From positions 16,726 to 80,725 of the forward strand of contig JAQBRA010000005.1 of the NCBI GenBank assembly GCA_028286685.1: a DNA stretch of 64,000 nt. Reading direction: 5' to 3'. The notes beneath the pieces are model-generated. The model was not told the origin of the DNA, did no database searches, and was given only the letters and a program-made list of their open reading frames with translations. Shown here piece after piece: positions 1-64,000 of this stretch. The position numbers and the translations under genes are program-made. This DNA comes from Candidatus Adlerbacteria bacterium (GTDB taxonomy: Bacteria; Patescibacteriota; Minisyncoccia; Phycocordibacterales; SBAW01). Positions within the stretch are counted from its first letter, which is position 1. Each line of letters starts with the position of its first letter.

Positions 1-215
1 TTAAGGTAGATTTTCGTAAAGGCCTCCTGCACGACATCTTCCGCCTCCTGCGGGTCCAGGACGATGCCCCGCGCCTTGCGCAGGAAAGGCTCTTCGTACT
101 TGCGCACAAGCAAGGCAAAAAGTGAGGGGTGGGATACCGAAAGCGCGAGCAATTCCTCGTCGCTGCGCTCCCGAGCTTCACCAAGCAGGTTGTCCATAGC
201 CACACTGTATATCAT
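1..215 (-). CDS. ECF-type RNA polymerase sigma factor, N-terminal part (3' end runs off the window)
   Basis: Minus-strand translation MIYSVAMDNLLGEARERSDEELLALSVSHPSLFALLVRKYEEPFLRKARGIVLDPQEAEDVVQEAFTKIYL matches the sigma-70 region 2 pattern (..AEDxVQExF.K.). ATG at 215; no stop before position 1. Confidence 0.5.
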   Translation of the reverse strand, partial: MIYSVAMDNLLGEARERSDEELLALSVSHPSLFALLVRKYEEPFLRKARGIVLDPQEAEDVVQEAFTKIYL

Positions 216-277
216 GCGCTACCTGTTGCAATCGCTGCACCGGCGCGAAAGTTCCAGCGCCACAGGAATACCTTTGC

Positions 278-1849
278 CTAAACTTCTTCCAAGGACGGGA
301 TGATCTTTACTGTAGCAGAGGCGCTCTTCTGCTGGCCGCTGAGGTCCGTACAGGTAAGCGTATAGGTATTCTCGTGGGCCGCTACCCGGGCCGGTGCCGG
401 AGAAGGGTTTGCAGTCCCTGTCCCTATAGTATTCTGGCCTGCGTCGCGCACAGAGCAGGTATCCGGAGTTATATTGGATGCGGACCAAGTAATGGTGGTG
501 TTGGTCCCTGAGCGGACGCGCACGCTCGGCTGGCCGTTAACTTTTATATCGAGCACTGCCGCGAGCATGCACGAGCTTCCTACCAGCTGATACCCGTCGC
601 TGCATCCGCAGTTTCCAGAAGCGTCGCGGGAGCTGTTCTCAGGCGCTGCAGTCTGGGCGCCGGGAATGTTGAGGCAGAAGTCAAACAGTATGCACGAGGT
701 CCCTGCCAAGTTATAGCCCGGGTTGCAGGCGCAGGTGCCGCCCTGCTCGCTTGCGTTAGGCGGGCAGCTAATGGTGCAGATGCCGCCTTGCAGCTGATAG
801 AACGCGTTGCATACGCAGGAATTACCTTCCGCATGCGCATTCGCCTTGCAGTTAAGGCTCGCGCTCACCGTCAGCGATTTGCTGTAATTATTCCATCCGG
901 GATAGTTGGTAGTCTGTACCGCCGGATAAAAAACATACTGGCCGGGAGCTGTCGGAGTGAAGGCATACGTCTTGTCAGTCGGAGGCACCCAAGTGACCCC
1001 CGGCAAGAGATTGTTTTGGATGTCGTTAATCGCCGTCTTTTCCAGCGCGTCTCCCGTAGCCGCGTCAAACGTAGCAGCAATAGTTACCGGCTCGCCCACA
1101 TCCACGCTCACCGTACCGCTTGAGCCATTGCCGGTAATGGCGACTTCGGGCGGATCTGTAAGGATGCGGACCGAAACGGAAGTCTTCCAGCTGCCCTGGC
1201 CCTTGCACTCGAGCGTATAGGTCGAAACGGTACCTGGGCCTCCTGGCGGATTTACCGATGCGGAGCCCACGAGATTTGATCCGCTATATACGACCGCTCC
1301 TCCCGGCCCGGTCACCGTGGAGCTGTTTGCGTATGAATTTGTCGCAGAGCCGGCGTATTTCGTGCATTTCTGTGAGCCGTCGATGTAGTTGATGGTACGG
1401 TACGGCTGGCAGGCATAGTCGAGCGTAGCGGTGCCGCCGGGAGCAACGCCCGTGGTCATGCCCGAGGAAGATACCGCTCCGCTATTCTGCACGCGGCTGG
1501 CGGCAGTCTGATTGTTTGCGCCGCGCGCGCTTAGGGCGCCCATATAAGGATTGGCGCAGAATGCGCTTTGCCAGCAAAAGTGCGCCCCGCAGCCGTATTT
1601 CGGATCATTCTGCGCGTAGACGGTATCGTCGTTAAGCGGATTGGGATATCCCCCGTCGTACGTCGGCCAATACGCAACCGCAGCGGCGTTACTGGTCGCG
1701 GAATTGTTGACCACGGCTATGCCGCCCTTGATGCCCGAAACCAGGTTAAAGCCGGAGGACAGGAATACCGCCGCTACCACCAAAAGCCCGGCTGCGGCGC
1801 ACATCCCCATGACGGTTAAATGATGGTCTTCGTTGTGGTTCATATACAA
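278..1849 (-). CDS. Large secreted/cell-surface protein A: N-terminal TM/signal anchor, conserved Cys/His-rich N-terminal module, Ig-like domains, EGF-like Cys repeats. Paralog of 27445..30042.
   Basis: 523-aa ORF with a hydrophobic N-terminus. The ~130-aa block AVAYWPTYDGGYPNPLND..YGCGAHFCWQS..TLDYACQPY..NYIDGSQKC is nearly identical to the block in the 865-aa ORF at 27445..30042. Repeated CxCNxGYxLxGxxC motifs; C-terminus ends ..IPSLEEV. Confidence 0.6.
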   Translation of the reverse strand: MYMNHNEDHHLTVMGMCAAAGLLVVAAVFLSSGFNLVSGIKGGIAVVNNSATSNAAAVAYWPTYDGGYPNPLNDDTVYAQNDPKYGCGAHFCWQSAFCANPYMGALSARGANNQTAASRVQNSGAVSSSGMTTGVAPGGTATLDYACQPYRTINYIDGSQKCTKYAGSATNSYANSSTVTGPGGAVVYSGSNLVGSASVNPPGGPGTVSTYTLECKGQGSWKTSVSVRILTDPPEVAITGNGSSGTVSVDVGEPVTIAATFDAATGDALEKTAINDIQNNLLPGVTWVPPTDKTYAFTPTAPGQYVFYPAVQTTNYPGWNNYSKSLTVSASLNCKANAHAEGNSCVCNAFYQLQGGICTISCPPNASEQGGTCACNPGYNLAGTSCILFDFCLNIPGAQTAAPENSSRDASGNCGCSDGYQLVGSSCMLAAVLDIKVNGQPSVRVRSGTNTTITWSASNITPDTCSVRDAGQNTIGTGTANPSPAPARVAAHENTYTLTCTDLSGQQKSASATVKIIPSLEEV

Positions 1850-2002
1850 AAATGGCTGATACCCCTCAAGTATACCTCCTCCCCCGCTTGAAGCTTAGGC
1901 AGTGCCGGGTGGACAAGGTATTGGCTTGCCACTTGTGCCGCGCAAGGCTAGAATGGCCTCACTGCCCTTAGGGGCCCATTTTTTTGGCTAACAGATACAC
2001 CT

Positions 2003-2578
2003 ATGGCAATGCTTGAATACAACGAAATACTGAAGGGCAAGGTAATCCTCTATAACGATGACCCGTATGAGGTCCTGGACGCCCATGTCTTCCGCAAGCA
2101 GCAGCGCAAGCCCGTCAATCAGACCAAGCTGCGCAATATCATTACCGGCAAGGTAACCGAGCAGGCCTTCCACGTATCGGAAAAGGCCGAGGAGGCGGAC
2201 CTCTCGACCAAGGGCGTGAAGTTTCTCTATTCCAACAAGGGCGAGAAATGGTTCTGCGCCGAGAACGACCCCGCCGAGCGCTTCGTGCTCTCGGAGGAGA
2301 CTATCGGCCCGGGATCGAAATTCCTCAAGGCAAATGCCATAGTAGAGGCGCTCATATTTGATGAGAGGATAATCGGCATCAAGGTGCCGATCAAGGTAGA
2401 GCTTAAGGTTACTGAGGCCCCGCCCGCTGTCAAAGGCAATACCGCCCAAGGCGGCTCCAAGCAGATCGTGCTCGAGACCGGCGCCACCGTAGACGCTCCC
2501 CTCTTTATAAACGAAGGCGATGTGGTGCGGATCAATACCGAGACCGGCGACTACGTCGAACGCGTAGACAAGAAGTAG
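2003..2578 (+). CDS. efp: Translation elongation factor P
   Basis: 191 aa, MAMLEYNEILKGKVILYNDDPYEVLD..KPVNQTKLRNIITGKV; typical EF-P length and motifs. Confidence 0.9.
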   Translation: MAMLEYNEILKGKVILYNDDPYEVLDAHVFRKQQRKPVNQTKLRNIITGKVTEQAFHVSEKAEEADLSTKGVKFLYSNKGEKWFCAENDPAERFVLSEETIGPGSKFLKANAIVEALIFDERIIGIKVPIKVELKVTEAPPAVKGNTAQGGSKQIVLETGATVDAPLFINEGDVVRINTETGDYVERVDKK

Positions 2579-2630
2579 GCGCCTCTGTGCCCTTCACACT
2601 TGCGCCATTTGCCTTTGCTAGCATGGGCAT

Positions 2631-2858
2631 GTGCGATACGGTCGAAATTACAGGCCAGCTAATGCAATAACCTATATGTGGAAACAATGGGTAAATGCAG
2701 TCTTAGGACTAGCGGTACTAGCGACTCCGTTTTTAAACCTCTCTAGCGAGACCGCTACGTGGACGCTCGCTATAGCAGGTATTGCAGTCGCCGTATTAGC
2801 CTTGTGGAGCGCAGTAAAGTACTCCCCTGGCCGCCACAGCACATTCGCGCACCGCTAA
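2631..2858 (+). CDS. Small membrane protein (two predicted TM helices), hypothetical
   Basis: 75-aa ORF 50 nt downstream of efp, followed by a strong terminator; hydrophobic stretches LGLAVLATPF and LAIAGIAVAVLALW. Confidence 0.35.
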   Translation: MRYGRNYRPANAITYMWKQWVNAVLGLAVLATPFLNLSSETATWTLAIAGIAVAVLALWSAVKYSPGRHSTFAHR

Positions 2859-2873
2859 ATTGAGCTGCAATAC

Positions 2874-2917
2874 AAAAAGAAAAACCCCCGGCGCCATGCC
2901 GGGGGTTTTTCTTTTTG
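2874..2917. terminator. Bidirectional rho-independent terminator (efp side / rpsR side)
   Basis: aaaaagaaaaacccccggcgccatgccgggggtttttctttttg: GC stem flanked by A- and T-tracts. Confidence 0.65.
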
Positions 2918-2921
2918 TAAG

Positions 2922-3116
2922 TTAGCGGACGATGTACGGGAGGAGCGCCATGAAGCGTGCGCGCTTGATTGCCTCGGCGACGGCACGCTGGTTGGGGGCC
3001 GAGAGGTTGGTGCGGCGGCGCGGCATGATCTTGCCGTGCGGGTTGACGAACTTCTTGAGCGTCTCCGTATCTTTGTAGTCGATGCGGGCGAACTGGGGTA
3101 CGTATTCTTTAGCCAT
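2922..3116 (-). CDS. rpsR: 30S ribosomal protein S18
   Basis: 64 aa, [49 protein letters not shown]. Confidence 0.9.
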
Positions 3117-3165
3117 AATAATGTTAGTTAAATTTTCGGTTTCTTTTTGTAGTTTCTAAGCAAGC

Positions 3166-3642
3166 TTAGAAGGGGATGTCATCAGGATTGATGTCCTCGG
3201 TCGGGTAATCGATGCCATCCTCCTTGGGAGCCTTCTGCGGGGCCTCGGCGTCGCTGTAGCCGCCGCTGCGGGCGCCCGAGGGAGCCGCATCCCCTCCTGA
3301 GGAGTGGCTTCCGGAGTTGCCGGAAGCGCGGGAGCCGAAGGTAACCGACTCGGCCACGATCTCGGTGCGGTACTGCTTGCCCTTCTCCGGAGAGTCCCAG
3401 CTGCGGGTCTGGATGCGGCCATCGACAAGTACCGAGCTGCCCTTCTTGAGGTACTGGGCGCTGGTCTCCGCCTGGCGGCCGAACACGACCACGTTGTGGA
3501 ACTCCGGAACGTCGGTCCACTGCTCGTCCTTCTTAACGCGGCGATTAGTCGCGACGCCGAACGATGCCACCTGCATGCCCGAGGGGAGGTTTTTAAGCTC
3601 CGGGTCGCGGGTAAGATTGCCGTAGAGGATGACTTTATTCAT
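3166..3642 (-). CDS. ssb: Single-stranded DNA-binding protein
   Basis: 158 aa with an OB-fold N-terminus (MNKVILYGNLTRDPEL..), a Gly/Ser-rich linker and a C-terminal DIPF tail. Classic rpsF-ssb-rpsR order. Confidence 0.9.
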   Translation of the reverse strand: MNKVILYGNLTRDPELKNLPSGMQVASFGVATNRRVKKDEQWTDVPEFHNVVVFGRQAETSAQYLKKGSSVLVDGRIQTRSWDSPEKGKQYRTEIVAESVTFGSRASGNSGSHSSGGDAAPSGARSGGYSDAEAPQKAPKEDGIDYPTEDINPDDIPF

Positions 3643-3654
3643 GATTGTATTGTA

Positions 3655-4191
3655 CTACTCGGCGACCAGGGCATCTATCGACTTATCCAGCTCTGCCTCG
3701 GAAACCGGAGCCGCCTTCTCGGCCGGAGCCTCGGGCTTCTTTATCGTCTCCCCTGCCAAGCGGTCAGATCCGAAGACTGCGGCGCGGGCCTTGGGCGGCG
3801 TAATGTCCTCGCGGACGGTCTCTATGATGAGCGAGCGCAATACGTCGCGCGACGCGTTAAGCGCGGCCTCGAGCGCAGGCATCTTCTCGCGGGTTGTGGC
3901 GAACTTGATCCAGCCGAACCATGCCTCGGCGTACTTCTCGCGCTTGCCCTGCGTGGCGCGCTCGACTACGTAGGCCAGCTGCATCTTCTGCGGGTAGCCC
4001 TCGCTGATAAACTCCGCCTCGCCAATGAGCTTGCGGACACCTTCGACTGCAGCACCTACGCCGTCCTCCGCGATAGTAGGGACCAAATGGAAACCGACCT
4101 CATAAATAATGGGTGCACTAGAGACATCGGCCTCGGAGGAGGCTTCAGTCGCTTGGGTAAAGGCCTCTTCGGCCTGCGACGTTTTTGACAT
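3655..4191 (-). CDS. rpsF: 30S ribosomal protein S6 with a C-terminal Ala/Glu/Pro-rich extension
   Basis: YEVGFHLVP..QLAYVVE..WFGWIKF core typical of S6; sits upstream of ssb-rpsR. Start taken at the internal M (MSKTSQ); the ORF track extends to 4215. Confidence 0.75.
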   Translation of the reverse strand: MSKTSQAEEAFTQATEASSEADVSSAPIIYEVGFHLVPTIAEDGVGAAVEGVRKLIGEAEFISEGYPQKMQLAYVVERATQGKREKYAEAWFGWIKFATTREKMPALEAALNASRDVLRSLIIETVREDITPPKARAAVFGSDRLAGETIKKPEAPAEKAAPVSEAELDKSIDALVAE

Positions 4192-4242
4192 ACCAAAACA
4201 CCATACCAGGGACAAGGGCCCTTTGCAACCCCGAAATGCGGG

Positions 4243-5676
4243 CTATATGCCCTCGAGCTTTATCCCCGCCTCCTCGAGCGGCGAGGCGTCATTATGATGG
4301 CGCAGATGTATCTGGGGCAGGAATAGTACGGTCGCGAATGCGCCCAGCATGATAAAGAAGCCGACAAAGAAGACCTGGGTGAGCGCCCCGGTAAAGGCCA
4401 GACCCTCCGAAGCCATATAGAAGTTGAGCAAGCCGCCCAAAAGCGCGGTGCCCACGGTAGCGCCCACCGTGCGGAACATCTGCACCGAGGCAGTAGCGAC
4501 GCCGAGGACCGAAGGCTCGAATGCCCCCTGCACCACCACGGTAAATATCGGGAATGTAGTGCCAAGGCCCAGACCCATAATGATCATGTTGCGCACCAGC
4601 TCAATGTAGCTGGTGGCTTCGGTCATCTGCGAAAAGAGGTACATGCCGAGCGCCGCGACCGCGACCCCGCTAACCGCGAGCCACTTGTACTTGCCCGTGC
4701 GCGAAATGACCTGGCCCGTAATAGTAGAAGCCGCCACGATGCCAAGCATCATGGGCATCAGTATGAGGCCGGCCCCGGTTGCCGTAGTGCCGAGCACATT
4801 CTGCGCAAAGAGCGGCAGGTAGATAATGGAGCCGAACATGCCTATCGCGGTTAAAAATACCGTGCCGACCGAAGCCACGAACGCCCGGCTCTTGAAGAAA
4901 TACATCGGCAAGACGGGATCTTCCGCGAAATACTTCTCCTCCTGCACGAAGTAGTACAGCACGATAGCGGAAGCGCAGAAGAGCCAGATAATGAGCGGCG
5001 AGACCCAAGGATGGGTAGAGCCGCCCCAAACGAGCGCCAATAGGAGCGGCATGAGTCCCGCGCCGATAAGCAGCCCGCCGAAATAATCCAGAGGCTTCTC
5101 GTGCTTGCGGCCGATAGCTGGCAGCGCGAAATAGATCACCGCCATGGCGATAAGCGCCAGCGGAATATTGATATAGAAGATCCAGCGCCAAGACACTGCG
5201 TCGGTGAGCCAGCCGCCAAGCAAGGGGCCGATGACGCTCGAAAGGCCGAACATGGCGCCCAAGAGTCCCTGCCAGCGGCCGCGCTCGCGGGCGCTGAAGA
5301 GGTCCCCTACCAGCGCAAAAGCGTTGACCATAATAGCGCCGCCGCCGATGCCCTGGATGCCGCGGAAAAGGATCAGCTGAAACATCGAAGTAGCGGCGCC
5401 CGAGAGCATGGAGCCGATGAGGAATATGACGATGCCGATAATAAAGAACGCCTTGCGGCCGTAGGTATCGGAGAGCTTTCCGTACAGCGGGACCGTGATA
5501 GTTGAGGCCAGCATATAGGCCGTAAAGACCCACGAGAGGTGCTCGAGCCCGTTAAGCTCTTTTACGATCGAGGGCATCGCCGTCGATACAATGGTTTGGT
5601 CTAAGGCTGCCAATAGCATGGCAAGCATGGCCCCAAACATGGCCAGGGCCTTCGGATTCTTTAGTAATTGCAGCAT
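4243..5676 (-). CDS. MFS transporter, DHA2 (EmrB/QacA-like) drug:H+ antiporter family
   Basis: 477 aa, ~14 hydrophobic segments; N-terminus LAALDQTIVSTAMPSI..YGKLSDTYGRK and GIQGIGGG motifs. Confidence 0.8.
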   Translation of the reverse strand: MLQLLKNPKALAMFGAMLAMLLAALDQTIVSTAMPSIVKELNGLEHLSWVFTAYMLASTITVPLYGKLSDTYGRKAFFIIGIVIFLIGSMLSGAATSMFQLILFRGIQGIGGGAIMVNAFALVGDLFSARERGRWQGLLGAMFGLSSVIGPLLGGWLTDAVSWRWIFYINIPLALIAMAVIYFALPAIGRKHEKPLDYFGGLLIGAGLMPLLLALVWGGSTHPWVSPLIIWLFCASAIVLYYFVQEEKYFAEDPVLPMYFFKSRAFVASVGTVFLTAIGMFGSIIYLPLFAQNVLGTTATGAGLILMPMMLGIVAASTITGQVISRTGKYKWLAVSGVAVAALGMYLFSQMTEATSYIELVRNMIIMGLGLGTTFPIFTVVVQGAFEPSVLGVATASVQMFRTVGATVGTALLGGLLNFYMASEGLAFTGALTQVFFVGFFIMLGAFATVLFLPQIHLRHHNDASPLEEAGIKLEGI

Positions 5677-5695
5677 GCGGGCCAGTCTAGCAGAT

Positions 5696-6463
5696 TTAGA
5701 GATTAAAAACAGATGAAGCGTTTATGACCGTCTGAGCTATTACTTTTTCCACTTCCAACCCCTTTAGGACGGCAATTTTCTCTGCTACTCCCGAAACATA
5801 TACAGGTTCATTGCGCTTGCCGCGGTTAGGTACCGGGGCCGCGTAGGGCGAATCGGTTTCGATAAGCATCCGATCGAGCGGGACAACCCGCATAGAGTCG
5901 TCGTACATGTCGGTATAGGTTACCGGACCTGGAAATGAGAGGTAGCAGCCCAAATCGAGATACATCTGTGCCAGCTCGCCCGTGCCGGTAAAGAAATGGA
6001 TAATGACTGGAACTGTTGGTTTTTTATTTTCCAGAATCGCAAGCATGTCCTCGTGCGCATTGCGGCAATGGATGATCAAGGGCTTTTGGACTTTTTCCGC
6101 CAGCTCCACGTGCTTTTCAAACCTCATCTTTTGTGCGGACTTTTCCTCATCGGTGCCTCCGGAGCGGAAGTAGTCTAAGCCGCACTCCCCTATTGCGACT
6201 ACCCTAGGCTCGCGGGCCAGCGCCTCATATGCCCCCATATCAAATTCCTCGGCCGGATTGTCATTGGGATGCAAGCCGACCGCGGCCCACAAAAAGCTGT
6301 GCTGTTTTGTAAGCTCGAGCGCCGCGCGGCTTGAAGCCAGGTCAACGCCAATAACGACTGCACCCATCTGTGCCTCCTGCATGCGCGCCAAAACTTCTTG
6401 CCGGTCAGTATCGAACTGCGGCATGTACAAGTGGCAATGGGCGTCGAAGAGTTTGAGATCCAT
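5696..6463 (-). CDS. tatD: TatD-family metal-dependent DNase/hydrolase
   Basis: 255 aa, MDLKLFDAHCHL.. and downstream HxH / ETDSPY motifs. Confidence 0.85.
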   Translation of the reverse strand: MDLKLFDAHCHLYMPQFDTDRQEVLARMQEAQMGAVVIGVDLASSRAALELTKQHSFLWAAVGLHPNDNPAEEFDMGAYEALAREPRVVAIGECGLDYFRSGGTDEEKSAQKMRFEKHVELAEKVQKPLIIHCRNAHEDMLAILENKKPTVPVIIHFFTGTGELAQMYLDLGCYLSFPGPVTYTDMYDDSMRVVPLDRMLIETDSPYAAPVPNRGKRNEPVYVSGVAEKIAVLKGLEVEKVIAQTVINASSVFNL

Positions 6464-7896
6464 TAGTCGTGGCGTGCGAAAAGATTTTCCGGCTTCTGGT
6501 TGGCTGCCACGGCATCCTTAATTTTCTTGCTGGTCTCGGGCATGATCGGATTAAGCATGCAGCCTATCACGTAGAGCTCCTGGGTAAGGTCAAAGATTAT
6601 TTTCTTGCCTGCCTCAAGATCGGTCTTTACCAATTTAAAGGGTGCCTGTTCGGTGATTTTCTGGTCCAGCGCCTGGATGCGGCTCCAGATAAATTCCGCC
6701 GCCTTGTTTATCTCAAACTTCTCCATAGCCTGAATGTACTCCGCGGGAAACTCCGCCGCCTCGGGCCGGGTCCCCTGCTCTAGGTGCGTCGCAGCGAGCT
6801 GCATGATGCGCGCCGAAAGATTACCCAAGCCGTTTGCCAAGTCGGCGTTGTACGCATCCTTGAATGCCTCGCGGGTAATGTCCCCGTCCTCAAACGGTGA
6901 GATGTGCCGCGCCAAGAAGCAGCGCACGGCGTCGGTGCCGTACTCGGCCAAGAGCTCCTCAGGGTCAATGACATTGCCCAAGGTCTTGCTCATCTTCTTG
7001 CCGCCCGAGGTTATAAAGCCGTGGACCAATAAAGTTTTGGGGAGCGGCAGGCCGGCCGACAGGAGCATGCCCGGCCAGATGGCTGCATGGAAGCGCAGGA
7101 TATCTTTTCCAATAACATGCATGCCGGGCCAGAATTCTTCATAGAGTTCGCCGCCCTGCCCGTATCCGAGCGCGGTTATGTAGTTAGACAGCGCGTCGCA
7201 CCAGACGTACATAACCTGGCTGTCGTCGCCCGGCACGGGGATGCCCAGGCCCTGCGGCCAGTCGGCCTTGCGCGGGCGCGAGAAGCTGACGTCCTCGAGC
7301 CCCTGCGCTATGAAAGACAGTATTTCTTTTTTGCGCGTAGCCGGAACTATCAGAAGCTCGTCGCTTTCAATCTTTTGCCTGATAGCGTCGGAGTATTTGG
7401 AAAGCCGGAAGAAATAATTTTCCTCCTTGATAAACTCAGGAGCGGTGCCATGGTCGGGGCACTTGCCGTCGACCAGATCCTTCTCGGTTATAAAAGCTTC
7501 GTGGCCGACGCAGTACAGGCCCTCGTACTCCTTCTTATATATGTCGCCCGCCTCTACCAGCTTCTGCCACAGCGCCTGCGCTCCGGGCCAGTGGGCCTTC
7601 TGGTCGGTCGTGCGAATGAACTGGTCGTAGGAAATACTGAGCTCGCTAAAGAGCGAGGAAAACCGGGCCACGATCCCGTCTAAAAACTCCAGCGGCTCCT
7701 TGCCGTCCTTGCGGGCGGCATCGACCATCTTCTGCGTATTCTCGTCCGAGCCGGTAAGGAAATAGGTCTTCTCCCCCATCAGGCGGTGGTAGCGCACCAG
7801 AATATCGCTTACGGTTGTCGTATACGCATGCCCCAAATGCAGCTTTGCATTGGGATAAAAAATAGGCGTCGTTAAGTAAAACTTCTTGTCTGCCAT
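6463..7896 (-). CDS. metG: Methionyl-tRNA synthetase (short form, no C-terminal tRNA-binding domain)
   Basis: 477 aa; class I HLGH (NAKLHLGHAYTT) and KMSKS (KMSKTLGNV) motifs. Confidence 0.9.
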   Translation of the reverse strand: MADKKFYLTTPIFYPNAKLHLGHAYTTTVSDILVRYHRLMGEKTYFLTGSDENTQKMVDAARKDGKEPLEFLDGIVARFSSLFSELSISYDQFIRTTDQKAHWPGAQALWQKLVEAGDIYKKEYEGLYCVGHEAFITEKDLVDGKCPDHGTAPEFIKEENYFFRLSKYSDAIRQKIESDELLIVPATRKKEILSFIAQGLEDVSFSRPRKADWPQGLGIPVPGDDSQVMYVWCDALSNYITALGYGQGGELYEEFWPGMHVIGKDILRFHAAIWPGMLLSAGLPLPKTLLVHGFITSGGKKMSKTLGNVIDPEELLAEYGTDAVRCFLARHISPFEDGDITREAFKDAYNADLANGLGNLSARIMQLAATHLEQGTRPEAAEFPAEYIQAMEKFEINKAAEFIWSRIQALDQKITEQAPFKLVKTDLEAGKKIIFDLTQELYVIGCMLNPIMPETSKKIKDAVAANQKPENLFARHD

Positions 7897-7908
7897 GGTT
7901 ATGTAACC

Positions 7909-8979
7909 CTACTTCGGCTGCCCCTCCGGGGTCAAGCCTTGCCGGGAAAGCTCGCGGGTCTTGCGGCGGTCAATGTCAGCCACCAGCTCCTGGATAGCGC
8001 CCGCGATCGGGACCGAGAGGAGTATACCCAAGAAGCCAGCCAGCTTCGCGCCCACTATTAATGAAAGGATGACCATAAGCGGCGGCACGCCCACCACTTT
8101 CTTAACGACCACGGGGTAAATAAGATGCGCCTCAAACTGCTGCACCACGACGTACAAGCCGGTAACGAGCAGCGCGCCAGTTACTCCGCCGTCCGCAAAT
8201 GCGATAGCGACCGCCGGTATGGCCGCCAGTATCTGGCCGAACACCGGAATAAGCTCAAAGAGCGCCGCGATTACGGCCAAAAGGAGCGCGTTGGGCACGC
8301 CCAGGATAGTGAGCCCGAGGTACAGAAGGACGCCCACGATAGCGCCTAGAATGAGCTGCCCCTGCATCCACTTGCCTATCTTGTCCTGCGAGCGCTTCCA
8401 TAAGTTAAGCACGTAGGCCTGGTGCGCAGTCGGGGTTACCACGCGCAGGAAATCGTCGACACCCGTCTCCTGCACCGAAAAGTAAAACGAGAACACCGCA
8501 ATGAGAATGAAAGACGTTACGCCGCCAAAAAAGCTCGAGACCGTACTGACTATCCCGCCAGTCGCCCCGGAGATGCTTTGTGAAATGCTCTGCAAGAAAT
8601 CGGTCGAAGTAAAAGAGGCACTAAAGTTGGGCAGGAGGCCGTGCGTAGCGTCTGAGAGGCTGAGCGCCGAGAGAGTGGCCGGCAGGCGCGAGAAGAAGTT
8701 GATGGCATCCTCCAGAAGCGGCGGCAGGAATAAAAAGAGGACGCTGAAGAATACCGCCGCCACCGACGCGTATATAAGTATGACGCTGAACACGCGGTTG
8801 ATCCGGTAACGGCGCAGGGCCACAATCCCCGGCTCCATAGCTGAAGCGATGACGACCGCCGTCAAAACAATAAGCACCACATCGCGCAAGAACCACAACA
8901 GGCCCGCCAGCGCGGCGAACAAAAACACCATGGCGATGGTCCCGGCGGTGATCGTGACGCTGGCAGCGGAGCGTTCCAT
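7909..8979 (-). CDS. AI-2E family transporter (PerM/YhhT-like)
   Basis: 356-aa polytopic membrane protein with the characteristic C-terminal half ..LIPVFGQILAAIPAV..VVQQFEAHLIYPVVV... Confidence 0.7.
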   Translation of the reverse strand: MERSAASVTITAGTIAMVFLFAALAGLLWFLRDVVLIVLTAVVIASAMEPGIVALRRYRINRVFSVILIYASVAAVFFSVLFLFLPPLLEDAINFFSRLPATLSALSLSDATHGLLPNFSASFTSTDFLQSISQSISGATGGIVSTVSSFFGGVTSFILIAVFSFYFSVQETGVDDFLRVVTPTAHQAYVLNLWKRSQDKIGKWMQGQLILGAIVGVLLYLGLTILGVPNALLLAVIAALFELIPVFGQILAAIPAVAIAFADGGVTGALLVTGLYVVVQQFEAHLIYPVVVKKVVGVPPLMVILSLIVGAKLAGFLGILLSVPIAGAIQELVADIDRRKTRELSRQGLTPEGQPK

Positions 8980-9023
8980 GGCCCTACTGTAGCATATTGC
9001 CCCGCCTGTAACTGAATGGTACA

Positions 9024-9374
9024 GTGCGGGCGGACATAAACAGGAAGAAGCTCATGACTCGTTTCGTTGATTGCGACCCTAACCTGAGAGAGATGGAAGA
9101 GAAGCTTGTGGAGGCGCGCGCCGCAGGACACACGCGCATGTTCGCCTTGGGGTATGAGCCTGATTTGCCCATGCAGTGGCACAGCCGCAAAGACGAGCAG
9201 AAAATGAAGGAATACCTCGACTCACGCGAAAAATCCGAGAGCACTTTGTTCAATTGCGCCGTCGCTGTCGTGGTAGTCAATCCGCAAGATAGCGACGAGA
9301 CCATTAAATCAATCATCGCTGCCAAACAGCCACGAAAAAACGAAGGCCCGGGCTATTTCTGTGAGGCATGGTGA
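9024..9374 (+). CDS. Hypothetical protein
   Basis: 116-aa ORF followed by a hairpin terminator; no recognisable motifs. Confidence 0.3.
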   Translation: MRADINRKKLMTRFVDCDPNLREMEEKLVEARAAGHTRMFALGYEPDLPMQWHSRKDEQKMKEYLDSREKSESTLFNCAVAVVVVNPQDSDETIKSIIAAKQPRKNEGPGYFCEAW

Positions 9375-9380
9375 TACGAC

Positions 9381-9416
9381 AAAAAGCGGCGGTCGAAAGA
9401 CCGCCCTTTTTCTTTT
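9381..9416 (+). terminator. Rho-independent terminator
   Basis: aaaaagcggcggtcgaaagaccgccctttttctttt. Confidence 0.55.
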
Positions 9417-9446
9417 ACTCAACTACGTAGCTAATTACGTAATTAG

Positions 9447-10844
9447 CTACTGAATTTTAGATTTGAGAAACGCGGCCAGCTCGGAAACCGGCATGCGGGA
9501 CTGCTCGCCCGTGTCGCGGTCGCGGACCGTTACCGTGTCCTTCTGCTCCGGATTCTCGCCCAGGGTGTCAAAGTCTATCGTAATGCAGTACGGCGTGCCT
9601 ATCTCGTCCTGGCGGCGGTAGCGCTTGCCAATGTTGCCGTTGTCGTCCCACATGATCTGCGGAATCTCTTTCTTAAGATTAGTGTAAATCTCGCGCGCCT
9701 TCTCTACCAGCTCGGGCTTATTTTTAAGCAAAGGAAATACAGCAGCCTTGATGGGTGCCAGGTGCGGAGCAAGACGCAAGACTACGCGAGTCTCCCCGTC
9801 CATTTCGTCTTCCTGGTAGGCATCGCACAGTACCGCCAAAAATACGCGACCCATACCCATCGAGGTTTCAAGTATCCATGGGATAAACTTCTCCCCTTTC
9901 TCCTGGTCGTTATACCGAAGGTCAGAGCCCGAGAACTTTTGATGCTGGGAGAGGTCGTAATCCGTGCGGTCATGTATGCCTTCTACCTCGTCAAAGCCGG
10001 ACGGGAACTCATATTCGATATCCCACGCATCTTTTGCATAAAAGACCAGGTTCTCATGCTGCTTGAAGCGCAGCTTCTTCTCGTTGATGCCGAGCGAGAG
10101 ATACCAATTCCAACGATCCTGCTTTATGGCTTCGTATGCCTCTTTATTTTCGTTCGGCCGGATAAAGAGCTGAGTATCGGCCTGCTCGAATTCGCGCGTG
10201 CGGAAAAGGAAGTTGCGAGGGCTAATCTCGTTGCGGAACGCCTTCCCTATCTGAGCGACGCCGAACGGCATCTTGGGCTGCATAGTATCGACTATATTCT
10301 TATAGTCCAGGTAAATTCCCTGACATGCTTCGCCTGGCAGATACACAGGCTCACCGCCCTCAGACGTAAAATCGCCGAGATTGCTTTTAACCAGAAGATT
10401 GAATGCCATTGCCGGAGTAAAATCCTTTTTACCGCAGACGGGGCACTTAATCTTGTCGCGGTTCTGGTCAAAAAGTTCGTTAATCTGCTCCTCAGACATC
10501 TTCTCGTCTGCAGCAACCCCAATGTTGGCAAGCTCTTTATCAACACGGATGCGGTGCTGGCAATTGCGGCATTCGGCCAAAGGATCGGCAAATCCGCCTA
10601 CATGGCCGGATGCTTCCCATACCTTAGGATGCTTGAACATGCCGGAGTCTAAACCGTAGTAGTTCTCCTTGTCATAAACATTTGCCTTCCACCAAGACTT
10701 CTTAATATTATTTAAGAGCTCAACGCCGCGCGGGCCAAAGTCGTAAACACCGGCCAAGCCGCCATAAATTTCAGAGCCCTGATATACGAAGCCGCGCCGC
10801 TTGGCGAGCGACACGATCTTCTCCATTACGTCTTGGGCTGCCAT
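9447..10844 (-). CDS. glyQS: Glycyl-tRNA synthetase (alpha2 dimeric type)
   Basis: 465 aa, MAAQDVMEKIVSLAKRRGFVYQGSEIYGGLAGVYDFGP..FRNEISPRNFLFRTREFEQ; class II motifs. Confidence 0.9.
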   Translation of the reverse strand: MAAQDVMEKIVSLAKRRGFVYQGSEIYGGLAGVYDFGPRGVELLNNIKKSWWKANVYDKENYYGLDSGMFKHPKVWEASGHVGGFADPLAECRNCQHRIRVDKELANIGVAADEKMSEEQINELFDQNRDKIKCPVCGKKDFTPAMAFNLLVKSNLGDFTSEGGEPVYLPGEACQGIYLDYKNIVDTMQPKMPFGVAQIGKAFRNEISPRNFLFRTREFEQADTQLFIRPNENKEAYEAIKQDRWNWYLSLGINEKKLRFKQHENLVFYAKDAWDIEYEFPSGFDEVEGIHDRTDYDLSQHQKFSGSDLRYNDQEKGEKFIPWILETSMGMGRVFLAVLCDAYQEDEMDGETRVVLRLAPHLAPIKAAVFPLLKNKPELVEKAREIYTNLKKEIPQIMWDDNGNIGKRYRRQDEIGTPYCITIDFDTLGENPEQKDTVTVRDRDTGEQSRMPVSELAAFLKSKIQ

Positions 10845-10877
10845 ACGGGCAAATATACCTTATTTTGCGGCCCCAAA

Positions 10878-12836
10878 CTACTTGGGGCTCACTACCCCGT
10901 CCTTGCCATCGGCGGTTTGGGTCGTCGGGCCCTGGGTCTGCGCCTGCACCTGGATCTGGGCAAAGCGGTCGGTGCCGGAGAGCGCTGCCGAGCCGGTCAA
11001 CGCCGGAGTCTGCCCCACTTGGCTTATCGACGGATTAAGCTCTACTTGGAAGGACGCTTCCTTGGCCGCAAGGGTGTAGCCGGTGCCAGCCTTAAGCTCG
11101 CCCAAGTCCCACCGCACCGTGCGGCTCGCAGCGTCGTAGACAACGCCTGCCTGCCCTGTTTTGTAAGTCACGTATGAAGGGAGCACTGCGGAAACGGTAG
11201 CGCCCGCTATGGCGTTGGAGGAATTTTTCGCCGTCCAGGCGACAGTGTAAGTAGTTGGAGACTCGGCGCGCGGCGGTATTGGACCCGTGTTGCTGTAGAC
11301 GCCCTGGCTAAAGTAAGACCGGGCTTCCAAAGAAAGCAGCGAGCCCAGCACAACCTCGGTCGTGTCGGCCGCCGACACAGTCTCTGATGACTGGTCCGAT
11401 CCGCGGGTGCCTTTGACGCCGAGCGTTAGGGTTACCTTGGGGTTGGTGTATATCGTGCCTCCGCTGCCGGGCGGCAAGGTAGCAAAGGAGAAATTGAGCG
11501 TGCCGGAATCGCCGGGTGCTACCTGGGCCAACGAAGGGTCCTGCGCGCTGGTCCAGGTAATGGTGTTGTCGGACGATTGGTAAAAGCCATTGGGGCTCTG
11601 TACTGATCCCGAATCGAGCACGGGGCCCGCAAGCTTGAGCGTTACCTCGATATTGGAAACCGGGTCGGTCAGGTTGTTCTTCCATGCGACGGAGCCGGAA
11701 ATATTCTGGCCCGGGTTGACCGAGATCGTGCTGCCCGTCTTGCCGTCGACCGTGAGCTCGCCGGATATAAACGGGCGGCTGACCGTAATACTGGTGGGCA
11801 CGGTCAGGAACGGCACCTTGATACGGGCAGCGGTTTGGTCCGCTTCTGAGCCAGCCAAGAAGCGGAATACGCGCTCGTCCCCGTCTTGGCCGTCGATGAC
11901 GCCCTTAACGCGCACGACGGCGGAGGCACCCGGCCGCAAGGAGCCGAGCCGCCACATAGTGGAACCCGAGTCTGCCTTGGGCGTAGCGCTCTGCACCGTA
12001 AAGCCGAACGGGTATTGCGCCTCAAGCGCAACATCGTCTACCGTTTCTGATGAATTGCTCTTGAGCGTTACCTCAAGCTCGAAGGGCTGGCCGGCGGTTA
12101 TGGTCTGGGGCGCCGCGACCGACACCGACACGGGCGAGGAGCCGAGCATGAAGGATACGTTGCCCTCGCGCACGAAGACGGCGTTAGAGCCATCTATCGA
12201 GTACTCGAGTGCCACCTTTACGTCCTGCGAGGAGCCTTCCTGGCCGTAAAAGACGGCGGACGCGGTGCGCTTGATGCTCTGCCCCGGCGCTATGGTGCCC
12301 AAGGACTGCCGCTCGGTCTGGAGCGGTTTTGTAAGATCTTTGGGGTCGCGGGTGCCCTGGGGATAGGTCAGTACCAAGTCGGCCAACGTAAGGGCTGCCG
12401 AATTGCGGTTGGTAATAATGACTTGGAGCTCTGCTTGGGAGCCCCCGTCGACTAGCGACGGCGCGATTATTTCCAGGTCGATATTGCCGCCGGAGACGAA
12501 ATTGCCGCCGCCAAAAAAGTAATAAGCGGCAGCGCCAGCAGCGATAAGGAAAAATACTAGGGACCCAAAAAAGAATTTAGTCGCAAAGGAGAATCCTTTC
12601 TTCTGCGCCCTGGGCGCGTCCATGCTGCCCCCAGTAAAACCCACACCCTCATCGGGCCTTGCCGGAGGCGCAGGCGGCGCCTCCCAGGCCACGGCCGCAT
12701 GCGCATCACTCTCGCTTAAGGGCGAGCGCACATCGGTTATAGGGCCCTGATGCTTGCGGGAGTAGAGCCGGTCCTTCAGCCCGTCTACGCCGGACTTGTC
12801 TTGGGACATCCCGTAATTATACCCTGATGCGGGCAC
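10878..12836 (-). CDS. Large membrane-anchored surface protein (cytoplasmic N-terminus, single TM, beta-rich extracellular repeats), hypothetical
   Basis: 652 aa; TM segment FFFGSLVFFLIAAGAAAYYFF after an ~80-aa N-terminal region, then a Ser/Thr/Gly/Val-rich beta-strand-like sequence. Inserted between recO and glyQS. Confidence 0.5.
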   Translation of the reverse strand: MPASGYNYGMSQDKSGVDGLKDRLYSRKHQGPITDVRSPLSESDAHAAVAWEAPPAPPARPDEGVGFTGGSMDAPRAQKKGFSFATKFFFGSLVFFLIAAGAAAYYFFGGGNFVSGGNIDLEIIAPSLVDGGSQAELQVIITNRNSAALTLADLVLTYPQGTRDPKDLTKPLQTERQSLGTIAPGQSIKRTASAVFYGQEGSSQDVKVALEYSIDGSNAVFVREGNVSFMLGSSPVSVSVAAPQTITAGQPFELEVTLKSNSSETVDDVALEAQYPFGFTVQSATPKADSGSTMWRLGSLRPGASAVVRVKGVIDGQDGDERVFRFLAGSEADQTAARIKVPFLTVPTSITVSRPFISGELTVDGKTGSTISVNPGQNISGSVAWKNNLTDPVSNIEVTLKLAGPVLDSGSVQSPNGFYQSSDNTITWTSAQDPSLAQVAPGDSGTLNFSFATLPPGSGGTIYTNPKVTLTLGVKGTRGSDQSSETVSAADTTEVVLGSLLSLEARSYFSQGVYSNTGPIPPRAESPTTYTVAWTAKNSSNAIAGATVSAVLPSYVTYKTGQAGVVYDAASRTVRWDLGELKAGTGYTLAAKEASFQVELNPSISQVGQTPALTGSAALSGTDRFAQIQVQAQTQGPTTQTADGKDGVVSPK

Positions 12837-12842
12837 GGCGCA

Positions 12843-13421
12843 TTAAAGCCCGGTTGCAGAAAGTGATTCGTTAATAGTGCGCACCAGCAGCGCGCGGTCG
12901 CGCAGCGCCTGGGCGGACAGCTCGACCGAGTACTCCCCTTCTATAAATTGCGAAAGCGCCTGCATATGCGGCAGGTAGCCCAAGTGCGCAATGATGCGCA
13001 AGACGACGACCGACTCTATAGCGTCGGCTGCAGCCTCTTCCGGGGCACGGGCAAGCGCGGCAAAGCCTTCCATTACCGTGCGATACACCGCAGGCACCGG
13101 CTCCTCGCCGTGTATGAGCCGCAGCAATAGCTTGGAAATTTTACCGGCGCGCTGGCGCAAGCGCGGCGTAGCCGAAACAAATTCGCGCGAAGCGGACTCT
13201 ACTCCGGTCAATTTCCACTCGTATTTGCCGCGCACCATGGAGTAGCGCGCATGGGTCAGACTCTCAAGCCCGTAGCGCAGCTTTGATTTTTCAAACCGGG
13301 CCGAGCGGGCCGATACGCGCACGAGTCCCAGCTCCTCCGTCAGCAGCGAGACCAGCGTATTAGCTTCCCCTACCCCGCGCTTCCCGAGTACCAAACCTTC
13401 GGTTACGTGTATCTTATGCAT
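12843..13421 (-). CDS. recO: DNA repair protein RecO (short form)
   Basis: 192 aa; N-terminal OB-fold pattern HKIHVTEGLVLGKRGVGEANTLVSLLTEELGLVRVSARSARF; conserved recO-glyQS neighbourhood. Confidence 0.65.
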   Translation of the reverse strand: MHKIHVTEGLVLGKRGVGEANTLVSLLTEELGLVRVSARSARFEKSKLRYGLESLTHARYSMVRGKYEWKLTGVESASREFVSATPRLRQRAGKISKLLLRLIHGEEPVPAVYRTVMEGFAALARAPEEAAADAIESVVVLRIIAHLGYLPHMQALSQFIEGEYSVELSAQALRDRALLVRTINESLSATGL

Positions 13422-16400
13422 CGGTTCGGGTAATGGTAAGCGCGGAGAGTCCCGTCTCTTCCATCAGCTGTTTTTTATTGTTGTTTGCCGCAGCCTCCTC
13501 CGCTTCTGAAACTGAAAGCTCGTAGCTGGGGCGGTCGGATATGACCAGGTTCTGCGACTTGCGCCACTCCTGTATGCGGCGCACCATATCGCGTACCAGG
13601 CCCTCCTCGACCAATTCCGGCGTAAGGGCAAACTCAAGCGATATAAGAGCGTCCCCCAGCTCCGAATTGACGCGGACTTCCTTGACGTTTACCTCCTCCA
13701 TAAGCACGGCTTGCAGCTCATCGGGCAGATCTTCAGTAATATCAATCGCGCTTAAAGGCTGGCGCAGCTTTACGCCCTCTGCCTCGCGAGCCTGCAGCGC
13801 GCGGGAGGCAAATTTGCGCACCAACTCCATATCCTTAACAAGGAGTGTGTCTGCCGCCTGCGTCTCGGGCCACTCGGACAAATGCACGCTCTGCGCGCTT
13901 TCCTCTTCCCGCACGCGGCGATACAGGTCGTCGGCAAAGAACGGCATGACGGGCGCCATAACCTTGGCTGTCGTTATAAGTACGTGCCGCAAGGTAGCGA
14001 GCGCTTCCTGTTTCTCTATCCCTTCTTCCTTAAAGCGGTCGCGCGAGCGGCGCAGGTACCACGTGGAAAGGTCGTCGATAAAAGCTCCGAGTGGGCGCGT
14101 CGCATCATCAAGCTGGTACGTCTCGAACCCTTCCGTCGATTCCTGTATCAGCTGCGAGAGGCGCGATAGTATCCAGCGGTCCAGCACGTGCGCGCTATCA
14201 GCCGAAGGCGCGGCAGCGCCGGCATACAGCTCGTAAAAGCTGCGCACGTTATCAAGCCGCATCAGGAGCTTCTTCTGCACCTCCTCTACCCCGCGTTCAT
14301 TAAAGCGCAGATCCTCGCCGCGGATGACTGGGGAGGAAAGCATGTAGTAGCGCAATGAGTCGGCGCCGTACTTCTCGACGACTTCCATGGGGTCCGGATA
14401 GTTCCTGAGCTTCTTGCTCATCTTTTGCCCGTCGGAGGCAAGCACCATACCGTTAACGATGACATTCTGATAGGGAGCCTTATTAAAGAGCGCCGTGCCC
14501 AAAACGATAAGCGAGTAGAACCACCCGCGAGTCTGGTCGAGCCCCTCGGCGATAAACTGGGCAGGATAGCCCTTCGTGCCGAAGCCCAAGAGGCCCTTAG
14601 GGTTGAATGTGTCTTTTTTAAACGGGTAGTGGTTGGAAGCAAACGGCATCGAGCCCGACTCGAACCAGCAGTCAAACACGTCCGGGATGCGCTTCCACTC
14701 GCCGGCCATGCTGTTGCCCATCGGGACCTCGTCTATATATGGGCGATGCAAGTCGAGCTCATAGTCCTCGTTGTGCGGAAACGGTACGAACGACAATTCG
14801 CGCACTTCGCCTGTGCGGAACATGGCATCAGACATAAACTCACCTCGTGGCGCGCGGGCAGCCACTTGCTGGAGAGTCCAGATAGGATCTCCATGCGAGA
14901 CAAACAATATATTCTTGCCTGCGTAGCGCCGCTCTACCTCAAATATAAATTCTCCTACACGTGCACGGACGGTTTCGTCGGATGAGCCCGCTTCTCGCAA
15001 ACGCTCATCGGTCATGAGAGCCGAGTCGGGCAAACCAAGTTCTTTAAGCACTATCTTTGCGGTCTCGTGCGTGCGCAGAAACGGCGAGGCAATTATCATA
15101 TCAATCTTCTCCTTACCAAGCTCGGCCGCGGCATGCATGGCCTGATTTTTCCCCTTATCAGTAAGGCGATTTTCCGGATCTCCGCTCAAATCCTCCATAT
15201 TACGCACATTGCTTTGAGCTTCGCCGTGGCGCATGACAAAGTAGCGGTTGCCTGACCGGCGCACCATGCCCAAGAGATCGCTTATCGAACCGGCCACCTT
15301 AACCTCTTTAGTTTTCGTATTACGCCATACCGGCAGCGGCGCGCCCCAGTAGCGCGAACGCGATATCGCCCAGTCGGGCGCGCTTTCAATGCCGTTCTTG
15401 AACCGGCCCTTCCCTATATGCTCGGGCACCCAGCTTACCTTTTCGTTTTCGCTTGCGAGCTTGCCCTTAACTTTACTGACCGCGACAAACCATGAGGTGG
15501 CGGCCCAGTTGAGGAGCGGCGTGTCGCAGCGCCAGCAATGCGGATAGGAATGCTTGACCGTCTCCTGCTTAAACAGGAGTCCGTGCTCGCCCAGAAGCGC
15601 CGCGACTTTCTCATCGGTTTCGCGCGGATTGCCCTTGGGCTTTACATAGAGGCCAGCAAAGTCCGTAACCATGGCATTAAATTTGCCCTCATCGGTTACG
15701 TGGTGGATGAGCGGGATTTTTTCCTTCTGCGCCAGCTCTAGGTCCTCAGCGCCGAAGGCGGGAGCGATGTGCACGATACCGGTGCCGTTGTCGAGCGTAA
15801 CGTAGGCGGCGGCGTACACCTTCCACGCATGGGTCTTGTGCTTATGGAGCTCCTCGGCAAAATAATCAAACGGCGGCAGGTATTTCTTGCCCACCAGATC
15901 CTTTCCCTTCATCTCCCCCGCCACTTCCACATCGCCCAATACTGCCTGCGCGCGCTCCTTGGCGACTACCAAAAATTCATCTCCGACTTTTGCCTTAACG
16001 TACGTAGCATCCGCATTAACCGCAGCTGCGGCATTGCCCGGCAAGGTCCACGGCGTCGTGGTCCAGACCAAAAGCGAAGTGCCCGGCTCGTCGATGAGCG
16101 GCAGCTTTACGTATACGGAAATATCGTCGATATCCTTGTAACCCTGCGCCACTTCGAAGTTGGAAAGCGTCGTACCGCAGTGCGGGCAGTAGTGGAGCGA
16201 TTTGAAGCCCTCGTAAATGAGCCCGCGGTCAAAGAGGTTCTTAAATGACCACCACACCGATTCGGTATAGCTGGTGTCCATGGTTTTGTAGTCATGGTCC
16301 ATGTCGGCCCAGCGGCCAAGCCTGGGGATGATGCGCTTCCAGTCGGCAACATCCTTCATGATGCTCACTCGGGCGGCCTTGTTGAACTTCTCTATGCCGT

Positions 16401-16764
16401 AGGCCTCGATGTCGCGCTTGTTCTTGAGGCCCAGCTCGCGCTCGACCAAATTTTCCACAGGCAAGCCGTGGCAGTCCCAGCCCCAGCGGCGCGGCACGCG
16501 ATAGCCCCGCATGGTGCGGTAGCGCGGGATGGCGTCCTTAATAGTTGAGGCTAGAATGTGCCCGTAGTGCGGCAAGCCGTTGGCAAATGGCGGCCCATCA
16601 TAAAAGGTAAAGTCGCCTTTAGGTGCTTGCTTCTCGAGCGATTTTTGAAATATCCCCTCGCGGTTCCAAAAGGCCAGAACCTCTTCCTCGCGAGCAGCGA
16701 GCAGGCTCTTGGGCTTTTCGGCCTTGTGGTGCAGCTCTTCGCCTCCCTGCTTGGGGTCGTCCAT
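13414..16764 (-). CDS. ileS: Isoleucyl-tRNA synthetase (type 2 / eukaryote-like) with an inserted histidine-phosphatase domain
   Basis: 1116 aa; HIGH = PHYGH, KMSKS = KMSKK, editing domain, DCWFESGSMPF. A ~165-aa RHG..SHG insertion lies between PLPVW and HRPYIDE. Confidence 0.9.
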   Translation of the reverse strand: MDDPKQGGEELHHKAEKPKSLLAAREEEVLAFWNREGIFQKSLEKQAPKGDFTFYDGPPFANGLPHYGHILASTIKDAIPRYRTMRGYRVPRRWGWDCHGLPVENLVERELGLKNKRDIEAYGIEKFNKAARVSIMKDVADWKRIIPRLGRWADMDHDYKTMDTSYTESVWWSFKNLFDRGLIYEGFKSLHYCPHCGTTLSNFEVAQGYKDIDDISVYVKLPLIDEPGTSLLVWTTTPWTLPGNAAAAVNADATYVKAKVGDEFLVVAKERAQAVLGDVEVAGEMKGKDLVGKKYLPPFDYFAEELHKHKTHAWKVYAAAYVTLDNGTGIVHIAPAFGAEDLELAQKEKIPLIHHVTDEGKFNAMVTDFAGLYVKPKGNPRETDEKVAALLGEHGLLFKQETVKHSYPHCWRCDTPLLNWAATSWFVAVSKVKGKLASENEKVSWVPEHIGKGRFKNGIESAPDWAISRSRYWGAPLPVWRNTKTKEVKVAGSISDLLGMVRRSGNRYFVMRHGEAQSNVRNMEDLSGDPENRLTDKGKNQAMHAAAELGKEKIDMIIASPFLRTHETAKIVLKELGLPDSALMTDERLREAGSSDETVRARVGEFIFEVERRYAGKNILFVSHGDPIWTLQQVAARAPRGEFMSDAMFRTGEVRELSFVPFPHNEDYELDLHRPYIDEVPMGNSMAGEWKRIPDVFDCWFESGSMPFASNHYPFKKDTFNPKGLLGFGTKGYPAQFIAEGLDQTRGWFYSLIVLGTALFNKAPYQNVIVNGMVLASDGQKMSKKLRNYPDPMEVVEKYGADSLRYYMLSSPVIRGEDLRFNERGVEEVQKKLLMRLDNVRSFYELYAGAAAPSADSAHVLDRWILSRLSQLIQESTEGFETYQLDDATRPLGAFIDDLSTWYLRRSRDRFKEEGIEKQEALATLRHVLITTAKVMAPVMPFFADDLYRRVREEESAQSVHLSEWPETQAADTLLVKDMELVRKFASRALQAREAEGVKLRQPLSAIDITEDLPDELQAVLMEEVNVKEVRVNSELGDALISLEFALTPELVEEGLVRDMVRRIQEWRKSQNLVISDRPSYELSVSEAEEAAANNNKKQLMEETGLSALTITRTDA
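14770..15252 (-). other. Histidine phosphatase (PGAM/SixA-like, branch 1) domain nested inside ileS
   Basis: Residues ~503-668 of IleRS: RYFVMRHGEAQSN .. IIASPFLRTHETA .. ILFVSHGDPIW. RHG nucleophile, RxxxT and a second His are all present; it replaces the Cys-rich zinc knuckle found at this position in other IleRS. Confidence 0.7.
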
Positions 16765-16793
16765 GCCTTTAATATAGCCGTTTTAAGGCGAAA

Positions 16794-18425
16794 TTACATC
16801 TCCTGCGGCGCAGGAATGCCCAAGACATTTAGACCCTGAGTCATCACGTTTTCAAAAGCTTCGGTCAAAAGGACGCCGTAATGTGGATGCGGGCCGCCGA
16901 TCACCTTCTCCTGCGCGTACCAGCTATTAAAGGCCGAAGCGAGTTCAGTCAGATAAGTAGTTACGTAGTGCGGCTCCATCTCGCGCGCCGCGCGCGCTAC
17001 GGCGTCAGGGTAATGCAGTATGATGCGCTCCAGAGCGCCCATAGCCTCGGGAGCATCGCTCGTGCCGGCATCAACGCCCGCCTCCTTAGCTCCGCGCAAA
17101 AGCGACAAGGCGCGCACGCGCGCGTACTGCAAGTACGGCCCCGAATCGCCCTCCAAGGACAGCGACTTCTCCGGATCAAAAATGATATCGCGCCCGCTCC
17201 CCTGCTTTAAGACGGCGTACTTGATAGCGCCCACCGCAACCGCCTCGGCAGTCTTTTGTGCATCGGCTACATCGCGGCCCTGCATTTTCTCTTTAGACTC
17301 TTCTATCAGGTCAGACACCAGAGACTCGCCAGTAATGACATTGCCCTTGCGCGAGGACATCTTGCCGGTCGTGAGCTTGAGAAAGCCGTGGAAGCGCGCC
17401 AGCATCCGGCCTTCCAAGTCCGGAAATACGAGCTCTGCCGCCTTGCGCACCACCTTGAAGTACTCGCTTATCTCGTTGGCGGTTACCGTCAGGGAGATAT
17501 CGAAGCTGCCTTTTTCTTTCTTGGCTTCGGCAAGCCCCAGCTCTTTTGCCTCATAGGTAGGTAGGCCTTTGCTGTTTATAAACACGCGGGTATGCAGGCC
17601 GTACTGCTCGCCCTTGAATACCACCGCACCCTCGCTCATCTGAAATATCTCTGGATGCTTCTTTACAATCTCAAGCCCGACGGGACCAACCTGGCTTTCA
17701 AAAAAGTAGTAGCTAAACTTGGTGCCCAAGAGCGCGTAGAGCTTTTCAAAATGCTCGAGCGACTGCGCGCGACCTTCGTCATACAGCGCTTGTACGGCGG
17801 CATCGCTCTTTTCATAGATCGTTTTGTTGAGCGTATCCATCTCCTCCTTATGCGCCTCGTACTGGTCCGAGCCGTACACGTACGCCTCGCCCCAGGTCAT
17901 GGAAGGATTTTGCTGCTTGCCCCAAATGGCCTTGGCGACGTGCACGCCCACATCGCCCTGGTAGTTCGCGCGGGAAACGTCGGCACCCGCAGCCTCGAAA
18001 AGCCGCGCAATGCTCTCGCCTATCGTATTACTCATCAGGTGCCCGATATGGAACTCCTTGAACGGATTAGGATCGGTGTACTCGACCATCACCTTCTTGC
18101 CCTTATACAAATCGTTGGCGCCCCAGCCATCCTGCGTAGCGCTCGATACTTCCTGCCGCACCGCGACAGCAGAGAGGTAGAAGTTAACAAAGCCCGCGAC
18201 CGGCTCTATTTTTTCTATGCCCTCTATCTTGCCAATAGCCTCTGCCAAAGACTCAGCAACCTCCTTAGGGATCTTTTTTAAAAGCTTGGCAGCGGCCAGG
18301 GCCGCATTGGTGGCATAGTCGCCATGGGCCATTTCGCGCGGCCGCTCAACCACGAAAGAAGCCTCCCCCGCCCCGAGGGTAACAAGAGCCTCTTTTACTG
18401 CCTGCTCTATAGCTGTTCGCACCAT
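16794..18425 (-). CDS. argS: Arginyl-tRNA synthetase
   Basis: 543 aa; N-terminal Arg-tRNA-synthetase add-on domain, HIGH (FHIGHLMS), MSSRKGNV. Confidence 0.9.
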   Translation of the reverse strand: MVRTAIEQAVKEALVTLGAGEASFVVERPREMAHGDYATNAALAAAKLLKKIPKEVAESLAEAIGKIEGIEKIEPVAGFVNFYLSAVAVRQEVSSATQDGWGANDLYKGKKVMVEYTDPNPFKEFHIGHLMSNTIGESIARLFEAAGADVSRANYQGDVGVHVAKAIWGKQQNPSMTWGEAYVYGSDQYEAHKEEMDTLNKTIYEKSDAAVQALYDEGRAQSLEHFEKLYALLGTKFSYYFFESQVGPVGLEIVKKHPEIFQMSEGAVVFKGEQYGLHTRVFINSKGLPTYEAKELGLAEAKKEKGSFDISLTVTANEISEYFKVVRKAAELVFPDLEGRMLARFHGFLKLTTGKMSSRKGNVITGESLVSDLIEESKEKMQGRDVADAQKTAEAVAVGAIKYAVLKQGSGRDIIFDPEKSLSLEGDSGPYLQYARVRALSLLRGAKEAGVDAGTSDAPEAMGALERIILHYPDAVARAAREMEPHYVTTYLTELASAFNSWYAQEKVIGGPHPHYGVLLTEAFENVMTQGLNVLGIPAPQEM

Positions 18426-18442
18426 GTCCCAAAGAGTAGCAC

Positions 18443-19540
18443 TTAGAGCGCCTTTTGAGAAAGTGCCGGTGCGGAGGTAGCTTCAACCACCTCAAACCCT
18501 ATGCGGCCTATGAGCGAGCCGCGCTCGGTCTCCACATTGCAGCGCCAGTCGCCCGGCTGGAGGGCCGATTTGACCGAGTAGCCGCGATAGCCCCCCGCCC
18601 TGCCGCCGGATATAGGGAACGCGACACGCGCCTCAAGCTTCCACTCGCCTGCTTCCGCGTCGTACCGCTCCCACTGATGATAAATAGGAACCTCGAGATT
18701 AGTGGGCGCAAACACCGAGGAGAAGCAGAACGCGCTCTGCCCCGCGCCGAGCGTATAGGTGGAGGAAGTATTGCGCCACACCTGCCACCAGGTGCTCATC
18801 TCATAGATCGCCGTGTAATTTCCGTCTGAGCGTTTTAAGAGCGAGTGGTATATGCCAATATCCTTGAGCGAGAGGGGCACCGGCGGGATGATGTTGAGAA
18901 AATAGAGCAGGTTGAAAATGAGGAATATGGAAAGCACCAAGCTCGACACTGAGAAGAGCTTGGCCACATCCTTGCCGCGGAACACTACCATGAACAGGAC
19001 CGCCAGGAAGCCCGCCATGAGCCCCAGGCTTATGAGCCCGCTTAGAATAAATACCCAGGTGTTTATGGTGTGGGTTAAAAATACCGGCACCGCAATAACG
19101 CAGTAGGTCAGGAGCAGTATGTAGTAAACGCCTATGTTGAAGCGCAGCTGCGCGTAGCGGTTGCGCAGGAATTCGTTGCCAAAAATAAGCGCGACTAGGA
19201 GCGCCAAAAAAAGCGCGTTGACCGCGAACGTCCCGCTCTTGCCGTACAACACCAAGAGGTTGCTTGCCAGGCCGCCGAAACAGAACTGCAAAAGCAGGAG
19301 CAAGAGGAGCGGCTCAGCCGAGTGCGCCGCCTCCTTGCGACGCATTTCGCGGCGGTTGAGGATGATAATCAGAATACCCGCCATAAGCAGGTACCCCAGC
19401 AGAAGCAGATTGTTGCCGACGCTGTCGGGCCGGTCGGCAACAATGAGATCGAAGCAGAATCCGACCGCGAGCGCGCCTACCCCCAAATGATGCTCGTAGC
19501 GCTCCCACCATTTGAATATCCTGGAGTCCCTGAAGGCCAT
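18443..19540 (-). CDS. Polytopic membrane protein with a C-terminal extracytoplasmic beta-rich domain (possibly DUF2914-like), hypothetical
   Basis: 365 aa, ~7 TM helices, then the C-terminal domain ..IYHQWERYDAEAGEWKLEARVAFPISGG... Confidence 0.45.
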   Translation of the reverse strand: MAFRDSRIFKWWERYEHHLGVGALAVGFCFDLIVADRPDSVGNNLLLLGYLLMAGILIIILNRREMRRKEAAHSAEPLLLLLLLQFCFGGLASNLLVLYGKSGTFAVNALFLALLVALIFGNEFLRNRYAQLRFNIGVYYILLLTYCVIAVPVFLTHTINTWVFILSGLISLGLMAGFLAVLFMVVFRGKDVAKLFSVSSLVLSIFLIFNLLYFLNIIPPVPLSLKDIGIYHSLLKRSDGNYTAIYEMSTWWQVWRNTSSTYTLGAGQSAFCFSSVFAPTNLEVPIYHQWERYDAEAGEWKLEARVAFPISGGRAGGYRGYSVKSALQPGDWRCNVETERGSLIGRIGFEVVEATSAPALSQKAL

Positions 19541-19557
19541 AGGCCTATTGTACCCCT

Positions 19558-20823
19558 TTAGGGAGTGAAGGATTCGGGTATGGGAAACTTCTGGGCGAGC
19601 GCTGTTATTTCGGCGCGTATAGCGCCGAGCTTTTCCGCATCTCCCCTGCCCTCAAGCGCATTCAGCATAAGCTCGGCCACCCGCGCGCACTCCGCTTCCT
19701 TAAATCCGCGCGTCGTTATGGCCGGCGTGCCAAAGCGGATGCCGGACGGGTCCATCGGCTTGCGCGAGTCGTCTGCGATGACATTCTTGTTGAGCGTGAT
19801 GCCGACTGAGTCCAGAATGGATTCTGCCTCTTTCCCTGATACGCCCAAGGAGCCGAACACATCGGCCAAAATAAGATGATTGCTGGTGCCGCCGGCCAGC
19901 ATGCGGATGCCGCGCGCGCGGAATACTTCCTCCATTGCTTTGGCGTTCTTAAGAATTTGCGCGGCGTACGTTTTAAAAGATGGCTGCAGGGCCTCGCCGA
20001 ATGCGACCGCCTTGGCCGCAATGACCTGCATCAATGGGCCGCCTTGCAGTCCCGGAAATACCGCCTTGTCTATTTTCTTTGCCAGCTCTTCCGACTCCCT
20101 CACCAAAATCAAGCCGCCGCGCGGCCCGCGCAGAGTCTTGTGCGTCGTCGAAGTCATAATATCGAACCCGGCATCAAACGGATTCTTGTGCACGCCGCCC
20201 GCGATAAGCCCCGCGATGTGCGCGATGTCGGCGACTGCATACGCCCCCACCTCGCGGGCGATTGCCACGAACTTCTCATAATCGAGCTCGCGGCTATAGG
20301 CCGAGAACCCGGCCAGAATTATTTTAGGCTTATGCTCGAGGGCTACGCGGCGCATTTCCTCGTAATCTATCTCGCCGGTCTCAACGTCTTTCATCTTGTA
20401 GCGGACGAAGTTAAAAATCTTGGCCAGGTAGGTCACCGGGTGCCCGTGGGTCAGATGCCCGCCGTGCGAAAGGTCCATGCCCAAGACGGTGTCGCCGGGC
20501 TCCAGAAGCGCCATGTACATGGCCATGTTGGCATTGGCGCCCGAGTGCGGCTGCACGTTAGCGAACCCCGCGTTAAATAATTTCTTGGCGCGCTCAATGG
20601 CAAGCGTCTCGACCGCATCGGTAAACTCCTGCCCGCCGTAGTAGCGCTTGCCCGGATAGCCCTCGGCGTACTTGTTGGTAAGTATCGAGCCCTGCGCCTC
20701 GCGCACCGCGAGAGACACATAATTCTCCGAAGGAATAAGCTCGAGGCCGTTAGCCTCGCGCGCCTCCTCTCCCGCCAGGGCGTCGCTTACTTCCTTGTCT
20801 TGCTTGCCTATAGAGTCGTACAT
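19558..20823 (-). CDS. glyA: Serine hydroxymethyltransferase
   Basis: 421 aa, ..LELIPSENYVS..GYPGKRYYGG..DLSHGGHLTHG... Confidence 0.9.
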   Translation of the reverse strand: MYDSIGKQDKEVSDALAGEEAREANGLELIPSENYVSLAVREAQGSILTNKYAEGYPGKRYYGGQEFTDAVETLAIERAKKLFNAGFANVQPHSGANANMAMYMALLEPGDTVLGMDLSHGGHLTHGHPVTYLAKIFNFVRYKMKDVETGEIDYEEMRRVALEHKPKIILAGFSAYSRELDYEKFVAIAREVGAYAVADIAHIAGLIAGGVHKNPFDAGFDIMTSTTHKTLRGPRGGLILVRESEELAKKIDKAVFPGLQGGPLMQVIAAKAVAFGEALQPSFKTYAAQILKNAKAMEEVFRARGIRMLAGGTSNHLILADVFGSLGVSGKEAESILDSVGITLNKNVIADDSRKPMDPSGIRFGTPAITTRGFKEAECARVAELMLNALEGRGDAEKLGAIRAEITALAQKFPIPESFTP

Positions 20824-20850
20824 ACAGGAAACTCTAGCTTGTTTGCATAT

Positions 20851-20888
20851 AAAAAGAAACCGGCCCGCGAGGTGTTACCCGCGGGCCG
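20851..20888 (-). terminator. Rho-independent terminator after the dCTP-deaminase-like gene
   Basis: Minus-strand cggcccgcgggtaacacctcgcgggccg followed by gtttcttttt. Confidence 0.5.
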
Positions 20889-20895
20889 TATCAGG

Positions 20896-21978
20896 TCATT
20901 TTTTGAAGTGCTTGGAGAGCTTGGCGCCCTTAAGCTGGCTCTTATAGCTGGAACGCGCCGCGCCTGAGCCGTAGAGCACCTCGGGAACATCCTTCATGTG
21001 CTCGTAGCGCACGCGGGCGATAGTCTGGCCATGCTCCACAGTCATGTCTTCGTAGGGCGTAATCTCCAGAGTGATAGGCTGACCTTTTGCCTTAAGCCCC
21101 CACCCCGGATCGAAGAATCCGGCTCCGTGCGAGCGGAAATCCCCGAACCTGGGGTCGATAGCCCGCAGTTCTGCCGCGCAGTCGGGCGGCAGGCGCAAGT
21201 GCTCGTGCGTGGTCAGGATGTAGCGGTTTCCCCGCAGCAAGTCGAGCCTGCCGCGGCGCATCCGCACCGGCCTGAAGAAGTCCGCCGGATCGTAGTGGTT
21301 CTTTCTGGAAAGATCGAGCACTTCGTTGACACGGCTGCATTCCCATCCGGCTACGCCGCGCGGCAAGCCGATAGTGAGCAAGAAGGAATCAGCCTGATAC
21401 GCAACCTCGCCACGGCAGAGCTTCTTTCCCGAAGGATCGAAAAAGAGGCCGGGGCTCTCCAAAAGCAAATCGAGTTCGAGTTTTTCGAGAAACGCCTTGC
21501 CGTCAAAGAGCCTGATCTGCGAGAGCGCCACCCCGGGAGATACCACGACCGGAAAGGCCTCGGGCTTGACCGAGATCCAGACCTCGCCCTTCCATCCCGG
21601 ACCGGTAAGCGCGTCGTACATGGTTACCCGGTCCGCGACGACACGAGTGAGCACGAACAGGCGCCCGGTCGAGGACTTGGGGTTAGCGTAGGCATACACG
21701 CTCGGCGGGAGGCGGAACTTGCCTTCTATCCGAATGAGGTACGTAACGCCGACCTCCAGAGGACTGCTCAGGTCATGTGGCGTTCCGCCGAACTCCCGTA
21801 TCTTGGCACGCACTGTCCCATTCTTGTCAGGGAAAAAGGAACGCACCAGTCGGTACGCCTCCGCCGAACAAGGCAGATCAAGAGAAGCCGGATTGAGATA
21901 TTCCTCCGACACCCCTTCAATGAATCCGCTTTGCAGTATTTTGCGAAGCGCTTGGATAGGCAGGACGCCGGTGGACAT
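20896..21978 (-). CDS. Long-form dCTP deaminase / dUTPase-superfamily protein (DCD-like)
   Basis: C-terminal ..SHGAGFFDPGWGLKAKGQPITLEITPYE..SSYKSQL aligns with E. coli Dcd RIDPGWSGCIVLEFYN..AKYRNQQG. Adjacent to tmk, thyA and folA. Start assumed at the internal M (MSTGVLP). Confidence 0.55.
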   Translation of the reverse strand: MSTGVLPIQALRKILQSGFIEGVSEEYLNPASLDLPCSAEAYRLVRSFFPDKNGTVRAKIREFGGTPHDLSSPLEVGVTYLIRIEGKFRLPPSVYAYANPKSSTGRLFVLTRVVADRVTMYDALTGPGWKGEVWISVKPEAFPVVVSPGVALSQIRLFDGKAFLEKLELDLLLESPGLFFDPSGKKLCRGEVAYQADSFLLTIGLPRGVAGWECSRVNEVLDLSRKNHYDPADFFRPVRMRRGRLDLLRGNRYILTTHEHLRLPPDCAAELRAIDPRFGDFRSHGAGFFDPGWGLKAKGQPITLEITPYEDMTVEHGQTIARVRYEHMKDVPEVLYGSGAARSSYKSQLKGAKLSKHFKK

Positions 21979-22037
21979 ATGACAACTCCTCTGTGATTTT
22001 GTTCGTATCCGGAGCGAGCATACCAGAGCGGCAGGCA

Positions 22038-22066
22038 AAGAAAAAGGGCGCCCCGAAGGGCGCCCG
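22038..22066 (-). terminator. Rho-independent terminator after tmk
   Basis: Minus-strand gggcgccc ttcg gggcgccc ttttt. Confidence 0.5.
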
Positions 22067-22088
22067 ATTACGTAGCTGACATGCGTAA

Positions 22089-22820
22089 TTATTTACGGAA
22101 GTGTTTCCCAGGAAGAGGCTGAAAGTTAACAGTCTCGAGTACCGCCGCCAGGATGTCTGCATGCACTTCTTCCCGCGAGCGGTTTGCATCGATCATATAG
22201 ACCTTGCCTTTGCGGTCATCTTTCATGACGACCTTTTCGAAATGCCGAAATCCTTGGCGTACTGATTCGTGCTTCTCTAGGGGCCATGCATCGAATCGGG
22301 TCTCTTTTTGCATCTCTTCTTTGGCGCGGATTTTCATCCGCTCGTCCGCAACTTCGGCAGGAAGGTCAAGAAGAATGTATGCGTCAGGCCGGAAATCCAG
22401 GCCCATTCTCCCTCGGATTTCCAAAAATACGGATTCGAGCTGGAATTGCCCCTCGCCGTAGATTTGAAATGCGAAGGTCGATGAATCGTAGCGATCGCTT
22501 ATAACGTGTCGGCCTTGGTTGATCCAGGGCCGTACCATCATTTCGACATGAGCCGCCCGGGACGCCCAAAAAAGAAAGAAGTCGCATGTGGGCGTCTTGG
22601 GAGGACCGTCCTTGCGCAAGAGCATTTTGCGGATTTCTTCCGCAATTTCTACCCCCTCCCCTCCCGGTTCACGAGTATAGCGCGAACGAACTCCCTGTCC
22701 AATAAGAGCCTCCTTTAGCAAGTCGATTTGCGTTCCCTTGCCGCAGCCATCCATGCCGTCGATGACGATAAATTTACCGTAGGGCCTCGTTCCCGTTTCC
22801 GTCATAACCAATACCCTCAC
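22089..22820 (-). CDS. tmk: Thymidylate kinase
   Basis: P-loop GKFIVIDGMDGCGKGTQ and the TREPGG motif. Confidence 0.8.
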   Translation of the reverse strand: MRVLVMTETGTRPYGKFIVIDGMDGCGKGTQIDLLKEALIGQGVRSRYTREPGGEGVEIAEEIRKMLLRKDGPPKTPTCDFFLFWASRAAHVEMMVRPWINQGRHVISDRYDSSTFAFQIYGEGQFQLESVFLEIRGRMGLDFRPDAYILLDLPAEVADERMKIRAKEEMQKETRFDAWPLEKHESVRQGFRHFEKVVMKDDRKGKVYMIDANRSREEVHADILAAVLETVNFQPLPGKHFRK

Positions 22821-22946
22821 TTATTGCCTGTTTGTACCCGCCCAGCATGGTGCCACACGGGGGGATAAAAAGAAAGCCTTGACCCCTCCCCCGCTACAAG
22901 CTACGGTTGTTTCGGAAAGCTCTAACCCAAGGAAAGGAAACTGGTC

Positions 22947-23774
22947 GTGAAGATTTATAACGATGTACTTAAGCGGATTATGGACGAAGGCGTCGACCGC
23001 CAAGGACGCAACGCAGTGACGCGGGCGCTCTTTGCGGTCCAAATGCGCTTCAGAATGTCTGACGGATTTCCCGCCGTCACAACCAAGAAGCTAGCGTTCA
23101 AAGGGGTCAAAAGCGAGCTGCTGTGGTTCCTTGAGGGCAGTCGCGATGACAACCGCCTCAAGAAGCTCAACGGTTCTGGCCGGACCATATGGACCGAAAA
23201 CGCCGAGGCTGACTATTGGAAGCCGAAGGCGAAGTTTGATGGCGATTTGGGCCGAATCTACGGCGTTCAGTGGCGCAGCTGGCTTACTGCCGATGGACGC
23301 ACCATAGACCAAGTAGCTGATGCGATCGATAAAATTAAGAAGTCGCCCAGCGATCGCCGCATTATCGTCAGCGCATGGAACCCGGGCGAAATCGACCAAA
23401 TGGCCCTGCCGCCTTGCCACATGCTGTTCCAGTTCTTTGTGGCAAACGGCCGACTGTCACTCCACATGGTCCAGCGCAGCTGCGACATGTTCCTCGGCGT
23501 GCCGTTCAATATCGCGTCGTACTCCCTGCTTCTCCATATGGTGGCGCAGGTTACAGGTACCGTGGCAGACGAGTGCATCCTGACGCTCAACGATGCACAT
23601 ATCTACCACGAGCACTTTGATGCGGTAAACGAGCAGCTCTCGCGCGAGCCAATGAAACTCCCGGCCCTCTGGCTCAATCCAGAGATCAAGGATATCGATG
23701 GCTTTACGATGGATGATATTAGGCTCAAAAATTACGAAAGCCATCCCGTCATCCCGGCAAAAATGATCGTCTAA
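22947..23774 (+). CDS. thyA: Thymidylate synthase (ThyA)
   Basis: 275 aa; ..IIVSAWNPGEID.MALPPCH.LFQF..; probable GTG start with an aaggaaa RBS. Confidence 0.9.
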   Translation: MKIYNDVLKRIMDEGVDRQGRNAVTRALFAVQMRFRMSDGFPAVTTKKLAFKGVKSELLWFLEGSRDDNRLKKLNGSGRTIWTENAEADYWKPKAKFDGDLGRIYGVQWRSWLTADGRTIDQVADAIDKIKKSPSDRRIIVSAWNPGEIDQMALPPCHMLFQFFVANGRLSLHMVQRSCDMFLGVPFNIASYSLLLHMVAQVTGTVADECILTLNDAHIYHEHFDAVNEQLSREPMKLPALWLNPEIKDIDGFTMDDIRLKNYESHPVIPAKMIV

Positions 23775-23804
23775 GGGCCGTTTGTTGCCACTAACATGCA
23801 GAGA

Positions 23805-23842
23805 AAAACATCCGCTCCGAGGCAACTCGGAGCGGTTTTTTT
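23805..23842 (+). terminator. Rho-independent terminator after thyA
   Basis: catccgctccgaggcaactcggagcggttttttt. Confidence 0.6.
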
Positions 23843-23949
23843 GCGCATACTACATTTTTGTCTAACCAAAAAAGACTGGGTGCTCAACTTGTGCAAAGGG
23901 CTCCAAATCAGTATAGTTTTTGCGGACAGACCAACATCAGGAGCGTGGC

Positions 23950-24459
23950 ATGAAATTGCCTTCGATCATTATCGTTGCCGCCATGACTCCCAAACGGGTT
24001 ATCGGCAACAACGGCACCATGCCGTGGAAGGTTCTGAGCGACCTTAAGCGGTTCAAGAAGATAACGACGCCCGGCGCGGTCGTCATGGGACCCAAGACAT
24101 TTTCGTCTATTGGCAGGCCGCTGCCTGGCCGGTTTAACATAGTCATAACAACCAACCGCAAATGGGAGCACCCGGGCGTCTTTACGGCCCACTCGGCCCG
24201 CGAAGCGCTCGAGCTCGCTGCCGTACACGGACAGCACGAGCTCTATGCCATAGGCGGTACGAGCGTGTACGAGACGTTCATCCCGCTTGCGGAGCAGATG
24301 TTCATCACCCTTATCCAGACAGACGTGGAGGGTGACACGCACTTCCCCCATTACTACGACAGTGATTGGTACGGCACCCGCCACAATCCTGACTGGAAGC
24401 TTGAACCTGGCGACCCGGTACCCACGAAGCTCATGCACTATCGACGCATTGTGCGATAA
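23950..24459 (+). CDS. folA: Dihydrofolate reductase
   Basis: MKLPSIIIVAAMTPKRVIGNNGTMPW..LSDLKRFKKITT; aggagcg RBS upstream of ATG 23950 (the ORF track starts earlier, at 23920). Confidence 0.85.
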   Translation: MKLPSIIIVAAMTPKRVIGNNGTMPWKVLSDLKRFKKITTPGAVVMGPKTFSSIGRPLPGRFNIVITTNRKWEHPGVFTAHSAREALELAAVHGQHELYAIGGTSVYETFIPLAEQMFITLIQTDVEGDTHFPHYYDSDWYGTRHNPDWKLEPGDPVPTKLMHYRRIVR

Positions 24460-24498
24460 AAAAACGCCCGCGAGTTAATCTCGCGGGCATCTTTTTTT
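24458..24498. terminator. Bidirectional rho-independent terminator (folA / rplK)
   Basis: aaaaaaacgcccgcgagttaatctcgcgggcatcttttttt. Confidence 0.65.
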
Positions 24499-24510
24499 AT
24501 TTGATTGAAA

Positions 24511-24933
24511 CTACTTCACATCCACGCCCATGCTTCTTGCGGAGCCGGAAATGATCTTGATGGCAGTCTCCATGTCGTGCGCGTTAAGGTCGGCCATCTT
24601 TTTCTCAGCAATCTCCTTGACCTGCGCCTTAGTGATAACGCCTACCTTGGCGGTGTTGGGCTTGCCGCTTCCCTTCTCCTTGCCGATGGCCTTGAGGATG
24701 AGCGAGGAAGCCGGAGGGGTCTTGAGTATGAAGTCGTACGAGCGGTCCTCGTATACCGAGATGATGGCGGGGACGATGTCGCCGCGCATGTCCTTGGAGG
24801 CGTCGTTAAAGCGCTTGATGAACTCGCCGATGTTGATGCCGGCAGGGCCAAGCACCTGGCCCATGGCAGGGGTCATCGCGGCTGCGCCGCCCTGTGCCCG
24901 AATCTTGATTTTTTTGACTATTTTCTTGGCCAT
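24511..24933 (-). CDS. rplK: 50S ribosomal protein L11
   Basis: MAKKIVKKIKIRAQGGAAAMTPAMGQVLGPAGINIGEF..; start taken at the internal M. Confidence 0.9.
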   Translation of the reverse strand: MAKKIVKKIKIRAQGGAAAMTPAMGQVLGPAGINIGEFIKRFNDASKDMRGDIVPAIISVYEDRSYDFILKTPPASSLILKAIGKEKGSGKPNTAKVGVITKAQVKEIAEKKMADLNAHDMETAIKIISGSARSMGVDVK

Positions 24934-24976
24934 GTTGGTGTGTGGAGACAATACTCTAAATTAGCGGTTTCTGCAA

Positions 24977-25528
24977 TTAAATCCTCTTTATCTGTAGGAA
25001 GTCGAGTTCTACCGGGGTCTCGCGGCCAAACATAGCCACCAGGACCTTAACCTTGCCGCGGGCCTCGTCTACCTCGCCCACCTTGCCGTCGAGATCCTTA
25101 AACGGGCCGTCGACAATAACGACCGAGTCGCCGGCAGAGAGGTCGATAGAGTGCTTGACCGAGCCTTCGGTCGCCTGCATGCGACCCAAGAGCGTATCCA
25201 CCTCGTCTTGGCGCAGCGGCACCGGATTGACGCCCGAGCCCACGAAGCCGGTTACGCGCGGCGTGTTGCGCACGACGTACCAGGACTGGTCGTCCACTAT
25301 CATATCTACCAAGACGTAGCCCGGGTAGACCTTCTCCTCTTCCTCCACGCGGCGGCCGCCCTTGATCTTGATAGTCTTCTCGGTCGGCACGATTACCTGG
25401 AAGATCTTTTCTCCGAGGCCGAGCGACTCGATGCGCTGGCGCAGGTTGCGCGCCACGGCGTTCTCGTAGCCGGCGTAGGTGTGGATCGCGTACCAGGCGC
25501 GGCCGACGGATGTGTCTTGCTTGGACAT
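24977..25528 (-). CDS. nusG: Transcription termination/antitermination factor NusG
   Basis: MSKQDTSVGRAWYAIHTYAGYENAV.. (NGN domain) plus a C-terminal KOW (GDSVVIVDGPFKDLDGKV). Start taken at the internal M; the ORF track's upstream extension overlaps secE. Confidence 0.85.
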   Translation of the reverse strand: MSKQDTSVGRAWYAIHTYAGYENAVARNLRQRIESLGLGEKIFQVIVPTEKTIKIKGGRRVEEEEKVYPGYVLVDMIVDDQSWYVVRNTPRVTGFVGSGVNPVPLRQDEVDTLLGRMQATEGSVKHSIDLSAGDSVVIVDGPFKDLDGKVGEVDEARGKVKVLVAMFGRETPVELDFLQIKRI

Positions 25529-25545
25529 AAGAAAGAGGTTGCTAG

Positions 25546-25716
25546 TTAGATAATCTGCTCGATACCGAAGCGGAAGACAAAGTCCAGGAGGCCGAGGTAC
25601 AGGGCGGTTACGACGGACACGATAACGACCACCGCAGTGTAAGCGATGGTGAGGTTGCGGCTGGGCCACGACACGTGCTTCATCTCGGCCCGAACGTCCC
25701 TAAAGTAGTTCCACAT
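25546..25716 (-). CDS. secE: Preprotein translocase subunit SecE (56 aa; below the ORF-track length cutoff)
   Basis: Hand translation MWNYFRDVRAEMKHVSWPSRNLTIAYTAVVVIVSVVTALYLGLLDFVFRFGIEQII; EMKKVxWP-like motif plus a single TM helix; canonical position upstream of nusG. Confidence 0.65.
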   Translation of the reverse strand: MWNYFRDVRAEMKHVSWPSRNLTIAYTAVVVIVSVVTALYLGLLDFVFRFGIEQII

Positions 25717-25878
25717 AAATTAAGCATTTTTAAAAGCCCTCTCGGGCCTTTTCCCCATACTACGCCTCTTTAGCTGAGGCGTCAAATAGAGGGAATTCCC
25801 TCTTATTGATGCCTGTTTTGGGGCCAAAAAGTGGATTTTGGAACCGTTCGCCAGATACAATCATGCCATACTTAAGCC

Positions 25879-27429
25879 ATGGAACTTTTACGCAAATTTA
25901 TGGATCTCCCCTATGTAGTGGGAGCTCTAGCCGGAGCCCTGATTCTCTTGGGATTCGCTCCTTTCGGCCTCTGGCCGCTCATTATCCCAGGCCTTGCGCT
26001 CTACTTTTTAAACGCCTCGTATCCAAGCCGAAGCCGCAAGGCGGTGTGGTGGAGCGGATATCTGACCGGTTTTCTCGTAGAACTCTGGATCAGCTACCAG
26101 GGACTCGGGCACATGGCTCTCCTGCCGGGCGCGGAAGGATTTTCGCGCTTGGCACACGCGGGCCCCATAGCGGTTGCCTTTCTCGCAGGAGGCCCGGCCT
26201 TCGGCGCAGTAGCCCTCTTGTTCCAGGCAGTGCGCAGCCGCCTTGTGCTGCTTAATGCGCTTGCAGGCGCCTCGCTCTATACCCTCTCGGAGATGCCCCA
26301 GCAGCTAGCATCCTTTGGTTATTATTGGGCCTCGATCGCCCACCCTTTCACGGCCTTCCCGCCGGCGCTCACGCTCTCCTCGATAGGAGGAACTTTCCTG
26401 GTTTCGTTCTGCATCTCCTGGATCGCCTGCCTGGTAGCAGAGAGCGTGCTGCAGCCTCGTGCCGCAGTATCCGCCGCAGGCATAAGCGCCGCTGCACTCA
26501 TTCTGCTCTGGAGCGCCGGTGCAGCGTCCACTAACGGACTTGTTGAAAAAGGATCAGTCACGGTTGCAAGCGTGCAGACCGATAATTCCTCTCCTACATT
26601 TTCCCAAAGCGAAAATTCTCTTGGGAACCAAGCCCGGGGCCTTTTGGCCGAAGCCGGCAATGGCAGCGCAGGGCTCGTAGTGTTTCCGTGGAGCCTAGCA
26701 CCCGGGGCGTTCTATCTTGATGAGCCGTATCGGGGCGTTATCCGGGGACAAGCAATAACCGAGTCGCTCGGCGCCCACAATTCGCGACTCTCCGGCGCAG
26801 TCGCCTCAGGCACCGTAGCCCTGGTGTGGCCGCAAGTCTATGACGCGCGGGAGGGTCATTTTTATGAAACCTTCCAATTCGTAGAGAGCGGCGTTGCAAC
26901 GGCTGAATACCGCAAACAGCTCATGCATCCGTTCAGCGATTACTACCCGCACTGGATGCAGGCGCTCGGCTTGGCAACGCGCGACGACGCCATCACCCCG
27001 GGACCTTCCGTATCGCACACGCAAGTGGGCAGCTGGAATATCGGCAGCATCGACTGCTCGGAGCTGCACCGGCCGACACTCGCACGGCGCGAGGCTCGCG
27101 AAAGCGATTTTCTCGTATCTATGGGCTCCGATGCGATGTTCAACAACAGCATGACCTCTGAATACAGCCTTGCCGCAGCGCGCTATCGGGCGGCTGAGAA
27201 TAACATCCCTCTCTTACGCGCCTCGCTTGCAGGCCCTTCGGCTATCATTGGAGCCGATGGGTCAATAATTGCCTCCTTGCCTAAGGGAAAATCCGGCATA
27301 CTGCGCGGAGATATTCCTTTTTACGAAACTCGCCAGCAAACGCTCTATAACCGGTTTGGACTGCTTCCTATTGGCCTCATCATAGTATCGAGCGTTGCCG
27401 CGGCCCTTATTGCGCGCCGGAGATACTAG
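25879..27429 (+). CDS. lnt: Apolipoprotein N-acyltransferase-like (polytopic N-terminus + CN-hydrolase/nitrilase domain + C-terminal TM)
   Basis: 516 aa; ~6 N-terminal TM helices, central hydrolase domain containing a SIDCSEL Cys, final TM helix LLPIGLIIVSSVAAALI. Confidence 0.6.
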   Translation: MELLRKFMDLPYVVGALAGALILLGFAPFGLWPLIIPGLALYFLNASYPSRSRKAVWWSGYLTGFLVELWISYQGLGHMALLPGAEGFSRLAHAGPIAVAFLAGGPAFGAVALLFQAVRSRLVLLNALAGASLYTLSEMPQQLASFGYYWASIAHPFTAFPPALTLSSIGGTFLVSFCISWIACLVAESVLQPRAAVSAAGISAAALILLWSAGAASTNGLVEKGSVTVASVQTDNSSPTFSQSENSLGNQARGLLAEAGNGSAGLVVFPWSLAPGAFYLDEPYRGVIRGQAITESLGAHNSRLSGAVASGTVALVWPQVYDAREGHFYETFQFVESGVATAEYRKQLMHPFSDYYPHWMQALGLATRDDAITPGPSVSHTQVGSWNIGSIDCSELHRPTLARREARESDFLVSMGSDAMFNNSMTSEYSLAAARYRAAENNIPLLRASLAGPSAIIGADGSIIASLPKGKSGILRGDIPFYETRQQTLYNRFGLLPIGLIIVSSVAAALIARRRY

Positions 27430-27444
27430 GCTCCGTACCCAAAC

Positions 27445-30042
27445 TTAAATCTCTTCAAAGCCCGGTATGAGCGTTACCGTCGTCTGCGCGGTCGCGGTGC
27501 TGGTGCCGTTGGTGCACGAGATCCGGTAGGTACTGGCGGCACTGACCGTAACCGGAGTTTGAATGCCGGAGGAGTTGAGACTGGAAGAAATAACGGCATT
27601 GGTCTGGTCTCGGACCGTGCACGAGGTCATATTAGTGCTCCCCCACAGCAGATAGCTGGTGCCGCCCTTGCGCACGCGTGCCGGGTTGGCGGAGAAAGGC
27701 GGCGACAGCGTCGGTGCACCAACCGAAGGAGCGAGCGTATTGCTATTGAATGAGCCGCCGCTCGTGGGCGTGCAGGTAAGGTAGATCGAGTGGGAGCCTC
27801 CGGAGAGAGCTCCGGCATCGTAACTTCCCGGGTAATTAGCAGCGAGTCCGGTCGCGACCTGGACACTATCTATATAGAGACGGCAGGAATTCGCGGTGAT
27901 ATTTTGGGACGTCCAAGTAAGGTACGCATGATCGCCTGCAGTCTGCGGAGCCGCGCCTGCCAAGGCCAAAGATACAGACGGCTGGACGGCGACAACCGCG
28001 ACTGAAGCATAGTTGTTATAGGCTGTGATGCTGTTAGTTTTTGCCGCACCGTAAAAGGTGTAGGTGCCGGCAGCGCTTGGCGTAAAGGCGTACGTCTTCG
28101 TGGTATTAGGCTGCGTCCAGCAGCTGACATTGTACGGAGTTACATCAGCACACGGAACGCTGGTGACCTGGTCTGAGCCATTGATGGCCGTTGCCGCGAG
28201 CGTATCACCCGAGCCGGCTGCAAAGGTAGCGGTTATGGGAGTCGCAGCTCCTACGGTTACCGTTTTGGTAACGCCGTTCCCTGCCCCGGCATTAATGGTA
28301 ACGGTCGGAATGGAACCAACTACTACCGAAGTCGTGGTTGAAACCTCCCCGCCCATGAGGTCCTGGCAGATTATGGAAAAATTCTGGATGCCGGACTGCG
28401 ACAGTGCGCCGCTGGAAACTGAGCCGGATGTTTGCCCTACAGAAAAGGTCACTTGACCATGGGTGCCAGTAGCACTGCCGGCGCCAGTGGTGGTGGTGCA
28501 AGCAGAAGCACTTCCGCAATAGCCGGTGCCGCCGTATGCAGCATATGAAATACCATCTCCTGTTATGCCGCCTATATACCCGCCGCCGCCGCCGCCAGCG
28601 CCAGTATCAGCACCCTGGTACGGCGAAGCTCCTCCTATATTGCCAGTCGTACCTCCTCCGTCGTTGCCAGCAATTGGAGGGGTTCCTCCTCCGCCCGCCA
28701 AATGCCCGCCATCCGCAGCATAGGCAACCTTAGGCCATAAAGAAAGGATGGATGCTACTCCGTTACCCAGATTTGCAAAAACATCCTCGTGCGGCCCAAA
28801 ACCATAATTAGGACATAAAGAGCCAGTGCCCCCAGCACCTCCACCCGCTGTCAAAAGCTCCGTGCCCCCGGCGTTGCGTATGGCCGATCGTCCGCCGCCA
28901 GAACCGTAGGTAGGGAAATCTGGATATTGACCGTGACCGCCGCCGCCGTACGTTCGAGGACCATTCTTGGTGCCAGCCTGGCCGACAATAACGGTGAGTA
29001 CCTGGCCTGGTGAGACTGCAAGAGTGCCACTAGTATATCCTCCTCTGCCGCCCGGACCTTCACCACCATTGCAGCCAGTGCCTCCCCCTGCTCCCCATGC
29101 CTTAACTAACACAGAAGTAACTCCGGCTGGCACAGTGTAAGTCTGGTCACCTCCCGTATAGGAAAAAGTATTTTGTTGCCCATTGGTCTGCAGCGTCGTC
29201 CCCGCTTGGTTGACGATGCGGCAAGAAGCGGGCACGACCTGGCTGGCGGACCAGGAGAGCGCAGTCGAGCTCCCGACCGGCACTATCGCAGGACTTGCCG
29301 AGAGGCCAAGGACTGCGGTCGATATCTTGACCGGCGTGGTAACTGAGCGCACCGTAGCGGCCCCCGACTTGCAGGTAAGCGTATAGTTTTGTGTAGAGCC
29401 TATGGCGCCAGTAACGCTCGTGGTGGCAGAACCGACAAGGGTCGTACCGCTGTAAATCGTATTACCGCTCGGACCAGTCAGAGTTACATTGTTGGCAAAA
29501 TACTCGGTCTGCGCGCCGACATAGCGGGTGCACGGCTGCGAGCCGTCGATGTAGTTGCGAGTGAGGTACGGCTGGCAGGCATAATCGAGCGTTACCACGT
29601 TGCCGGACCCGACATAGACGTTTGTGCCTGAGCTAGAAACTGCACCGCCTTTCTGTACGATACTGGCGCTGTTTTGGAGCGTGGACTTGGCGCTCAGGGC
29701 GCCTACGTACGGATCAATGCAGATAGTGCTCTGCCAGCAGTAATGCGCCCCGCAGCCGTAGCTTGCGCCCGAATCCTGCGCATAGACCGTGTAGTCGTTG
29801 AGCGGGTTGGGGTACCCGCCGTCGTAGGTCGTAAAGTAGGCTACCGCTGCGGTGTTGGCAGTTTGAGCCGTGCCATTGATATTTTGTATGGCGAGCCTGA
29901 GCGATTCCGGCAGCGGGAGGTACCCCGAGAACGCCAAAGCCGCAGCCACCAAAAGGAAGGCTGCGGCGCTAGCAGGGACCAATACTGCAAGTCCCCCATT
30001 TTTAAGTTTTTCTATCAATCCGCGCAGGCTCATGGTACCCAA
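27445..30042 (-). CDS. Large secreted/cell-surface protein B: same N-terminal Cys/His module as protein A, Ig-like domains and a polyglycine (ALK/LTK Gly-rich-like) domain
   Basis: 865 aa; AVAYFTTYDGGYPNPLND..YGCGAHYCWQS..TLDYACQPY..NYIDGSQPC; Gly-rich region TYTVPAGVTSVLVKAWGAGGGTGCNGGEGPGGRGGY..VSPGQVLTVIVGQAG; C-terminus ..LIPGFEEI. Confidence 0.6.
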   Translation of the reverse strand: MGTMSLRGLIEKLKNGGLAVLVPASAAAFLLVAAALAFSGYLPLPESLRLAIQNINGTAQTANTAAVAYFTTYDGGYPNPLNDYTVYAQDSGASYGCGAHYCWQSTICIDPYVGALSAKSTLQNSASIVQKGGAVSSSGTNVYVGSGNVVTLDYACQPYLTRNYIDGSQPCTRYVGAQTEYFANNVTLTGPSGNTIYSGTTLVGSATTSVTGAIGSTQNYTLTCKSGAATVRSVTTPVKISTAVLGLSASPAIVPVGSSTALSWSASQVVPASCRIVNQAGTTLQTNGQQNTFSYTGGDQTYTVPAGVTSVLVKAWGAGGGTGCNGGEGPGGRGGYTSGTLAVSPGQVLTVIVGQAGTKNGPRTYGGGGHGQYPDFPTYGSGGGRSAIRNAGGTELLTAGGGAGGTGSLCPNYGFGPHEDVFANLGNGVASILSLWPKVAYAADGGHLAGGGGTPPIAGNDGGGTTGNIGGASPYQGADTGAGGGGGGYIGGITGDGISYAAYGGTGYCGSASACTTTTGAGSATGTHGQVTFSVGQTSGSVSSGALSQSGIQNFSIICQDLMGGEVSTTTSVVVGSIPTVTINAGAGNGVTKTVTVGAATPITATFAAGSGDTLAATAINGSDQVTSVPCADVTPYNVSCWTQPNTTKTYAFTPSAAGTYTFYGAAKTNSITAYNNYASVAVVAVQPSVSLALAGAAPQTAGDHAYLTWTSQNITANSCRLYIDSVQVATGLAANYPGSYDAGALSGGSHSIYLTCTPTSGGSFNSNTLAPSVGAPTLSPPFSANPARVRKGGTSYLLWGSTNMTSCTVRDQTNAVISSSLNSSGIQTPVTVSAASTYRISCTNGTSTATAQTTVTLIPGFEEI

Positions 30043-30090
30043 GAAGTATATACCCTCTTAAAATCCCTAAAACAGCGCTGCTCTGGATTA

Positions 30091-30897
30091 TTAGCGGATC
30101 TCGTAGGTAACGGAGACGTTGCTCGTAACCTTGTTCTGCCCTACCGAGATGTCCGGAGCGGACTTAGCATCCATGGCCTGGCTCATAACCTCGGCACCGC
30201 GGCCGTACGCCATCGGCACCGGATAGCCCGAGCCGCTCTCGCTGAAGGACACGACGCGGACAATGGAGACGCCGAGCTGGCGGGCCAATTCATCGGCCTT
30301 GGCCTTGGCGTCAGCGATAGCCTTCTGCCTTGCCTCATCCTGAACCTGGTTCGGATCGTCAAAAGTAAAGTTGAGGCCGGAAACCTCGGTAGCGCCCGCA
30401 GACCCTACCCCGCCCAAGAGCTCCCCTGCCTTTTCAGTATCGCGAACCTTAACGGTAGTTGTCTGGCGCACCTGGTAGCCGCGCAAGACCTGCTCGCCGC
30501 CGGGGCAGTAACCCTGGGCGCATGCCTTCTGTACGTAGTCGTACATCGGGGACACGGAGTAATCGCTGGTCTGGATATCTTTCTCCTCGATGCCCGCAGA
30601 CTTTAGGTACTCGGTCGTGGCATTGGCCTTAGCAGTCGCATCGGCCTGAGCTGCGGCCACGGTCGGCTTCTCCGACATGACGCTAAAGCTGAAGGTCGCA
30701 ATATCGGGAACCGCCACAGCCTCGCCGTAGCCGGATACGTTGATAGTGTTGCCCGCAGCAATGCCAGCGCCGATATAGCGCAGGCCCATGAGCCCGGCAA
30801 CTACCTGAATGCCCAAAAACACGACCAGGAGTATAACGCCCGCCACGATAAACTTGCGCAACCGCTCCCCTGCCGAACCCTCGAATAAAGCGTTCAT
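30091..30897 (-). CDS. SIMPL (DUF541) domain periplasmic/surface protein with N-terminal TM anchor
   Basis: 268 aa; ..VSGYGEAVAVPDIATFSFSV..GQNKVTSNVSVTYEI typical of the SIMPL / 26-kDa periplasmic immunogenic protein family. Confidence 0.7.
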   Translation of the reverse strand: MNALFEGSAGERLRKFIVAGVILLVVFLGIQVVAGLMGLRYIGAGIAAGNTINVSGYGEAVAVPDIATFSFSVMSEKPTVAAAQADATAKANATTEYLKSAGIEEKDIQTSDYSVSPMYDYVQKACAQGYCPGGEQVLRGYQVRQTTTVKVRDTEKAGELLGGVGSAGATEVSGLNFTFDDPNQVQDEARQKAIADAKAKADELARQLGVSIVRVVSFSESGSGYPVPMAYGRGAEVMSQAMDAKSAPDISVGQNKVTSNVSVTYEIR

Positions 30898-30983
30898 ATT
30901 GATATGAAATGCTAATTAATAAGTAGCTTCTCAACTACTGACGCGCAGGCACAGCTTGGATTACCGGAGCGGCGCTCTTGGGG

Positions 30984-31703
30984 CTATTTCTTATTCTTAA
31001 TAGCCTCTATGACCGACATGAACTGCTGGTACGGCAAGGCGCCCGAGATCGGCACTGCCGCGCCGTTGCCATAGACGACCGTGTACGGCGTACCTTGGGC
31101 TCCGGCGACCTGCGCGTCGGCGGATTCCTGGTTTATTTTGGCGTCGTACTTGTTAGAGGACACGCACGACATGTATTTTGCCGTGTCCGCCCCGAGCTGG
31201 CCGGCAAGCGCCAAATAGCGCGCGGGGCCCATATTCTCCTGGTCGGTAAACATCGACTCGGTAAACTTCCACCAGCCGTCATTACCAAGCTGTTCGGTAA
31301 TGCACTCGGCGGCCTGCGCTGCGGGGCGCGCCTCCGGATGGATGCTTTCAAGCGGCAAGTGGCGCATGACCCAGGCTATCTGGCCCTGGCTCTCGTCTAC
31401 GATGCGCTTGATGGTCGGGTACGCCTGCATGCAGTAGTAGCACTGGAAGTCCGAGTACTCGATAAGCACGATAGGCGCCGTCGGAGAGCCGATGATGTGG
31501 TCGTCGGCCGTGGGGGCAGGCACCTGGGTAGAGGCGGGCAGTATGGAATTGGTGTCAGATGCGCTTGAGGTGCCCTGGTTGGTAAAAATAATGGCGCCCG
31601 CTATGAGCACTCCGGCAATAAGGATGGACAGCGACGGGGAAAACTCCAGCTTTTTCAAATCAATCATGACCCTATCGTACCACCTCCTCTTTAGCCTTGT
31701 CAT
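30984..31703 (-). CDS. DsbA-family thiol:disulfide oxidoreductase (thioredoxin fold), membrane-anchored
   Basis: 239 aa, N-terminal TM helix, active site SDFQCYYCMQAY (CxxC). Confidence 0.65.
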   Translation of the reverse strand: MTRLKRRWYDRVMIDLKKLEFSPSLSILIAGVLIAGAIIFTNQGTSSASDTNSILPASTQVPAPTADDHIIGSPTAPIVLIEYSDFQCYYCMQAYPTIKRIVDESQGQIAWVMRHLPLESIHPEARPAAQAAECITEQLGNDGWWKFTESMFTDQENMGPARYLALAGQLGADTAKYMSCVSSNKYDAKINQESADAQVAGAQGTPYTVVYGNGAAVPISGALPYQQFMSVIEAIKNKK

Positions 31704-32118
31704 GCTTTAACAGGTCGCGGATCTCCTCCAAGAGGCGCACGTCCTCGGGCTTCTCGTGTGCCGGCATCTCCTCTTCCTCGTGGCGCTCAAAAATACGCTT
31801 GCGCATCGTCGACAGGGCCTTGAACACGATAAATATCGATACCGAGACTATTAGGAAGTTAAACAGCGCCTGCAGAAAGGCCCCGTATTTAATGACAAGG
31901 TCGGGCCGCAGCGCGACCGAGAGCGTCTTGAAGTCGACATTGTTGGTAACCAGGCCCAGGAACGGCGTAATGATATCCCCCACCAGGGAGTTAACGACGC
32001 CCGTAAAGGCGTTACCAATGACAACGGCAATCGCGAGCTCGAAGGCATTGCCCTTGACCGCAAAGCTCCGAAACTCCGCAAAAAAGCTTCTGGTTGATGC
32101 AATAACGTTTTTTGTCAT
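31672..32118 (-). CDS. mscL: Large-conductance mechanosensitive channel MscL
   Basis: 148 aa; FAEFRSFAVKGNAFELAIAVVIGNAF..VGDIITPF. Confidence 0.85.
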   Translation of the reverse strand: MTKNVIASTRSFFAEFRSFAVKGNAFELAIAVVIGNAFTGVVNSLVGDIITPFLGLVTNNVDFKTLSVALRPDLVIKYGAFLQALFNFLIVSVSIFIVFKALSTMRKRIFERHEEEEMPAHEKPEDVRLLEEIRDLLKHDKAKEEVVR

Positions 32119-32121
32119 GTG

Positions 32122-32613
32122 TTATTTTTTTCCCTGCAATTGCTCTATGTCCTGCATGAGCCTTCCGAGGCCCTCGCGAATCTCGGCAAGCGTCTTGTGG
32201 TCGGCCTCCTCGCGCGCCTCGTCCTCCTTGTCCTCCTCGCTCAGCTCCTCGACATCCTCGGCGATCTCGTCCACGTCTTCGGCGATTTCATCGACATCCT
32301 CAGCAATCTCATCGACGTCCTCCTGGATCTCGTCAATATCTTCCTGGATTTCGTCGATATCCTGCTCGACTTCCTCGATGGCCGCCTGCTGGATGTTGAT
32401 CGTCATCTGGATGAATATGGAAAGATAGATCGCCTCCAGGGACACCAGGGTGGTAAGCACCAAGAGCATGCGGTCGAACGGAACGAACCCGAAGAACACC
32501 GCGGCAAAGCTGCCGCCGAACAGTATCGTATGGAGGATGATGGACTGCAAAGAGCCGACCCACCCGGTAATGGCGAGCGCCGTTTTTTGGATTTTTGTCT
32601 TTTCGATCGCCAT
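32122..32613 (-). CDS. DUF1003-family membrane protein with an acidic heptad-repeat C-terminal tail
   Basis: 163 aa; two TM helices, then EDIDEIQEDIDEIQEDVDEIAEDVDEIAEDVDEIAEDVEEL. Confidence 0.55.
   Translation of the reverse strand: MAIEKTKIQKTALAITGWVGSLQSIILHTILFGGSFAAVFFGFVPFDRMLLVLTTLVSLEAIYLSIFIQMTINIQQAAIEEVEQDIDEIQEDIDEIQEDVDEIAEDVDEIAEDVDEIAEDVEELSEEDKEDEAREEADHKTLAEIREGLGRLMQDIEQLQGKK
32251..32376. repeat. Six imperfect tandem 21-bp repeats (in-frame, coding DxDEIxE heptads)
   Basis: gacatcctcggcgatctcgtc / cacgtcttcggcgatttcatc / gacatcctcagcaatctcatc / gacgtcctcctggatctcgtc / aatatcttcctggatttcgtc / gatatcctgctcgacttcctc. Confidence 0.7.
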
Positions 32614-32824
32614 ATAATCTTATGTCTATCTTACACCTTTGAACGATGGGCTCGGTCACAAATAACTTTTTGCCGTCGCAAAAAGTTTTTGCGACCCCGC
32701 CTCGCGGCCGTGCCATTGCACGGCAACGCTGCGGCTTTCGAGTCCCAACGTAAGCAGCTCAAGCTGCTTACTTCGATCACCCTTGCGGCACGCAAAACCC
32801 GGCTGACGCCGGGCTTGCCGCAAG

Positions 32825-32897
32825 GGTGATCGATGGGACTCGAACCCACAACAACTGGTACCACAAACCAGGGCTCTACCATTGAGCTACGACCACC
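32825..32897 (-). tRNA. tRNA-His (GTG) with genome-encoded G-1; no encoded CCA
   Basis: G-GTGGTCG TA GCTC AATGGTA GAGC C CTGGT TTGTGGT ACCAG TTGTT GTGGG TTCGAGT CCCAT CGATCAC C; acceptor pairs perfectly with one G-U; C73 discriminator. Confidence 0.85.
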
Positions 32898-32937
32898 AGA
32901 GCCCTCAATATAATGATTTTTCGGGAAAAAGTCGAGA

Positions 32938-33918
32938 CTACACGCGCACCGACAGCTCGCGGCGCGAGGAGTAATACGCCAGGGAAACAAACACGAGGCC
33001 GATGAGTCCCGTCACCGCTTCGGGCACGTGCGCGATAATGCCCACGAGCATCGAGAGTCCGAGTCCGAGTATCGCCCAGTGCGCGCCATGCTCGAGGTAT
33101 TTAAGCGCCTCAAGCGTATGCTGGCGCACGAAATAGAGCGTAATGGAGCGCACGAAATAGGCGCCGATGCCGAGGCCCACGAATATGATGAGGATATCGC
33201 TCGTAAGGGCGAACGCGCCGACGACGCCGTCGAGCGAGAAAGCCGAATCAAGCACGTTAAGGTATACGAAGAGTGACGCCCCGCCTATAGCAACCCCGGT
33301 CTCGCCCACCTCGAGGCTCGAGGTGATGCCCTGCATCGCAACGAAGGTGAGGAGCCCGATGCAGCCCGCAAAGAGCACCGTGCCTTGCTCGCCGGAGAAA
33401 TGCGCGAGCGCGAGCAAGGTCGTGAGAGCCACGGCTATTTCAATCGCCTCTATCCTCCCCCATCGCGCCAAGCGGCGCTCGATACCCGCTATCCAGTGCA
33501 CATCCTTGGCCGTATCGAAGAAGTACTTGAGCGACACCATAAGCAGAAACATGCCGCCGAAGGCGTTAATGGCATGGGAAGCGCCTGAGAGCAAAGCGCC
33601 GTACGCAGCAGGGTCACTGAACGCCAGCGCAAACGCGCTCCACGGCAGTATTCCGGCCGCGATGCTGACAATGAGCGCCGGGAGCACCAAGCGCGTGCCG
33701 AAGACGGCAACCAGTATGCCCCAGGTCAAAAAGCGCTTCTGCCAGGTGGCATCCATGCGCGCCAGGACTTTTGCGTTGACGACCGCGTTGTCAAACGAGA
33801 GCGTGATCTCGAGAATGGACAAAAGAAGCGCGAGAAAAAATGCTGCAAGCCCGCCCCACAAGAAGACGGCGGCAAGGGCGATAATGGAAACAGCTATCGG
33901 GGCGATGAAAATACGCAT
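32938..33918 (-). CDS. TerC/DUF475-family integral membrane protein
   Basis: 326 aa polytopic; LSFDNAVV motif typical of the TerC/DUF475 family. Confidence 0.5.
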   Translation of the reverse strand: MRIFIAPIAVSIIALAAVFLWGGLAAFFLALLLSILEITLSFDNAVVNAKVLARMDATWQKRFLTWGILVAVFGTRLVLPALIVSIAAGILPWSAFALAFSDPAAYGALLSGASHAINAFGGMFLLMVSLKYFFDTAKDVHWIAGIERRLARWGRIEAIEIAVALTTLLALAHFSGEQGTVLFAGCIGLLTFVAMQGITSSLEVGETGVAIGGASLFVYLNVLDSAFSLDGVVGAFALTSDILIIFVGLGIGAYFVRSITLYFVRQHTLEALKYLEHGAHWAILGLGLSMLVGIIAHVPEAVTGLIGLVFVSLAYYSSRRELSVRV

Positions 33919-33982
33919 GAGGGTTATAGTAGCACCCCCTGGTAAAAATCTGCAGAATCCTTATAATCAGCAGGTTCGACAT

Positions 33983-34069
33983 GCCCAGGTGGCGAAATTG
34001 GTAGACGCACTACCTTGAGGTGGTAGCCCCGGCAACGGGTTGGAGGTTCAAGTCCTCTCCTGGGCACCA
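33983..34069 (+). tRNA. tRNA-Leu (GAG), long variable arm, CCA encoded
   Basis: GCCCAGG TG GCGAAATTGGTAGACGC ACTACC TTGAGGT GGTAG CCCCGGCAACGGGTT GGAGG TTCAAGT CCTCT CCTGGGC A CCA. Confidence 0.85.
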
Positions 34070-34075
34070 AGGCAT

Positions 34076-34114
34076 GCAAAAGAAAAAACCGGCATCAGCC
34101 GGTTTTTTCTTTTG
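34076..34114. terminator. Bidirectional rho-independent terminator (tRNA-Leu / rplS)
   Basis: gcaaaagaaaaaaccggcatcagccggttttttcttttg: perfect long hairpin with A/T arms. Confidence 0.7.
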
Positions 34115-34121
34115 TTTGTTA

Positions 34122-34607
34122 TTACTCCTGGGTTGCGGTTGCCTCCTGAGTATCTGCCTCGACAACCTCCTCGGCTGCAGCCTCTTCGGCCAGCTGCTTC
34201 TTGCTCGGCTCGACGGAGAGCTGGCGGCGCATAGCGCGCTTCTGGTCGCGGGCGGCCTTGTCGCGGATAAAGTAAAGCTTGGCGCGGCGGGTACGGGTGC
34301 GGCGCAAAACCTCGACAGAGTCGATCATGGGAGAGTACAGCGGGAAGATCTTCTCTACTCCGATGCCGCCGGAAACCTTGCGGACCGTAAAGGTGGCTCC
34401 CGCCTCGGTACCGTGCTTAACGGCCAAGACGAGGCCCTCAAACGCCTGCTTGCGGACGTTCTTGGTCGTAACCTCCTTCTTGTTGGCGCCCTTGCCGGTC
34501 TTAAGCTCGACGATGTTCTGCCAGACACGGACCGTGTCCCCGGAACGGATTCCGAGATTCTTGCGGTCTTCCATGACCACTGGGCTGGTTTTTACTGCGG
34601 ATTTCAT
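34122..34607 (-). CDS. rplS: 50S ribosomal protein L19 with a C-terminal acidic/Ala-rich extension
   Basis: ..GDTVRVWQNIVE..KQAFEGLVLAVKHG..FTVRKVSGGIGVEKIFPLYSPMIDSVEVLRRTRTRRAKLYFIRD; start taken at the internal M (MKSAVK). Confidence 0.85.
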   Translation of the reverse strand: MKSAVKTSPVVMEDRKNLGIRSGDTVRVWQNIVELKTGKGANKKEVTTKNVRKQAFEGLVLAVKHGTEAGATFTVRKVSGGIGVEKIFPLYSPMIDSVEVLRRTRTRRAKLYFIRDKAARDQKRAMRRQLSVEPSKKQLAEEAAAEEVVEADTQEATATQE

Positions 34608-34632
34608 ATTGCTCAAAGACTTTAACACAGGG

Positions 34633-35319
34633 CTAGGCGCTTCGCAATTCCCCCTCTGCGGCCAGGAAGTCGGCAGGAAGCGGCGCCACATGGGTCATTT
34701 CCTCGCCATTGGGATGCACAAAGGAGAGCGAGAAGGCATGGAGCGCCAGGCGCTCAAAGCCAAAAAGCGGCGCCCGGCCCGTGCCATACAGCCGGTCAGC
34801 CAATATAGGACGGCCCACCGAGGCGAAGTGCACGCGGATCTGGTGGGTGCGGCCGGTCTTCGGATACACCTCGACATAGCTCGCGGGCTCTATACCAGCT
34901 GCCGCATCGAGCGGCTGCTGCTTGAGCACCTTATACATAGTGACCGCGTCGCGCTGCACCCCGTAGGAGAGCTTGGCCGAGCGCGGGCCGGACCCCCCGC
35001 GGCTGGAGCCTATCGGCTTATCGATAATCCCCCGCACTTCCTTGAAGGTGCCGTGCACGAACGCGCGGTACGTCTTGCGCGTCTCGCGGTTCTTAAACTG
35101 CTCTTTGAGGAATTCAAACGTTGCCTCGGTCTTGGCGATAACCAAGACGCCAGTCGTTTCCCTATCGATGCGGTGCACGAAGTGGTACTCGGGGTATTTC
35201 TTGTCGAGCCAATAGGAAAGGGCCGGATAGTCGTGCCGGCCGTCGGGGTAGACGATCATCCCCGACGGCTTGTTAACGACCACAAGCTCGTCATCTTCGT
35301 ATAAAATAGTAGGCTCCAT
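34633..35319 (-). CDS. RluA-family pseudouridine synthase
   Basis: 228 aa; ..VVNKPSGMIVYP..HRIDRETTGVLVIAK..(HRLD motif)..THQIRVH.. Confidence 0.8.
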   Translation of the reverse strand: MEPTILYEDDELVVVNKPSGMIVYPDGRHDYPALSYWLDKKYPEYHFVHRIDRETTGVLVIAKTEATFEFLKEQFKNRETRKTYRAFVHGTFKEVRGIIDKPIGSSRGGSGPRSAKLSYGVQRDAVTMYKVLKQQPLDAAAGIEPASYVEVYPKTGRTHQIRVHFASVGRPILADRLYGTGRAPLFGFERLALHAFSLSFVHPNGEEMTHVAPLPADFLAAEGELRSA

Positions 35320-35427
35320 ATCAACTATTTAACACAAAAATGTCGATGTTGCAATACGTTGTTTTTCACAAAAGAAAAGGGCGGTGGTGGATTTCTCCAA
35401 CAACCGCCCTGCAATCCTTCACTTTCT

Positions 35428-35526
35428 TCAACTTAAGACCAACACCAAGCCGCCGGTCACCGCAATATAAGAGCCATAAACTTGGAATGAGAAATCGCTA
35501 ACCAGACGCTTGACCAAATTGAACAT
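35428..35526 (-). CDS. Candidate small hydrophobic peptide (32 aa)
   Basis: MFNLVKRLVSDFSFQVYGSYIAVTGGLVLVLS with a strong RBS (GGAGGA 5 nt upstream of the ATG). Not in the ORF track (<60 aa). No support beyond the RBS and hydrophobicity. Confidence 0.25.
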   Translation of the reverse strand: MFNLVKRLVSDFSFQVYGSYIAVTGGLVLVLS

Positions 35527-35640
35527 GACTTCCTCCGTTAAAAGGCTTAAGGCCATCCCCTAAACCGAATCTCTAGATATAGTATACACCCAATAGTATT
35601 GTTTGTCAAGTGTCTCTCCCCTCTTGAAAGATAAGCACAA

Positions 35641-35666
35641 AACCTCCCGCAGGGGAGGTTTTTTCT
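35641..35666. terminator. Hairpin terminator flanking tRNA-Val
   Basis: aacctcccgcaggggaggttttttc; minus-strand reading gives cctcccctgcgggagg ttttgtgc, which abuts the tRNA 3' end. Confidence 0.55.
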
Positions 35667-35670
35667 TCTG

Positions 35671-35743
35671 TGGGCGATACAGGACTTGAACCTGTGACCT
35701 TCTCTGTGTAAAAGAGTTGCTCTACCAACTGAGCTAATCGCCC
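35671..35743 (-). tRNA. tRNA-Val (TAC); no encoded CCA
   Basis: GGGCGAT TA GCTC AGTTGGTA GAGC A ACTCT TTTACAC AGAGA AGGTC ACAGG TTCAAGT CCTGT ATCGCCC A. Confidence 0.85.
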
Positions 35744-35785
35744 TTGTCCTTAGTTATACTGATTTTAAGGAAATTGTCACTAGTC

Positions 35786-37865
35786 TCACACTTCTAATCC
35801 TTGATTTAGTTGGATCGTATGCAGCTTGCGCACTATTCCTCTCCCGGCGTCTACCTCAACCATATCGCCCATCTTTAGGACCTTGCTGCCGAATTGTGTC
35901 CCCACAATACTGGGGATGCCCAGCTCGCGGCTGACTATAGCAGTATGCGACAGCATGCCGCCCACGTCGGCGATAATAGCAGAGGCCTTGCGGATGGCAT
36001 CCATGTGCTCCGGCGCAGTGGTGGCCGCAACAAGCACTTGACCCTGCTTCATGTTGGCCATCTGCTCCCGCAGCTTTTCAAAATCGCCATAATCTAAGTC
36101 GAGCAAAAACACCTCACCCACAACGGGCCCGCCCGTTTTGTTGGCTGTAACGCCTTTGACGACATCCTGTCCATCAGCCGCAGAGGATATTTCGCCGAAT
36201 TGCGCGATGAACTCGAGAGCCCTTTTGCCTCGTAAAAACGTATATCCCTCATTCGAGGTAGTAAAGGCATACGCGAGCTTTCGCTGCCCCAACTCTTCTC
36301 CGCTGAGGGGTGCTCCATTAAATAGACTCAGCAGATCGTTAACCAAGTACCACTGAAGGTCGTCGCCCGGGATCTTAAACCGGGAGGCAAGCTCCCTTAC
36401 CGCTACCGAAAGCAGGCCAGCTTCGCCGAATACTTCGCTGTTGTATTCCTCCCGGAACAGGTTTTTCTTTTTCTCTACCTCCTGCAGATTAGCCTCTACG
36501 GAAGCGTTGGTTTTGGAAAACTCAAATGCACCATCGGTGTAGGCAAAGTCGAAATGTGCGTATGCTTTATGGAGGCCGATCAGCGTCTGGAACACCTCTT
36601 GTGCTTGGATTTCCGAAATGCCGGTTGCAAGACTTGCGGCAAGGGTAGAGCTTTTTTTGATCAACTTTTCGAAGCCGGACATGGCCTCCGTTATGGAGTC
36701 TTTATTGGAGAAGAACACCTTCCCCATCTCATGCATTTTTAAAACCTGCGAATTGGAGTAAAACTGACGCGCAGTATCCCCCTTATAGGTCGCAACAGAC
36801 CCGGGCGGCAAGTAGCCACGAGAGACAATTTCATAAAAAAGAGGCCTCAAGCCACGTCCTTCGTACGTCAAAACGTAATCCTTAGCTTTAGGGATTGAAG
36901 GGGGTGCGGATTCCGAAGTACCGGAAAGCGTCGTGATAGGGCGGCTTTGTACGACATAAAACGCCCCAGCTTCGTATGCCCACTCTATATCGCACGGGAA
37001 GCCGTAATGGTCCTCTATTTTTACGACAATGCTGGACAGTTCCAATATCTGATCTCCGATCAGCACCTGCGTCGACGCCTTGGGCTCGGCGATATCTTGC
37101 CACTCGTTGCCGCCGTTTACGGCGCGATACAAGCCGCGGGCCTGCACTGCCACATTTATATCCAGGATTTTGCGGGGAGCCTTCTCCACCACATAGCTGT
37201 CGGGGGTCACCTGGCCCGATACTATTGCCTCGCCCAGGCCCCACCCGGCCTCGATAATGAGCTGGTTTCTATCTTCGGTCACCGGGTGGACCGAGAACGC
37301 GATACCCGACATCTCACTTGCGACCATTTTCTGCACTACGACCGCGACCGATATTTTTGTCAGCTGTAGCTCCTTTTCGAACCGGTAAAAGATAGCCCTC
37401 GACGTAAAAAGAGATGCCCAGCAGCGCTGTACGTTTTTGAGCAATTCGGCCTCGGTCGTATTTAAATAGCTGTCGAGCTGCCCTGCCCATGCCGCAGAAG
37501 CCGAATCTTCAGCCGTGGCACTGCTACGCACCGCTACAAACTCCGCATCTAGGTCTTTAAAGCTTTTTTTTATCTCCCCTGCTATGTCGGCCGGCATCTG
37601 TGCCATCAATATCAACGCCTGTATCTTCTCGGAGGCATGCTCGACCGTATGCATCTCTTGAGTGTTCAACAGTACCTACGATTGCGTCGATTTCCTGCAG
37701 CAGGTCAGCCTCATGCAAAAACCGCTCAAACGTATCGGCCAAAACTACAAATCCTGGCGGCACCGGTATGCCCGCCTGGGTCATCTCACCCAGCGAGGCG
37801 CCCTTGCCGCCTGCAATGGCGGCATCGTACTTATTCAAGCTCCCGAATGTTCGAACAAGTTCCAT
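35786..37865 (-). pseudogene. PEP-utilising enzyme (PpsA N-terminal ATP-grasp + central domain + C-terminal phospho-His swivel; rifampin-phosphotransferase-like architecture), split by a frameshift near 37640-37655
   Basis: ORF 37557..37865 encodes ..GGKGASLGEMTQAGIPVPPGFVV.. (the PPDK_N start). ORF 35786..37669 continues with ..FVAVRSSATAEDSASAAWAGQ.. and ends GGMLSHTAIVSRELGIPSIVG. The two overlap in different frames; no C-terminal PEP-binding TIM barrel. Confidence 0.6.
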
Positions 37866-37965
37866 AGCGGTAGTATATAGCCAATTGCTTTAGCGTGGGT
37901 ACTTCATATTTTGCGGTCGATCTCGGCTCGTCGTCCCGCCAGTGCGGGACATGGCTGTGCCCGGC

Positions 37966-38012
37966 ACAAAAGCAGAAAACCTGCCGCAGGGCAGATATTT
38001 CTGTCTTTTATG
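37966..38012 (-). terminator. tRNA 3'-trailer long hairpin (family copy 1), terminator-like
   Basis: Minus strand: GCACAUAAAAGACAGAAAUAUCUGCC cugc GGCAGGUUUUCUGCUUUUGUGC. The stem starts inside the last nt of tRNA-Arg(TCT). Confidence 0.55.
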
Positions 38013-38084
38013 TGCCCCTGCGAGGAATCGAACCTCGAATAACGGCTTAGAAGTCCGCAGTTATATCCATTTAACTACAGGGGC
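38013..38084 (-). tRNA. tRNA-Arg (TCT); no encoded CCA
   Basis: GCCCCTG TA GTTA AATGGATA TAAC T GCGGA CTTCTAA GCCGT TATT CGAGG TTCGATT CCTCG CAGGGGC A; one A-G mismatch at the base of the anticodon stem. Confidence 0.7.
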
Positions 38085-38088
38085 ATGC

Positions 38089-38709
38089 CTACAGACCCAA
38101 AACGTTGAACCGCACCATACCATATATGATACCAAGCACCAGAACCGCCACCGCCACCCACAGGAAGTAGCGGTTGAGCACATCAAGTATGCGGGGCCCC
38201 ATGCGGTGCACCATGTACGCCACTAGGGTAAAGCGCAGTGCCCGCCCTGCCAAGAATCCAACGGCATACGGCAGGAGCGGCACGCCGAAGAATCCGGATA
38301 AAATAGTAAATACTTTGTCAGGCAACGGCGTAAAGGTAACAAAGAACATGACGACAAAGATGCTGCCCCCGAGCAGGAATTGCGCTTGCGCATGGAGATC
38401 GCCGAGCCCGAAGTATGCGAGAAGGCCCTCTCCAAAATAGTAAAAAGCGAGCATTCCAATACCGTAGCCAACCAAGCCGCCCAGGAATGAAAAAGCAGTA
38501 GTAAGCGCAGCATACGCCTTCCATCGCCGGTCGTTGCTGCCGGCCAGAAGCATGGCGACCATCAAGGTCTCAGGGACTATGGGAGAGATGATGGGCTCCA
38601 AGAACGAAAGTATTGCAAGCCACATCTTGGCGTGCTGGCTGTGCGCCCGCTGTGAAAACCACGCCCAAGAGCGCTCGCCGCGCTCGGTAATATGTTCAAG
38701 GAGGTGCAT
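38089..38709 (-). CDS. DedA/SNARE-associated family membrane protein
   Basis: 206 aa, ..LEPIISPIVPETLMVAMLLAG.. typical DedA topology. Confidence 0.6.
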   Translation of the reverse strand: MHLLEHITERGERSWAWFSQRAHSQHAKMWLAILSFLEPIISPIVPETLMVAMLLAGSNDRRWKAYAALTTAFSFLGGLVGYGIGMLAFYYFGEGLLAYFGLGDLHAQAQFLLGGSIFVVMFFVTFTPLPDKVFTILSGFFGVPLLPYAVGFLAGRALRFTLVAYMVHRMGPRILDVLNRYFLWVAVAVLVLGIIYGMVRFNVLGL

Positions 38710-38714
38710 TAGTT

Positions 38715-39044
38715 TTAGCGCGCCTTGGCGCCTGCGGGCGCGCTCGTTTCAAATAAATTAAAGGGAGTATCGGCATCTCCTCCGGTCGCCAGTATCATGG
38801 CTTGGCTCTCAAGCCCCATCATGCTGCGGGGCGCCAAGTTGGTCACGAAAGGATAGCGCTTCCCCACCAGGGCTTGTATATCTTCAAAATACGGCGCGAT
38901 GCCGGACAGGACTTGGCGCGGAGCCTCCTCGCCGAAATTAACTGAGAGCTTCAGGAGCTTCTCGCTCCCCTCGATGCGCTCAACGGAGAGTATCTCCCCC
39001 ACCGTTATCTCGACCTTCTTGAAGTCGTCTATTGAAATTTCCAT
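38715..39044 (-). CDS. tRNA-binding protein (CsaA/Myf/EMAP-II-like OB fold)
   Basis: 109 aa; ..FKKVEITVGEILSVERIEGSEKLLKLSVNFGEE..RQVLSGIAPYF... Confidence 0.75.
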   Translation of the reverse strand: MEISIDDFKKVEITVGEILSVERIEGSEKLLKLSVNFGEEAPRQVLSGIAPYFEDIQALVGKRYPFVTNLAPRSMMGLESQAMILATGGDADTPFNLFETSAPAGAKAR

Positions 39045-39064
39045 ATATGCATTGTAGCAAACTC

Positions 39065-39475
39065 CTACTTCTTTCGATCGAGATAGCTCTGGAGTATCAG
39101 CGCCGCGGCCGAGGCGTCCAAGTTGTCATGCTTGGGGTTGGCCTTGCGCGACTTGTCGCTGGGGGCGAACTGCCGCGCCGCCAGGGTCGAGGTAAAGAAC
39201 TCCCGCTCATACTCGCAGTGCAGGCCAGTGAGCTCCGCAAGGTCGTTTTTAAACTGCTCGATGTCCTCCATGATGTCGTTAGCTTCGCCCTTATGGTCGC
39301 GCGACTCGCCGATAACAAGGGCGCCTGCACCGTTATCTTTTGCCAGCTGCGCCACCGCCTCAAGCGCTTCCCTGCCTGCCCGCACCACGGTCAAGGGAAA
39401 CGCCAAAGAACCCGTATCGTCGGAGACGGCGATACCGATCTTTTTTGTTCCGTAATCTATGCCTAAATATTTCAT
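39065..39475 (-). CDS. ruvX: Holliday-junction resolvase-like RuvX/YqgF
   Basis: 136 aa, MKYLGIDYGTKKIGIAVSD..ALVIGES.. ; tRNA-Ser lies immediately upstream on the same strand. Confidence 0.85.
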   Translation of the reverse strand: MKYLGIDYGTKKIGIAVSDDTGSLAFPLTVVRAGREALEAVAQLAKDNGAGALVIGESRDHKGEANDIMEDIEQFKNDLAELTGLHCEYEREFFTSTLAARQFAPSDKSRKANPKHDNLDASAAALILQSYLDRKK

Positions 39476-39483
39476 ATCCTATG

Positions 39484-39568
39484 CGGAGGAGGTGAGATTC
39501 GAACTCACGGTGGGTTGCCCCACGCCGGTTTTCAAGACCGGTGCTTTAGACCACTCAGCCACTCCTCC
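39484..39568 (-). tRNA. tRNA-Ser (TGA), long variable arm; no encoded CCA
   Basis: GGAGGAG T GGCTGAGTGGTCTAAAGC A CCGGT CTTGAAA ACCGG CGTGGGGCAACCCACC GTGAG TTCGAAT CTCAC CTCCTCC G. Confidence 0.85.
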
Positions 39569-39624
39569 TTCATATATCAACTTACAACAAACCCCGCTAA
39601 ACATATAGTTGTATAATAACTGCA

Positions 39625-40095
39625 ATGAACGAGCACGAAGGACAGGCTATATCCTGGCAAGTCGAGACGCACGAGCACCGCGAGCGCTCGACCGACTGGT
39701 ACTGGGGCTTAGGCATCGGGGCCGTAGTGGCCGCGGGCATTTCCCTTTTCTTCGGCAATATCCTCTTTGCGCTAATTATCCTTATTGGCCTGGGCTCTAT
39801 TGCAACGCTAACCGCCCGCGGTCCGCGCGAGCACTGGATAAAGATTGAGAGCCGCGGCGTCTCCGTAGACGGCACCCTGTACCGCTACGCTTCCATACAG
39901 TCGTTTTGGGTGCAGGCGGGCGAAAACCCCCGCCTCCTGCTCACCACTACCGGCATATTTTCCCCCCAAATGGTCATACCTTTGGGCAACATGACCCGGG
40001 CGCAGAACATCCGAACTTACCTTAAGCGCTTCACAACAGAGGAAGAACAGGAGGCCCATCTGGGAGAGCACCTCGCAGAACTCTTCGGTTTGTGA
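39625..40095 (+). CDS. Hypothetical membrane protein (2 TM helices)
   Basis: 156-aa ORF; hydrophobic core LGIGAVVAAGISLFFGNILFALIILIGLGSIATL. Confidence 0.4.
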   Translation: MNEHEGQAISWQVETHEHRERSTDWYWGLGIGAVVAAGISLFFGNILFALIILIGLGSIATLTARGPREHWIKIESRGVSVDGTLYRYASIQSFWVQAGENPRLLLTTTGIFSPQMVIPLGNMTRAQNIRTYLKRFTTEEEQEAHLGEHLAELFGL

Positions 40096-40109
40096 TAGAA
40101 ATGAGCAAC

Positions 40110-40181
40110 GCTCCTGTCGTTCAATGGATAGGATGTAACCTTGCGGAGGTTAAGATGTAGGTTCGATTCCTACCAGGAGCA
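40110..40181 (+). tRNA. tRNA-Arg (GCG anticodon); no encoded CCA
   Basis: GCTCCTG TC GTTC AATGGATA GGAT G TAACC TTGCGGA GGTTA AGAT GTAGG TTCGATT CCTAC CAGGAGC A; perfect TAACC/GGTTA anticodon stem with loop TTGCGGA. Confidence 0.7.
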
Positions 40182-40228
40182 CAAAAGACAGAAATATCTC
40201 CCCTGCGGGAGATTTTCTGCTTTTGTGC
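40182..40228 (+). terminator. tRNA 3'-trailer long hairpin (family copy 2), terminator-like
   Basis: CAAAAGACAGAAATATCTCCC ctgc GGGAGATTTTCTGCTTTTGTGC, immediately after tRNA-Arg(GCG). Confidence 0.55.
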
Positions 40229-40385
40229 TAGCCGGAGCGTTGCGCTGCACTTGCAGCGCCGTGAGGCAGGGCCGTGCGGCAATTTGTACGACGGTACAAA
40301 TTGAACGCCTGACCACATGTGCTTTCCGGGGTCACAACGTGCTGGTCGCAACGGCTCCAAGTCCGTATAGTGTGTAAGCAGCAGC

Positions 40386-40457
40386 GCTTCCGTCGTTCAA
40401 TGGATAGGATGCCTCCCTCCGAAGGAGGCGATGTAGGTTCGATTCCTACCGGAAGCA
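40386..40457 (+). tRNA. tRNA-Arg (CCG); no encoded CCA
   Basis: GCTTCCG TC GTTC AATGGATA GGAT G CCTCC CTCCGAA GGAGG CGAT GTAGG TTCGATT CCTAC CGGAAGC A; D and T arms identical to the tRNA-Arg at 40110. Confidence 0.8.
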
Positions 40458-40460
40458 CAA

Positions 40461-40502
40461 GGCCTAACAAAAACTCCCCGTGCGGGGAGTTTTTGTTAGG
40501 CC
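40461..40502. terminator. Bidirectional terminator, perfect 42-nt palindrome (tRNA-Arg CCG / rpsT)
   Basis: ggcctaacaaaaactccccgtgcggggagtttttgttaggcc. Confidence 0.7.
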
Positions 40503-40741
40503 TTCTTGAGGAGCTTGGAGGCGAGGGCTTTGCGGCGGGCTGCCGTATTCTTCTTGATAATCCCGCGCTTGAGCGCCTTGTCTATCGCCTGGTAGGCGGC
40601 AGAGAGGGTCTTTGCATCGCCCTTTTCGCCTGTGCGGGCGGTCTTCATAGCGTTGCGTAGGCCGTCGCGACGCTTAGCATTCTGCGCCTTCTTGCGCAGG
40701 GACTGGCGGTGGGCCTTTTTTGCCGATTTGGTAATTGCCAT
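40496..40741 (-). CDS. rpsT: 30S ribosomal protein S20
   Basis: 81 aa, MAITKSAKKAHRQSLRKKAQNAKRR.. ; basic, helical. Confidence 0.85.
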   Translation of the reverse strand: MAITKSAKKAHRQSLRKKAQNAKRRDGLRNAMKTARTGEKGDAKTLSAAYQAIDKALKRGIIKKNTAARRKALASKLLKKA

Positions 40742-40810
40742 ATGTAGAGACGATACTACTACATTACGGTCAAGCGGGCAACTCTGAGAGCCCTAGGATA
40801 TACTTACCCC

Positions 40811-41404
40811 ATGATAGGTAAGCTCACGGGCACTTGGGGCGGCTCTGAAGACGGCATGGGCCTGGTGGAGGTCGGGGGCGTCGGATACTGCGTGCGGGTC
40901 CCCTTCTATACCCTCACCACTCCCTTGGGGAGCCTGGTCTCTCTCTTTATCCATACCTCGGTGCGCGAGGATGCCCTCGACTTATTCGGGTTCGCCACGC
41001 AAGAAGAGCTCTCGTTTTTCCGCCAGCTCACTTCGGTCTCGGGCGTAGGACCCAAGACCGCGCTCGGCGTCCTTAACGTTTCCGACATCAAGAGCCTCAA
41101 GCGCTCTATTGCCGCCGGCGATGCCGGAGCGCTCACCAAAGTATTCGGTATCGGCAAAAAGAGCGCCGAGCGCATCGTAGTGGAGCTGCGCGACAAGCTC
41201 TCCCTTGAACAATCCACCAAGCCGCAGGAGGCCAGCGCGCTCTCGGGTTACGACGGCGAAGTTATCGAGGCGCTTATGGCCTTGGGTTACCGCGCCGACG
41301 AGAGCCGCGCCGCTCTGCGCGCCATAGGAACAGAAGGCCAGGACAATATCAAAGAGCGCCTAGGCGCCGCGCTCAAGCGCATGGGTGCCCGCAATGCGGC
41401 ATAG
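40811..41404 (+). CDS. ruvA: Holliday junction branch-migration protein RuvA
   Basis: 197 aa; MIGKLTG.. GYCVRVP.. two HhH motifs (SVSGVGPKTALGVL, VFGIGKKSAERIV). Confidence 0.85.
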   Translation: MIGKLTGTWGGSEDGMGLVEVGGVGYCVRVPFYTLTTPLGSLVSLFIHTSVREDALDLFGFATQEELSFFRQLTSVSGVGPKTALGVLNVSDIKSLKRSIAAGDAGALTKVFGIGKKSAERIVVELRDKLSLEQSTKPQEASALSGYDGEVIEALMALGYRADESRAALRAIGTEGQDNIKERLGAALKRMGARNAA

Positions 41405-41464
41405 AAATTTATGAAAATTTATATGCTTGTCGCTCGCTAAATCATAACCATCATCTAACAGGCC

Positions 41465-42712
41465 ATGAAAAATTTTATACTCAAGCTGACTCCCCCTTTT
41501 GTTTTGGATGCCTACCACTTGGCATGGGCGCACGGGAGCGCATATTGGTACGGGCACCCAAGCAGAAAAATGGTCGTCATCGGCATCACCGGCACCAAGG
41601 GCAAGTCGACGACTGCCGAGCTGGTGCGCCACATGCTCGCCCAAACCGGACACACCGTAGCACTCGCTTCGACTATCCGCTTTATGGTCGGCGACGCGCA
41701 GGAGCGCAACCTGTTTAAGATGACCATGCCGGGACGCGGCTATATACAAAAATTCCTCCGCCAGGCGCTTGATGCTGGCTGCACGCATGCCGTTGTAGAA
41801 CTCACCTCCGAGGGCGCTCTCCAGCACCGGCACGCGGGCCTTGAGCTTAACGCGCTCGTCTTTACCAACCTCGCCCCCGAGCATATCGAGCGGCACGGAA
41901 GCTACGAAGCCTACGCTGCCGCCAAGCTTTCTTTAGCGGAACATCTCTCACGCTCATCCAAGCGTCCGCGCATCATCGTAGCCAATGCCGACGACGAGTA
42001 CGGCAAGGATTTTTTGGCCGTCGAGGCGGAGAAGCGCGCGCCTTTCTCGCTTGCGGATGCCGAGCCCTATACTGCCGACGACCGGAGCGTGCGGTTTTTG
42101 TGGCGAGGCACCTTGTTCAGCATTCCCCTGCCCGGGCTCTTTAACCTTAAGAACTGCCTGGCGACATTGACGCTCGGAGAAGCGCTCGGGCTCTCGACCG
42201 AAAAGATGAAGCAGGCTCTCGAGCGTGTCTCCCCGGTAGCGGGCCGTGCTCAGCGCATAGAGCAGGGCCAGCCGTTCTCGGTCGTGGTGGACTACGCGCA
42301 CACGCCCGACTCCTTGCGGGCCCTGTACGAAACGTACCGCAACAAGCGAATGATCTGCGTCCTGGGCTCTACCGGCGGCGGACGCGACACCTGGAAGCGC
42401 CCGGAGATGGGCCGCATTGCCGACGAGCTGTGCGATATCGCGATACTCACCGACGAGGATCCGTACGACGAGGATCCGCTCAAGATCATTGAAGAACTCT
42501 CGGCAGGATTCTCGGCACGCGCGCCGCGCGTCATCCTGGATCGTCGCGCCGCTATTGCCGCCGCATTTGCCGAGGCAAAGGACCAGGATGATGTGGTACT
42601 TATCACCGGCAAAGGCACTGACCCTTACATCATGGGCCCCAAGGGCACCAAGGTAGCCTGGAGCGATGCGCAAGTGGCTCAGGAGGAGCTCATTAAGCTC
42701 GGGTATAATTAG
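41465..42712 (+). CDS. Mur ligase family protein (MurE-like middle + C-terminal domains; lacks the canonical N-terminal UDP-binding domain)
   Basis: 415 aa; P-loop GITGTKGKSTT only ~38 residues from the N-terminus; VVDYAHTPDSL signature resembles MurE. Confidence 0.55.
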   Translation: MKNFILKLTPPFVLDAYHLAWAHGSAYWYGHPSRKMVVIGITGTKGKSTTAELVRHMLAQTGHTVALASTIRFMVGDAQERNLFKMTMPGRGYIQKFLRQALDAGCTHAVVELTSEGALQHRHAGLELNALVFTNLAPEHIERHGSYEAYAAAKLSLAEHLSRSSKRPRIIVANADDEYGKDFLAVEAEKRAPFSLADAEPYTADDRSVRFLWRGTLFSIPLPGLFNLKNCLATLTLGEALGLSTEKMKQALERVSPVAGRAQRIEQGQPFSVVVDYAHTPDSLRALYETYRNKRMICVLGSTGGGRDTWKRPEMGRIADELCDIAILTDEDPYDEDPLKIIEELSAGFSARAPRVILDRRAAIAAAFAEAKDQDDVVLITGKGTDPYIMGPKGTKVAWSDAQVAQEELIKLGYN

Positions 42713-42796
42713 GAGAGCCGCGTAGGTCGCATTTAAAAGGATAATGCGACATGGTTCCTCGGAACCAACGCCGCGGCATAATTTCGACTAAATCAT

Positions 42797-43018
42797 ATGG
42801 CAGACGAAAAAAAAGAAGGGAGCGGAGAGACCGCAGGGCAGGCCGCACTCTCCGTATTGGGCGTTTTAGCAATTTTAGTAATCTTATGGTTTGCCAACGG
42901 CGGGCCTCAAAAAGCAGATCTTCGGGGAGTGTTCCTGGCTCCTCCGGCACCGGTAGGCCCGGGCAATGCGTATGGCCCTGAAGTAGGCACACCGGCCCCG
43001 TACGCGCCCCAGCAATAA
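42797..43018 (+). CDS. Small membrane protein, hypothetical
   Basis: 73 aa; TM helix ALSVLGVLAILVILWF, Pro-rich tail. Confidence 0.3.
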   Translation: MADEKKEGSGETAGQAALSVLGVLAILVILWFANGGPQKADLRGVFLAPPAPVGPGNAYGPEVGTPAPYAPQQ

Positions 43019-43019
43019 T

Positions 43020-43415
43020 ATGCTCAATCTTTTCCCCGAACTCTTATATCCGTTCTTTGCGCCGACCCTGCTGCGCATGGGCGCTGCGGCAGCCTTTATA
43101 GCCATCGCTATCTGGCAGTGGAAGCATCAGGATGCCATCTCGCAGATAGAGCTCCCCTTCATCGGCCGCCAAAGCTGGTGGGTGTGGTTTTCACTCGTAG
43201 TGCATCTTTTGGTGGCTGCCGCGCTCTTGGTAGGCTACGCGACGCAAGTCGCTGCGGGAGTTGGCGCCCTTTTGGCGCTCAAGCAGGCATTTTGGTCAAA
43301 GCAGTATCCGCTCCTGTTCCCTCTTGGTCGTGCAGCGGGGCTTCTCTTGATCCTTATCTGCATCTCTCTGATAGTTTCGGGCGCTGGCGCCATGGCACAA
43401 GACTTGCCGCTCTAG
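43020..43415 (+). CDS. Membrane protein (4 TM helices; DoxX-like size/topology), hypothetical
   Basis: 131-aa ORF starting 2 nt after the previous ORF. Confidence 0.4.
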   Translation: MLNLFPELLYPFFAPTLLRMGAAAAFIAIAIWQWKHQDAISQIELPFIGRQSWWVWFSLVVHLLVAAALLVGYATQVAAGVGALLALKQAFWSKQYPLLFPLGRAAGLLLILICISLIVSGAGAMAQDLPL

Positions 43416-43421
43416 CAGCTA

Positions 43422-43459
43422 TACAAAAACTCCCCGCCGTGTGGCGGGGAGTTTTTGTA
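43422..43459. terminator. Bidirectional rho-independent terminator
   Basis: tacaaaaactccccgccgtgtggcggggagtttttgta. Confidence 0.65.
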
Positions 43460-43469
43460 TTAGGAATGA

Positions 43470-45449
43470 TTATTGCTGCGGGACAGGATTTTCGGTTGCC
43501 GGAGCCTCGGCTGCAGGCACCCCTGTTTCTTCTTCGGCAGGAGCAGTTGTCTCATCCGCAGGAGCCTCCGTGTCCGCTGCGGGCTCCTCCGGCGCAGCCG
43601 GTACGTCAGCTTCTGCAGGAGCAGCGGGCAGTTCGGCAGCAGGAGTTTCCGCCGGCACATCTTCAGGTGCATTACCTGCATTATCCTCGACTACTGGCTC
43701 TTGTGGAGCCGGAGCAGAGAAAGACCGGAGAGAAGCTGCGGCCGGAGCCGGGGCGGGCGTTACGTAGTACGTAATAGTCTTAGTGTCGTAGCTGTTCTGG
43801 CCCGATACGGTCAGTACCAGCTCTCCTTCCGCGTAATCGTCAGGAATTACGAAGCTTGAGTTATTGAAGGAGCCGGTGCTGTCGGCGGTAAAGGTTGCGA
43901 CGATCGCCGAACCCGAGCGGTCGGTGGTCACCGCAATCGTGTCGCCGCCCACATAGCCATGGCCAACGAAGGTCACTGCGGTGCCCGGGGCTCCCGCATA
44001 GGAGGCCAGCTGCAGATCGGTATAGACCGGCGCAACGGTCATGGTGGCGGTGCCCGGAGCACCCGAGGTCTCGCCGGTCGCCACAATCTGGGCGGGACCG
44101 GACGGCGCGTACGGCACGCGTGCGGCAATAGTTACGTCGCCCATAGAATCTGCGGTGCCGGAGCCGAGCTCTTGGCTGCCGCTCTTGGCGACCACTTCCT
44201 CGCCCGGCAAGTAGTTATGGCCCGTAATAGTGAGCGGCATGCCGCCCTTTTCGTACCACGTCGAGAGATTGATCCATGAGTAGTACGCGCCTATCGCCAT
44301 ATCGAAGCTTGGGTTAGAGCCGCTCTTTTCTCCCGTAGCGCTGATAGTTGCCAGGCTGTTGGGAGTCGTAGGGACTTTGACCATAAGGCCCGAGAAGCTG
44401 CCTAGAGCATTGGTGTGGGCCGTGCCTACCTCGTCGCCCTCCACCTCAACAACCACATCCTCGTCAGGCGCAAAGCCCGATCCTGCAAGCGTAATCTGCA
44501 TACCCGGTGCCGAGTAGTACGAAGACGGATTAAGCGAAGAGTAGAAGTTGGCGCGGGTAATAGGCGCCTCGGCTGCTGCCTCTGAAAGATCACCGACGAC
44601 GCGGTACTCGGCCAAGCCGGTGCCGTACGGAATAGTTACCTGTGCCTGGCCCATGAACGAACCGGATGCGTCCGCTATGCCGTGCGCGACCGCCTCATCA
44701 TCATCGCCCAAGTAAACGGAAACCGGCTCATTAAGGCCGAAGCCGCCGCCCGTAAAGGTAACCATATTGCCTGGGAGTATGTACCAGGCAGACGGAGAGA
44801 CGTAGGGGTATAGGTCGGCGACTGAGAGCGACATACTCATCGAAGCGCCGGTGTTACCGCCCTTGATAACGTAGGCATTCGTGCCGCCATGCAGCGAGAA
44901 CGGTACCGTGCTTGCTCCCGCATTCGTAAACGCGCCATTAGCATCGGCCGCAAAAGACGCGATGGTTTCGCCGTCGCGCTTAACCGTAATAGGCTCGTTG
45001 GGCGCAAAGCCCGAGCCGCTCCATGAGAGCATCGAGCCCGGCGCCATGTACCAGGAGCTTGGCGACACTTGCGGGTACAGCGACTGTACGTAGAGATAGC
45101 TAAATGCCACCTGTCCGGACGTCTGCCCTATGCCGATGACGATATAGAGGCCCGACGGCACATTAGGAATAGTGAGCGCTGCGCCAGAAAACGCGCCCTG
45201 CGCGTTTGCGGTCGCGGTCGTGTTGGAGAGCCCGAGCAGTACCTGCACTTGCTCCCCTGCCGCAAAGCCCGAGCCTCCTACGGTTATCGGCGCATATGCC
45301 GTGTTGCCGCCCGAAACGGAAAGTGACGGAGCCGCCGCAAACGCAATTGATGCAAACGCGAACAAGCTCAGTACTGCGCCCATAAGCACCCCGCCTCGCA
45401 TGGTTGTTGTCATATATATTGTAATGCGCACCTGATAAATGAAGGGCAC
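43470..45449 (-). CDS. Secreted surface protein with ~6 tandem ~90-aa beta-domain repeats and a Pro/Ala/Glu-rich C-terminal tail
   Basis: 659 aa; signal/TM MGAVLSLFAFASIAFAAAP; repeats with a recurrent Y..PG....SGSGFAP.E.V pattern; tail ..APAPQEPVVEDNAGNAPEDVPAETPAAELPAAPAEADVPAAPEEP... Confidence 0.6.
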   Translation of the reverse strand: MPFIYQVRITIYMTTTMRGGVLMGAVLSLFAFASIAFAAAPSLSVSGGNTAYAPITVGGSGFAAGEQVQVLLGLSNTTATANAQGAFSGAALTIPNVPSGLYIVIGIGQTSGQVAFSYLYVQSLYPQVSPSSWYMAPGSMLSWSGSGFAPNEPITVKRDGETIASFAADANGAFTNAGASTVPFSLHGGTNAYVIKGGNTGASMSMSLSVADLYPYVSPSAWYILPGNMVTFTGGGFGLNEPVSVYLGDDDEAVAHGIADASGSFMGQAQVTIPYGTGLAEYRVVGDLSEAAAEAPITRANFYSSLNPSSYYSAPGMQITLAGSGFAPDEDVVVEVEGDEVGTAHTNALGSFSGLMVKVPTTPNSLATISATGEKSGSNPSFDMAIGAYYSWINLSTWYEKGGMPLTITGHNYLPGEEVVAKSGSQELGSGTADSMGDVTIAARVPYAPSGPAQIVATGETSGAPGTATMTVAPVYTDLQLASYAGAPGTAVTFVGHGYVGGDTIAVTTDRSGSAIVATFTADSTGSFNNSSFVIPDDYAEGELVLTVSGQNSYDTKTITYYVTPAPAPAAASLRSFSAPAPQEPVVEDNAGNAPEDVPAETPAAELPAAPAEADVPAAPEEPAADTEAPADETTAPAEEETGVPAAEAPATENPVPQQ

Positions 45450-45549
45450 GTAAAACGCTCAGGGATCAGGCGCAACAATACATGGAGTAGCCTAAAGGAT
45501 TTATGAAATCGCCATTCATAAAAAGCACAGACTCTGCTACTGTAGCGCC

Positions 45550-46020
45550 ATGCCGGTGTTGGTTTTGCACAATATACGCAGCGCCCACAACGTGGGGTCT
45601 ATGTTCCGCACCGCCGATGGCGCGGGGATAGGACGTATCATTTTGAGCGGCTACACGCCGGGGCCAGTAGACCCACACGGCAAAGTACGCAAGGATTTTA
45701 TAAAAGTGTCGCTGGGCGCGGAGACGTTTGTCCCCTGGGATCGCTCTAAGCAGCTCTCCCCTGCTCTTAAGAAATTAAAGGCCGAAGGTTATACGATCGT
45801 AGCTGTGGAACAAACAGAAAACTCCATAAGCGTCTTTGACTACAAAAATAAGCCATACGAGAAACTCGCCATCGTGATGGGCAACGAAGTCCGCGGCATC
45901 AACAAGCAGTCGCTCAAGCACTGCGATCTGGCCGTCGAAATCCCCATGCGCGGCAAAAAAGAATCCTTAAACGTAGGCGTCGCCTGCGGTATAGCCTTGT
46001 TTACTCTCCTTAAAAAGTGA
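45550..46020 (+). CDS. SpoU-family (TrmH/TrmL-like) RNA 2'-O-methyltransferase
   Basis: 156 aa; ..LHNIRSAHNVGSMFRTADGAG.. ..IVMGNEVRGI.. ..ESLNVGVACGIALF.. (SPOUT knot motifs). Confidence 0.75.
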   Translation: MPVLVLHNIRSAHNVGSMFRTADGAGIGRIILSGYTPGPVDPHGKVRKDFIKVSLGAETFVPWDRSKQLSPALKKLKAEGYTIVAVEQTENSISVFDYKNKPYEKLAIVMGNEVRGINKQSLKHCDLAVEIPMRGKKESLNVGVACGIALFTLLKK

Positions 46021-46393
46021 TAATATGCGGGCTGTCGTAGCGGTGGAAATCGGAACACCTCGAGACTTTCTCGGTGACTAAAGGTCGACTCTAGCTGGGT
46101 CCCCATGGAACAGTTGGACCGGTCTTCGCACCCGCAATGCAGTGCACGCGTGGCAGGCGCGTCCGACACTCCTTCGTGGCAAGCTTGCTAGCCCCCATGA
46201 CGCTGACGTGGATAGGGTCAGCTACGACACAAGTCGCCGTCCCTGCGAAAGCATACGGCGGCTTTTTCTTTTTATGGTCATAAGTCGACTTGGCTCGCAC
46301 AGGTGCGTTCACGGGTCGAGATTGCTCGTCAGCAATCTTGCCCGCGAACCCGTCTCGCGGTTTTGCAAATGCAAAACATCGCTGCGACCGGCG

Positions 46394-46435
46394 CACCAGC
46401 AGAAAACCCGCCTCAAGGCGGGTGTTTCTGTCTGG
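46394..46435 (-). terminator. tRNA 3'-trailer long hairpin (family copy 3), terminator-like
   Basis: Minus strand: GCGCA CCAGACAGAAACACCCGCC uuga GGCGGGUUUUCUGCUGG UGCGCC. The stem base includes the tRNA-Lys 3' end. Confidence 0.55.
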
Positions 46436-46508
46436 TGCGCCCACCTGGATTCGAACCAGGGACCATCTCCTTAAAAGGGAGCCGCTCTACCGACTGAGCT
46501 ATGGGCGC
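46436..46508 (-). tRNA. tRNA-Lys (TTT); no encoded CCA
   Basis: GCGCCCA TA GCTC AGTCGGTA GAGC G GCTCC CTTTTAA GGAGA TGGTC CCTGG TTCGAAT CCAGG TGGGCGC A. Confidence 0.85.
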
Positions 46509-46659
46509 AAGTGAGGCTAGCAACAGAAACTTGTTTCTGATTGCCCCGAACGCTGCGCCTATATGCCTCATATGGGCGCAGTGGGACCGAACGAGTGCAC
46601 TATAGCAAGAAAAGGGTGTTTATTGTAGAGTGCGGACGGCGCAACAATAGGAGGAAAGA

Positions 46660-46917
46660 TTGAGTGAGAGACCCAAGCGTACGCGCATGGAACACCTGTC
46701 TCAAGTGGCAATTTTCGTCGCAGCAGTCTCAATGGTAGTGGTCGGCGGTGGCAATCCCTGGGGATTTGTCATCGCGCTCGCCATTCAGCCCTTCTGGTTC
46801 TACACCTCATACAACCACAGGCAGTGGGGCCTGTTCTTCGCAAGCTTTATCTATTCGTTCGCATGGATACTCGGTATCTACCGAAACTGGGACTACTATT
46901 TGAGCTTCTTCAACTAA
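46660..46917 (+). CDS. Small membrane protein, hypothetical
   Basis: 85 aa, 3 hydrophobic helices; weak hairpin downstream. Confidence 0.3.
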   Translation: MSERPKRTRMEHLSQVAIFVAAVSMVVVGGGNPWGFVIALAIQPFWFYTSYNHRQWGLFFASFIYSFAWILGIYRNWDYYLSFFN

Positions 46918-46947
46918 AACGCGCGGCTCCGGCCGCGTGTTCTGCTT

Positions 46948-47499
46948 TTACAGAGTTAAGGCAAAACGCTCAAGCAAAAGGGCCAGGTCGCCGGCGCCGC
47001 GATGGGAGTCATGGTACATCGAGACAATCTCGCGCGAGAGGCCGGCGTCTCTCATGGAGCGGGCCTTCCAAGCCAACAGACCCGCCAAGGCCTCAGGCTT
47101 CTCCCCTGCCCGCATAGCTAAAGTAAGCCCCAGCCACATTCTTTTCTTGTCTCGGGTAGCGAGCGCCGCTGCAACGCCGTACTGGTCGAAAGAAAATTCT
47201 TTCTTAGCCGCTTTGGTTATCTCAATTTTTGCACCCGCCTTGGTCAGCGCCTCGGTCTCCGCCTTGAGCAGCTTTTCCTCCTCAAAAATAAAAGTGTGTG
47301 GAGACTCAACGAGCGCATCAGCGAGATCCAAAAAATCATCTCCCCTATCCGAGTACAGCACTCCCACCAAAACAAACGTGCTGGTGCCGCCAAACAAGCC
47401 AGTTGTAGAAGCGAGCGAACGCAACTCGTCTTGCGTTATGGAGTCCCACTTAAGTTCCTCCGCACCCTTCGCTTTTTGTCCGACAAGTACTTTGAGCAT
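46948..47499 (-). CDS. Hypothetical protein immediately downstream of polA (possibly DNA pol III delta-like)
   Basis: 183-aa ORF abutting the polA stop; helical; no diagnostic motif recognised. Confidence 0.35.
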   Translation of the reverse strand: MLKVLVGQKAKGAEELKWDSITQDELRSLASTTGLFGGTSTFVLVGVLYSDRGDDFLDLADALVESPHTFIFEEEKLLKAETEALTKAGAKIEITKAAKKEFSFDQYGVAAALATRDKKRMWLGLTLAMRAGEKPEALAGLLAWKARSMRDAGLSREIVSMYHDSHRGAGDLALLLERFALTL

Positions 47500-47500
47500 T

Positions 47501-49942
47501 TTATATTTTCTCCATCGTCCCCCAATCCGCTCCTGACTTACCCTCGGCCAAGATCGGCACGCCCTGGGCGTCTTTCTCCGGCAGAGCCTCTTCCATGATC
47601 TTGCGGATCTTGGGCGCGTAGTGCGCGATCTTGTCTTCCCTTATCTCGAATACCAATTCGTCGTGTACCTGCAGCAGCTGGTAGGCATCCATGTTGTCGC
47701 CCAGGAGCTTATCTATCTCGATCATGGCGATCTTTATGATATCGGCCTGCGTGCCCTGCATGGGCGCATTTATCGCCATGCGCTCGGCAGAGGCGCGCAC
47801 GTACGGTATCGGCGACTTGATACCGTCTAAGTAGCGGCGGCGGCCGAACATCGTCTCGGTGTAGCCGTGTTTGTTGGCCTGCCCCTTGATCGAGTCCATA
47901 TAACCCGCCAACCGCGGGAACGCGACAAAGTACTGGTCGTAAAACTCCTGCGCTTCCTTGCGGCTGGTGCCCAAGCCTTGCTGCAGTGCCATAACGCCCA
48001 TGCCGTAGAGGATGCCGAAGTTGATTACTTTGGCCCGGCGTCGCTGCTCGCGCGCATCAAGAGAGCTGTTCTTACCGAACACGCGCGCCGCAACCTCGGC
48101 ATGCACGTCGCGGCCCTCGCGGAATATTTCCAAGAGCCCTTCGTCGCCCGAGAGTATCGCCGCAATGCGCAGCTCGATCTGGGAGTAGTCGAAGGAAACG
48201 AGCTTCATGCCAGGAGTCGCTACGAAGGCGTGGCGGATACGGCGGCCCAGCTCGGTCTTAATAGGAATATTCTGCAGGTTCGGGTCTTTGGATGCCATGC
48301 GGCCCGTTGCTGCGCCGATCTGCACGTAGCGGGTATGCAGGCGGCTTTCTTCGTCGAGCAGCGTCGGAATGGAATCAATGTATGTAGAGAGAAGCTTGGA
48401 GAGCTCGCGGTACGCCAGGATGTCTTCAATAATCGGATGCGTGCCCAGGAGCTTCTGCAGTTCGGACTCCTTGGTCGAGCGCTGGCCGCCGGCCGTTTTC
48501 TTTTTAGTTACGAGGCCGAGCTTATCAAAAAGTATTTCGCCCAGCTGCTTGGGCGAGCTTACATTAAATTCGCCGCCTGCATGCTTGTAGATGCGCGCGC
48601 ATATCTGGTCAAGCTCAGTCCGGTATTCTTTGGAAAGTTTCTTTAAGAAACCCTTGTCGACCAATACTCCCCTTCCCTCCATGCGGCGCAGTACCGGAGA
48701 GAGTGGCAGCTCGATGTCGTTATAAATAAATTCCAGCTCGCGCTCCTTTATCTGGGCGAGCAGATTCGCGTATGCCTCGGCAAAGTCGCGCGACCGACCC
48801 ATGCGGCAGATATCCTCGTAGTCCGGCTCGGCAATATTCGAGTCGAGCACCGAAACGGCAATCGCCGCCTTGTGAAACTCTTCCGGAGGGATATCGGCGC
48901 CGGCGAAAATTTCCGGAAAAATAGTCTGGCCCGATGGGTCCTCACCTAGGGACCCATCGGGAGAACCGAGGACTTTTTTCTGGGAATTTTCGCCAGAGCT
49001 ACCTTCTTGTTTTAGCATCTCCTTGACGCGCGGCATGAGCGAGCGGAAATCAAACTCTGCCAGCATATCCATAACGCGCGCCTGGTCTACGGCCTCATGC
49101 CAGCCCTTCTCGGGTATTTCAAATGTTACCGGCGCATCGCAGCGTATGGTCGCCAGCACTTTGCTGAACTCGGCGCTCTCGCGGTTGTCGGCCACCAGCT
49201 GCACGAAGCGCTTCTGCACACCGGTCTTGGCCGCCACCGCCTCCACGCCCTCTTTTTTTATAGCGGCGTAGATCTTCTCAATAGTGTCATAGGCCTGCAA
49301 AAGCTTGACTGCGCTCCCCTCGCCCACGCCCGGCACGCCCTTTATATTATCGGAGGTGTCGCCCGCGATACCCTTAAGGTCCGGTATGGACTTAGGGCCG
49401 AAGCCGAAGCGCGCATGCACCGCATCCTCGTCATAAAACACCGTGTCGGTGAGCCCTTTGCGCAAGGTAAACACGCGGGTCTTGGTGCCATCCACGAGCT
49501 GCACCGTATCCAAGTCGCCCGAGGCGATAATCACATCTATGTCCTTACTTTTCTTGAGCTGCTCGGCAATAGTGCCCAGCACATCATCAGCCTCGAAGCC
49601 CTGCGCCTCGTAAATCGGAATGCCAAAACCCTTTAAAATATCGCGCGCGCGATTTATCTGCACATACAGGTCGTCGTCAGCCTTGATGCGGTTTGCCTTG
49701 TAGTCCTCGTATGCCGCATGCCGGAAGGTGCCTCCCGGCAAGTCGTAGGCGGCGGCAATATAGTCAGGCTTGAGGTCGTTAATAATCTTAACGAGCATCG
49801 TAATAAGCCCATAGAGCGCGCCCGTGGGCTCGCCTTTGGCGGAGGAAAAATCGGGCATGGCGTGATACGCCCGATGCAGAATTGCATGGGTATCGAGGAT
49901 CACCAGCCTCTTTTGTGCCTTACCCCCCTTCGCCTTAGCCAT
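47501..49942 (-). CDS. polA: DNA polymerase I (5'-3' exonuclease + polymerase; short form)
   Basis: 813 aa; N-terminal 5'-nuclease domain (LVILDTHAILHRAYHA..), C-terminal pol A motifs (..DYSQIELRIAA.., ..RRRAKVINFGILYG.., ..QVHDELVFE..). Confidence 0.9.
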   Translation of the reverse strand: MAKAKGGKAQKRLVILDTHAILHRAYHAMPDFSSAKGEPTGALYGLITMLVKIINDLKPDYIAAAYDLPGGTFRHAAYEDYKANRIKADDDLYVQINRARDILKGFGIPIYEAQGFEADDVLGTIAEQLKKSKDIDVIIASGDLDTVQLVDGTKTRVFTLRKGLTDTVFYDEDAVHARFGFGPKSIPDLKGIAGDTSDNIKGVPGVGEGSAVKLLQAYDTIEKIYAAIKKEGVEAVAAKTGVQKRFVQLVADNRESAEFSKVLATIRCDAPVTFEIPEKGWHEAVDQARVMDMLAEFDFRSLMPRVKEMLKQEGSSGENSQKKVLGSPDGSLGEDPSGQTIFPEIFAGADIPPEEFHKAAIAVSVLDSNIAEPDYEDICRMGRSRDFAEAYANLLAQIKERELEFIYNDIELPLSPVLRRMEGRGVLVDKGFLKKLSKEYRTELDQICARIYKHAGGEFNVSSPKQLGEILFDKLGLVTKKKTAGGQRSTKESELQKLLGTHPIIEDILAYRELSKLLSTYIDSIPTLLDEESRLHTRYVQIGAATGRMASKDPNLQNIPIKTELGRRIRHAFVATPGMKLVSFDYSQIELRIAAILSGDEGLLEIFREGRDVHAEVAARVFGKNSSLDAREQRRRAKVINFGILYGMGVMALQQGLGTSRKEAQEFYDQYFVAFPRLAGYMDSIKGQANKHGYTETMFGRRRYLDGIKSPIPYVRASAERMAINAPMQGTQADIIKIAMIEIDKLLGDNMDAYQLLQVHDELVFEIREDKIAHYAPKIRKIMEEALPEKDAQGVPILAEGKSGADWGTMEKI

Positions 49943-49980
49943 GGGGCCATTGTACCCTTGCAGCCTCGTTTGCGTAACCG

Positions 49981-50472
49981 CTAGAGTGCGTCGATATCGC
50001 GCTCGCCGTCAGTGAGATTATCTGCGGAAAACTTCAGCGTCATGTCGGGCTTAGGGAGCCGGCCTTCTATCTTTTCGGGCCATTCCACCACCACCAGGGT
50101 CTCCAAATCGTTTAAAAATTCCTCCGGCCGCAAAGCGTCGAACTCTTCCGGGCTTTCCAGGCGATAGGCGTCTATATGCACCAACCGAGTAAATTTCTTG
50201 TTGATCTCGCTGCCGTGGTTTGAAAGCTCGAGCGGATAGCTTTTCATAAGCACGTAGGTAGGGCTCTGCACCACCTCGCGCACGCCGAGTTCGCGCGCCA
50301 GGGTCTGGACAAACGTGGTCTTCCCCGCCCCCAGATTGCCTTCAAGGGCGAGAATGGTGGCCGCTTCCTTCCGCTCGGCGAGCATAAGGACCGCCAGCAT
50401 GTTGCGGGCGAAGTACGGAAGCTCCCAAAGGGCGACGCGCGTCATATGGAAAGGAGTATACAATAATTGCAT
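49981..50472 (-). CDS. tsaE: tRNA threonylcarbamoyladenosine biosynthesis ATPase TsaE (YjeE)
   Basis: ..ILALEGNLGAGKTTFVQTLARELGV..VQSPTYVL..; start uncertain (M at 50472 or 50445). The ORF-track extension to 50718 is low-complexity and overlaps the pilB start region. Confidence 0.65.
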   Translation of the reverse strand: MQLLYTPFHMTRVALWELPYFARNMLAVLMLAERKEAATILALEGNLGAGKTTFVQTLARELGVREVVQSPTYVLMKSYPLELSNHGSEINKKFTRLVHIDAYRLESPEEFDALRPEEFLNDLETLVVVEWPEKIEGRLPKPDMTLKFSADNLTDGERDIDAL

Positions 50473-52144
50473 GGTTGTCTTTAACGAAGCAGAGGGAGAT
50501 AAGCGCTTAGAGTTCCTGCGCAAGCGCGAGGAAGAGGAGCTGGCGCAGATGCTTTCCAAGAAATACGGCGTCGAGTATGTCGACCTTTCCCTGGTGGCGG
50601 TCAACTCCGACGCCCTGCGCATTATCCCGGAAGCCGAGGCAAAATCCGCCGAGGCGGCGGCGTTCGGCAAGGTCAACAAGCGACTCTCGGTCGCCGTACG
50701 CGCACCGGAGAGCACCAAAGTAAAAGAGCTGGTGCAAAAGCTGACCGAGCAGGGATACGAAGTGGTCTTGTTTATGTGCTCGCAGGAGTCCCTTAAGCGC
50801 GCCTACCAGCGCTACGCAGACCTCTCGTATGCAACGGAGACCAAGGCCGGAGTCTTCGAGCTGTCCAACGAAGAGCTTGAGCAGCTCTTGGAGAAAGTTA
50901 AGGGGATAGAAGACATCTCCAAACTCATCACCGAGGCTATCGAGCTCAAAAAAGCCTACCGCATCACGCGCATCATGGAGGTCATCCTGGCCGGAGGACT
51001 CTCGACCGGCGCCTCCGACATCCACTTCGAGCCCGAGGAGGCCCAGGTGCGCCTGCGCTACCGCCTCGACGGCGTTCTGGTAGACGTCGTCAACGTCGAC
51101 CACGAAACCTACCGGCTTATGCTCTCGCGGCTGAAGCTCCTCTCGGGGCTCAAGCTCAACCTCGAAGGCCAGGCGCAGGACGGGCGCTTCTCAATAAAAA
51201 TTAAAGGCGATGAGATTGAGCTGCGCACCTCGCTCTTGCCCGGCAACTACGCCGACACGGTAGTGCTGCGTATCCTCAACCCCAAGGCTATCGGCGTGCA
51301 GCTGGAGGAATTGGGGTTGGAAGAGAAGCTGCGCCTGAAGCTTGAGAAAGAAATAACCAAGCCCAACGGCATGATCCTGACGACCGGCCCCACCGGCTCG
51401 GGAAAAACGACCAGCCTTTACGCCTTTTTGCGCAAGGTAAATAGCCCCGGATCAAAAGTCATTACCATAGAGGACCCTATCGAGTACCACCTGCAGGGCA
51501 TCGTGCAGACCCAGGTGGAGAAAGGCAAATACACCTTTGCCGAAGGACTCCGCTCGGCGCTGCGCCAAGACCCGGACATCATCATGGTCGGAGAAATCCG
51601 CGACGGCGAGGTGGCCGAGGTGGCTATCAATGCGGCGCTCACCGGCCACCTCGTGTTTTCTACCCTTCACACCAACAACGCGGCAGGCTCCTTCCCTCGA
51701 ATGATAGACCTCGGCGTCGACGAGAAAGTTATTTCCTCTGCGGTTAATGCCGCGCTCGCCCAGCGCCTCGTGCGCAAACTCTGCCAAAACTGCAAAGTAC
51801 AGCGGCCCGCTACGCCCGAAGAAAAAATACTAGTAGACAAGCACCTCTCAACCATAACCGACCGCGCGCTCGTTCCCGAGAAATCCGACCTGGTGTGGGA
51901 TGCGAACCCCGCAGGCTGTCAGATGTGCCACGGCCGCGGCTACAAGGGCCGGGTGGGCATCTTCGAGGCGGTATTTATGGACGAAGCAATAGAAACGATC
52001 CTGCGCAGCAAGCCCTCGGAGCGCGAGATTGCCGCGGCCGCCAAGCCCCAAGGCATCCCAACTATGCAGGAAGACGGCGTTATGAAGGTCCTGCGCGGCA
52101 TCACGAGCCTGGAAGAACTCAAGCGCGTGATTGATTTGGACTAG
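50471..52144 (+). CDS. pilB: Type IV pilus assembly / type II secretion ATPase (PilB/GspE family)
   Basis: Walker A GPTGSGKTT, Asp/His boxes, tetracysteine CQNCK..C..CHGRGYKGRVGIFE; aaggag RBS 14 nt upstream of ATG 50471. Confidence 0.85.
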   Translation: MVVFNEAEGDKRLEFLRKREEEELAQMLSKKYGVEYVDLSLVAVNSDALRIIPEAEAKSAEAAAFGKVNKRLSVAVRAPESTKVKELVQKLTEQGYEVVLFMCSQESLKRAYQRYADLSYATETKAGVFELSNEELEQLLEKVKGIEDISKLITEAIELKKAYRITRIMEVILAGGLSTGASDIHFEPEEAQVRLRYRLDGVLVDVVNVDHETYRLMLSRLKLLSGLKLNLEGQAQDGRFSIKIKGDEIELRTSLLPGNYADTVVLRILNPKAIGVQLEELGLEEKLRLKLEKEITKPNGMILTTGPTGSGKTTSLYAFLRKVNSPGSKVITIEDPIEYHLQGIVQTQVEKGKYTFAEGLRSALRQDPDIIMVGEIRDGEVAEVAINAALTGHLVFSTLHTNNAAGSFPRMIDLGVDEKVISSAVNAALAQRLVRKLCQNCKVQRPATPEEKILVDKHLSTITDRALVPEKSDLVWDANPAGCQMCHGRGYKGRVGIFEAVFMDEAIETILRSKPSEREIAAAAKPQGIPTMQEDGVMKVLRGITSLEELKRVIDLD

Positions 52145-52446
52145 GTTTTGTTTAGACACGAAACCCCCCGAGGTCAATCTGGCCTCGGGGGGTCTACGGG
52201 TGTAAACTAGGAGTTAGGAAGAGTTCACCGCCAAGCAATGCACATCATCGACTAGCGATGAAGCGGAAGTCGCATCTAAGGATGACCCCCGCGCTTTTGT
52301 ATAAAACAAATGCCAGAGCGTCCTCGGTACGGTTCCAAAACGGTAAAGCCGCATTGCTTGATGGTGAACTTCTCCCAATAGTTCAAAAGAAAAGCCCTCC
52401 GGTTGGAGGTGCTGTCTATTGGGTATCCTAGCATGCTATCGATTTT

Positions 52447-53481
52447 ATGTCAAGCGACTCCACAGAGCCCCTCGAAAATGTGGCTCAACCGCAAGGTGGT
52501 GAGACTTACCTCGACCAAACCCTGCGCCCAGCCTCTTGGGACGAGTACGTCGGCCAAGACGCCGTCAAAAACAACCTCCACATCCTCATTTCGGCCGCCA
52601 AAGAGCGCCAAACCCCTCCCGAACACGTCCTTTTTTACGGTCCCCCGGGCCTCGGCAAGACTACCCTGGCCCACCTTATCGCCCGCGAGCTCGGCGGCGC
52701 CCTGCGCTCTACCTCCGGCCCCGCCATTGAGCGCGTCGGCGACCTGGCAGCACTGCTGACCAACCTCAATCCGGGCGACATCCTTTTCATAGACGAGATA
52801 CACCGCCTATCGCGCAGCATCGAGGAAGTCCTCTACCCTGCCATGGAGTCGGGCGTGCTCAATATTATCATCGGCAAGGGCCCCTCGGCCCGCACTATAG
52901 AGCTGCCGCTGCCGCCTTTTACCTTAGTTGCCGCCACGACGCGCGTCGCCGACCTTTCTGCCCCGCTGCGCTCGCGCTTTTCTGGCGGCGTATACCGCCT
53001 GGAGTTTTATACCGAAGACGACATCGCCCACATCGTCAGGCGCTCGGCTAAAATACTCGGCGTTGAAGTAGAGGAAGGCGGCGTGCGCGAGATAGCCAAG
53101 CGCGCCCGCTCCACGCCACGCACCGCCAACTATCTCTTGAAGCGAGCCCGCGACTACGCGCAGCTCAAGCGCGAGTCTCTCTCTGAACGATCGGTCAGCG
53201 AAGCTTTGGGCATGCTCGAGGTGGATGTGCTGGGACTCACTCCCCTGGACCGCAAGCTGCTTACGGTCTTGATCGAGCGCTTTAACGGCGGACCAGCAGG
53301 CGTCTCGGCACTTGCCGCAGCACTTGCCGAGGAGCCCGCTACCCTCTCGGAAGTCCACGAGCCCTTCCTCTTACAGCTCGGTCTCATAGAGCGCACGCAG
53401 CGCGGCCGTGTCGCCACAAGAAAAGCCTACGAGCATGTCGGCAAAACTCCTCCCGCAGATTTGAACGAGCGTCTGATATAA
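52447..53481 (+). CDS. ruvB: Holliday junction ATP-dependent DNA helicase RuvB
   Basis: 344 aa; ..[13 protein letters not shown].. [11 protein letters not shown].. [10 protein letters not shown]... Confidence 0.9.
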
Positions 53482-53495
53482 CGTACTCTCTTTGT

Positions 53496-54020
53496 ATGGC
53501 AGGACATTCCAAGTGGGCAAAATTAAAACACACCAAAGGTAAGACCGACGCCCAGAAGGCGAAATTATTCTCAAAGCACGTGCGCATCATCGGCGTCGAG
53601 CTGAGGAAGGCCAAGGGCAATAAGACTGCCGCGGGCGTGCGCAACGCGGTCGAGCGGGCGCTTGCGGACAATATGCCCAAGGACAATATCGAGCGGGCGC
53701 TCAACAAGAACGACGGTGTCGAATTGGAACTGGTTACCTACGAGGCCTACGGCCCGGGCGGCACCGCGATGGTCATAGAAGCCTACACCGACAACCGCAA
53801 TCGCACGGTACAGGAGCTAAAGCATCTCCTGAGCCTCCACGAGGGCTCTTTGGCTAACCCCGGGGCGGCTATGTGGGCGTTCCAGAAGAACGCCGAAGGC
53901 GTACTTGAACCTGTCTCCCCGCTTGAACTATCGGAAGAAGACAACCAGAAGGTCGCCAACCTTATGGAAGCGCTCGAAGAGCACGACGACGTCAACAACA
54001 TTTATACGAATGCGGCCTAG
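53496..54020 (+). CDS. YebC/PmpR-family transcriptional regulator (short)
   Basis: MAGHSKWAKLKHTKGKTDAQKAKLFSK..; canonical position beside ruvC. Confidence 0.85.
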   Translation: MAGHSKWAKLKHTKGKTDAQKAKLFSKHVRIIGVELRKAKGNKTAAGVRNAVERALADNMPKDNIERALNKNDGVELELVTYEAYGPGGTAMVIEAYTDNRNRTVQELKHLLSLHEGSLANPGAAMWAFQKNAEGVLEPVSPLELSEEDNQKVANLMEALEEHDDVNNIYTNAA

Positions 54021-54035
54021 TAGTAGACTACGGGC

Positions 54036-54545
54036 ATGAGAGTACTGGCATTCGATCCTGGCTACGAGCGGCTCGGCGTTGCCGTAGTTGAAAAGCAGGG
54101 CGGCAAGGACGTGCTGTTGCACTCCGAGTGCGTACGCACTGCGGCCTCGCTCCCCTTCCATGAGCGCCTGGCCGAGCTGGGCGCCGCCGCCGAGGCGCTT
54201 ATAAAAACCTGGCAGCCGGAAGCGGTCGCGCTCGAGGAAGTTTTTTTCGAGAAGAACGCCAAGACCGCCATGCAGGTCGCCGAAGTGCGCGGCATGCTTT
54301 CCTATATAGCCGCTGCGCGCAGGCTGGCGCTCTACCAGTACAAGCCTGCAGAGGTAAAAATTGCCGTAACGGGACACGGAGCGAGCGACAAGAAGGCTGT
54401 GGCGCTCATGGTGCCCCGATTGGTAGCGATGTCGCAGAAAAAACGCCTTGATGACGAGCTGGATGCTATAGCGATAGGGCTCACCTGCCTCGCTTCGGTC
54501 CGGATACCAGGCCTTGCCGAGAGCCGCTATCCACAGCGTAATTAG
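54036..54545 (+). CDS. ruvC: Crossover junction endodeoxyribonuclease RuvC
   Basis: MRVLAFDPGYERLGVAVVE..; catalytic D/E residues; 169 aa. Confidence 0.85.
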   Translation: MRVLAFDPGYERLGVAVVEKQGGKDVLLHSECVRTAASLPFHERLAELGAAAEALIKTWQPEAVALEEVFFEKNAKTAMQVAEVRGMLSYIAAARRLALYQYKPAEVKIAVTGHGASDKKAVALMVPRLVAMSQKKRLDDELDAIAIGLTCLASVRIPGLAESRYPQRN

Positions 54546-54764
54546 GAATAATGTTGCAAAGATCCATGAGTTTGGTAAAACTCGTGTGTTAAGGTCCCGC
54601 AGTGATTATAAAAACTAGTTTTGTAACCATGTTTGAAGAACTTGAGCACGAAATGATGATGGCGGAGGAAGAGGAGCTCGAAAACTCCCCCACCGGCGAA
54701 GAGGCCGAGGAAGAGGAGGAGGAAAAAGAGGCGGGCCTCGACGAAGAGGAAGAGGTCATCTAAT

Positions 54765-54800
54765 AAAAAACCCCTGGCTTATGCCAGGGGTTTTTGTTTT
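54765..54800. terminator. Bidirectional rho-independent terminator (upstream side / tyrS)
   Basis: aaaaaacccctggcttatgccaggggtttttgtttt. Confidence 0.65.
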
Positions 54801-54801
54801 C

Positions 54802-55989
54802 CTACTGCGCCTTTAAAAATCGATGCTTGCCGATACGGATGACGCCAGACACTTCAGCATCTATGCTCGTTATCTTCTCGCCGGTCTCAACGTAGGAGAC
54901 CGCACCCGCATCCACCAAGCGGCGCAACTCGCTGGTCGATAATCCATCCACAATGTCGCGCAGCTTTCCTGCCGCAACCGTAGGCACGTCTGCCGGCACG
55001 CCGCCCTGGCTAAACGTATTGGTCCAATCCTGCTCGGATTTCTCTGCAGCATCCTTGGAGTGATACTTGGTCACGATCTCGCGCGCCAAGCGCATTTTGG
55101 CTTCTTTAGGGTGGCCTTCCAGAATCTTTTGCACCTCGTCCGTCGGAACATCGGTCAAGGTCTCGAAGTAGGTCGCAACCAACTCATCTTTAATCGACAT
55201 GAGCTTGCCGTACATGTCCGACGGCGCATCGTCGAAGTACACCGCGTTGTCGTAGGTCTTGCTCATCTTTCGGCCGTCGGTACCCTCAATAAGCCGGGTG
55301 GTCAGTACGAACTTATCGCGCTTACCAAACGCCTGCTGCAAGTGCCGGCCGGCCAGAATATTAAACTCCTGGTCCGATCCTCCCAGCTCGCAGTCCACAT
55401 CCAAGACGACCGAGTCATAACCGACCATCAAGGGGTAGAGGAATTCGTGGAGCGCTATCGGCTTCTGCTCCTCTAGGCGCTTCTGGAACATGTCGCGCTG
55501 CAGCATCTGCTGCACGGTAAATTTGCTTGCCAAGCGCACAATGTCGTCGAATTTGAGCTTCTCGAGCCACTCGTGGTTGTAGCGGATCTCCACTTTAGAA
55601 AAATCGAGGATCTTCTGCGCTTGGCGCTTGTAATCCTTGAAGTTCGCCTCGACCTTCTCGCGCGTCAGCGCCTCGCGCATCGCATCGCGTCCGGTCGGGT
55701 CCCCTATCATTGCCGTAAAGCTCCCCACCAAAAAGATCACGTGGTGGCCCAAATCGGAAAAAGCCTTGAGCTTGCGCAGCGGCACCGAATGGCCCAGGTG
55801 CAATTTTGCTCCCGTGGGATCGATGCCGAGGTAGATGCGCATGGGCTCGCCGGAAGTCAGCTTCTTCTGCGCCAGCTCGCGGGGAATAACATTTTCCACC
55901 CCCCGGGTGAGAAGCTCATCTATAGCCTGTTTGTCTGTAACGATTTTCCTCTCCTTATTAAAAAAGCCCATATGAAAACACTCTAGCAC
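54802..55989 (-). CDS. tyrS: Tyrosyl-tRNA synthetase
   Basis: HIGH = GAKLHLGHSVP, KMSKS = KMSKTYDNAV, C-terminal S4-like domain. Confidence 0.9.
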   Translation of the reverse strand: MLECFHMGFFNKERKIVTDKQAIDELLTRGVENVIPRELAQKKLTSGEPMRIYLGIDPTGAKLHLGHSVPLRKLKAFSDLGHHVIFLVGSFTAMIGDPTGRDAMREALTREKVEANFKDYKRQAQKILDFSKVEIRYNHEWLEKLKFDDIVRLASKFTVQQMLQRDMFQKRLEEQKPIALHEFLYPLMVGYDSVVLDVDCELGGSDQEFNILAGRHLQQAFGKRDKFVLTTRLIEGTDGRKMSKTYDNAVYFDDAPSDMYGKLMSIKDELVATYFETLTDVPTDEVQKILEGHPKEAKMRLAREIVTKYHSKDAAEKSEQDWTNTFSQGGVPADVPTVAAGKLRDIVDGLSTSELRRLVDAGAVSYVETGEKITSIDAEVSGVIRIGKHRFLKAQ

Positions 55990-56006
55990 AGTGATAGAAT
56001 AGCCGC

Positions 56007-58340
56007 ATGCGCACTATAAAGGCGATGTATCGTCACTATTACAAGCTCCTCCATCGAACGCTCAATCCCCGCTTCGGCCACCTGTTCAATTGGGCCGACG
56101 ACAAGTTCGACAACTCTACGCGCTACTTGCGCCGCAACTGGCAATCCTTCGGCGTATGGGGCTTTGGTCTTTGCTTCTTCTTTGGCGGCGGGCTCCTGCT
56201 CTGGGCCGCAACGCTCCAGCTCCCCGACCTCAACTCGCTCGAAACCCGCCGCGTGGAGCAGTCGGTAAAAGTATTCGACCGCACCGGTACTGTGCTCCTC
56301 TTTGACCTCCACAAGAATATGCAGCGCACCGCGGTGCCGATCGATTCGGTCTCGGTTAACTTGCAGCAGGCCATCCTCTCCATAGAGGACCCGGAGTTCT
56401 ATACCCATATCGGCATCAAGCCGACTGCGATCGCCCGCGCCATCTGGACCAACTTCATGCAGGGAGAGCTCCTCTCCGGCCAGGGCGGCTCGACCATAAC
56501 CCAGCAGGTCATCAAGCTGACTATCCTGACCAGCGACAAGTCGCCGGTGCGCAAATTCAAGGAATGGATACTCGCCCTCAAGATGGAGCGCCAGCTCACG
56601 AAAGACCAAATACTCGAGCTCTACCTCAATCAGGCGCCCTTCGGCGGCCAGCTCTACGGCGTCGAGGAGGCTTCCATGACCTTCTTCGGCAAGCACGCCA
56701 GCGACCTTTCGGTCCCCGAGTCGGCGTACCTCGCGGCCATGCTTCCCGCCCCTACCCGCTACTCGCCCTACGGCACACACGTCGACCAGCTCGAAGCCCG
56801 CAAAAATCTTGTGCTCGATAAGATGCATGAGCACGGCGCCATCAGCGCCGAGGAGGCCGAGACCTACAAAGCCGAGCAGGTAACCTTCGCCCCCAAGCGC
56901 CAGAACGGCATCATCGCGCCGCATTTCGTCTTTTACGTCCAGCAGTACCTGGAAGAAAAGTACGGCACCGAGGCCCTGGAGCGCGGCGGCTGGCGCGTTA
57001 CCACCACGCTTGATGCCGACCTGCAGGTTAAGGCAGAAGAGATAGTGAAGCGCCAAGCCCTCGCCAACGTAGACAAATACAACGCTACCAACATGGCCAT
57101 GGTCGCTACCGATCCGCACAACGGCCAGATTCTCGTGATGGTCGGCTCGCGCGACTACTTCGACGAAGTTATCCCGGGAGCCTACAACGTCGCCACCATG
57201 GCGCCGGGCCGCCAGCCAGGCTCCTCCTTCAAGCCGTTCGCCTACGCGCAGGCCTTTGCCGAGGGATACACTCCCGAGACGGTAGTCTTCGATCTCCCGA
57301 CCCAGTTCTCGACCGCCTGCGAGCCTTCAGACAACTACAACAACACCGCACCCTGCTACGCGCCGCAAAACTACGACGACGCCTTCCGCGGCCCCATGAC
57401 TCTGCGCTACGCGCTGGCGGGCTCCATCAACGTCCCTGCAGTCAAAACCATCTACCTGGCGGGCTTGCAAGACACCCTGCGCCTCGCCAAGTCCATGGGC
57501 ATCTCGACCTTGGGCGATGCCAACCAGTACGGCCTCACACTGGTGCTGGGAGGCGGCGAAGTAACGCCGCTCGATATGACCAACGCGTATGGAGCATTCG
57601 CCAACAACGGCCTCCACTTCGAGGAGCAGTCGATACTGCGCATCGAGGACAGTGCAGGCAATGTTATCGAAGACAACACCCAGGCACCCGGCGTGCAAGT
57701 AATGCCCGCGAGCGTAGCCCAGCAGATAAGCGACGTACTCTCCGACAATGCGGCGCGCGCATCCCTGGGCGAGAACGATCTCTTCTCCTTCCCCGGACAT
57801 GAGGTGGCGGTAAAGACCGGTACCACCAACGACTACCGCGACGCCTGGACGGTCGGCTTTACGCCCAATATTGCCGTGGGCGCCTGGGCCGGCAACAACG
57901 ACAACACCCCCATGGAGCGCCGCGTGTCGGGCTTCATCATCGGCCCCGCCTGGGCGGAGTTCATGCGCTACGCGCTCACCAGGCTCCCCACAGAGCCATT
58001 CGCGCGCGCCGAGCTCCCTACCCCGACTAAGCCGGTCCTAAATGGCATCTGGCAGATCCCGGGCCAAGACGGCCTCATCCACGACATCCTCTACTGGGCT
58101 AACAAGACCAACCCGCAGGGCGACGGCAACTCCATAGGCGACAGCCAGTACAAATACTGGGAGTACCCAGTACAAGCATGGGTTGCGGCTAATGGCGCCG
58201 CCATGATGGGTACGAGCACTGGACAAGAAGACTGCTTTACCGATCCGGCAACCGGCCAGTGCCTCGCCGACCAGCCTTCAGAACCCCCAAGCAATAGGCA
58301 GCTCCTCCAGAGAAATAACAACGGAACCGTCCCCCGATAA
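56007..58340 (+). CDS. Class A penicillin-binding protein (PBP1A; GT51 transglycosylase + transpeptidase)
   Basis: 777 aa; EDPEFYTHIGIK, GGSTITQQV (GT51); SSFKPF, SIN, KTGTTND (transpeptidase). Confidence 0.85.
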   Translation: MRTIKAMYRHYYKLLHRTLNPRFGHLFNWADDKFDNSTRYLRRNWQSFGVWGFGLCFFFGGGLLLWAATLQLPDLNSLETRRVEQSVKVFDRTGTVLLFDLHKNMQRTAVPIDSVSVNLQQAILSIEDPEFYTHIGIKPTAIARAIWTNFMQGELLSGQGGSTITQQVIKLTILTSDKSPVRKFKEWILALKMERQLTKDQILELYLNQAPFGGQLYGVEEASMTFFGKHASDLSVPESAYLAAMLPAPTRYSPYGTHVDQLEARKNLVLDKMHEHGAISAEEAETYKAEQVTFAPKRQNGIIAPHFVFYVQQYLEEKYGTEALERGGWRVTTTLDADLQVKAEEIVKRQALANVDKYNATNMAMVATDPHNGQILVMVGSRDYFDEVIPGAYNVATMAPGRQPGSSFKPFAYAQAFAEGYTPETVVFDLPTQFSTACEPSDNYNNTAPCYAPQNYDDAFRGPMTLRYALAGSINVPAVKTIYLAGLQDTLRLAKSMGISTLGDANQYGLTLVLGGGEVTPLDMTNAYGAFANNGLHFEEQSILRIEDSAGNVIEDNTQAPGVQVMPASVAQQISDVLSDNAARASLGENDLFSFPGHEVAVKTGTTNDYRDAWTVGFTPNIAVGAWAGNNDNTPMERRVSGFIIGPAWAEFMRYALTRLPTEPFARAELPTPTKPVLNGIWQIPGQDGLIHDILYWANKTNPQGDGNSIGDSQYKYWEYPVQAWVAANGAAMMGTSTGQEDCFTDPATGQCLADQPSEPPSNRQLLQRNNNGTVPR

Positions 58341-58360
58341 AGTAAGAGTAAGTTAGAAAT

Positions 58361-58397
58361 AAAAAAGCGATCAGAGATAACTTCTGATCGCTTTTTT
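58361..58397. terminator. Rho-independent terminator marking the left edge of the low-GC island
   Basis: aaaaaagcgatcagagataacttctgatcgctttttt. Confidence 0.6.
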
Positions 58398-58431
58398 ATA
58401 TCGGCGTCACTACTACAATACCCTTAGCTGA

Positions 58432-58836
58432 CTAACGACCAACCCCTTTCAATAGCCCCGTATAGGAAGTGCGATTCTTCCATAGGAAATAGGCATTGAG
58501 CAGCAGCATGATATCGGCTAGTCCTGCCCCGGCCGTAAGCAGGCCTCCATCGATAAAGAAGTGGAACGCGACTACGTTCACCGTGATCGGAGCGATAAGA
58601 AGCGCAGCTAATGCTTCCCGCTTCGTCCACAAGGCAATAAGTGCAACAACATTCACGACTGCCATTATCCAGTTGATATACATGACACTCGTGAGCATCT
58701 GGATAAAAGCGAAAGCCAGGTCCGTATTGTAGAGATCCCGAGTAGCTTCACCAAAGATTCCGGTCGTTCCAAGAACGGGCAGGATGAGGATGAGCGAAAA
58801 TACGACCTTGCTTGCTACATGAAGAACTTTTTTCAT
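58432..58836 (-). CDS. DoxX-family membrane protein
   Basis: 134 aa, 4 TM helices; in the low-GC island. Confidence 0.55.
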   Translation of the reverse strand: MKKVLHVASKVVFSLILILPVLGTTGIFGEATRDLYNTDLAFAFIQMLTSVMYINWIMAVVNVVALIALWTKREALAALLIAPITVNVVAFHFFIDGGLLTAGAGLADIMLLLNAYFLWKNRTSYTGLLKGVGR

Positions 58837-58932
58837 GGATGGGTAGCTGAAGTGTTAATAATTATATGGAAAGTATAGCAGTGGATATTTGGCCGTCTAG
58901 GACGATATCCGACCAAATTATAACCACCTCAA

Positions 58933-58965
58933 GTTAGCTGGGTGTATCGGGACGATACTGGAATC
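58933..58965. repeat. Island intergenic motif, copy 1 (GCTGGGTGTATGGGACGATGTTGGAACC family)
   Basis: gttagctgggtgtatcgggacgatactggaatc, ~100 nt upstream of the DoxX start. Confidence 0.6.
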
Positions 58966-58979
58966 TGTAAAGGTAAATC

Positions 58980-59375
58980 CTATTTGTTACCGTGCATATA
59001 AAAAACATTCCACTTGTGGTGGTCGAGGTCGGCAAAACTTCGACCATATATCGTATCCATATCTGCCGGCTCGTGAAGCTCCAAACCACCGGCTTTAATA
59101 GCATTACCAACAAGTGAATCAACTTCTTCCCTGCTGTCCGCCCCGATTGAAATAAGCACTTCATTCGCTTTCGAAGCGTCAGCCATTTCACCCATAGACG
59201 CTTCCTTAAAATGGGGCTCGGGCAACAGCGCAACAACGACATTCTCGGCCACGACGAAACATGTTGCATGTTCATCCGTAAGATTAGAATCGATTGAAAG
59301 TCCCATCTGAGAGAAAAATGCCTTCGATTTTTCAATGTCTTTGACGGGTAGATTTAAGATGACTTGTTTTGACAT
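58980..59375 (-). CDS. VOC-family (glyoxalase/bleomycin-resistance fold) protein
   Basis: 131 aa; paired beta-alpha-beta-beta-beta modules (..ILNLPVKDIEKSKAFF.., ..DLDHHKWNVF..). Confidence 0.6.
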   Translation of the reverse strand: MSKQVILNLPVKDIEKSKAFFSQMGLSIDSNLTDEHATCFVVAENVVVALLPEPHFKEASMGEMADASKANEVLISIGADSREEVDSLVGNAIKAGGLELHEPADMDTIYGRSFADLDHHKWNVFYMHGNK

Positions 59376-59471
59376 GGTGATGTGTGTTAATTATTTCTTC
59401 TGCGTTTTACAGGTTTTCTCTCATAAAATTCAGTCGAGATGCTCCTCGGGGTCCGAGGCCTATCACAACGA

Positions 59472-59499
59472 GCTGAGTGTCTGGGACGATGTTGGAACC
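59472..59499. repeat. Island intergenic motif, copy 2
   Basis: gctgagtgtctgggacgatgttggaacc, ~100 nt upstream of the VOC start. Confidence 0.55.
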
Positions 59500-59524
59500 C
59501 GCTCCGACAGTCCGGATACAGTTT

Positions 59525-60475
59525 TTATTGGATTTTCTGAACTTTTCCGGTCGCGCGGTCAAGCGAATACTGGCCGCAGTCCGGACACGGGATTCCATTC
59601 ATGGCCTGGCCCTCGCTTTGATATTTAAAATACAAAATCTTAGAGCCATCTTTTGAGATTGATACCCCTCCTTCGCTGCCGTGCGGAAAATTCTCCACCG
59701 TATCGGCCTTTTTATCAATGACGCATATCCTGAAATAATTTGCATACCCAATTACGCTCCCATCAGCAGAAAAGGCTGTTGGATAGACGCGCGGTAAAAT
59801 TGGCTCAGCACCCGCCGGGTTGCACGTTGCAGGCAATACCCTTGAGTACTCGGCATTGTCGGTAATGAGATTCACGGGGCCTACGACAGTATCGTTCAGG
59901 TAAATCCAGTTCTTATCCTTGGCGACCGGAGAAAGCACAAATGTTTCAGGGTCCGCTTCGGGTATCACGTGGTCGTTGCTATACACATGACTTTTATCCT
60001 TGCCATACCCGGTCTGCAGGGGGTCGATAGCTTCAGGAGACGAATACAAAACAGGCGCGAATGTTGCTGGGTCTGCTCCGACAATACTATAGCCGCCTAC
60101 ATAAAACACACTGCGTTCGTCTTTGGCGTATTCCTTGCTAAGTATGGTAAAAGTCGCAGGGTCGGCTCCTGCTACGACCAAATTGCACCAGTACACATAG
60201 TTTTTGTCCTTGCCGTACCCGTCGAGTGACGACGCGACAAACGTAGCAGCATCCGCTTCCGGGAGCGGAGTGCCCATGCATGAGATAGCGTTGTCTTGCA
60301 GCGTATACCAAGTGTAGCTTTGGCTTACGACGTAGCTCGCCGGCAATGTGCTCGCTGGGCGCCACTCAATCTGCACAGACGCGCTGGATGGCCTTTGCAT
60401 AATCACCGCATACGCGCTGCCCAAAATAATAAGGGTAATAAGTGCGATGCCTATGTAAATATTTTCCTGTTTCAT
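59525..60475 (-). CDS. DKNYY-repeat secreted protein
   Basis: N-terminal TM/signal, then repeated GYGKDKNYVYW / GYGKDKSHVYSND / AKDKNWIYLND units; start taken at the internal ATG with an AAGG RBS (the ORF track starts at an upstream GTG). Confidence 0.6.
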   Translation of the reverse strand: MKQENIYIGIALITLIILGSAYAVIMQRPSSASVQIEWRPASTLPASYVVSQSYTWYTLQDNAISCMGTPLPEADAATFVASSLDGYGKDKNYVYWCNLVVAGADPATFTILSKEYAKDERSVFYVGGYSIVGADPATFAPVLYSSPEAIDPLQTGYGKDKSHVYSNDHVIPEADPETFVLSPVAKDKNWIYLNDTVVGPVNLITDNAEYSRVLPATCNPAGAEPILPRVYPTAFSADGSVIGYANYFRICVIDKKADTVENFPHGSEGGVSISKDGSKILYFKYQSEGQAMNGIPCPDCGQYSLDRATGKVQKIQ

Positions 60476-60537
60476 TAGAGATAACCTTATTCTACTGCCA
60501 GCAATCGACGCGTCTCGAGCGCGATAACCTAGCACGA

Positions 60538-60569
60538 CTTGGCTGGGTGTATGGGACGATGTTGGAACC
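60538..60569. repeat. Island intergenic motif, copy 3 (best consensus copy)
   Basis: cttggctgggtgtatgggacgatgttggaacc, ~65 nt upstream of the DKNYY start. Confidence 0.6.
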
Positions 60570-60570
60570 T

Positions 60571-61425
60571 TTATGCGATTTCTTCAGGATTCCACGACTG
60601 GTGGATACTCTCGTCAAGACTGTCTATAGCCGCCATATCCTCGGCTGAAAGTTCAAAATCGAACACATCTATGTTTTCTTTGATTCTTTTCTGTTTTACG
60701 GACTTAGGGATAGGGATACAACCCTTTTGTAAACTCCATCGTATCAGTACTTGCGCGTTAGTTTTGCCGTACTTCTGTGCAATTAAAGTCAGCGAGTCAT
60801 TGTCCATCTTTCGCGCTTTAACTAAAGGCGCATACGCCTCAAGCACAATGCCACTTTCATTACAATATTTTAGTAGGTCTTTTTGGTGCAAGAAGGGGTG
60901 GAATTCAACCTGATTCACAGCAGGTAAAATATTTGCATACTTCTTCAATTCCTCAAGATGTTTGACTGTGTAGTTTGAAACACCAATCGCCTTAGCCTTA
61001 CCGGATGCAAGGATATGCTCCATGGCGCGCCAAGTTTCCTCTCTTTTGTTTACAGTAGTAAATCTATCTTCTTCTGCACTTGGCCAATGTACAAGATATA
61101 AGTCCACGTAAGACAGATTAAGATTCTGGAGCGACAAATCGACGGCTCGTAAAGCGTTTTCGTAGCCTTGGTCCGTATTCCAGAGCTTTGTTGTAACGAA
61201 TATTTCTTCTCTAGGTACCCTTGAGGCGAGCACCGCTTTGCCAACGCCGCCCTCATTGCCGTAAATAGCAGCAGTATCAATAAGCCGATATCCGGCTTCC
61301 AAAGCCCAAGCTATAGCTTGCTCGACTTCAGTACCCTCTTGCGATTTATAAACACCAAGACCCATAACTGGCATTTCAACGCCGTTATTCAAAATCCTTT
61401 TTGTGTTGATATTTAACTTTTCCAT
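60571..61425 (-). CDS. Aldo/keto reductase (2,5-diketo-D-gluconate reductase-like)
   Basis: 284 aa; ..LNNGVEMPVMGLGVYK.. ..IDTAAIYGNE.. ..LYLVHWP.. Confidence 0.85.
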   Translation of the reverse strand: MEKLNINTKRILNNGVEMPVMGLGVYKSQEGTEVEQAIAWALEAGYRLIDTAAIYGNEGGVGKAVLASRVPREEIFVTTKLWNTDQGYENALRAVDLSLQNLNLSYVDLYLVHWPSAEEDRFTTVNKREETWRAMEHILASGKAKAIGVSNYTVKHLEELKKYANILPAVNQVEFHPFLHQKDLLKYCNESGIVLEAYAPLVKARKMDNDSLTLIAQKYGKTNAQVLIRWSLQKGCIPIPKSVKQKRIKENIDVFDFELSAEDMAAIDSLDESIHQSWNPEEIA

Positions 61426-61427
61426 AA

Positions 61428-61458
61428 GTTGCTGGGTGTATGGGACGATGTTGGAACC
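61428..61458. repeat. Island intergenic motif, copy 4
   Basis: gttgctgggtgtatgggacgatgttggaacc, ending 2 nt upstream of the AKR start codon. Confidence 0.6.
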
Positions 61459-61509
61459 ATTGTAGCAAAAGATGAGGCCGCCTGGTGAGGGCGGCCTCTT
61501 TTCGTTTCG

Positions 61510-61794
61510 CTAGCTTCCCTTCAATCCGAAAGCTTCGTTCACGGCTGCAATGTGTCCAAATCCCGCCTTGTCCCAATCGGCATTTGATATGACACGGGTA
61601 CGTGTTTCGCCCGGATATGCGGCGGCAAAAGAGGCGCGCATTCGCATAAGTGACTGGCCCAGTTTCTTTGCAGTCGCAGGATCTTTTCGCGCAAAAGACA
61701 GCAAGCTTACACTCATGCGGTCCGAAATCGAGCCGGCAATAAGCTGCATATCCATTTTTTTGGATATGGGCCTTAACTTCCTATTCTGTGCCAT
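61510..61794 (-). CDS. Hypothetical protein
   Basis: 94-aa ORF with a GGGAG RBS 6 nt upstream; in the low-GC island. Confidence 0.4.
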   Translation of the reverse strand: MAQNRKLRPISKKMDMQLIAGSISDRMSVSLLSFARKDPATAKKLGQSLMRMRASFAAAYPGETRTRVISNADWDKAGFGHIAAVNEAFGLKGS

Positions 61795-61850
61795 ATGGAA
61801 CTCCCTGATGACTCTGGAATGACACTACATTTTTTATTTATACAAGTCGA

Positions 61851-61872
61851 GCTGGGAGACATGGATTAGAAC
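61851..61872. repeat. Island intergenic motif, degenerate copy 5
   Basis: gctgggagacatggattagaac, upstream of the 94-aa gene and abutting the dnaN stop. Confidence 0.4.
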
Positions 61873-61873
61873 T

Positions 61874-62971
61874 CTAGCGGTTCATCGGCATCGCGAGGTA
61901 GAGGAAGGAGTCGTCGGAGGCATCCTTGATAAGCATGGGCTTGCCGGCGCCGTTGGAGTGGAGGCGCACACTGTCCCCCACTATCGACTGCAAGCTGTCG
62001 GCCAAGTAGCGGCCATTGAATGACACCGCGACCCCGTCGCCCTGTATGGTCGCTTTGACGGTCGAGATCTGCTCGCCAACATCCGGATTGCGCGAAGAAA
62101 GGAAAAGGGATTTCTTTTCAGGATCTATAGCGAGGGAAACCTGGGCGAACTTGTCGGCAAATATCGAAAGCGACTTGAGCGCTGAAGACATATCCTCGCG
62201 CAGCACCAATGCTTCGGTTGAGAATTCCTTGGGGAGTATCTGGCGATAGTTCGGGAAGGCGCCATCAAGAAGGCGTGAGGTGTAGTAAATAGCATCGGCC
62301 TGGGTCGAGAGCTGGTTGTCATTGTAATAAATCTCTATATCGCCCTTAACGGTCTCGAGGACGCGCATGAGCTCGGCGGCATTGCGCGCCGGCACCAAGA
62401 GTTGCGGGATGCTTCCACCCGACTTCAGCGCCATCTGCTTTTCTGCCAAGCGGAAAGAGTCTGTGGCAACCGTAGTCAGCTTGCCCGCATCGCCGTATAC
62501 CAAAACGCTTTGCAGTTCCGGCTTAACCGCCGAGAGCGAGGCGCAATAGGCGACCGAACGTATAGCGCGCACTAAGTCGGAAGCCTTGATAGTGAAGGAA
62601 GTTTCTGCCGACACGCGCGGCAAAATCGGGAAGTCCTCATGCGGAATGGTTTTAATAGAAGCATTGGCGCGCTCGCCTTCAACCTTTAAAACCTCTCCCA
62701 CTAAAGAAACGGTGACTGATTTTCCTTTTGAGTTATTGAGGAAGCCGCTCAAGACCCCCGCAGGAGCCGCCACAGTGCCCTCTGTCGTAACTTTAGCGGG
62801 TACTACGATCTCCACCCCACATTCAAGGTTAGTCGCGCGCAGCGTGATCCTGGAGCCTTCTGCAGTTATGAGTACACATCCGAGTACTGGAAGGTTTGCC
62901 CTCCTCTCTGCGAACCTTGAAGCGGTAGCGACCGCCTGTGCCAGGCTTTCAGTTGTGGTCTCGAATTTCAT
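61874..62971 (-). CDS. dnaN: DNA polymerase III beta sliding clamp
   Basis: 365 aa, MKFETTTESLAQAVATASRFAERRANLPVLGCVLI.. three-domain clamp. Confidence 0.9.
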   Translation of the reverse strand: MKFETTTESLAQAVATASRFAERRANLPVLGCVLITAEGSRITLRATNLECGVEIVVPAKVTTEGTVAAPAGVLSGFLNNSKGKSVTVSLVGEVLKVEGERANASIKTIPHEDFPILPRVSAETSFTIKASDLVRAIRSVAYCASLSAVKPELQSVLVYGDAGKLTTVATDSFRLAEKQMALKSGGSIPQLLVPARNAAELMRVLETVKGDIEIYYNDNQLSTQADAIYYTSRLLDGAFPNYRQILPKEFSTEALVLREDMSSALKSLSIFADKFAQVSLAIDPEKKSLFLSSRNPDVGEQISTVKATIQGDGVAVSFNGRYLADSLQSIVGDSVRLHSNGAGKPMLIKDASDDSFLYLAMPMNR

Positions 62972-63218
62972 AACTATTCTATATAAAAACTATTACTACT
63001 ATTAGCCCTGTGGATACACTGGATAACCTAAACGGACCTTACGCTACAACCTCTTTTTAGGCTTTCTTATCCTTTTGTTTCTGAGGATAACTGAAGAACT
63101 TCTGTGTGGATAGTACTCCTGTCCCGCTTTCTATCAACATCTCCTTTTCCTTATACCCCCACTTATCCCTGACTTATTCCACCCCTTACTCCACACCTAT
63201 CCCCACCTTTATCCCCAA
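62972..63218. promoter_or_regulatory. oriC-like region: cluster of DnaA-box-like 9-mers plus an AT-rich tract between dnaA and dnaN
   Basis: TGTGGATAC 63009-17, TGGATAACC 63020-28, TTATCCTTT 63067-75, GAGGATAAC 63084-92, TGTGGATAG 63105-13, TTATCCCTG 63163-71, CTATCCCCA 63197-205, TTATCCCCA 63209-17; AT-rich ctattctatataaaaactattactactatta at 62975-63005. Confidence 0.55.
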
Positions 63219-64000
63219 CTATTTGAGCATAAGGCGGATCTGGTGGAGTTCGTTGGAGAGGACCGAGTCGGAGCGCAGATCGTTTTTTATCTTCTCGCAG
63301 GAGTGTATGACGGTAGTATGGTCGCGTCCGCCAAGTTTGTCTCCGATTGTAGGGAATGAGATGCGGAAATCCTCGCGCAATAGGAACATAATCACCTGTC
63401 GGGGACGTACTACCTCCTTGCGGCGGGTTTTTTCGTAGATGCTCACCTCCTCTACCCCGTAGAAATTGGCTATGGTCTTAACTACCTCCTGTACCGATAC
63501 CGCCTTCTTGGCTGCCGCATTACTGCCTCTCAGAAGCGTTTTAACATCATTTATGGTCAGGGGCTCGCCGCGCATCTCAAACTGGATCATGAGGGTGTTT
63601 AGCGCCCCCTCAAGCTCGCGGACGTTGCCTTCTATAGTGGTGGCCAGGAATTCCATAACCTCGTCCGGAAGCACGAAGTTATGCATCGCGGCCTTGGTGC
63701 GCACAATGGCTAGGCGCGATTGATGATCCGGAGGCGTAACCGAGACGATCATGCCGGCGTTAAAGCGCGACTTAAGGCGATCCTCGAGGCCCTGTATGAC
63801 GTTGGGGTGCTGGTCGGAAGAGAATACCAGCTGCTTATTGCCGTCGTGGAGGTAGTTAAACAGATGGAAGAACTCTTCCTTTATCTTGTCGCGTCCGGCC
63901 AAAAACTGGACGTCATCCATAATGAGGAGATCATATTGGCGGTACTTCTCCTTGAAGCTCTGCACTTTTCCGGCCTGGAGCGCCGAAACATAGTCCATAG
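63219..64000 (-). CDS. dnaA: Chromosomal replication initiator DnaA (C-terminal part; N-terminus lies beyond the window)
   Basis: AAA+ sensor region and domain IV helix-turn-helix (..VSIYEKTRRKEVVRPRQVIMFLLRE.. ..HTTVIHSCEKI..). Confidence 0.85.
   Translation of the reverse strand, partial: MDYVSALQAGKVQSFKEKYRQYDLLIMDDVQFLAGRDKIKEEFFHLFNYLHDGNKQLVFSSDQHPNVIQGLEDRLKSRFNAGMIVSVTPPDHQSRLAIVRTKAAMHNFVLPDEVMEFLATTIEGNVRELEGALNTLMIQFEMRGEPLTINDVKTLLRGSNAAAKKAVSVQEVVKTIANFYGVEEVSIYEKTRRKEVVRPRQVIMFLLREDFRISFPTIGDKLGGRDHTTVIHSCEKIKNDLRSDSVLSNELHQIRLMLK

Follow-up and report, generated by a model that had tools for sequence, protein, structure and literature searches.

The window analysed here, a stretch of 64,000 nucleotides from a Candidatus Adlerbacteria bacterium, has a GC content of 56%, carries eight tRNA genes and encodes, among other products, DnaA/DnaN, many aminoacyl-tRNA synthetases, PilB, a class A PBP and a Mur ligase. 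In NCBI taxonomy, Candidatus Adlerbacteria belongs to the Parcubacteria group of Patescibacteria. For the IleRS of the window, identity is 78% to the enzyme of an uncultured MAG and 61–68% to its counterparts in several MAGs of Candidatus Adlerbacteria or Paceibacterota. Two minus-strand genes encode the proteins described below. Gene A (278..1849), an ORF of 523 aa when read from its first TTG, encodes a putative surface protein with an N-terminal anchor and a modular build, and is recorded at NCBI as JWL87_533 (P0001; 510 aa, 278..1810). Gene B (27445..30042), an ORF of 865 aa, likewise read from its first TTG and recorded as JWL87_558 (P0002; 862 aa, 27445..30033), is a paralogue of A that carries a glycine-rich insert. 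At these sizes, neither product is the giant protein that the initial annotation of the window described. Gene A adjoins efp, within an S6-SSB-S18 ... EF-P neighbourhood, and this EF-P-adjacent slot is syntenic in contigs L084 and L085, while gene B is flanked by an Lnt-like gene and a SIMPL/DUF541 gene.

Protein A begins with a single hydrophobic segment (1748..1804, minus strand, as are all features of both genes) that would be a signal-anchor or an uncleaved signal peptide; its best 19-mer has a Kyte-Doolittle mean of 2.14, and the protein has no other TM-like window. The segment is followed by a module that we call the head, which consists of an N-subdomain with three Cys residues (1547..1684; AAVAYWPTYDGGYPNPLND..YGCGAHFCWQSAFC..), the part best conserved between A and B, and a β-part with three further Cys residues (1163..1546; ..TLDYACQPY..C..YTLECK..) that the AF2 model resolves into 12 strands. 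The remainder of the protein, the body, opens with a 'TA[IL]N[DG]' β-sandwich domain (857..1147) delimited by alignment and modelled at a pLDDT of about 90, which is the best-conserved body domain across the wider family. It continues with EGF-like Cys-rich hairpin repeats (539..850; C..CxC..GY.L.GG.C) and a terminal 2-Cys Ig-like domain recognised by alignment and in the model (302..526), and ends in the tail IIPSLEEV (281..301), with no TM segment after it. The EGF-like region gave only cEGF and EGF_3 matches far below the Pfam threshold and was modelled as β-hairpins at a pLDDT of about 70; a relative matched Pvs28 EGF at an E value of 1e-4. Protein A has no variable insert, and no Pfam domain matched it above threshold.

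Protein B has the same overall plan. Three K/R residues precede its N-terminal hydrophobic anchor (29923..29991), and its head (aa 65–240; 29323..29850) is 59% identical to that of A. The glycine-rich insert (28387..29109) matches the Pfam ALK/LTK glycine-rich domain PF12810 over aa 312–552 above the gathering threshold (E value of 4.9e-7; 30.4 bits against a cutoff of 24.5) and also matches phrog_7388 (E value of 7e-8). It is followed by a 'TAING' β-sandwich domain (27985..28311), a B-type body whose nearest relatives are P0007 and L2_869, and by a terminal 2-Cys Ig-like domain with the tail LIPGFEEI, both defined by alignment (27448..27714). Two genes upstream of B and on the same strand lies a gene for a membrane-anchored DsbA-like thioredoxin with a CYYC motif (30984..31703), with the SIMPL/DUF541 gene (30091..30897) between the two and no convincing terminator between any of these three genes. 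The DsbA-like gene plausibly represents disulfide-forming machinery; a search for VKOR/DsbB beside it found none.

Comparison of A with B by BLASTP showed that both ORFs carry the shared N-terminal module after the membrane anchor, as the initial annotation had proposed (53% identity over 204 aa, A36–237 and B44–241, E value of 3e-58), and that their C-terminal parts are also homologous (29% identity, E value of 1e-14). The homology therefore stands, but the proposed dimensions of ~130 aa at ~70% identity need revision: a core of 108 columns (AAVAY..GSQxC) is 67% identical, and the full head of about 175 aa is 59% identical. Similarly, five of the six Cys residues attributed to that block lie within it, and the sixth lies outside at YTLxC; a single His accompanies them. 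The two heads are the only copies of the module in the window (tblastn). At the nucleotide level they are 59% identical overall and 43% identical at third positions, with a longest exact run of 19 nt, a saturated pS of 0.67 and a dN of 0.42; codons 66–80, within the N-subdomain, are 93% identical. The flanking genes differ on both sides. The saturation of synonymous sites and the difference in flanks indicate an old paralogy under purifying selection rather than a misassembly or recent duplication, and the purifying selection suggested earlier is borne out by a dN/dS of about 0.25, with dS saturated.

The head is very rare. When 1.84 billion cluster representatives were searched exhaustively by HMMER with a profile built from the A and B heads, nine proteins were returned, which include A, B and one repeat-driven false positive; the module has about eight true relatives in that collection. 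Scans of the GTDB species representatives for the head, of JGI metagenomes with head and body motifs, and of IMG/VR gave no match, and 80 IleRS loci yielded no further copies when searched by tblastn with heads and bodies. A word-indexed protein search, whose index lacks most of the members, returned nothing for a two-sequence head profile and only P0006 for an eight-sequence profile. Contig context and searching with the conserved C-terminal part together added two paralogues on contig L002, P0010 (the tandem neighbour of P0004) and P0011 to P0014. The resulting family alignments are shallow, with 8–13 sequences. All source names recovered for the relatives are Patescibacteria, Paceibacterota or Candidatus Adlerbacteria, and the relatives that could be placed indicate a family restricted to the Parcubacteria/Paceibacteria lineage (CPR). 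Literature searches turned up no account of this family, only general remarks on surface proteins of the Ig-like or PKD type in parasitic Paceibacteria. In contigs L002 and L087 the family gene has a Y1 transposase gene immediately upstream.

The family members share the order anchor, linker of ~20 residues, head, variable insert, β-sandwich, EGF-like repeats, terminal Ig domain and tail. There is one N-terminal hydrophobic segment of 19–23 residues and no C-terminal one, and a conserved AxA-like site lies ~25 residues beyond the segment, just before the head. The number of EGF-like Cys hairpins ranges from zero to four. The inserts in relatives are BNR repeats, SPRY plus DUF7483 or, in P0012, Gly_rich_2 (PF21722); together with the ALK-type Gly-rich insert of B, these are typical of adhesins. 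P0012 is headless, with the anchor leading directly into Gly_rich_2, and P0013 has a different head in place of the module. Across the family, the terminal Ig domain and the tail are the parts most universally present.

The relationships among heads and among bodies do not agree. By head, A and B are mutual nearest relatives (59% identity, against at most 44% to any other head), whereas the body domain puts A with L2_613 (64%) and the V4474 pair (57%) and B with P0007 (70%) and L2_869 (62%), A and B being only 48% identical to each other. The V4474 pair, V4474_02745 and V4474_02740 in the MAG GCA_040384245.1, stands in tandem in the efp-adjacent slot that gene A occupies in the window. These two genes are 98.5% identical over their 3' 1049 nt and 91% identical over the first 107 nt, but the DNA of the intervening ~500 nt linker plus head cannot be aligned, and the encoded heads share 43–46% amino acid identity. 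The breakpoints in identity coincide with the module boundaries. The picture of a conserved head on divergent proteins consequently describes the genome studied here and is reversed in this related genome, where near-identical bodies carry divergent heads. The efp-adjacent slot is occupied by a headless member in L085 and L086, and a second shared slot, upstream of gap-rpiB-rpe-tkt, holds the B-type members P0005, P0007 and P0009. These discordant groupings and the V4474 pair indicate that heads and bodies reassort and that the head behaves as an exchangeable cassette. Between strain-level orthologues the heads are 90–92% identical and the bodies 91%; the head is thus evolving no faster than the body and gives no sign of diversifying selection. 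Variation of the head by a DGR was considered and rejected: the TR of L084 (14917–15052) pairs with a VR in a different ORF of 212 aa, no TR/VR pair with a nearby RT was found for the family genes, and neither RT nor Avd was present among the window ORFs scanned.

Structural models were examined for the head and for the full-length protein. The N-subdomain (~45 residues, GGYPNPL..YGCGAHFCWQSAFC) has a pLDDT below 50 in both AF2 models. The β-part (residues 89–216 in P0001 numbering) is all-β, modelled at a pLDDT of 70–92 overall and of 80–92 for its 12 strands, and both AF2 and Foldseek support the two-sheet β-sandwich, typically of about 7–9 strands, that characterises Ig-like/FnIII-like domains; the best Foldseek matches of the head are single Ig domains (TMt of 0.5–0.58). 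In hhalign, the last ~55 residues of the head pair with the latter half of the terminal Ig domain of the family (probability 75%, E value of 2.5e-5). The link is of moderate strength and suggests that the head, at least in part, probably arose as a divergent copy of this 2-Cys Ig repeat. The full-length AF2 model of A has a mean pLDDT of 71.8, and its best Foldseek matches are GhpA, SbsB, complement MG domains, Dscam and titin, all at low TM. A phage origin of the head was rejected, as PHROGs, Foldseek against BFVD and IMG/VR gave no specific match to the head.

Each head contains six or eight Cys residues, always an even number, with three in the β-part and three or five in the N-subdomain. 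Even counts are as expected for disulfides, and since the number is odd in both pieces, at least one cross-link would join the N-subdomain to the sandwich if all were oxidised. Judging from these counts, the N-subdomain and the β-sandwich are probably held together by one disulfide or more. The even Cys numbers, the N-terminal hydrophobic segment and the DsbA-like CYYC protein are the features anticipated for an extracytoplasmic, disulfide-bonded domain, and a disulfide-braced extracytoplasmic module with a binding or structural role is the economical reading of the head.

At the other end of the protein, the tail follows the motif P-x-x-x-E-[IVF]-COOH, which is kept in nearly all full-length relatives; P0013 ends in ...QEQ. 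IIPSLEEV and LIPGFEEI are the sole endings of this kind among the window ORFs, and the presence of both these endings and Ig-like domains on A and B agrees with what was first reported. Neither a hydrophobic helix nor a basic tail follows the E-[IVF], where the protein stops, and NCBIfam, including its CTERM sorting models, gave no match to A or B even at E ≤ 1. A classical C-terminal sorting signal was rejected because there is no C-terminal hydrophobic window and no NCBIfam match, and the tail does not have the tripartite signal of sortase, exosortase or archaeosortase substrates.

On balance, and with a little better than even confidence, we read A and B as N-terminally anchored, disulfide-stabilised, adhesin-like surface proteins in which the head is a non-catalytic cassette for recognition or docking and the rest is a stalk. 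The two proteins are ancient paralogues of a modular, putatively cell-surface family in Parcubacteria/Paceibacteria, each probably held in the membrane by its one N-terminal hydrophobic segment. The head would be extracytoplasmic and non-enzymatic, combining a short Cys-containing N-subdomain with a β-sandwich whose C-terminal half would derive from the family's own 2-Cys Ig repeat, and this cassette would recombine independently of the remaining protein. As a recognition or docking module it would be presented on a stalk formed by the β-sandwich, EGF-like and Ig parts; a ligand-binding role for the head is our best guess.

The name 'head' presumes a topology, and the module adjoins the membrane anchor. 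If the anchor is uncleaved, the head would be membrane-proximal, an odd place for the recognition of an external ligand. A less likely but serious alternative is that the module is a membrane-proximal pedestal, lying against the membrane or the cell wall, that attaches the protein to the cell's own envelope or to a membrane partner and leaves the terminal Ig domain and the tail as the distal, functional tip. Signal peptidase I does not ordinarily cleave ~25 residues past a hydrophobic segment, and the position of the AxA-like site argues to that extent against ordinary signal-peptidase cleavage. The co-variation of the A and B heads within one genome is also what a single self partner would predict, and the universality of the terminal Ig domain and tail would suit a distal tip. 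However, the V4474 heads, which differ from each other so widely on identical anchors and bodies, are hard to reconcile with a single self component, and headless members in the same chromosomal slot also speak against it.

It is quite unlikely that the head is a missed member of a characterised domain family, such as a carbohydrate-binding module or a Big/FnIII subtype. Profile searches against Pfam, NCBIfam, PHROGs and PDB were empty for the head, the curated Ig-like models of Pfam (Big_x, fn3, PKD and others) gave no match in the head at E ≤ 1, and every Foldseek match in PDB and BFVD was a generic sandwich of the Ig/FnIII-like kind that failed to reach E ≤ 1e-3, with TM scores of 0.2–0.34. 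The initial statement that the module could be assigned to no known family is upheld by these searches.

The suggestion of an enzymatic Cys/His domain, in which GCGAHxCW would be the catalytic centre of a peptidase or hydrolase that targets the host or the envelope of the cell itself, fares worse and is very unlikely. Its appeal lies in the Cys and His that are invariant between A and B, in a stretch that is the best conserved of the pair, and in the low pLDDT of the N-subdomain, whose 45 best-conserved residues could possibly harbour a small specialised site. Yet the His that was called invariant is present in A and B only and is replaced in six of the eight heads (GCGMAYCN, GCPGGPCG, GDGYQRCN and others), and two of the eight lack the motif's first Cys. 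The columns conserved in at least seven of the eight heads comprise ten G, five A, three each of Y, P and C, and one each of L, Q and S; none of them is a His, Asp, Glu, Lys or Arg column. The even Cys numbers also count against a catalytic role. Papain-like, NlpC/P60 and CHAP hydrolases have a conserved catalytic Cys and His; the pair is not conserved across the heads, whose modelled part is all-β rather than α+β, and no enzyme family matched by sequence or fold. Finally, a recent duplication or assembly error behind the A/B similarity can be virtually dismissed, as no point was found in its favour and, beyond the divergence and the differing neighbours described above, both proteins occur independently in public records and A is also found on a Logan contig from SRR13312974.

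CPR/Patescibacteria are believed to spend their lives attached to other microbes, and to our knowledge almost nothing is known of the proteins that mediate contact in the large Parcubacteria branch. The family described here provides a contact candidate open to sequence searches, recognisable by its exchangeable module, its conserved stalk, the two chromosomal slots in which it recurs and its distinctive C-terminus. Should the head determine specificity, variants of it could serve to predict or test host range; otherwise, a tempting annotation as a new Cys/His enzyme is removed and a new domain family is defined for databases. A bolder interpretation, which we regard as unlikely, is that recombination reassorts heads for host or partner recognition, amounting to adhesin switching at the efp and gap slots, and that the TM-less tail is an undescribed, lineage-specific attachment or sorting signal. 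As it stands, the family presents an undescribed domain and C-terminal motif on a familiar protein type, with a notable cassette-like inheritance and no new mechanism demonstrated.

Comparison with known systems places A and B closest to tandem Ig-like/FnIII surface proteins and adhesins, including GhpA (9fls/9flv), SbsB (4aq1), Bap BSP (7c7u) and Rib domains, which are likewise extended chains of β-sandwiches, extracytoplasmic and with modular variable inserts. Foldseek ranks such beads-on-a-string adhesion or S-layer proteins first both for the full-length A model (E values of 2e-6 to 1e-4, TM of 0.13–0.21) and for the head. In contrast to them, A and B are anchored by an N-terminal hydrophobic segment rather than by LPXTG, SLH or an outer-membrane anchor, their head adds an N-subdomain of 3–5 Cys residues with no structural match, and no family membership could be shown for the head or the tail. 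The likeness to the ALK/LTK glycine-rich domain PF12810 in B and to Gly_rich_2 PF21722 in P0012 concerns the insert and not the head. No counterpart is known for the P-x-x-x-E-[IVF] C-terminus; as a short motif at the extreme C-terminus after an Ig-like domain it resembles the LPXTG/sortase, PEP-CTERM/exosortase, PGF-CTERM/archaeosortase and T9SS CTD signals, a resemblance only, given that the tail has no hydrophobic helix or basic tail and no NCBIfam match. With respect to mosaic or cassette-type variable adhesins, in which recombination or gene conversion shuffles domains among paralogues, none of the A/B-family genes is linked to a silent-cassette array, an invertase, a repeat-flanked switch or a DGR, and the head is not hypervariable between strains; what the family shares with those adhesins is sharp breakpoints at domain boundaries and discordant head and body trees.

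Directly upstream of gene B, one of the two paralogous surface-protein genes with the common head module, lie a SIMPL/DUF541 gene and a gene for a membrane-anchored DsbA-like thioredoxin with a CYYC motif (30091..31703, minus strand). Both neighbours are on the same strand as gene B; the gaps between the genes are short and contain no convincing terminator, and co-transcription of the two with gene B is possible. A search of the vicinity for a VKOR/DsbB partner of the DsbA-like thioredoxin found none. In two contigs of related genomes, L002 and L087, the B-type member occupies the conserved slot ahead of gap-rpiB-rpe-tkt and is immediately preceded by a Y1 (IS200-like) transposase gene (L002, 2761..3477; L087, 2435..3109). 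Upstream of the transposase is a partial but very large gene for a surface protein (783 to 1887 aa). The large surface-protein gene is also present in L088 and L089, without a called transposase.

The window encodes two further large proteins, probably of the cell surface, on the minus strand: an ORF of 652 aa that contains a DUF11 repeat (10878..12836) and one of 659 aa with only a weak TIG match in Pfam (43470..45449); both lack the head and the tail of the family. Tails similar to the family tail (..KPSVIEN and ..KFLFIEF) occur in P0017 and P0016, two unrelated proteins with tandem 2-Cys Ig repeats that come from other metagenomes, so that a P/x-x-V/F-x-E-x C-terminus may be more widespread among Ig-repeat proteins of this type.

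Elsewhere in the window, an IleRS-type class I tRNA synthetase of 1116 aa (13414..16764, minus strand) carries an inserted histidine-phosphatase domain (His_Phos_1, PF00300; around aa 509–592, E = 8e-23). Full-length tblastn matches to this synthetase in dozens of Paceibacteria MAGs suggest that the insertion is lineage-wide.

The tandem family genes of L084 are followed, ~2.3 kb downstream, by a complete-looking diversity-generating retroelement with bAvd, reverse transcriptase and TR/VR (L084, 13971..16431; GCA_040384245.1, JAWVHA010003683.1). Its 137-nt TR/VR pair has 85% identity (19 mismatches), and the VR lies 3'-terminally in an ORF of 212 aa outside the family of genes A and B. In L085 (12301..13594), the efp-adjacent headless member has as neighbours a Peptidase_S74 gene, for an intramolecular chaperone of the phage tail-spike type, and a gene for another Gly_rich_2 protein, which hints that phage-tail-fibre-like modules circulate in these loci. 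The glycine-rich insert of gene B (28387..29109, minus strand) scores above the Pfam threshold for PF12810, the metazoan-named ALK/LTK glycine-rich domain, and also matches the phage family phrog_7388, which has no known function; the equivalent position in relatives is occupied by Gly_rich_2 (PF21722).

What the first reader, a model, noticed from the sequence alone, without database searches (positions are those of the whole stretch)
14770..15252. Isoleucyl-tRNA synthetase carries a complete histidine-phosphatase (PGAM/SixA-like) domain inserted in place of its zinc knuckle
- **Observation:** the 1116-aa IleRS has the normal HYGH, editing-domain and KMSKK elements, but ~165 residues are inserted between PLPVWRNTKTKEVKVAGSISDLLG and [38 protein letters not shown].
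- **Fold:** the insert has the catalytic signature of branch-1 histidine phosphatases: RYFVMRHGEAQSN (RHG nucleophile), IIASPFLRTHETA (substrate-binding Arg/His) and ILFVSHGDPIW (second His).
- **Context:** in Thermus-type IleRS this position holds a Cys4 zinc motif (..LACACGG..). Here the cysteines are gone (PMGNSMAGE) and a second catalytic fold is nested instead.
- **Significance:** I know of no described aaRS with an embedded histidine phosphatase. It could act on a phospho-metabolite, for example an (p)ppApp/Ap4A-type nucleotide, or be a regulatory moonlighting module.
Basis: partly seen in the sequence, partly recalled or inferred. Interest (0 to 1): 0.85.

Follow-up and report, generated by a model that had tools for sequence, protein, structure and literature searches.

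The report
Isoleucyl-tRNA synthetase with nested histidine phosphatase
This candidate-phyla (Patescibacteria) bacterium's essential isoleucyl-tRNA synthetase really does carry a complete, apparently active histidine-phosphatase domain inside its catalytic body; the arrangement is widespread and old in these bacteria and was noted once in 2013, but nobody knows what it does.

Summary
Observation confirmed. ORF 13414-16764 (-) is a type-2 IleRS (TIGR00392, 878 bits) with intact HYGH, KMSKK and editing motifs. Residues 500-669 (window 14758-15267) form a nested Pfam His_Phos_1 domain (E=7.9e-23). Modelled alone it has pLDDT 93.6, and Foldseek matches GpgP, CobC, PhoE and PspA at probability 1.0.

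It is not a chimera. All 120 closest homolog clusters carry it, as do at least 120 GTDB species genomes, and R512/H513/R564/E591/H624 are 96-100% conserved.

It belongs to a wider pattern. In Patescibacteria, PGAM domains sit in at least five loops of IleRS and also in ValRS, at up to 3-4 copies per protein. Each site has its own old paralog lineage, and all keep the catalytic residues. GNAT, HAD phosphatase, P-loop kinase or serine-hydrolase domains are sometimes co-nested.

The insert lies in the loop between the two former half-knuckles, not in place of the knuckle, and cysteine loss also occurs in insert-free relatives. The architecture is not undescribed: Kantor et al. 2013 noted it in SR1, and JGI annotates it.

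Function is unknown. My best guess is a cis-tethered phosphomonoesterase acting on a small phospho-ligand. tRNA 3'-end or self-dephosphorylation remain open.

The parts
13414..16764 (-). ileS ORF, 1116 aa, type-2 (MupA/MupB-like, eukaryote-like) isoleucyl-tRNA synthetase; 100% identical to an NCBI MAG protein from Candidatus Adlerbacteria
16558..16569 (-). HYGH (HIGH) class I signature, aa 66-69
   Evidence: invariant H66/G68/H69
15505..16134 (-). CP1 editing domain (about aa 211-420) with WTTTPWT and GTGIVH...D341 editing-site motifs, flanked by the retained CP1-base zinc ligands C193/C196 and C410/C413
15268..15339 (-). Pre-insert hairpin PLPVWRNTKTKEVKVAGSISDLLG (aa 476-499). The first half-knuckle position (Thermus WVCQACG) has no cysteines here
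14758..15267 (-). Nested branch-1 histidine phosphatase (PGAM/His_Phos_1) domain, aa 500-669, insertion 'site A'
15223..15231 (-). R512-H513-G514: phosphate-binding Arg and nucleophilic His (100%, 100%, 97% conserved)
15073..15075 (-). R564, second phosphate-binding Arg (100% conserved)
14992..14994 (-). E591 in DERLRE, predicted general acid (96% E, the rest D)
14962..14991 (-). Short 10-residue loop (aa 592-601, AGSSDETVRA) replacing the ~40-aa substrate 'cap' segment that 73/120 homologs retain
14893..14895 (-). H624 in SHG, second catalytic His (99% conserved)
14740..14778 (-). Conserved C-terminal junction P663-H-N-x-x-Y-E-L-D-L-H-R-P675, spanning the end of the insert and the return into IleRS; used as the genome-scan motif
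14410..14424 (-). KMSKK (KMSKS) class I signature, aa 781-785
   Evidence: K781-M-S-K784 invariant
13747..14181 (-). Anticodon-binding domain (Pfam Anticodon_1, aa 862-1006)
13447..13707 (-). C-terminal DUF5915 domain typical of type-2 IleRS (aa 1020-1106)

Best explanation
The gene encodes a working type-2 isoleucyl-tRNA synthetase. An ancient, vertically inherited and catalytically competent branch-1 histidine phosphatase is nested in a surface loop of the small hairpin subdomain between the editing domain and the second half of the Rossmann fold.

Shown:
- All IleRS synthetic and editing motifs are intact.
- The insert folds on its own as a PGAM domain.
- Its catalytic residues (R512, nucleophile H513, N519, R564, acid E591, H624) are under strong purifying selection.
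- Its two junctions are highly conserved, which suggests a fixed geometry and not a floppy tether.
- The same domain family has been fixed at five or more loops of IleRS and in ValRS across Patescibacteria, and is occasionally replaced or joined by another phosphatase family (HAD).

Inferred: the domain works as a phosphomonoesterase through a phospho-His513 intermediate and acts in cis, next to the adenylate-forming site. The most probable substrate is a small phosphorylated metabolite or nucleotide-like ligand (a CobC/PhoE/GpgP-like reaction), for example a phospho-compound that would otherwise inhibit or be mis-used by Ile/Val-tRNA synthetases. The substrate itself is unknown.
For: - IleRS identity and integrity.
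- PGAM identity: Pfam E=7.9e-23; insert-only AF2 model pLDDT 93.6, pTM 0.90; Foldseek probability 1.0 to GpgP, RosC, CobC, PhoE and PspA.
- Catalytic residues are 96-100% conserved in 120 homologs and in all 414 PGAM domains at every insertion site.
- The insert evolves under constraint: 58% identity, against 62% for the anticodon-binding domain and 44% for the C-terminal domain.
- Not a chimera and widespread.
- Recurrent fixation at sites A, A', B, C and D, with domains clustering by site and not by host protein.
- Also present in ValRS.
- A HAD phosphatase occupies an insertion site in P0339, which has no PGAM. This argues that phosphatase activity is the selected property.
- Small-molecule leaning: the nearest sequence, structure and curated-family relatives are all small-molecule phosphatases; most homologs keep the substrate cap; the domains are not basic, with median pI ~6.3.
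Against: - No substrate is identified, and no curated equivalog cut-off is reached.
- The window's own domain has lost the cap that normally shapes a small-molecule pocket. That would suit a macromolecular substrate at least as well.
Coupling in cis is therefore inferred only from recurrence and from the conserved junctions.
- Unrelated domains (DUF559 endonuclease-like, IS200-type Y1 transposase) are also nested in relatives. These enzymes therefore tolerate insertions, and some accretion may be neutral.
- Nothing explains why Ile/ValRS in particular are the hosts.
Confidence: 0.4

Rival explanations
1. tRNA-end healing. The nested phosphatase removes a 3'- (or 2'-) phosphate from the CCA end of tRNA bound to the synthetase, so that toxin- or nuclease-damaged tRNA can be charged. 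Candidate substrates are ends left after de-pyrophosphorylation of toxSAS-modified CCA, or after opening of a 2',3'-cyclic phosphate. Co-nested kinase, Nudix and HAD domains in relatives would supply the other healing steps.
For: - The host is a tRNA-binding enzyme, and all insertion sites lie on its catalytic body.
- Relatives co-nest PNK-like P-loop kinases (AAA_33/Zeta_toxin), HAD phosphatases and, per Kantor 2013, a Nudix domain. Together these are the classical RNA end-healing toolkit.
- The cap-less, open domain in the window's subclade would admit a macromolecule.
- Phosphorylated CCA ends that block aminoacylation do exist in nature (bioRxiv 10.1101/2021.04.30.441581; PMC11559606).
- The best NCBIfam match of the domain is the PGAM half of a bifunctional RNase H/acid phosphatase.
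Against: - The domains are mildly acidic, like stand-alone relatives, with no RNA-binding signature.
- No histidine-phosphatase RNA 3'-phosphatase is known to me.
- No ligase domain is co-nested.
- The idea does not explain restriction to IleRS and ValRS.
- Most homologs keep a small-molecule-type cap.
- No Nudix was found among the 500+ proteins retrieved here.
Confidence: 0.2
2. Built-in post-translational control or immunity. The phosphatase dephosphorylates the synthetase itself, for example a Ser/Thr near the KMSKS/ATP site phosphorylated by HipA-like kinase toxins or by the co-nested kinases. That would give a cis-acting on/off switch or protection for Ile/ValRS.
For: - PGAM-family protein phosphatases exist (SixA, PGAM5, Sts). 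PGAM5 and a SixA-like protein are among the fold matches, and the cap-less domain is SixA-sized.
- Sites A, B and C all lie in the Rossmann second half around KMSKS.
- Relatives co-nest kinases and GNAT acetyltransferases, which are 'writer' enzymes.
- Kinase toxins that inactivate class I aaRS (HipA on GltX, HipT on TrpS) are established knowledge.
Against: - TIGR00249 SixA scores 39 bits against a cut-off of 74.5.
- The nearest relatives are small-molecule enzymes.
- No phosphosite or cognate kinase is known in Paceibacteria, and no kinase is nested in the window protein.
Confidence: 0.12
3. Mechanistically uncoupled passenger. Ile/ValRS of these small-genome bacteria are permissive scaffolds. 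A housekeeping phosphatase (and other enzymes) was fused into tolerant loops for co-expression, or the domain now serves only a structural role. It would have no role in aminoacylation.
For: - Many unrelated domain families are nested at the same loops, including endonuclease-like DUF559 and an IS200-type transposase domain that look like mobile-element debris.
- Insert-free relatives function without it.
- The cap has been lost in the window's subclade.
Against: - The distribution is heavily skewed to one family. PGAM is present in 107 of the 120 best relatives of a Gracilibacteria-type IleRS (P0194) and in 69 of 120 ValRS relatives.
- It was fixed separately at five or more sites, and each site's lineage is old.
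- Catalytic residues are invariant everywhere, which argues against a purely structural role.
- The junctions are conserved.
Confidence: 0.23
4. Artefact: an assembly chimera, a frameshifted fusion of two genes, or an intein-like element that is spliced out.
For: GC content is slightly lower over the insert (0.51-0.54, against 0.56-0.59 in the flanks).
Against: - The reading frame is continuous.
- The same architecture occurs in 120 independent homolog clusters from NCBI, JGI, ENA and Logan, on contigs up to 960 kb, and in at least 120 GTDB species genomes including a closed chromosome.
- No Hint/intein domain is detected.
- The junction residues are conserved.
Confidence: 0.01

Closest known systems
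SR1 (RAAC1_SR1_1) / ACD80 isoleucyl-tRNA synthetase noted by Kantor et al. 2013, mBio (PMC3812714)
   Same: A candidate-phyla IleRS interrupted by phosphoglycerate-mutase-family domains. It is the only literature mention I found of this architecture.
   Different: The SR1 protein has two PGAM domains plus a Nudix domain, giving four IleRS segments. The window's protein has one cap-less PGAM at site A and comes from Paceibacteria (Adlerbacteria). The paper gives one descriptive sentence with no analysis or function.
NCBIfam NF040702 'ileS_w_GNAT' (isoleucine--tRNA ligase, N-acetyltransferase domain-containing)
   Same: A curated recognition that some IleRS carry an extra nested catalytic domain. 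In Gracilibacteria and Peregrinibacteria the GNAT co-occurs with PGAM in the same protein.
   Different: The window protein scores 319 bits against a cut-off of 1999 and has no GNAT. No curated model exists for the PGAM-bearing form.
Stand-alone branch-1 histidine phosphatases: CobC (alpha-ribazole-5'-P phosphatase), PhoE/YhfR, GpgP Rv2419c, PspA, RosC
   Same: Same fold and catalytic R-H...R...E...H set. They are the best sequence, structure and profile matches.
   Different: The window domain shares only 20-25% identity with them and falls below every equivalog cut-off. It lacks the ~40-aa cap and is nested inside another enzyme.
Bifunctional RNase H / acid phosphatase (Rv2228c / PRK07238 type)
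   Same: A CobC-like PGAM domain physically joined to a nucleic-acid enzyme. It is the top NCBIfam match for the PGAM segment.
   Different: That is an end-to-end fusion, not a nested insertion. The score is 65 bits against a cut-off of 326, and the partner enzyme is different.
SixA phosphohistidine phosphatase
   Same: A compact, ~160-aa, cap-less histidine phosphatase. JGI labels the nested domain 'SixA'.
   Different: TIGR00249 scores 39.4 bits against a cut-off of 74.5. The window domain retains the DERLRE Glu typical of PhoE/CobC-type enzymes.
Canonical nested modules of class Ia synthetases (CP1 editing domain; LeuRS leucine-specific domain; Thermus IleRS Cys4 knuckle)
   Same: Domains inserted into loops of the Rossmann fold without disrupting it. 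The insert lies in the loop between the two halves of the former Cys4 knuckle.
   Different: Those modules act directly in aminoacylation or editing and are not members of an unrelated enzyme superfamily.

Membership tests
Isoleucyl-tRNA synthetase (TIGR00392 ileS), type 2 | Whole-protein profile score above the curated cut-off | tested here: met
   878.3 bits against a cut-off of 621.4; best solved matches are 1ILE and type-2/eukaryotic IleRS
Isoleucyl-tRNA synthetase (TIGR00392 ileS), type 2 | Class I HIGH and KMSKS signatures | tested here: met
   HYGH aa 66-69 and KMSKK aa 781-785; invariant in 76 homologs
Isoleucyl-tRNA synthetase (TIGR00392 ileS), type 2 | CP1 editing domain with Thr-rich and GTG(I/V)VH...D motifs | tested here: met
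   WTTTPWT (T235-T237, W239) and G327-T-G-I-V-H332, D341 are invariant; aligns to solved editing domains 1WK8 and 1UE0
Isoleucyl-tRNA synthetase (TIGR00392 ileS), type 2 | Isoleucylation of tRNA(Ile); sole IleRS of the genome | not testable with these tools
   Needs biochemistry and the whole genome. The window holds no second ileS
Histidine phosphatase superfamily, branch 1 (Pfam PF00300) | Profile match above the gathering threshold | tested here: met
   81.6 bits against 21.7, E=7.9e-23
Histidine phosphatase superfamily, branch 1 (Pfam PF00300) | RHG motif with nucleophilic His, two phosphate-binding Arg, second His, acidic proton donor | tested here: met
   R512, H513, R564, H624 and E591 are present and 96-100% conserved
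Histidine phosphatase superfamily, branch 1 (Pfam PF00300) | Alpha/beta PGAM fold | tested here: met
   Insert-only model pLDDT 93.6; Foldseek probability 1.0, TM 0.62-0.72 to solved family members
Histidine phosphatase superfamily, branch 1 (Pfam PF00300) | Phosphatase or mutase activity via a phospho-histidine intermediate | not testable with these tools
   Requires enzyme assays
Cofactor-dependent phosphoglycerate mutase (dPGM) | Equivalog-level profile score and a substrate-binding cap | tested here: not met
   dPGM_arch scores 62 bits against a cut-off of 225; the cap segment is deleted
SixA phosphohistidine phosphatase (TIGR00249) | Equivalog-level profile score | tested here: not met
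   39.4 bits against a cut-off of 74.5
Alpha-ribazole phosphatase CobC (TIGR03162) | Equivalog-level profile score | tested here: not met
   37.7 bits against 162.9 for the window. The best nested relative (site A') reaches 126 against 162.9
Thermus-type Cys4 zinc knuckle between CP1 and the second Rossmann half | CxxC after P-I/V-W plus CxC before the R-R/I-P segment | tested here: not met
   The window has WRNTKTKE and PMGNSMAGE. Its only cysteines are 98, 193, 196, 410, 413 and 699
Intein / self-splicing insertion | Hint splicing domain flanking the insert | tested here: not met
   No Hint or intein family is among the Pfam hits of the full protein
CPR IleRS interrupted by PGAM domains (Kantor et al. 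2013 description) | IleRS from a candidate-phyla bacterium whose catalytic domain is split by one or more PGAM-family domains | tested here: met
   The Nudix domain of the SR1 example is absent here

The most novel reading that the evidence does not exclude
The nested PGAM domains, together with the HAD, kinase, Nudix, GNAT and serine-hydrolase domains nested in relatives, form a previously unrecognised 'de-modification' layer built into Ile/Val-tRNA synthetases of Patescibacteria. They would strip phosphate-type modifications from the tRNA 3' end or from the synthetase's own active-site loop. The enzyme would then repair or un-poison its substrate or itself before charging, giving a new quality-control and anti-toxin step in aminoacylation.
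Probability: 0.2. Interest if true: 0.9.

Novelty: new member of a known kind. Interest (0 to 1): 0.62.

Why it matters
Aminoacyl-tRNA synthetases are among the best-studied enzymes, and unrelated catalytic domains nested inside their Rossmann fold are very unusual. Here an apparently active phosphatase has been kept inside an essential synthetase across a large part of the Patescibacteria. The same family has been fixed repeatedly at different loops of IleRS and ValRS.

That pattern implies a selected but unknown link between phosphate-ester hydrolysis and Ile/Val charging in organisms with minimal genomes and symbiotic lifestyles. Identifying the substrate could reveal one of several things:
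- a new proofreading or repair step;
- a built-in resistance to a natural inhibitor or toxin;
- a regulatory switch.

The question is directly testable with recombinant protein. The phenomenon is recorded in databases and in one sentence from 2013, but it has not been analysed.

Tried and rejected
- **Assembly chimera or gene fusion artefact:** rejected.
- **Intein:** no Hint domain.
- **Glycolytic dPGM, SixA or CobC membership:** all below curated cut-offs.
- **'Insert replaces the zinc knuckle':** rejected for this protein, because the insert lies between the half-knuckles and cysteine loss also occurs without the insert.
- **IleRS-specific function:** rejected, because ValRS carries nested PGAM too.
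- **Recent intragenic duplication as the source of multi-PGAM proteins:** rejected, because domains cluster by site and identity between sites within one protein is only 23-39%.
- **RNA-binding electrostatic signature:** not found.
- **Nudix box among the 270 proteins retrieved by then:** none found by regex. None of the Pfam lists contains PF00293, so I could not re-find the SR1 Nudix form.
- **Rosetta-stone test (stand-alone PGAM next to an insert-free ileS):** not seen in two genomes. One had a stand-alone Ser_hydrolase-like gene abutting ileS, and the other had a PGAM-bearing ValRS 4 kb away.
- **Cluster look-up for organism names of the multi-PGAM variants:** returned no names.
- **AlphaFold-database fold search:** the library was unavailable.
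- **Literature:** searches combining IleRS or aaRS with histidine phosphatase, Patescibacteria, domain architecture or GNAT found only the Kantor 2013 sentence.
- **Geometry:** the position of the phosphatase site relative to the synthetic site could not be measured, because model coordinates are not exposed.
Full report
**1. What is in the sequence.**

- Pfam finds tRNA-synt_1 in two stretches, Anticodon_1 and DUF5915. Between the two tRNA-synt_1 stretches it finds His_Phos_1 (PF00300) at E=7.9e-23, 81.6 bits against a gathering score of 21.7.
- NCBIfam identifies the host as ileS (TIGR00392, 878 bits against a cut-off of 621), most similar to the type-2 MupA/MupB-like enzymes.
- The best solved relatives are T. 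thermophilus IleRS (1ILE), human, yeast and Candida IleRS and Priestia megaterium IleRS2.
- In the alignment to 1ILE, query residue 497 pairs with 476 and 670 with 488. A loop of about 11 residues is therefore replaced by about 172.

**2. The host is an intact synthetase.**

- HYGH (66-69), KMSKK (781-785), the editing-site motifs WTTTPWT and GTGIVH...D341, and the CP1-base zinc ligands C193/C196/C410/C413 are all present. They are invariant in a 76-sequence alignment.
- The gene sits in a tight housekeeping array on the same strand: metS, an AI-2E transporter, a class II aaRS, a DUF11 protein, recO (overlapping the ileS stop by 8 nt), ileS, argS, DUF2914, glyA, dcd and tmk.
- No second ileS or valS lies in the 64 kb.

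**3. The insert is a real histidine phosphatase domain that looks active.**

- Modelled alone with 75 homologs, it gives pLDDT 93.6 and pTM 0.90. In the full-length model (pLDDT 79.3) the insert is the best-predicted part, at 90-96.
- Foldseek against the PDB returns only branch-1 histidine phosphatases at probability 1.0 and TM 0.62-0.72: GpgP Rv2419c, RosC, CobC, PhoE, PspA and PGAM5. Sequence search gives the same set.
- Across the 120 closest homolog clusters, R512 and H513 are 100% conserved, G514 97%, N519 97%, R564 100%, E591 96% (the rest Asp) and H624 99%.
- The insert is 58% identical on average. That is less than the catalytic core (75-80%), similar to the anticodon-binding domain (62%) and more than the C-terminal domain (44%). 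It is therefore under purifying selection.
- Both junctions are strongly conserved (M-V-R-R-S-G-N-x-Y at the start, F-x-P-x-P-H-N-x-x-Y-E-L-D-L-H-R-P at the end). That suggests a fixed orientation on the host.
- The window's version is a derivative. 73 of 120 homologs have the usual ~40-residue cap segment after the DERLRE glutamate. The window protein and 46 others have only 10-14 residues there.

**4. It is neither a chimera nor rare.**

- The protein is 100% identical to an NCBI MAG protein from Candidatus Adlerbacteria.
- All 120 best homologs (60-81% identity) carry PF00300. They come from NCBI, JGI, ENA and Logan assemblies, on contigs up to 960 kb, and are named Adler-, Nomura- and Kaiserbacteria, Paceibacterota and Minisyncoccia.
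- An exhaustive phmmer search of the insert against 1.84 billion cluster representatives gave 3895 hits at E<=1e-3. Of the best 150, 100 are embedded in IleRS-like proteins.
All 120 encode the IleRS-insert-IleRS arrangement, including a closed Nomurabacteria chromosome, CP060229.1.

**5. The wider pattern.**

I mapped architectures with local HMMs. PGAM domains sit in at least five different loops:

| Site | Position | PGAM domains (of 414) |
|---|---|---|
| A | The window's site | 229 |
| A' | After DLHRPYID, i.e. at the second half-knuckle loop | 33 |
| B | The loop before YPAQFIAEG | 24 |
| C | Between the KMSKS/stem-contact region and the anticodon-binding domain | 68 |
| D | After the editing domain | 1 |

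The remaining 59 domains are stand-alone proteins or fragments (50), or could not be assigned beyond a probable site A (9).

- Proteins carry one to three or four copies. P0283 and P0280 have A'+B+C, and P0126 has four.
- The catalytic residues are essentially invariant in every site class.
- Domains cluster by site and not by host. The nearest neighbour is of the same site for A' 33/33, B 22/24 and C 66/68. Domains at different sites within one protein are only 23-39% identical, which is the background level between classes. These are therefore old, separately maintained lineages and not recent duplications.
- In Gracilibacteria, Peregrinibacteria and Peribacteria the IleRS additionally nests other domains: GNAT acetyltransferases, DUF559/REase-like domains, a serine hydrolase, P-loop kinases (AAA_33, Zeta_toxin-like) and an IS200-type Y1 domain. 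In P0339, which has no PGAM, a HAD phosphatase occupies site B.
- The phenomenon is not IleRS-specific. 69 of the 120 best relatives of a ValRS from GCA_964532505.1 carry PF00300. In that ValRS the domain follows '...IPVWYDQNGNQFLAEEQ', the topological equivalent of site A.
- Contig-length matches indicate genomes with PGAM in both IleRS and ValRS, in IleRS only, in ValRS only, or in neither.
- Insert-free type-2 IleRS (1030-1106 aa) occur in some of these lineages and in Verrucomicrobia.

**6. The zinc-knuckle claim.**

- Thermus has WVCQACG...(loop)...LACACGG. The window has WRNTKTKE...(insert)...PMGNSMAGE, so all four cysteines are gone. The insert lies in the connecting loop (EL-x8-11-DLH in insert-free proteins), not at the knuckle itself.
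- Insert-free relatives either keep Cys4 (P0345, P0346, P0378, P0390, P0392) or have lost it (P0343, P0391, P0393, P0394), as has human IARS1.
- Loss of zinc ligands and gain of the domain are therefore separate events.

**7. Prior knowledge.**

- Kantor et al. [quoted passage not shown]
- JGI product names such as 'isoleucyl-tRNA synthetase/phosphohistidine phosphatase SixA/...GNAT' and the NCBIfam model ileS_w_GNAT show that pipelines see these architectures.
- I found no analysis or functional work in eight full-text searches, including a 2026 review of the phylum.
- The architecture is thus recorded but uncharacterised. As far as I could find, the multi-site, multi-copy pattern shared by IleRS and ValRS has not been described.

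**8. How it most likely works.**

Shown: this is an intact IleRS plus a conserved, independently folding PGAM domain with a full catalytic set, held by conserved junctions and fixed recurrently in Ile/ValRS.

Inferred:
- The domain is an active phosphomonoesterase using H513 as nucleophile and E591 as acid.
- It acts in cis with the synthetase. Arguments for coupling are the strong skew towards this one family, the repeated independent fixation, and a HAD phosphatase occupying an insertion site in P0339, which lacks PGAM.
- For the substrate I lean to a small phospho-metabolite or nucleotide-like ligand. All nearest relatives by sequence, fold and curated profile are such enzymes (CobC, the RNase H-acid phosphatase PGAM half, GpmB/PhoE, PspA, GpgP). 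Most homologs retain the cap, and the domains are not basic (median pI 6.3, window insert 5.8).

This is a weak preference (confidence 0.4 for the whole statement).

Rivals:
- tRNA 3'-end healing. Support comes from the co-nested kinase, HAD and Nudix repertoire, the cap-less open form and the existence of toxSAS-pyrophosphorylated CCA ends.
- Self-dephosphorylation as a switch, or as immunity against kinase toxins.
- An uncoupled passenger in a permissive scaffold, supported by the variety of nested domains, including mobile-element-like ones.

**9. Limits.**

- The AlphaFold-database library was unavailable.
- I could not re-find the Nudix-bearing SR1 form.
- Whole genomes could not be scanned for a second ileS.

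**10. Verdict.**

The protein is a member of a recorded but unstudied class of Patescibacteria class-Ia synthetases with nested histidine phosphatases. Interest is 0.62.

Noticed in passing
L004:17319-21332 (GCA_964532505.1 contig CAZHIF010000005.1): A 1337-aa ValRS has a nested His_Phos_1 (aa 511-663) at the topological equivalent of site A, followed by about 200 residues (aa ~700-895) that match no Pfam family. The IleRS of the same contig (10001-13204) is insert-free and keeps its Cys4 knuckle.
   Followed up: partly
Proteins P0355 and P0361 (relatives; not in the window): DUF559/REase_MTES_1575 (P0355 aa 294-399) and an IS200-type Y1 transposase domain (P0361 aa 346-470) are nested in-frame inside the IleRS editing-domain region. 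They look like mobile-element remnants tolerated inside an essential enzyme. DUF559 is also found in ValRS (P0413, P0490).
   Followed up: no
Protein P0339 (relative; not in the window): This IleRS has a HAD-family phosphatase (aa 567-733, with a weaker second HAD-like match, no significant stretch, around aa 815-923) at site B and no PGAM. It looks like an analogous replacement of one phosphatase superfamily by another.
   Followed up: partly
L001:9332-9841 (GCA_030429505.1, 1.02-Mb contig): Next to an insert-free ileS lies a stand-alone 169-aa gene with weak Ser_hydrolase/PGAP1 hits. This is the family that is nested at site B of IleRS P0329. rpiB overlaps the ileS start by 4 nt.
   Followed up: no
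window 6463-18425 (- strand): Four aminoacyl-tRNA synthetase genes lie within 12 kb on one strand: MetRS 6463-7896 (only 477 aa), a class II aaRS 9447-10844, IleRS and ArgRS 16794-18425. recO (12843-13421, 192 aa, only the RecO_N domain detected) overlaps the ileS stop codon by 8 nt.
   Followed up: partly
window 27445-30042 (-): An 865-aa ORF whose only Pfam hit is the ALK/LTK glycine-rich domain (PF12810, E=4.9e-07). This is an unusual hit for a bacterial protein, possibly a Gly-rich surface protein.
   Followed up: no
window 43470-45449 (-) and 278-1849 (-): Two large ORFs (659 aa and 523 aa) have no Pfam family at E<=1e-5.
   Followed up: no
window 35786-37669 (-): A 627-aa protein with PPDK_N plus the PEP-utilizers mobile domain. 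It is a PEP synthase- or phosphotransferase-like enzyme lacking the usual C-terminal PEP/pyruvate domain.
   Followed up: no
L009 (QYPD01000003.1, labelled Spirochaetia MAG): A contig assigned to a Spirochaetia MAG carries the Paceibacteria-type IleRS-PGAM junction. It is probably a mis-binned Patescibacteria contig. Many loci labelled 'uncultured Candidatus Saccharibacteria' in a large TPA MAG series also carry the Paceibacteria-type junction, so those labels may be generic.
   Followed up: no
window 14900-15200: GC content dips to 0.51-0.54 over the insert, against 0.56-0.59 in the flanking ileS sequence. The dip is mild and consistent with weaker constraint, not recent acquisition, given the domain's age.
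   Followed up: partly

Follow-up and report, generated by a model that had tools for sequence, protein, structure and literature searches.

A probable mobile gene-cassette array headed by a tRNA-Gln 3' fragment in a Patescibacterium

A 28-nt motif recurs between the genes of a low-GC island of Candidatus Adlerbacteria bacterium, and we propose that it is probably not the binding site of a regulator but the recombination site that ends each mobile single-gene cassette. On this reading, the cassettes belong to an integron-like system that is widespread in ultra-small Patescibacteria, starts at a tRNA-Gln 3' end and is probably run by a large serine recombinase (LSR). Such a system was not encountered in any of our literature searches. 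The island lies in a 64,000-nt stretch of DNA (GCA_028286685.1, contig JAQBRA010000005.1, positions 16,726 to 80,725), which was analysed as a whole and is referred to below as the window.

A compositionally distinct island between dnaN and PBP1A

The initial annotation described an AT-rich stretch between the PBP1A gene and dnaN, in which five small same-strand genes are each preceded by a copy of the motif, and this observation was confirmed. Uniform GC across the region had been named in advance as an outcome that would speak against an island. Instead, the island (positions 58341-61873) has 46.6% GC compared with 56.7% in the rest of the window, and the lowest other 3.5-kb window has 51.7% (mean 56.7, sd 1.4). 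The five genes, all on the minus strand, were compared with Pfam and NCBIfam profiles (Table 1). The earlier label "DoxX" for the gene furthest from dnaN was supported by neither database; its product belongs to a Patescibacteria-specific family without a Pfam domain.

The motif, hereafter the "M site", reads GGTTCCAACATCGTCCCAnACnnCCAGC, or GGTTCCAACATCGTCCCATACACCCAGC in gene orientation. Besides two exact copies and one copy with 2 mismatches, no other copies with up to 3 mismatches were found in the 64 kb, where 0 are expected by chance. A fourth copy carries 3 mismatches and a 1-nt insertion. The fifth copy, previously regarded as degenerate, is real but represents a different site class, a tRNA-Gln 3' fragment (the "T site"). 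The motif both precedes each gene (5-100 nt from the ATG) and follows the previous one, and not only the former as first described. The sequence ATTAACAC occurs twice against 0.86 expected, and since 24% of shuffles reach 2, it is weak evidence on its own.

Table 1. Features of the island, listed from the dnaN side towards PBP1A (positions in the window)
Position	Strand	Feature	Observations
61851-61873	-	T-type site at the head of the array: stand-alone tRNA-Gln 3' fragment (T-loop, T-stem 3' strand, acceptor 3' strand, then G and C)	GAGTTCTAATCCATGTCTCCCAGC in sense orientation; starts directly after the dnaN TAG stop codon; only match in 64 kb on this strand to TTCNANY + 5 nt + 5 nt + CAGC
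61510-61794	-	Cassette 1 gene, 94-aa hypothetical protein	No Pfam or NCBIfam hit; own TTGTATAAAT promoter-like element and GGGAG Shine-Dalgarno-like sequence
61474-61498	.	G+C-rich hairpin, terminator-like on both strands, between the 94-aa gene and M1	9-10 bp stem with 8 G-C pairs, followed by a T run
61431-61458	-	M1, 28-nt M-type site	GGTTCCAACATCGTCCCATACACCCAGC; exact match to the consensus; 5 nt upstream of the AKR ATG
60571-61425	-	Cassette 2 gene, aldo/keto reductase (AKR, DkgA-like)	PF00248, E 6.6e-58; NF008598, 271 bits, below the equivalog cut-off
60542-60569	-	M2, exact M-type site	Starts 1 nt after the AKR stop codon (TAA-A-GGTTCC)
59525-60475	-	Cassette 3 gene, DKNYY-repeat protein with N-terminal transmembrane or signal segment	PF13644, E 2.9e-17; TAGAAT -10-like box 13 nt upstream of the ATG
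59472-59499	-	M3, M-type site	GGTTCCAACATCGTCCCAGACACTCAGC; 2 differences from the window consensus
58980-59375	-	Cassette 4 gene, VOC/glyoxalase-fold, bleomycin-resistance-like protein	PF22677 (E 1e-7); PF00903 (E 4.5e-4)
58937-58965	-	M4, decayed M-type site	GATTCCAGTATCGTCCCGATACACCCAGC; 3 mismatches and a 1-nt insertion
58432-58836	-	134-aa membrane protein; last cassette or distal flank of the array	No Pfam or NCBIfam hit; 567 homologues, the best-scoring ones 64-78% identical; not flanked by M or T sites in four other genomes
58426-58446		At best a relic of a site after the last gene; no clean site follows it	GGTTGGTCGTTAGTCAGCT
58356-58402	.	Bidirectional terminator hairpin closing the island, facing the end of the convergent PBP1A gene	Inverted repeat with 20-nt arms, 95% complementary

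To examine whether the island is present in relatives, as had been suggested as a check, we compared genomes whose dnaN is 85-93% identical. These retain the synteny dnaA-dnaN-[gap]-PBP1A-TyrRS-RuvC but lack the island: the gap is empty in some and filled with other genes in others, and it varies without any motif. The reading of the stretch as a horizontally acquired, compositionally distinct island is supported. Neither a tRNA nor a T-type site was found at this position in the relatives, and how the array reached it is unexplained. The location next to dnaN/oriC, which had been singled out as noteworthy, looks incidental; in most other genomes where the head of the array can be seen it lies at a tRNA-Gln, often downstream of dnaX.

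M sites form co-oriented arrays in Patescibacteria

M sites were found as same-orientation arrays in at least 130 Patescibacteria loci, where they flank hundreds of unrelated genes in both gene orientations. Copies are always co-oriented within a locus, 83 of 120 metagenome loci hold 2 to 10 copies, and the median spacing is 544 nt. A sequence logo of 351 unique copies gave A-n-A-A-A-R-GTTCCAACATCGTCCCA-G-AC-n-S-CCAGC-A-A with random flanks. The positions specified by the search patterns are conserved partly by construction; the independent evidence is CCCAGC, which the genome scan left unspecified, together with the random flanks. A generic genome-wide REP-like repeat, named beforehand as the finding that would overturn the first reading, was not what we observed, as the motif is confined to arrays.

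The organization of the genes follows a cassette logic. In about 100 of the roughly 350 copies examined, the upstream stop codon ends within 4 nt of the site. The next gene usually brings its own -10 box and a leaderless ATG: TAnnnT lies 5-8 nt before the start codon in 64 of 115 sense cassettes, whereas a Shine-Dalgarno-like sequence is present in only 8. About 37% of cassettes carry their gene antisense to the site.

The arrays begin at a tRNA-Gln 3' end or a stand-alone 3' fragment of it. Of the 33 loci that hold any tRNA, 28 have a co-oriented tRNA-Gln upstream of the first M site, and at least 9 other arrays are headed by stand-alone fragments like that of the window. Consecutive site pairs were T then M in 43 cases, M then M in 219 and M then T in 5. 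Within the T site of the window, TCTCCCAGC is identical to the 3' end of tRNA-Gln(TTG) in L001, L009, L010, L026 and L130 (L numbers denote the loci or genomes compared), and CCATGTCTCCCAGC is identical to a T-like end in the related genome L006.

Related genomes differ by exactly one [gene + M] unit, inserted right after ...CAGC. L012 reads T|AAACTG, whereas L010 reads T|[about 350 nt + M]|AAACTG. Similarly, L131 reads M|Y and L126 reads M|Z-M|Y. L031 and L068 are 100% identical up to ...CCCAGC and then diverge at once, with one carrying a small cassette and the other an LSR element. Furthermore, cassette homologues of 73-95% identity sit among non-homologous neighbours, in support of mobility.

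A large serine recombinase is the candidate enzyme

In nine or more related loci, an LSR (PF00239, PF07508 and PF13408) with a rolling-circle Rep lies within reach of an M site. No recombinase was found in the 64-kb window, and an LSR was seen in only about 9 of 136 motif-centred loci, although these loci span only 1-14 kb. In six of the loci (L025, L068 and L183-L186) the 3' end of the LSR gene abuts or overlaps the tRNA 3' end, and in five of these six the far end of the element is an M-type site; in L183 the left arm is divergent. In L184 and L183 the last 7-10 nt copy the 3' end of that tRNA (Lys and Trp), whereas only CAGC is shared in the tRNA-Gln cases. The related genome L006 carries an LSR together with an M site identical to that of the window.

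The geometry of the two sites is also consistent with such an enzyme. T is GGTTC-13 nt-CCAGC and M is GGTTC-18 nt-CCAGC; the 15 nt nearest the crossover match at 12 of 15 positions, and the distal motif is shifted by 5 bp. This is the arrangement described for LSR attB versus attP half-sites (PMC3783163).

Proposed model and alternative explanations

With moderate confidence, we interpret the island as an array of four or five mobile single-gene cassettes built by site-specific recombination. In this model, each cassette is a gene, usually with its own -10 promoter, followed by one M site, and new units are inserted immediately after the ...CCAGC shared by T and M, so that a tRNA at the head stays intact and every cassette ends in an M site. 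T would behave like an attB left half-site, in the role of an integron attI, and M like an attP left half-site, in the role of attC. The most likely enzyme is an LSR supplied in trans from roughly 3.6-6.8 kb HTH-Rep-LSR integrative elements, which occupy the same tRNA sites in related genomes. The data show the anatomy and wide distribution of the arrays, their anchoring at tRNA-Gln, the exact insertion junctions, the turnover of cassettes between genomes, the co-location of the LSR with T and M boundaries and the 5-bp offset. In contrast, it is an inference that this LSR moves the small cassettes, as are the position of the crossover and the presence of the enzyme outside the window in this particular genome. 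Some features fit the model less well. The small cassettes carry only the left (P) arm and the core, and lack the roughly 29-nt P' arm conserved among LSR elements. Characterised LSRs recombine only full attP with full attB and do not reuse attL as a target, so repeated insertion and M x M exchange would need relaxed rules. The antisense cassettes are unlike those of integrons, and the last gene of the window has no clean site after it.

The initial annotation interpreted the motif as an operator of a co-regulated stress and detoxification regulon, or alternatively as a short dispersed repeat that seeded the island; this interpretation is partly supported, as the second option is close to the truth whereas the regulon is not supported. 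The motif does lie upstream of every gene of the island, and the cassette genes are small "house-cleaning" enzymes both here (VOC and AKR) and in other arrays (HAD, NUDIX and GNAT). However, it lies about 4-19 nt from the -10 box (read by eye from the upstream regions) and 2 to more than 100 nt from the ATG, and in the AKR cassette it ends 5 nt before the ATG, which leaves no room for a promoter. It has no dyad symmetry, does not fold, is absent from the other 60 kb of the window, accompanies antisense genes, and coincides exactly with the breakpoints of cassette presence or absence between related genomes. A role as operator, promoter element or RNA signal is therefore considered very unlikely. 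It is also unlikely that cassettes are shuffled by natural transformation and RecA-dependent homologous recombination, with the 28-nt repeats as homology and no dedicated enzyme involved. Patescibacteria encode a comEC-type DNA uptake system (PMC12102498), an M x M deletion such as the L126/L131 difference could arise in this way, and the dnaN-PBP1A gap of relatives varies without the motif. Yet the sites at the L012/L010 T|M junction share only about 7 bp, which is too short for RecA, and this model does not explain the tRNA anchoring, the T-first order, the 5-bp offset or the near-invariance of 24 positions across distant lineages.

Two further possibilities are unlikely but carry somewhat more weight. 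The array might be a graveyard, in which full-length LSR/Rep elements integrated repeatedly at the tRNA site and each lost everything except one cargo gene and its right-end scar (the M site), so that the small units were never independently mobile. This would agree with the need of LSRs for both half-sites and the missing P' arm, with LSR elements that end in sense-oriented small genes followed by an M site and beyond which arrays continue (L185), and with the stronger decay of the M sites furthest from the head in the window (M4). On the other hand, random decay would not leave hundreds of units that all begin right after ...CAGC with a promoter and end with a stop codon abutting the next site. 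Single units differ with exact junctions between genomes that are 92-95% identical, the same T site holds a small cassette in L031 and an LSR element in L068, and homologous cassettes recur in unrelated contexts. Slightly less likely is a different recombinase acting in trans, such as a chromosomal Xer-type tyrosine recombinase or an HUH single-strand nuclease, with the LSR elements merely sharing the tRNA target. The shared CCAGC+WA segment (7 bp) is the size of a tyrosine-recombinase overlap region, one-sided conservation and strict orientation suit nucleases that cut 3' of a recognised sequence, and an Xer-type gene abuts the end of the array in L098 and L124. These are, however, the only 2 related loci out of 136 with such a gene nearby, and it looks like a housekeeping xer gene. 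The M site has no dyad symmetry and forms no hairpin, and relaxases are mostly absent from Patescibacteria (PMC12102498). Moreover, the conserved left arm of M is also the right boundary of LSR elements that target tRNA-Lys and, in a divergent form, tRNA-Trp, which ties the arm to the LSR.

Comparison with known systems

The arrays resemble integrons (IntI, attI and attC gene cassettes) in their co-oriented, mostly single-gene cassettes of about 0.5 kb, each ending in a recombination site that often abuts the stop codon, in the distinct head site at which new units are inserted, in cassette turnover between close relatives, and in a cargo of small accessory enzymes and proteins of unknown function. 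They differ in that no IntI tyrosine recombinase lies next to the array, and the site is an unstructured 28-nt element conserved in sequence rather than a 57-141-nt hairpin conserved in structure. Cassettes usually carry their own promoter and give leaderless mRNAs instead of relying on a common Pc promoter, about 37% are antisense, and the head site is a tRNA 3' end.

Composite islands of the staphylococcal cassette chromosome (SCC), with the large serine recombinases CcrAB/CcrC, integrate at the extreme 3' end of a conserved housekeeping gene that is left intact, and form tandem arrays separated by short direct-repeat att sites, with some elements lacking the recombinase and presumed to be mobilised in trans. 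The present arrays share these traits, with an LSR as the candidate enzyme, but target a tRNA (Gln, Lys or Trp) rather than rlmH, consist of single genes of about 0.5 kb rather than units of 20-60 kb, have internal attP-type left half-sites that are 5 bp longer than the target-type site, and occur in a Patescibacterium. The comparison with SCC was not tested here.

The tRNA-anchored islands built by tycheposons in Prochlorococcus (10.1101/2020.12.28.424599) are likewise found in streamlined genomes next to tRNA genes, with successive integrations pushing older elements outward and full-length and partial tRNA repeats marking the boundaries. Tycheposons, however, use tyrosine recombinases, carry their integrase and are several kb long, and their repeats are plain partial tRNAs, whereas most repeats here are a distinct 28-nt site and most units have no recombinase. 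In comparison with the attP/attB sites of serine integrases (LI, Bxb1 and phiC31 model), T and M share the sequence nearest the crossover, and the displacement of GGTTC by exactly 5 bp matches the zinc-ribbon-domain motif in attB versus attP half-sites (PMC3783163). Here, only one half-site is conserved in the small cassettes, identity with the target extends over about 10-15 nt rather than only the central dinucleotide, and attP-like sites occur in tandem arrays in the chromosome.

Composition and gene content of the low-GC stretch

The low-GC stretch between PBP1A and dnaN in this Candidatus Adlerbacteria (Parcubacteria group) metagenome-assembled genome was first examined for its composition, genes and repeats (see the table). 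The stretch of 3.5 kb has 46.6% GC, compared with 56.7% in the rest of the window, and no other 3.5-kb segment falls below 51.7%. An even GC content had been named in advance as an outcome that would speak against an island, and it was not found. Five ORFs, all on the minus strand, fill the stretch: a 94-aa hypothetical protein, an aldo/keto reductase, a DKNYY-repeat protein, a VOC/Ble-like protein and a 134-aa membrane protein. The initial annotation had labelled the last of these as DoxX, which is not supported by Pfam or NCBIfam; the protein belongs to a Patescibacteria-specific family with no Pfam domain. Rfam (gathering threshold) and ARAGORN searches of the window found only 8 tRNAs, none of them in the island.

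The repeated motif reported in the initial annotation is real. Two copies are exact, one has 2 mismatches and one is decayed, while no other copies are present in the window and none is expected by chance. In gene orientation the motif reads GGTTCCAACATCGTCCCATACACCCAGC. It lies 5-100 nt upstream of the next ATG and also directly downstream of the previous gene, with the stop codon of the aldo/keto reductase 1 nt away from it. A further shared element, ATTAACAC, occurs only twice in the window, upstream of the 134-aa gene and the VOC gene, but 0.86 occurrences are expected and 24% of shuffles reach 2, so any meaning is unclear.

Coordinates of the features in the window and in the related loci discussed in the text
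Sequence	Position	Strand	Feature
Window	56007-58340	+	PBP1A
Window	58341-61873		dnaN-PBP1A gap holding the low-GC stretch
Window	58432-59375	-	134-aa membrane protein gene and VOC/Ble-like gene (together)
Window	58852-58859	-	ATTAACAC, upstream of the 134-aa gene
Window	59384-59391	-	ATTAACAC, upstream of the VOC gene
Window	about 60500-60546		Start of the DKNYY cassette
Window	61851-61873	-	T site, GAGTTCTAATCCATGTCTCCCAGC
Window	61871-61876		Stop codon of dnaN and start of the T fragment
Window	61874-62971	-	dnaN
L006	about 3921-4072 (reverse complement; original about 3929-4080)		Element of about 150 nt directly after the single M site
L006	6610-6725	-	LOOT RNA (RF03000)
L098	5434-6471	-	Xer-type tyrosine recombinase gene
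L124	4771-5565	-	Xer-type tyrosine recombinase gene
L178-L181	1 to about 4600		VirB4/TraG-like ATPase and four hypothetical genes
L185	3756-7822	-	LSR element at tRNA-Gln and the cassettes that follow it
L190	4598-5402		Glyoxalase-fold gene and homologue of the 134-aa membrane protein gene

Distribution of the motif in other genomes

To learn whether the motif is restricted to this island, a degenerate pattern scan was carried out on one genome per species, which returned 24 loci. Fifteen of these carry the motif, and in thirteen of the fifteen the part that had been left unspecified in the pattern (CCCAGC) is conserved as well, while the flanks are unrelated. Twelve of the fifteen are labelled Patescibacteria (Paceibacterota, Nomurabacteria, Pacebacteria and others), and the other three are unclassified or probably misbinned. 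The remaining 9 loci (Jannaschia, Thermococcus and others) lack the extension and are the number expected by chance. A stricter scan of metagenome contigs gave at least 120 loci, of which 83 hold 2 to 10 copies, and copies never occur in mixed orientation within a locus. A scan of viral contigs gave 33 hits (L145-L177), all from one family of phages with 60-70% GC, in which the 20-mer GTTCCAACATCGTCCCAGAC lies inside one conserved gene with conserved flanks, reads VWDDVGT on the opposite strand and lacks CCAGC. These hits were rejected as a chance match in a coding sequence that appears unrelated to the cassette site.

From 351 unique copies, the logo of the motif (the M site) is A-n-A-A-A-R-GTTCCAACATCGTCCCA-G-AC-n-S-CCAGC-A-A, with random sequence beyond it, and 24 of the 28 positions are 89% conserved or more. 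Positions specified by the search patterns are conserved partly by construction, so the independent evidence is the unspecified CCCAGC together with the random flanks. The spacing between copies ranges from 65 to 6951 nt, with a median of 544 nt and an interquartile range of 413-676 nt, and in about 100 copies the stop codon of a sense ORF ends within 4 nt of the site. After the site there is typically a short A/T-rich stretch, then a TGnTAnnnT-like -10 box, then 6-7 nt and the ATG, without a Shine-Dalgarno sequence; TAnnnT is present in 64 of 115 sense cassettes and a Shine-Dalgarno-like sequence in 8. About 37% of cassettes carry their gene antisense to the site. Arrays have lower GC than their flanks in 16 of 18 cases. 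The cargo consists of small accessory proteins (HAD, NUDIX, GNAT, cupin, SDR, deformylase, APH and others), most of which have no Pfam hit.

Arrays start at tRNA-Gln

In 28 of the 33 loci that contain any tRNA, a tRNA-Gln (TTG or CTG anticodon) lies co-oriented upstream of the first motif copy, usually about one cassette length away. The first cassette begins immediately after the ...CAGC of the tRNA and opens with the same AA/TA and -10 box as cassettes that follow an M site. Stand-alone tRNA-Gln 3' fragments, from the T-loop to the 3' end, also head arrays where no tRNA is present, in at least 9 loci. There are therefore two site classes: the 23-nt T site, GGTTCGAnnCCnnGTCnnnCAGC, and the 28-nt M site. 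Among consecutive site pairs, T is followed by M in 43 cases, M by M in 219, M by T in 5 and T by T in 3.

The initial annotation had described a degenerate fifth copy of the motif at the dnaN end of the island, which is in fact a T site. It is the only match to the T pattern on that strand in 64 kb, and its acceptor part equals that of tRNA-Gln(TTG) in several genomes. It begins right after the TAG stop codon of dnaN (CGC TAG AGTTCTAATCC), and a T fragment in two related loci, L010 and L012, similarly overlaps the TAG of a core gene, at the end of an HI0933-like gene (GCG TAG TTCGATCC). The T-stem sequence CTAGG itself contains TAG. How a T fragment and array came to lie after dnaN is not known.

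Cassettes are inserted and lost as units at the sites

Comparison of related loci showed that cassettes differ as whole units, exactly at the sites. The flanks of L012 and L010 are 91.6% identical. With the junction marked by a slash, L012 reads ...GGTCTGCCAGC / AAACTGATATAG..., followed by a NUDIX gene, whereas L010 reads ...AGTCTGCTAGC / AATATT...(about 350 nt)...GGTTCCAACATCGTCCCAGACACCCAGC / AAACTGATATAG.... One unit of body and M site sits exactly after the T site, and the partners share only CCAGC+AA. In locus L131, cassettes X and Y are adjacent, while locus L126 has an extra 877-nt unit between them with breakpoints at the edges of the M sites. Loci L031 and L068 are 100% identical through the tRNA and the T fragment up to ...CCCAGC and then diverge at once. 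In addition, cassette homologues of 73-95% identity have non-homologous neighbours. We also tried to locate the crossover from motif positions 19, 22 and 23 and from cassettes that occur after both T and M sites, but neither approach was informative.

Presence or absence of the island in relatives had been proposed beforehand as a check, and relatives having the same genes without the motif had been named as a refuting outcome. Five loci with related dnaN genes (L178-L182) were compared with the window. They keep the order dnaA-dnaN-[gap]-PBP1A-TyrRS-RuvC-YebC-RuvB, but the gap differs in every relative examined. It is 63 nt with only a terminator in L181 and L182 (dnaN 85% identical) and holds two other genes in L180 (88%); in L178 and L179 (92-93%) other sequence is followed by a contig end. 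A Ham1-like gene was also found in the gap, and two contigs end right after dnaN. None of the relatives has an M or T site there, and the gap is therefore a general hotspot, or an assembly breakpoint, independent of the motif. The five island proteins have no homologues in the motif-scan loci, the dnaN-relative loci or the loci with recombinases described below. No clean site follows the last gene, encoding the 134-aa protein, and its homologues in four other genomes are not flanked by sites, so it may be the distal flank rather than a cassette. In one locus with such a homologue, L190, a 130-aa glyoxalase-fold gene directly precedes it with a 10-nt gap and no site; the gene order matches the window, but the two VOC proteins are not detectably homologous.

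A candidate recombinase

Pfam counts on 280 ORFs flanking arrays showed no recurrent recombinase family, and a regular-expression search for serine recombinases missed the one described here. Only by reading the ORFs next to tRNA-Gln in loci where the first M site lay 6-7 kb away was a large serine recombinase (LSR) revealed, carrying Resolvase, Recombinase and zinc-ribbon domains and accompanied by a rolling-circle Rep (PF23343/RepSA or Phage_CRI). The LSR gene is convergent with the tRNA and its 3' end abuts ...CAGC, while the element ends 6.4-6.8 kb away in an M-type site. Homologues occur in 7 further motif loci. One of these is L006, which belongs to the same genome as L181 and contains an M site identical to the two exact copies in the window. 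The family is large, and source names place it in Parcubacteria and Paceibacterota.

Four more members on large chromosomal contigs (L183-L186) show the same pattern. The LSR is preceded by a Rep gene in three of the four and by an HTH regulator in three of the four, and its 3' end overlaps a convergent tRNA, which is Gln in L185 and L186, Lys in L184 and Trp in L183. The far end of the element carries the left arm RGTTCCAACATCGTCCCA in L184-L186 and a divergent version in L183. In L184 and L183 this arm is followed by 7-10 nt copying the 3' end of that particular tRNA, while in the two tRNA-Gln cases only CAGC is shared. It suggests why positions 19 and 22-23 of the M site vary, as they lie in the part of the site that corresponds to the acceptor strand of the tRNA. 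In L185, the element at tRNA-Gln is followed by 6-7 M-bounded cassettes, one of which encodes a true PF07681 DoxX protein, and a HIT-family gene follows the last M site.

The domain set and position expected of an LSR integrative element were observed in related loci, in L025 and L068 by our own Pfam scan and in L183-L186 by precomputed Pfam hits, of which L184 and L185 show only Resolvase and Recombinase. In the window a tblastn search gave no hit, and since the rest of this genome was outside the analysis, these observations leave undecided whether the island itself is served by such an element. The geometry of the sites also fits. T and M match at 12 of the 15 positions nearest ...CAGC, and both carry GGTTC distally, 5 bp further out in M. 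For serine integrases, the zinc-ribbon-domain motif of attB is shifted 5 bp toward the centre relative to attP (PMC3783163).

Comparison with known systems

The logic of the arrays is that of an integron, with co-oriented single-ORF cassettes each followed by one recombination site and insertion at the head site. However, the defining features of integrons (IntI, hairpin attC and Pc) were sought and not found. No tyrosine recombinase lies in the window, and only L098 and L124, two related metagenome loci, carry an Xer-type gene (PF00589 + PF02899) nearby, convergent with the last M site of the array and about 20 nt away. Whereas attC sites are imperfect inverted repeats conserved in structure rather than sequence, the M site is conserved in sequence and does not fold: the single-stranded DNA minimum free energy is 0 to -1 kcal/mol, with z-scores of 0.3-1.0, on both strands. 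The lack of structure rejects attC-like, REP-like and terminator-like readings. The closest enzymatic analogue is the SCC/Ccr system. The closest ecological analogue is tycheposon-built islands at tRNAs in Prochlorococcus, which use tyrosine recombinases and plain partial-tRNA repeats; no element-encoded tyrosine recombinase was found here. Such islands integrate into the 3' part of a tRNA gene and have a partial tRNA direct repeat at the far end. Related arrays start at an intact tRNA-Gln, but the window has only the 3' fragment, at the head of the array rather than the far end, so on this feature the case is not settled either way.

The initial annotation interpreted the motif as the binding site of a regulator shared by a regulon, and this was not supported. 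The distance from the motif to promoter and start codon is variable, the flanking genes are unrelated and some cassettes are antisense to the site. Frequent occurrence in unrelated contexts, as expected of a generic REP-like repeat, had been named as the outcome that would refute that reading; the motif is not palindromic, has no copies in the other 60 kb of the window and elsewhere occurs only in arrays. A CRISPR array, with direct repeats of 28-37 nt and non-coding spacers of about 30-40 nt, does not fit either, given the spacing and the genes in the intervals. We also considered a dif/Xer site, rejected because the motif has no inverted arms; an ECF-sigma promoter, rejected because AAC and CGTC are only 2 nt apart; a -35 element, rejected because the distance to the -10 box is variable; and a DNA uptake sequence, rejected because the motif is not genome-wide.

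The arrays, their anchoring and the exact junctions are read directly from the sequences, whereas the mechanism by which single-gene units move, and by which an entry site is reused, is inferred and unproven. The small cassettes lack the P' arm that the LSR elements share, the sequence after CCAGC being only A/T-rich, so that two recognizable half-sites around a central dinucleotide are not present, and characterized LSRs recombine only attP with attB. The main alternative is that the cassettes are remnants of full elements. The regularity of the units and the exact single-unit differences argue against this, but do not exclude it.

As a more far-reaching and only tentative hypothesis, Patescibacteria may possess their own integron-like gene-capture system, evolved independently of integrons. 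In this view, a large serine recombinase carried by small Rep-encoding integrative elements would use a tRNA 3' end as the entry site of the array and a 28-nt unstructured attP half-site as the cassette tag, and could mobilize single promoter-bearing genes that carry only that half-site. If so, serine integrases can work on half-site substrates and reuse the entry site, and this would also be a main route of gene flow in these ultra-small, reduced genomes. No paper was found that contains the 15-mer or describes such arrays in Patescibacteria, although the literature searched was incomplete and prior description cannot be excluded. Patescibacteria have tiny genomes and few recognized mobile elements, and how they gain and lose accessory genes is poorly understood. 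A cassette system present in well over a hundred loci, from groundwater, soil, sediment and other samples, would be one concrete mechanism. It would also be a second, independently evolved solution to capturing one gene at a time, built on a serine instead of a tyrosine recombinase, with a short, sequence-defined site that is attractive for genome engineering and lends itself to a T x M recombination assay. The 28-mer, together with the tRNA-Gln fragment, is a simple marker for accessory regions in metagenome-assembled genomes, and it also explains why assemblies break there.

Other features of the related genomes

Directly after the single M site of L006 lies an element of about 150 nt, GCTGGGAGA...GGTTCCATGTCTCCCAGCCA, with a 9-bp closing stem and a tRNA-like 3' end, which is recognized neither by ARAGORN nor by Rfam (E up to 1). 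The 47 nt that follow are 91% identical to the start of the DKNYY cassette in the window. A LOOT RNA (73.7 bits against a gathering score of 46.4) lies about 2.5 kb from the M site in the same locus. In L178-L181, a VirB4/TraG-like ATPase and four hypothetical genes lie beyond dnaA and the rpmH-rnpA-yidC genes, about 1.7 kb upstream of dnaA, which fits the published note that the Patescibacteria type IV secretion system lies near the origin (PMC12102498).
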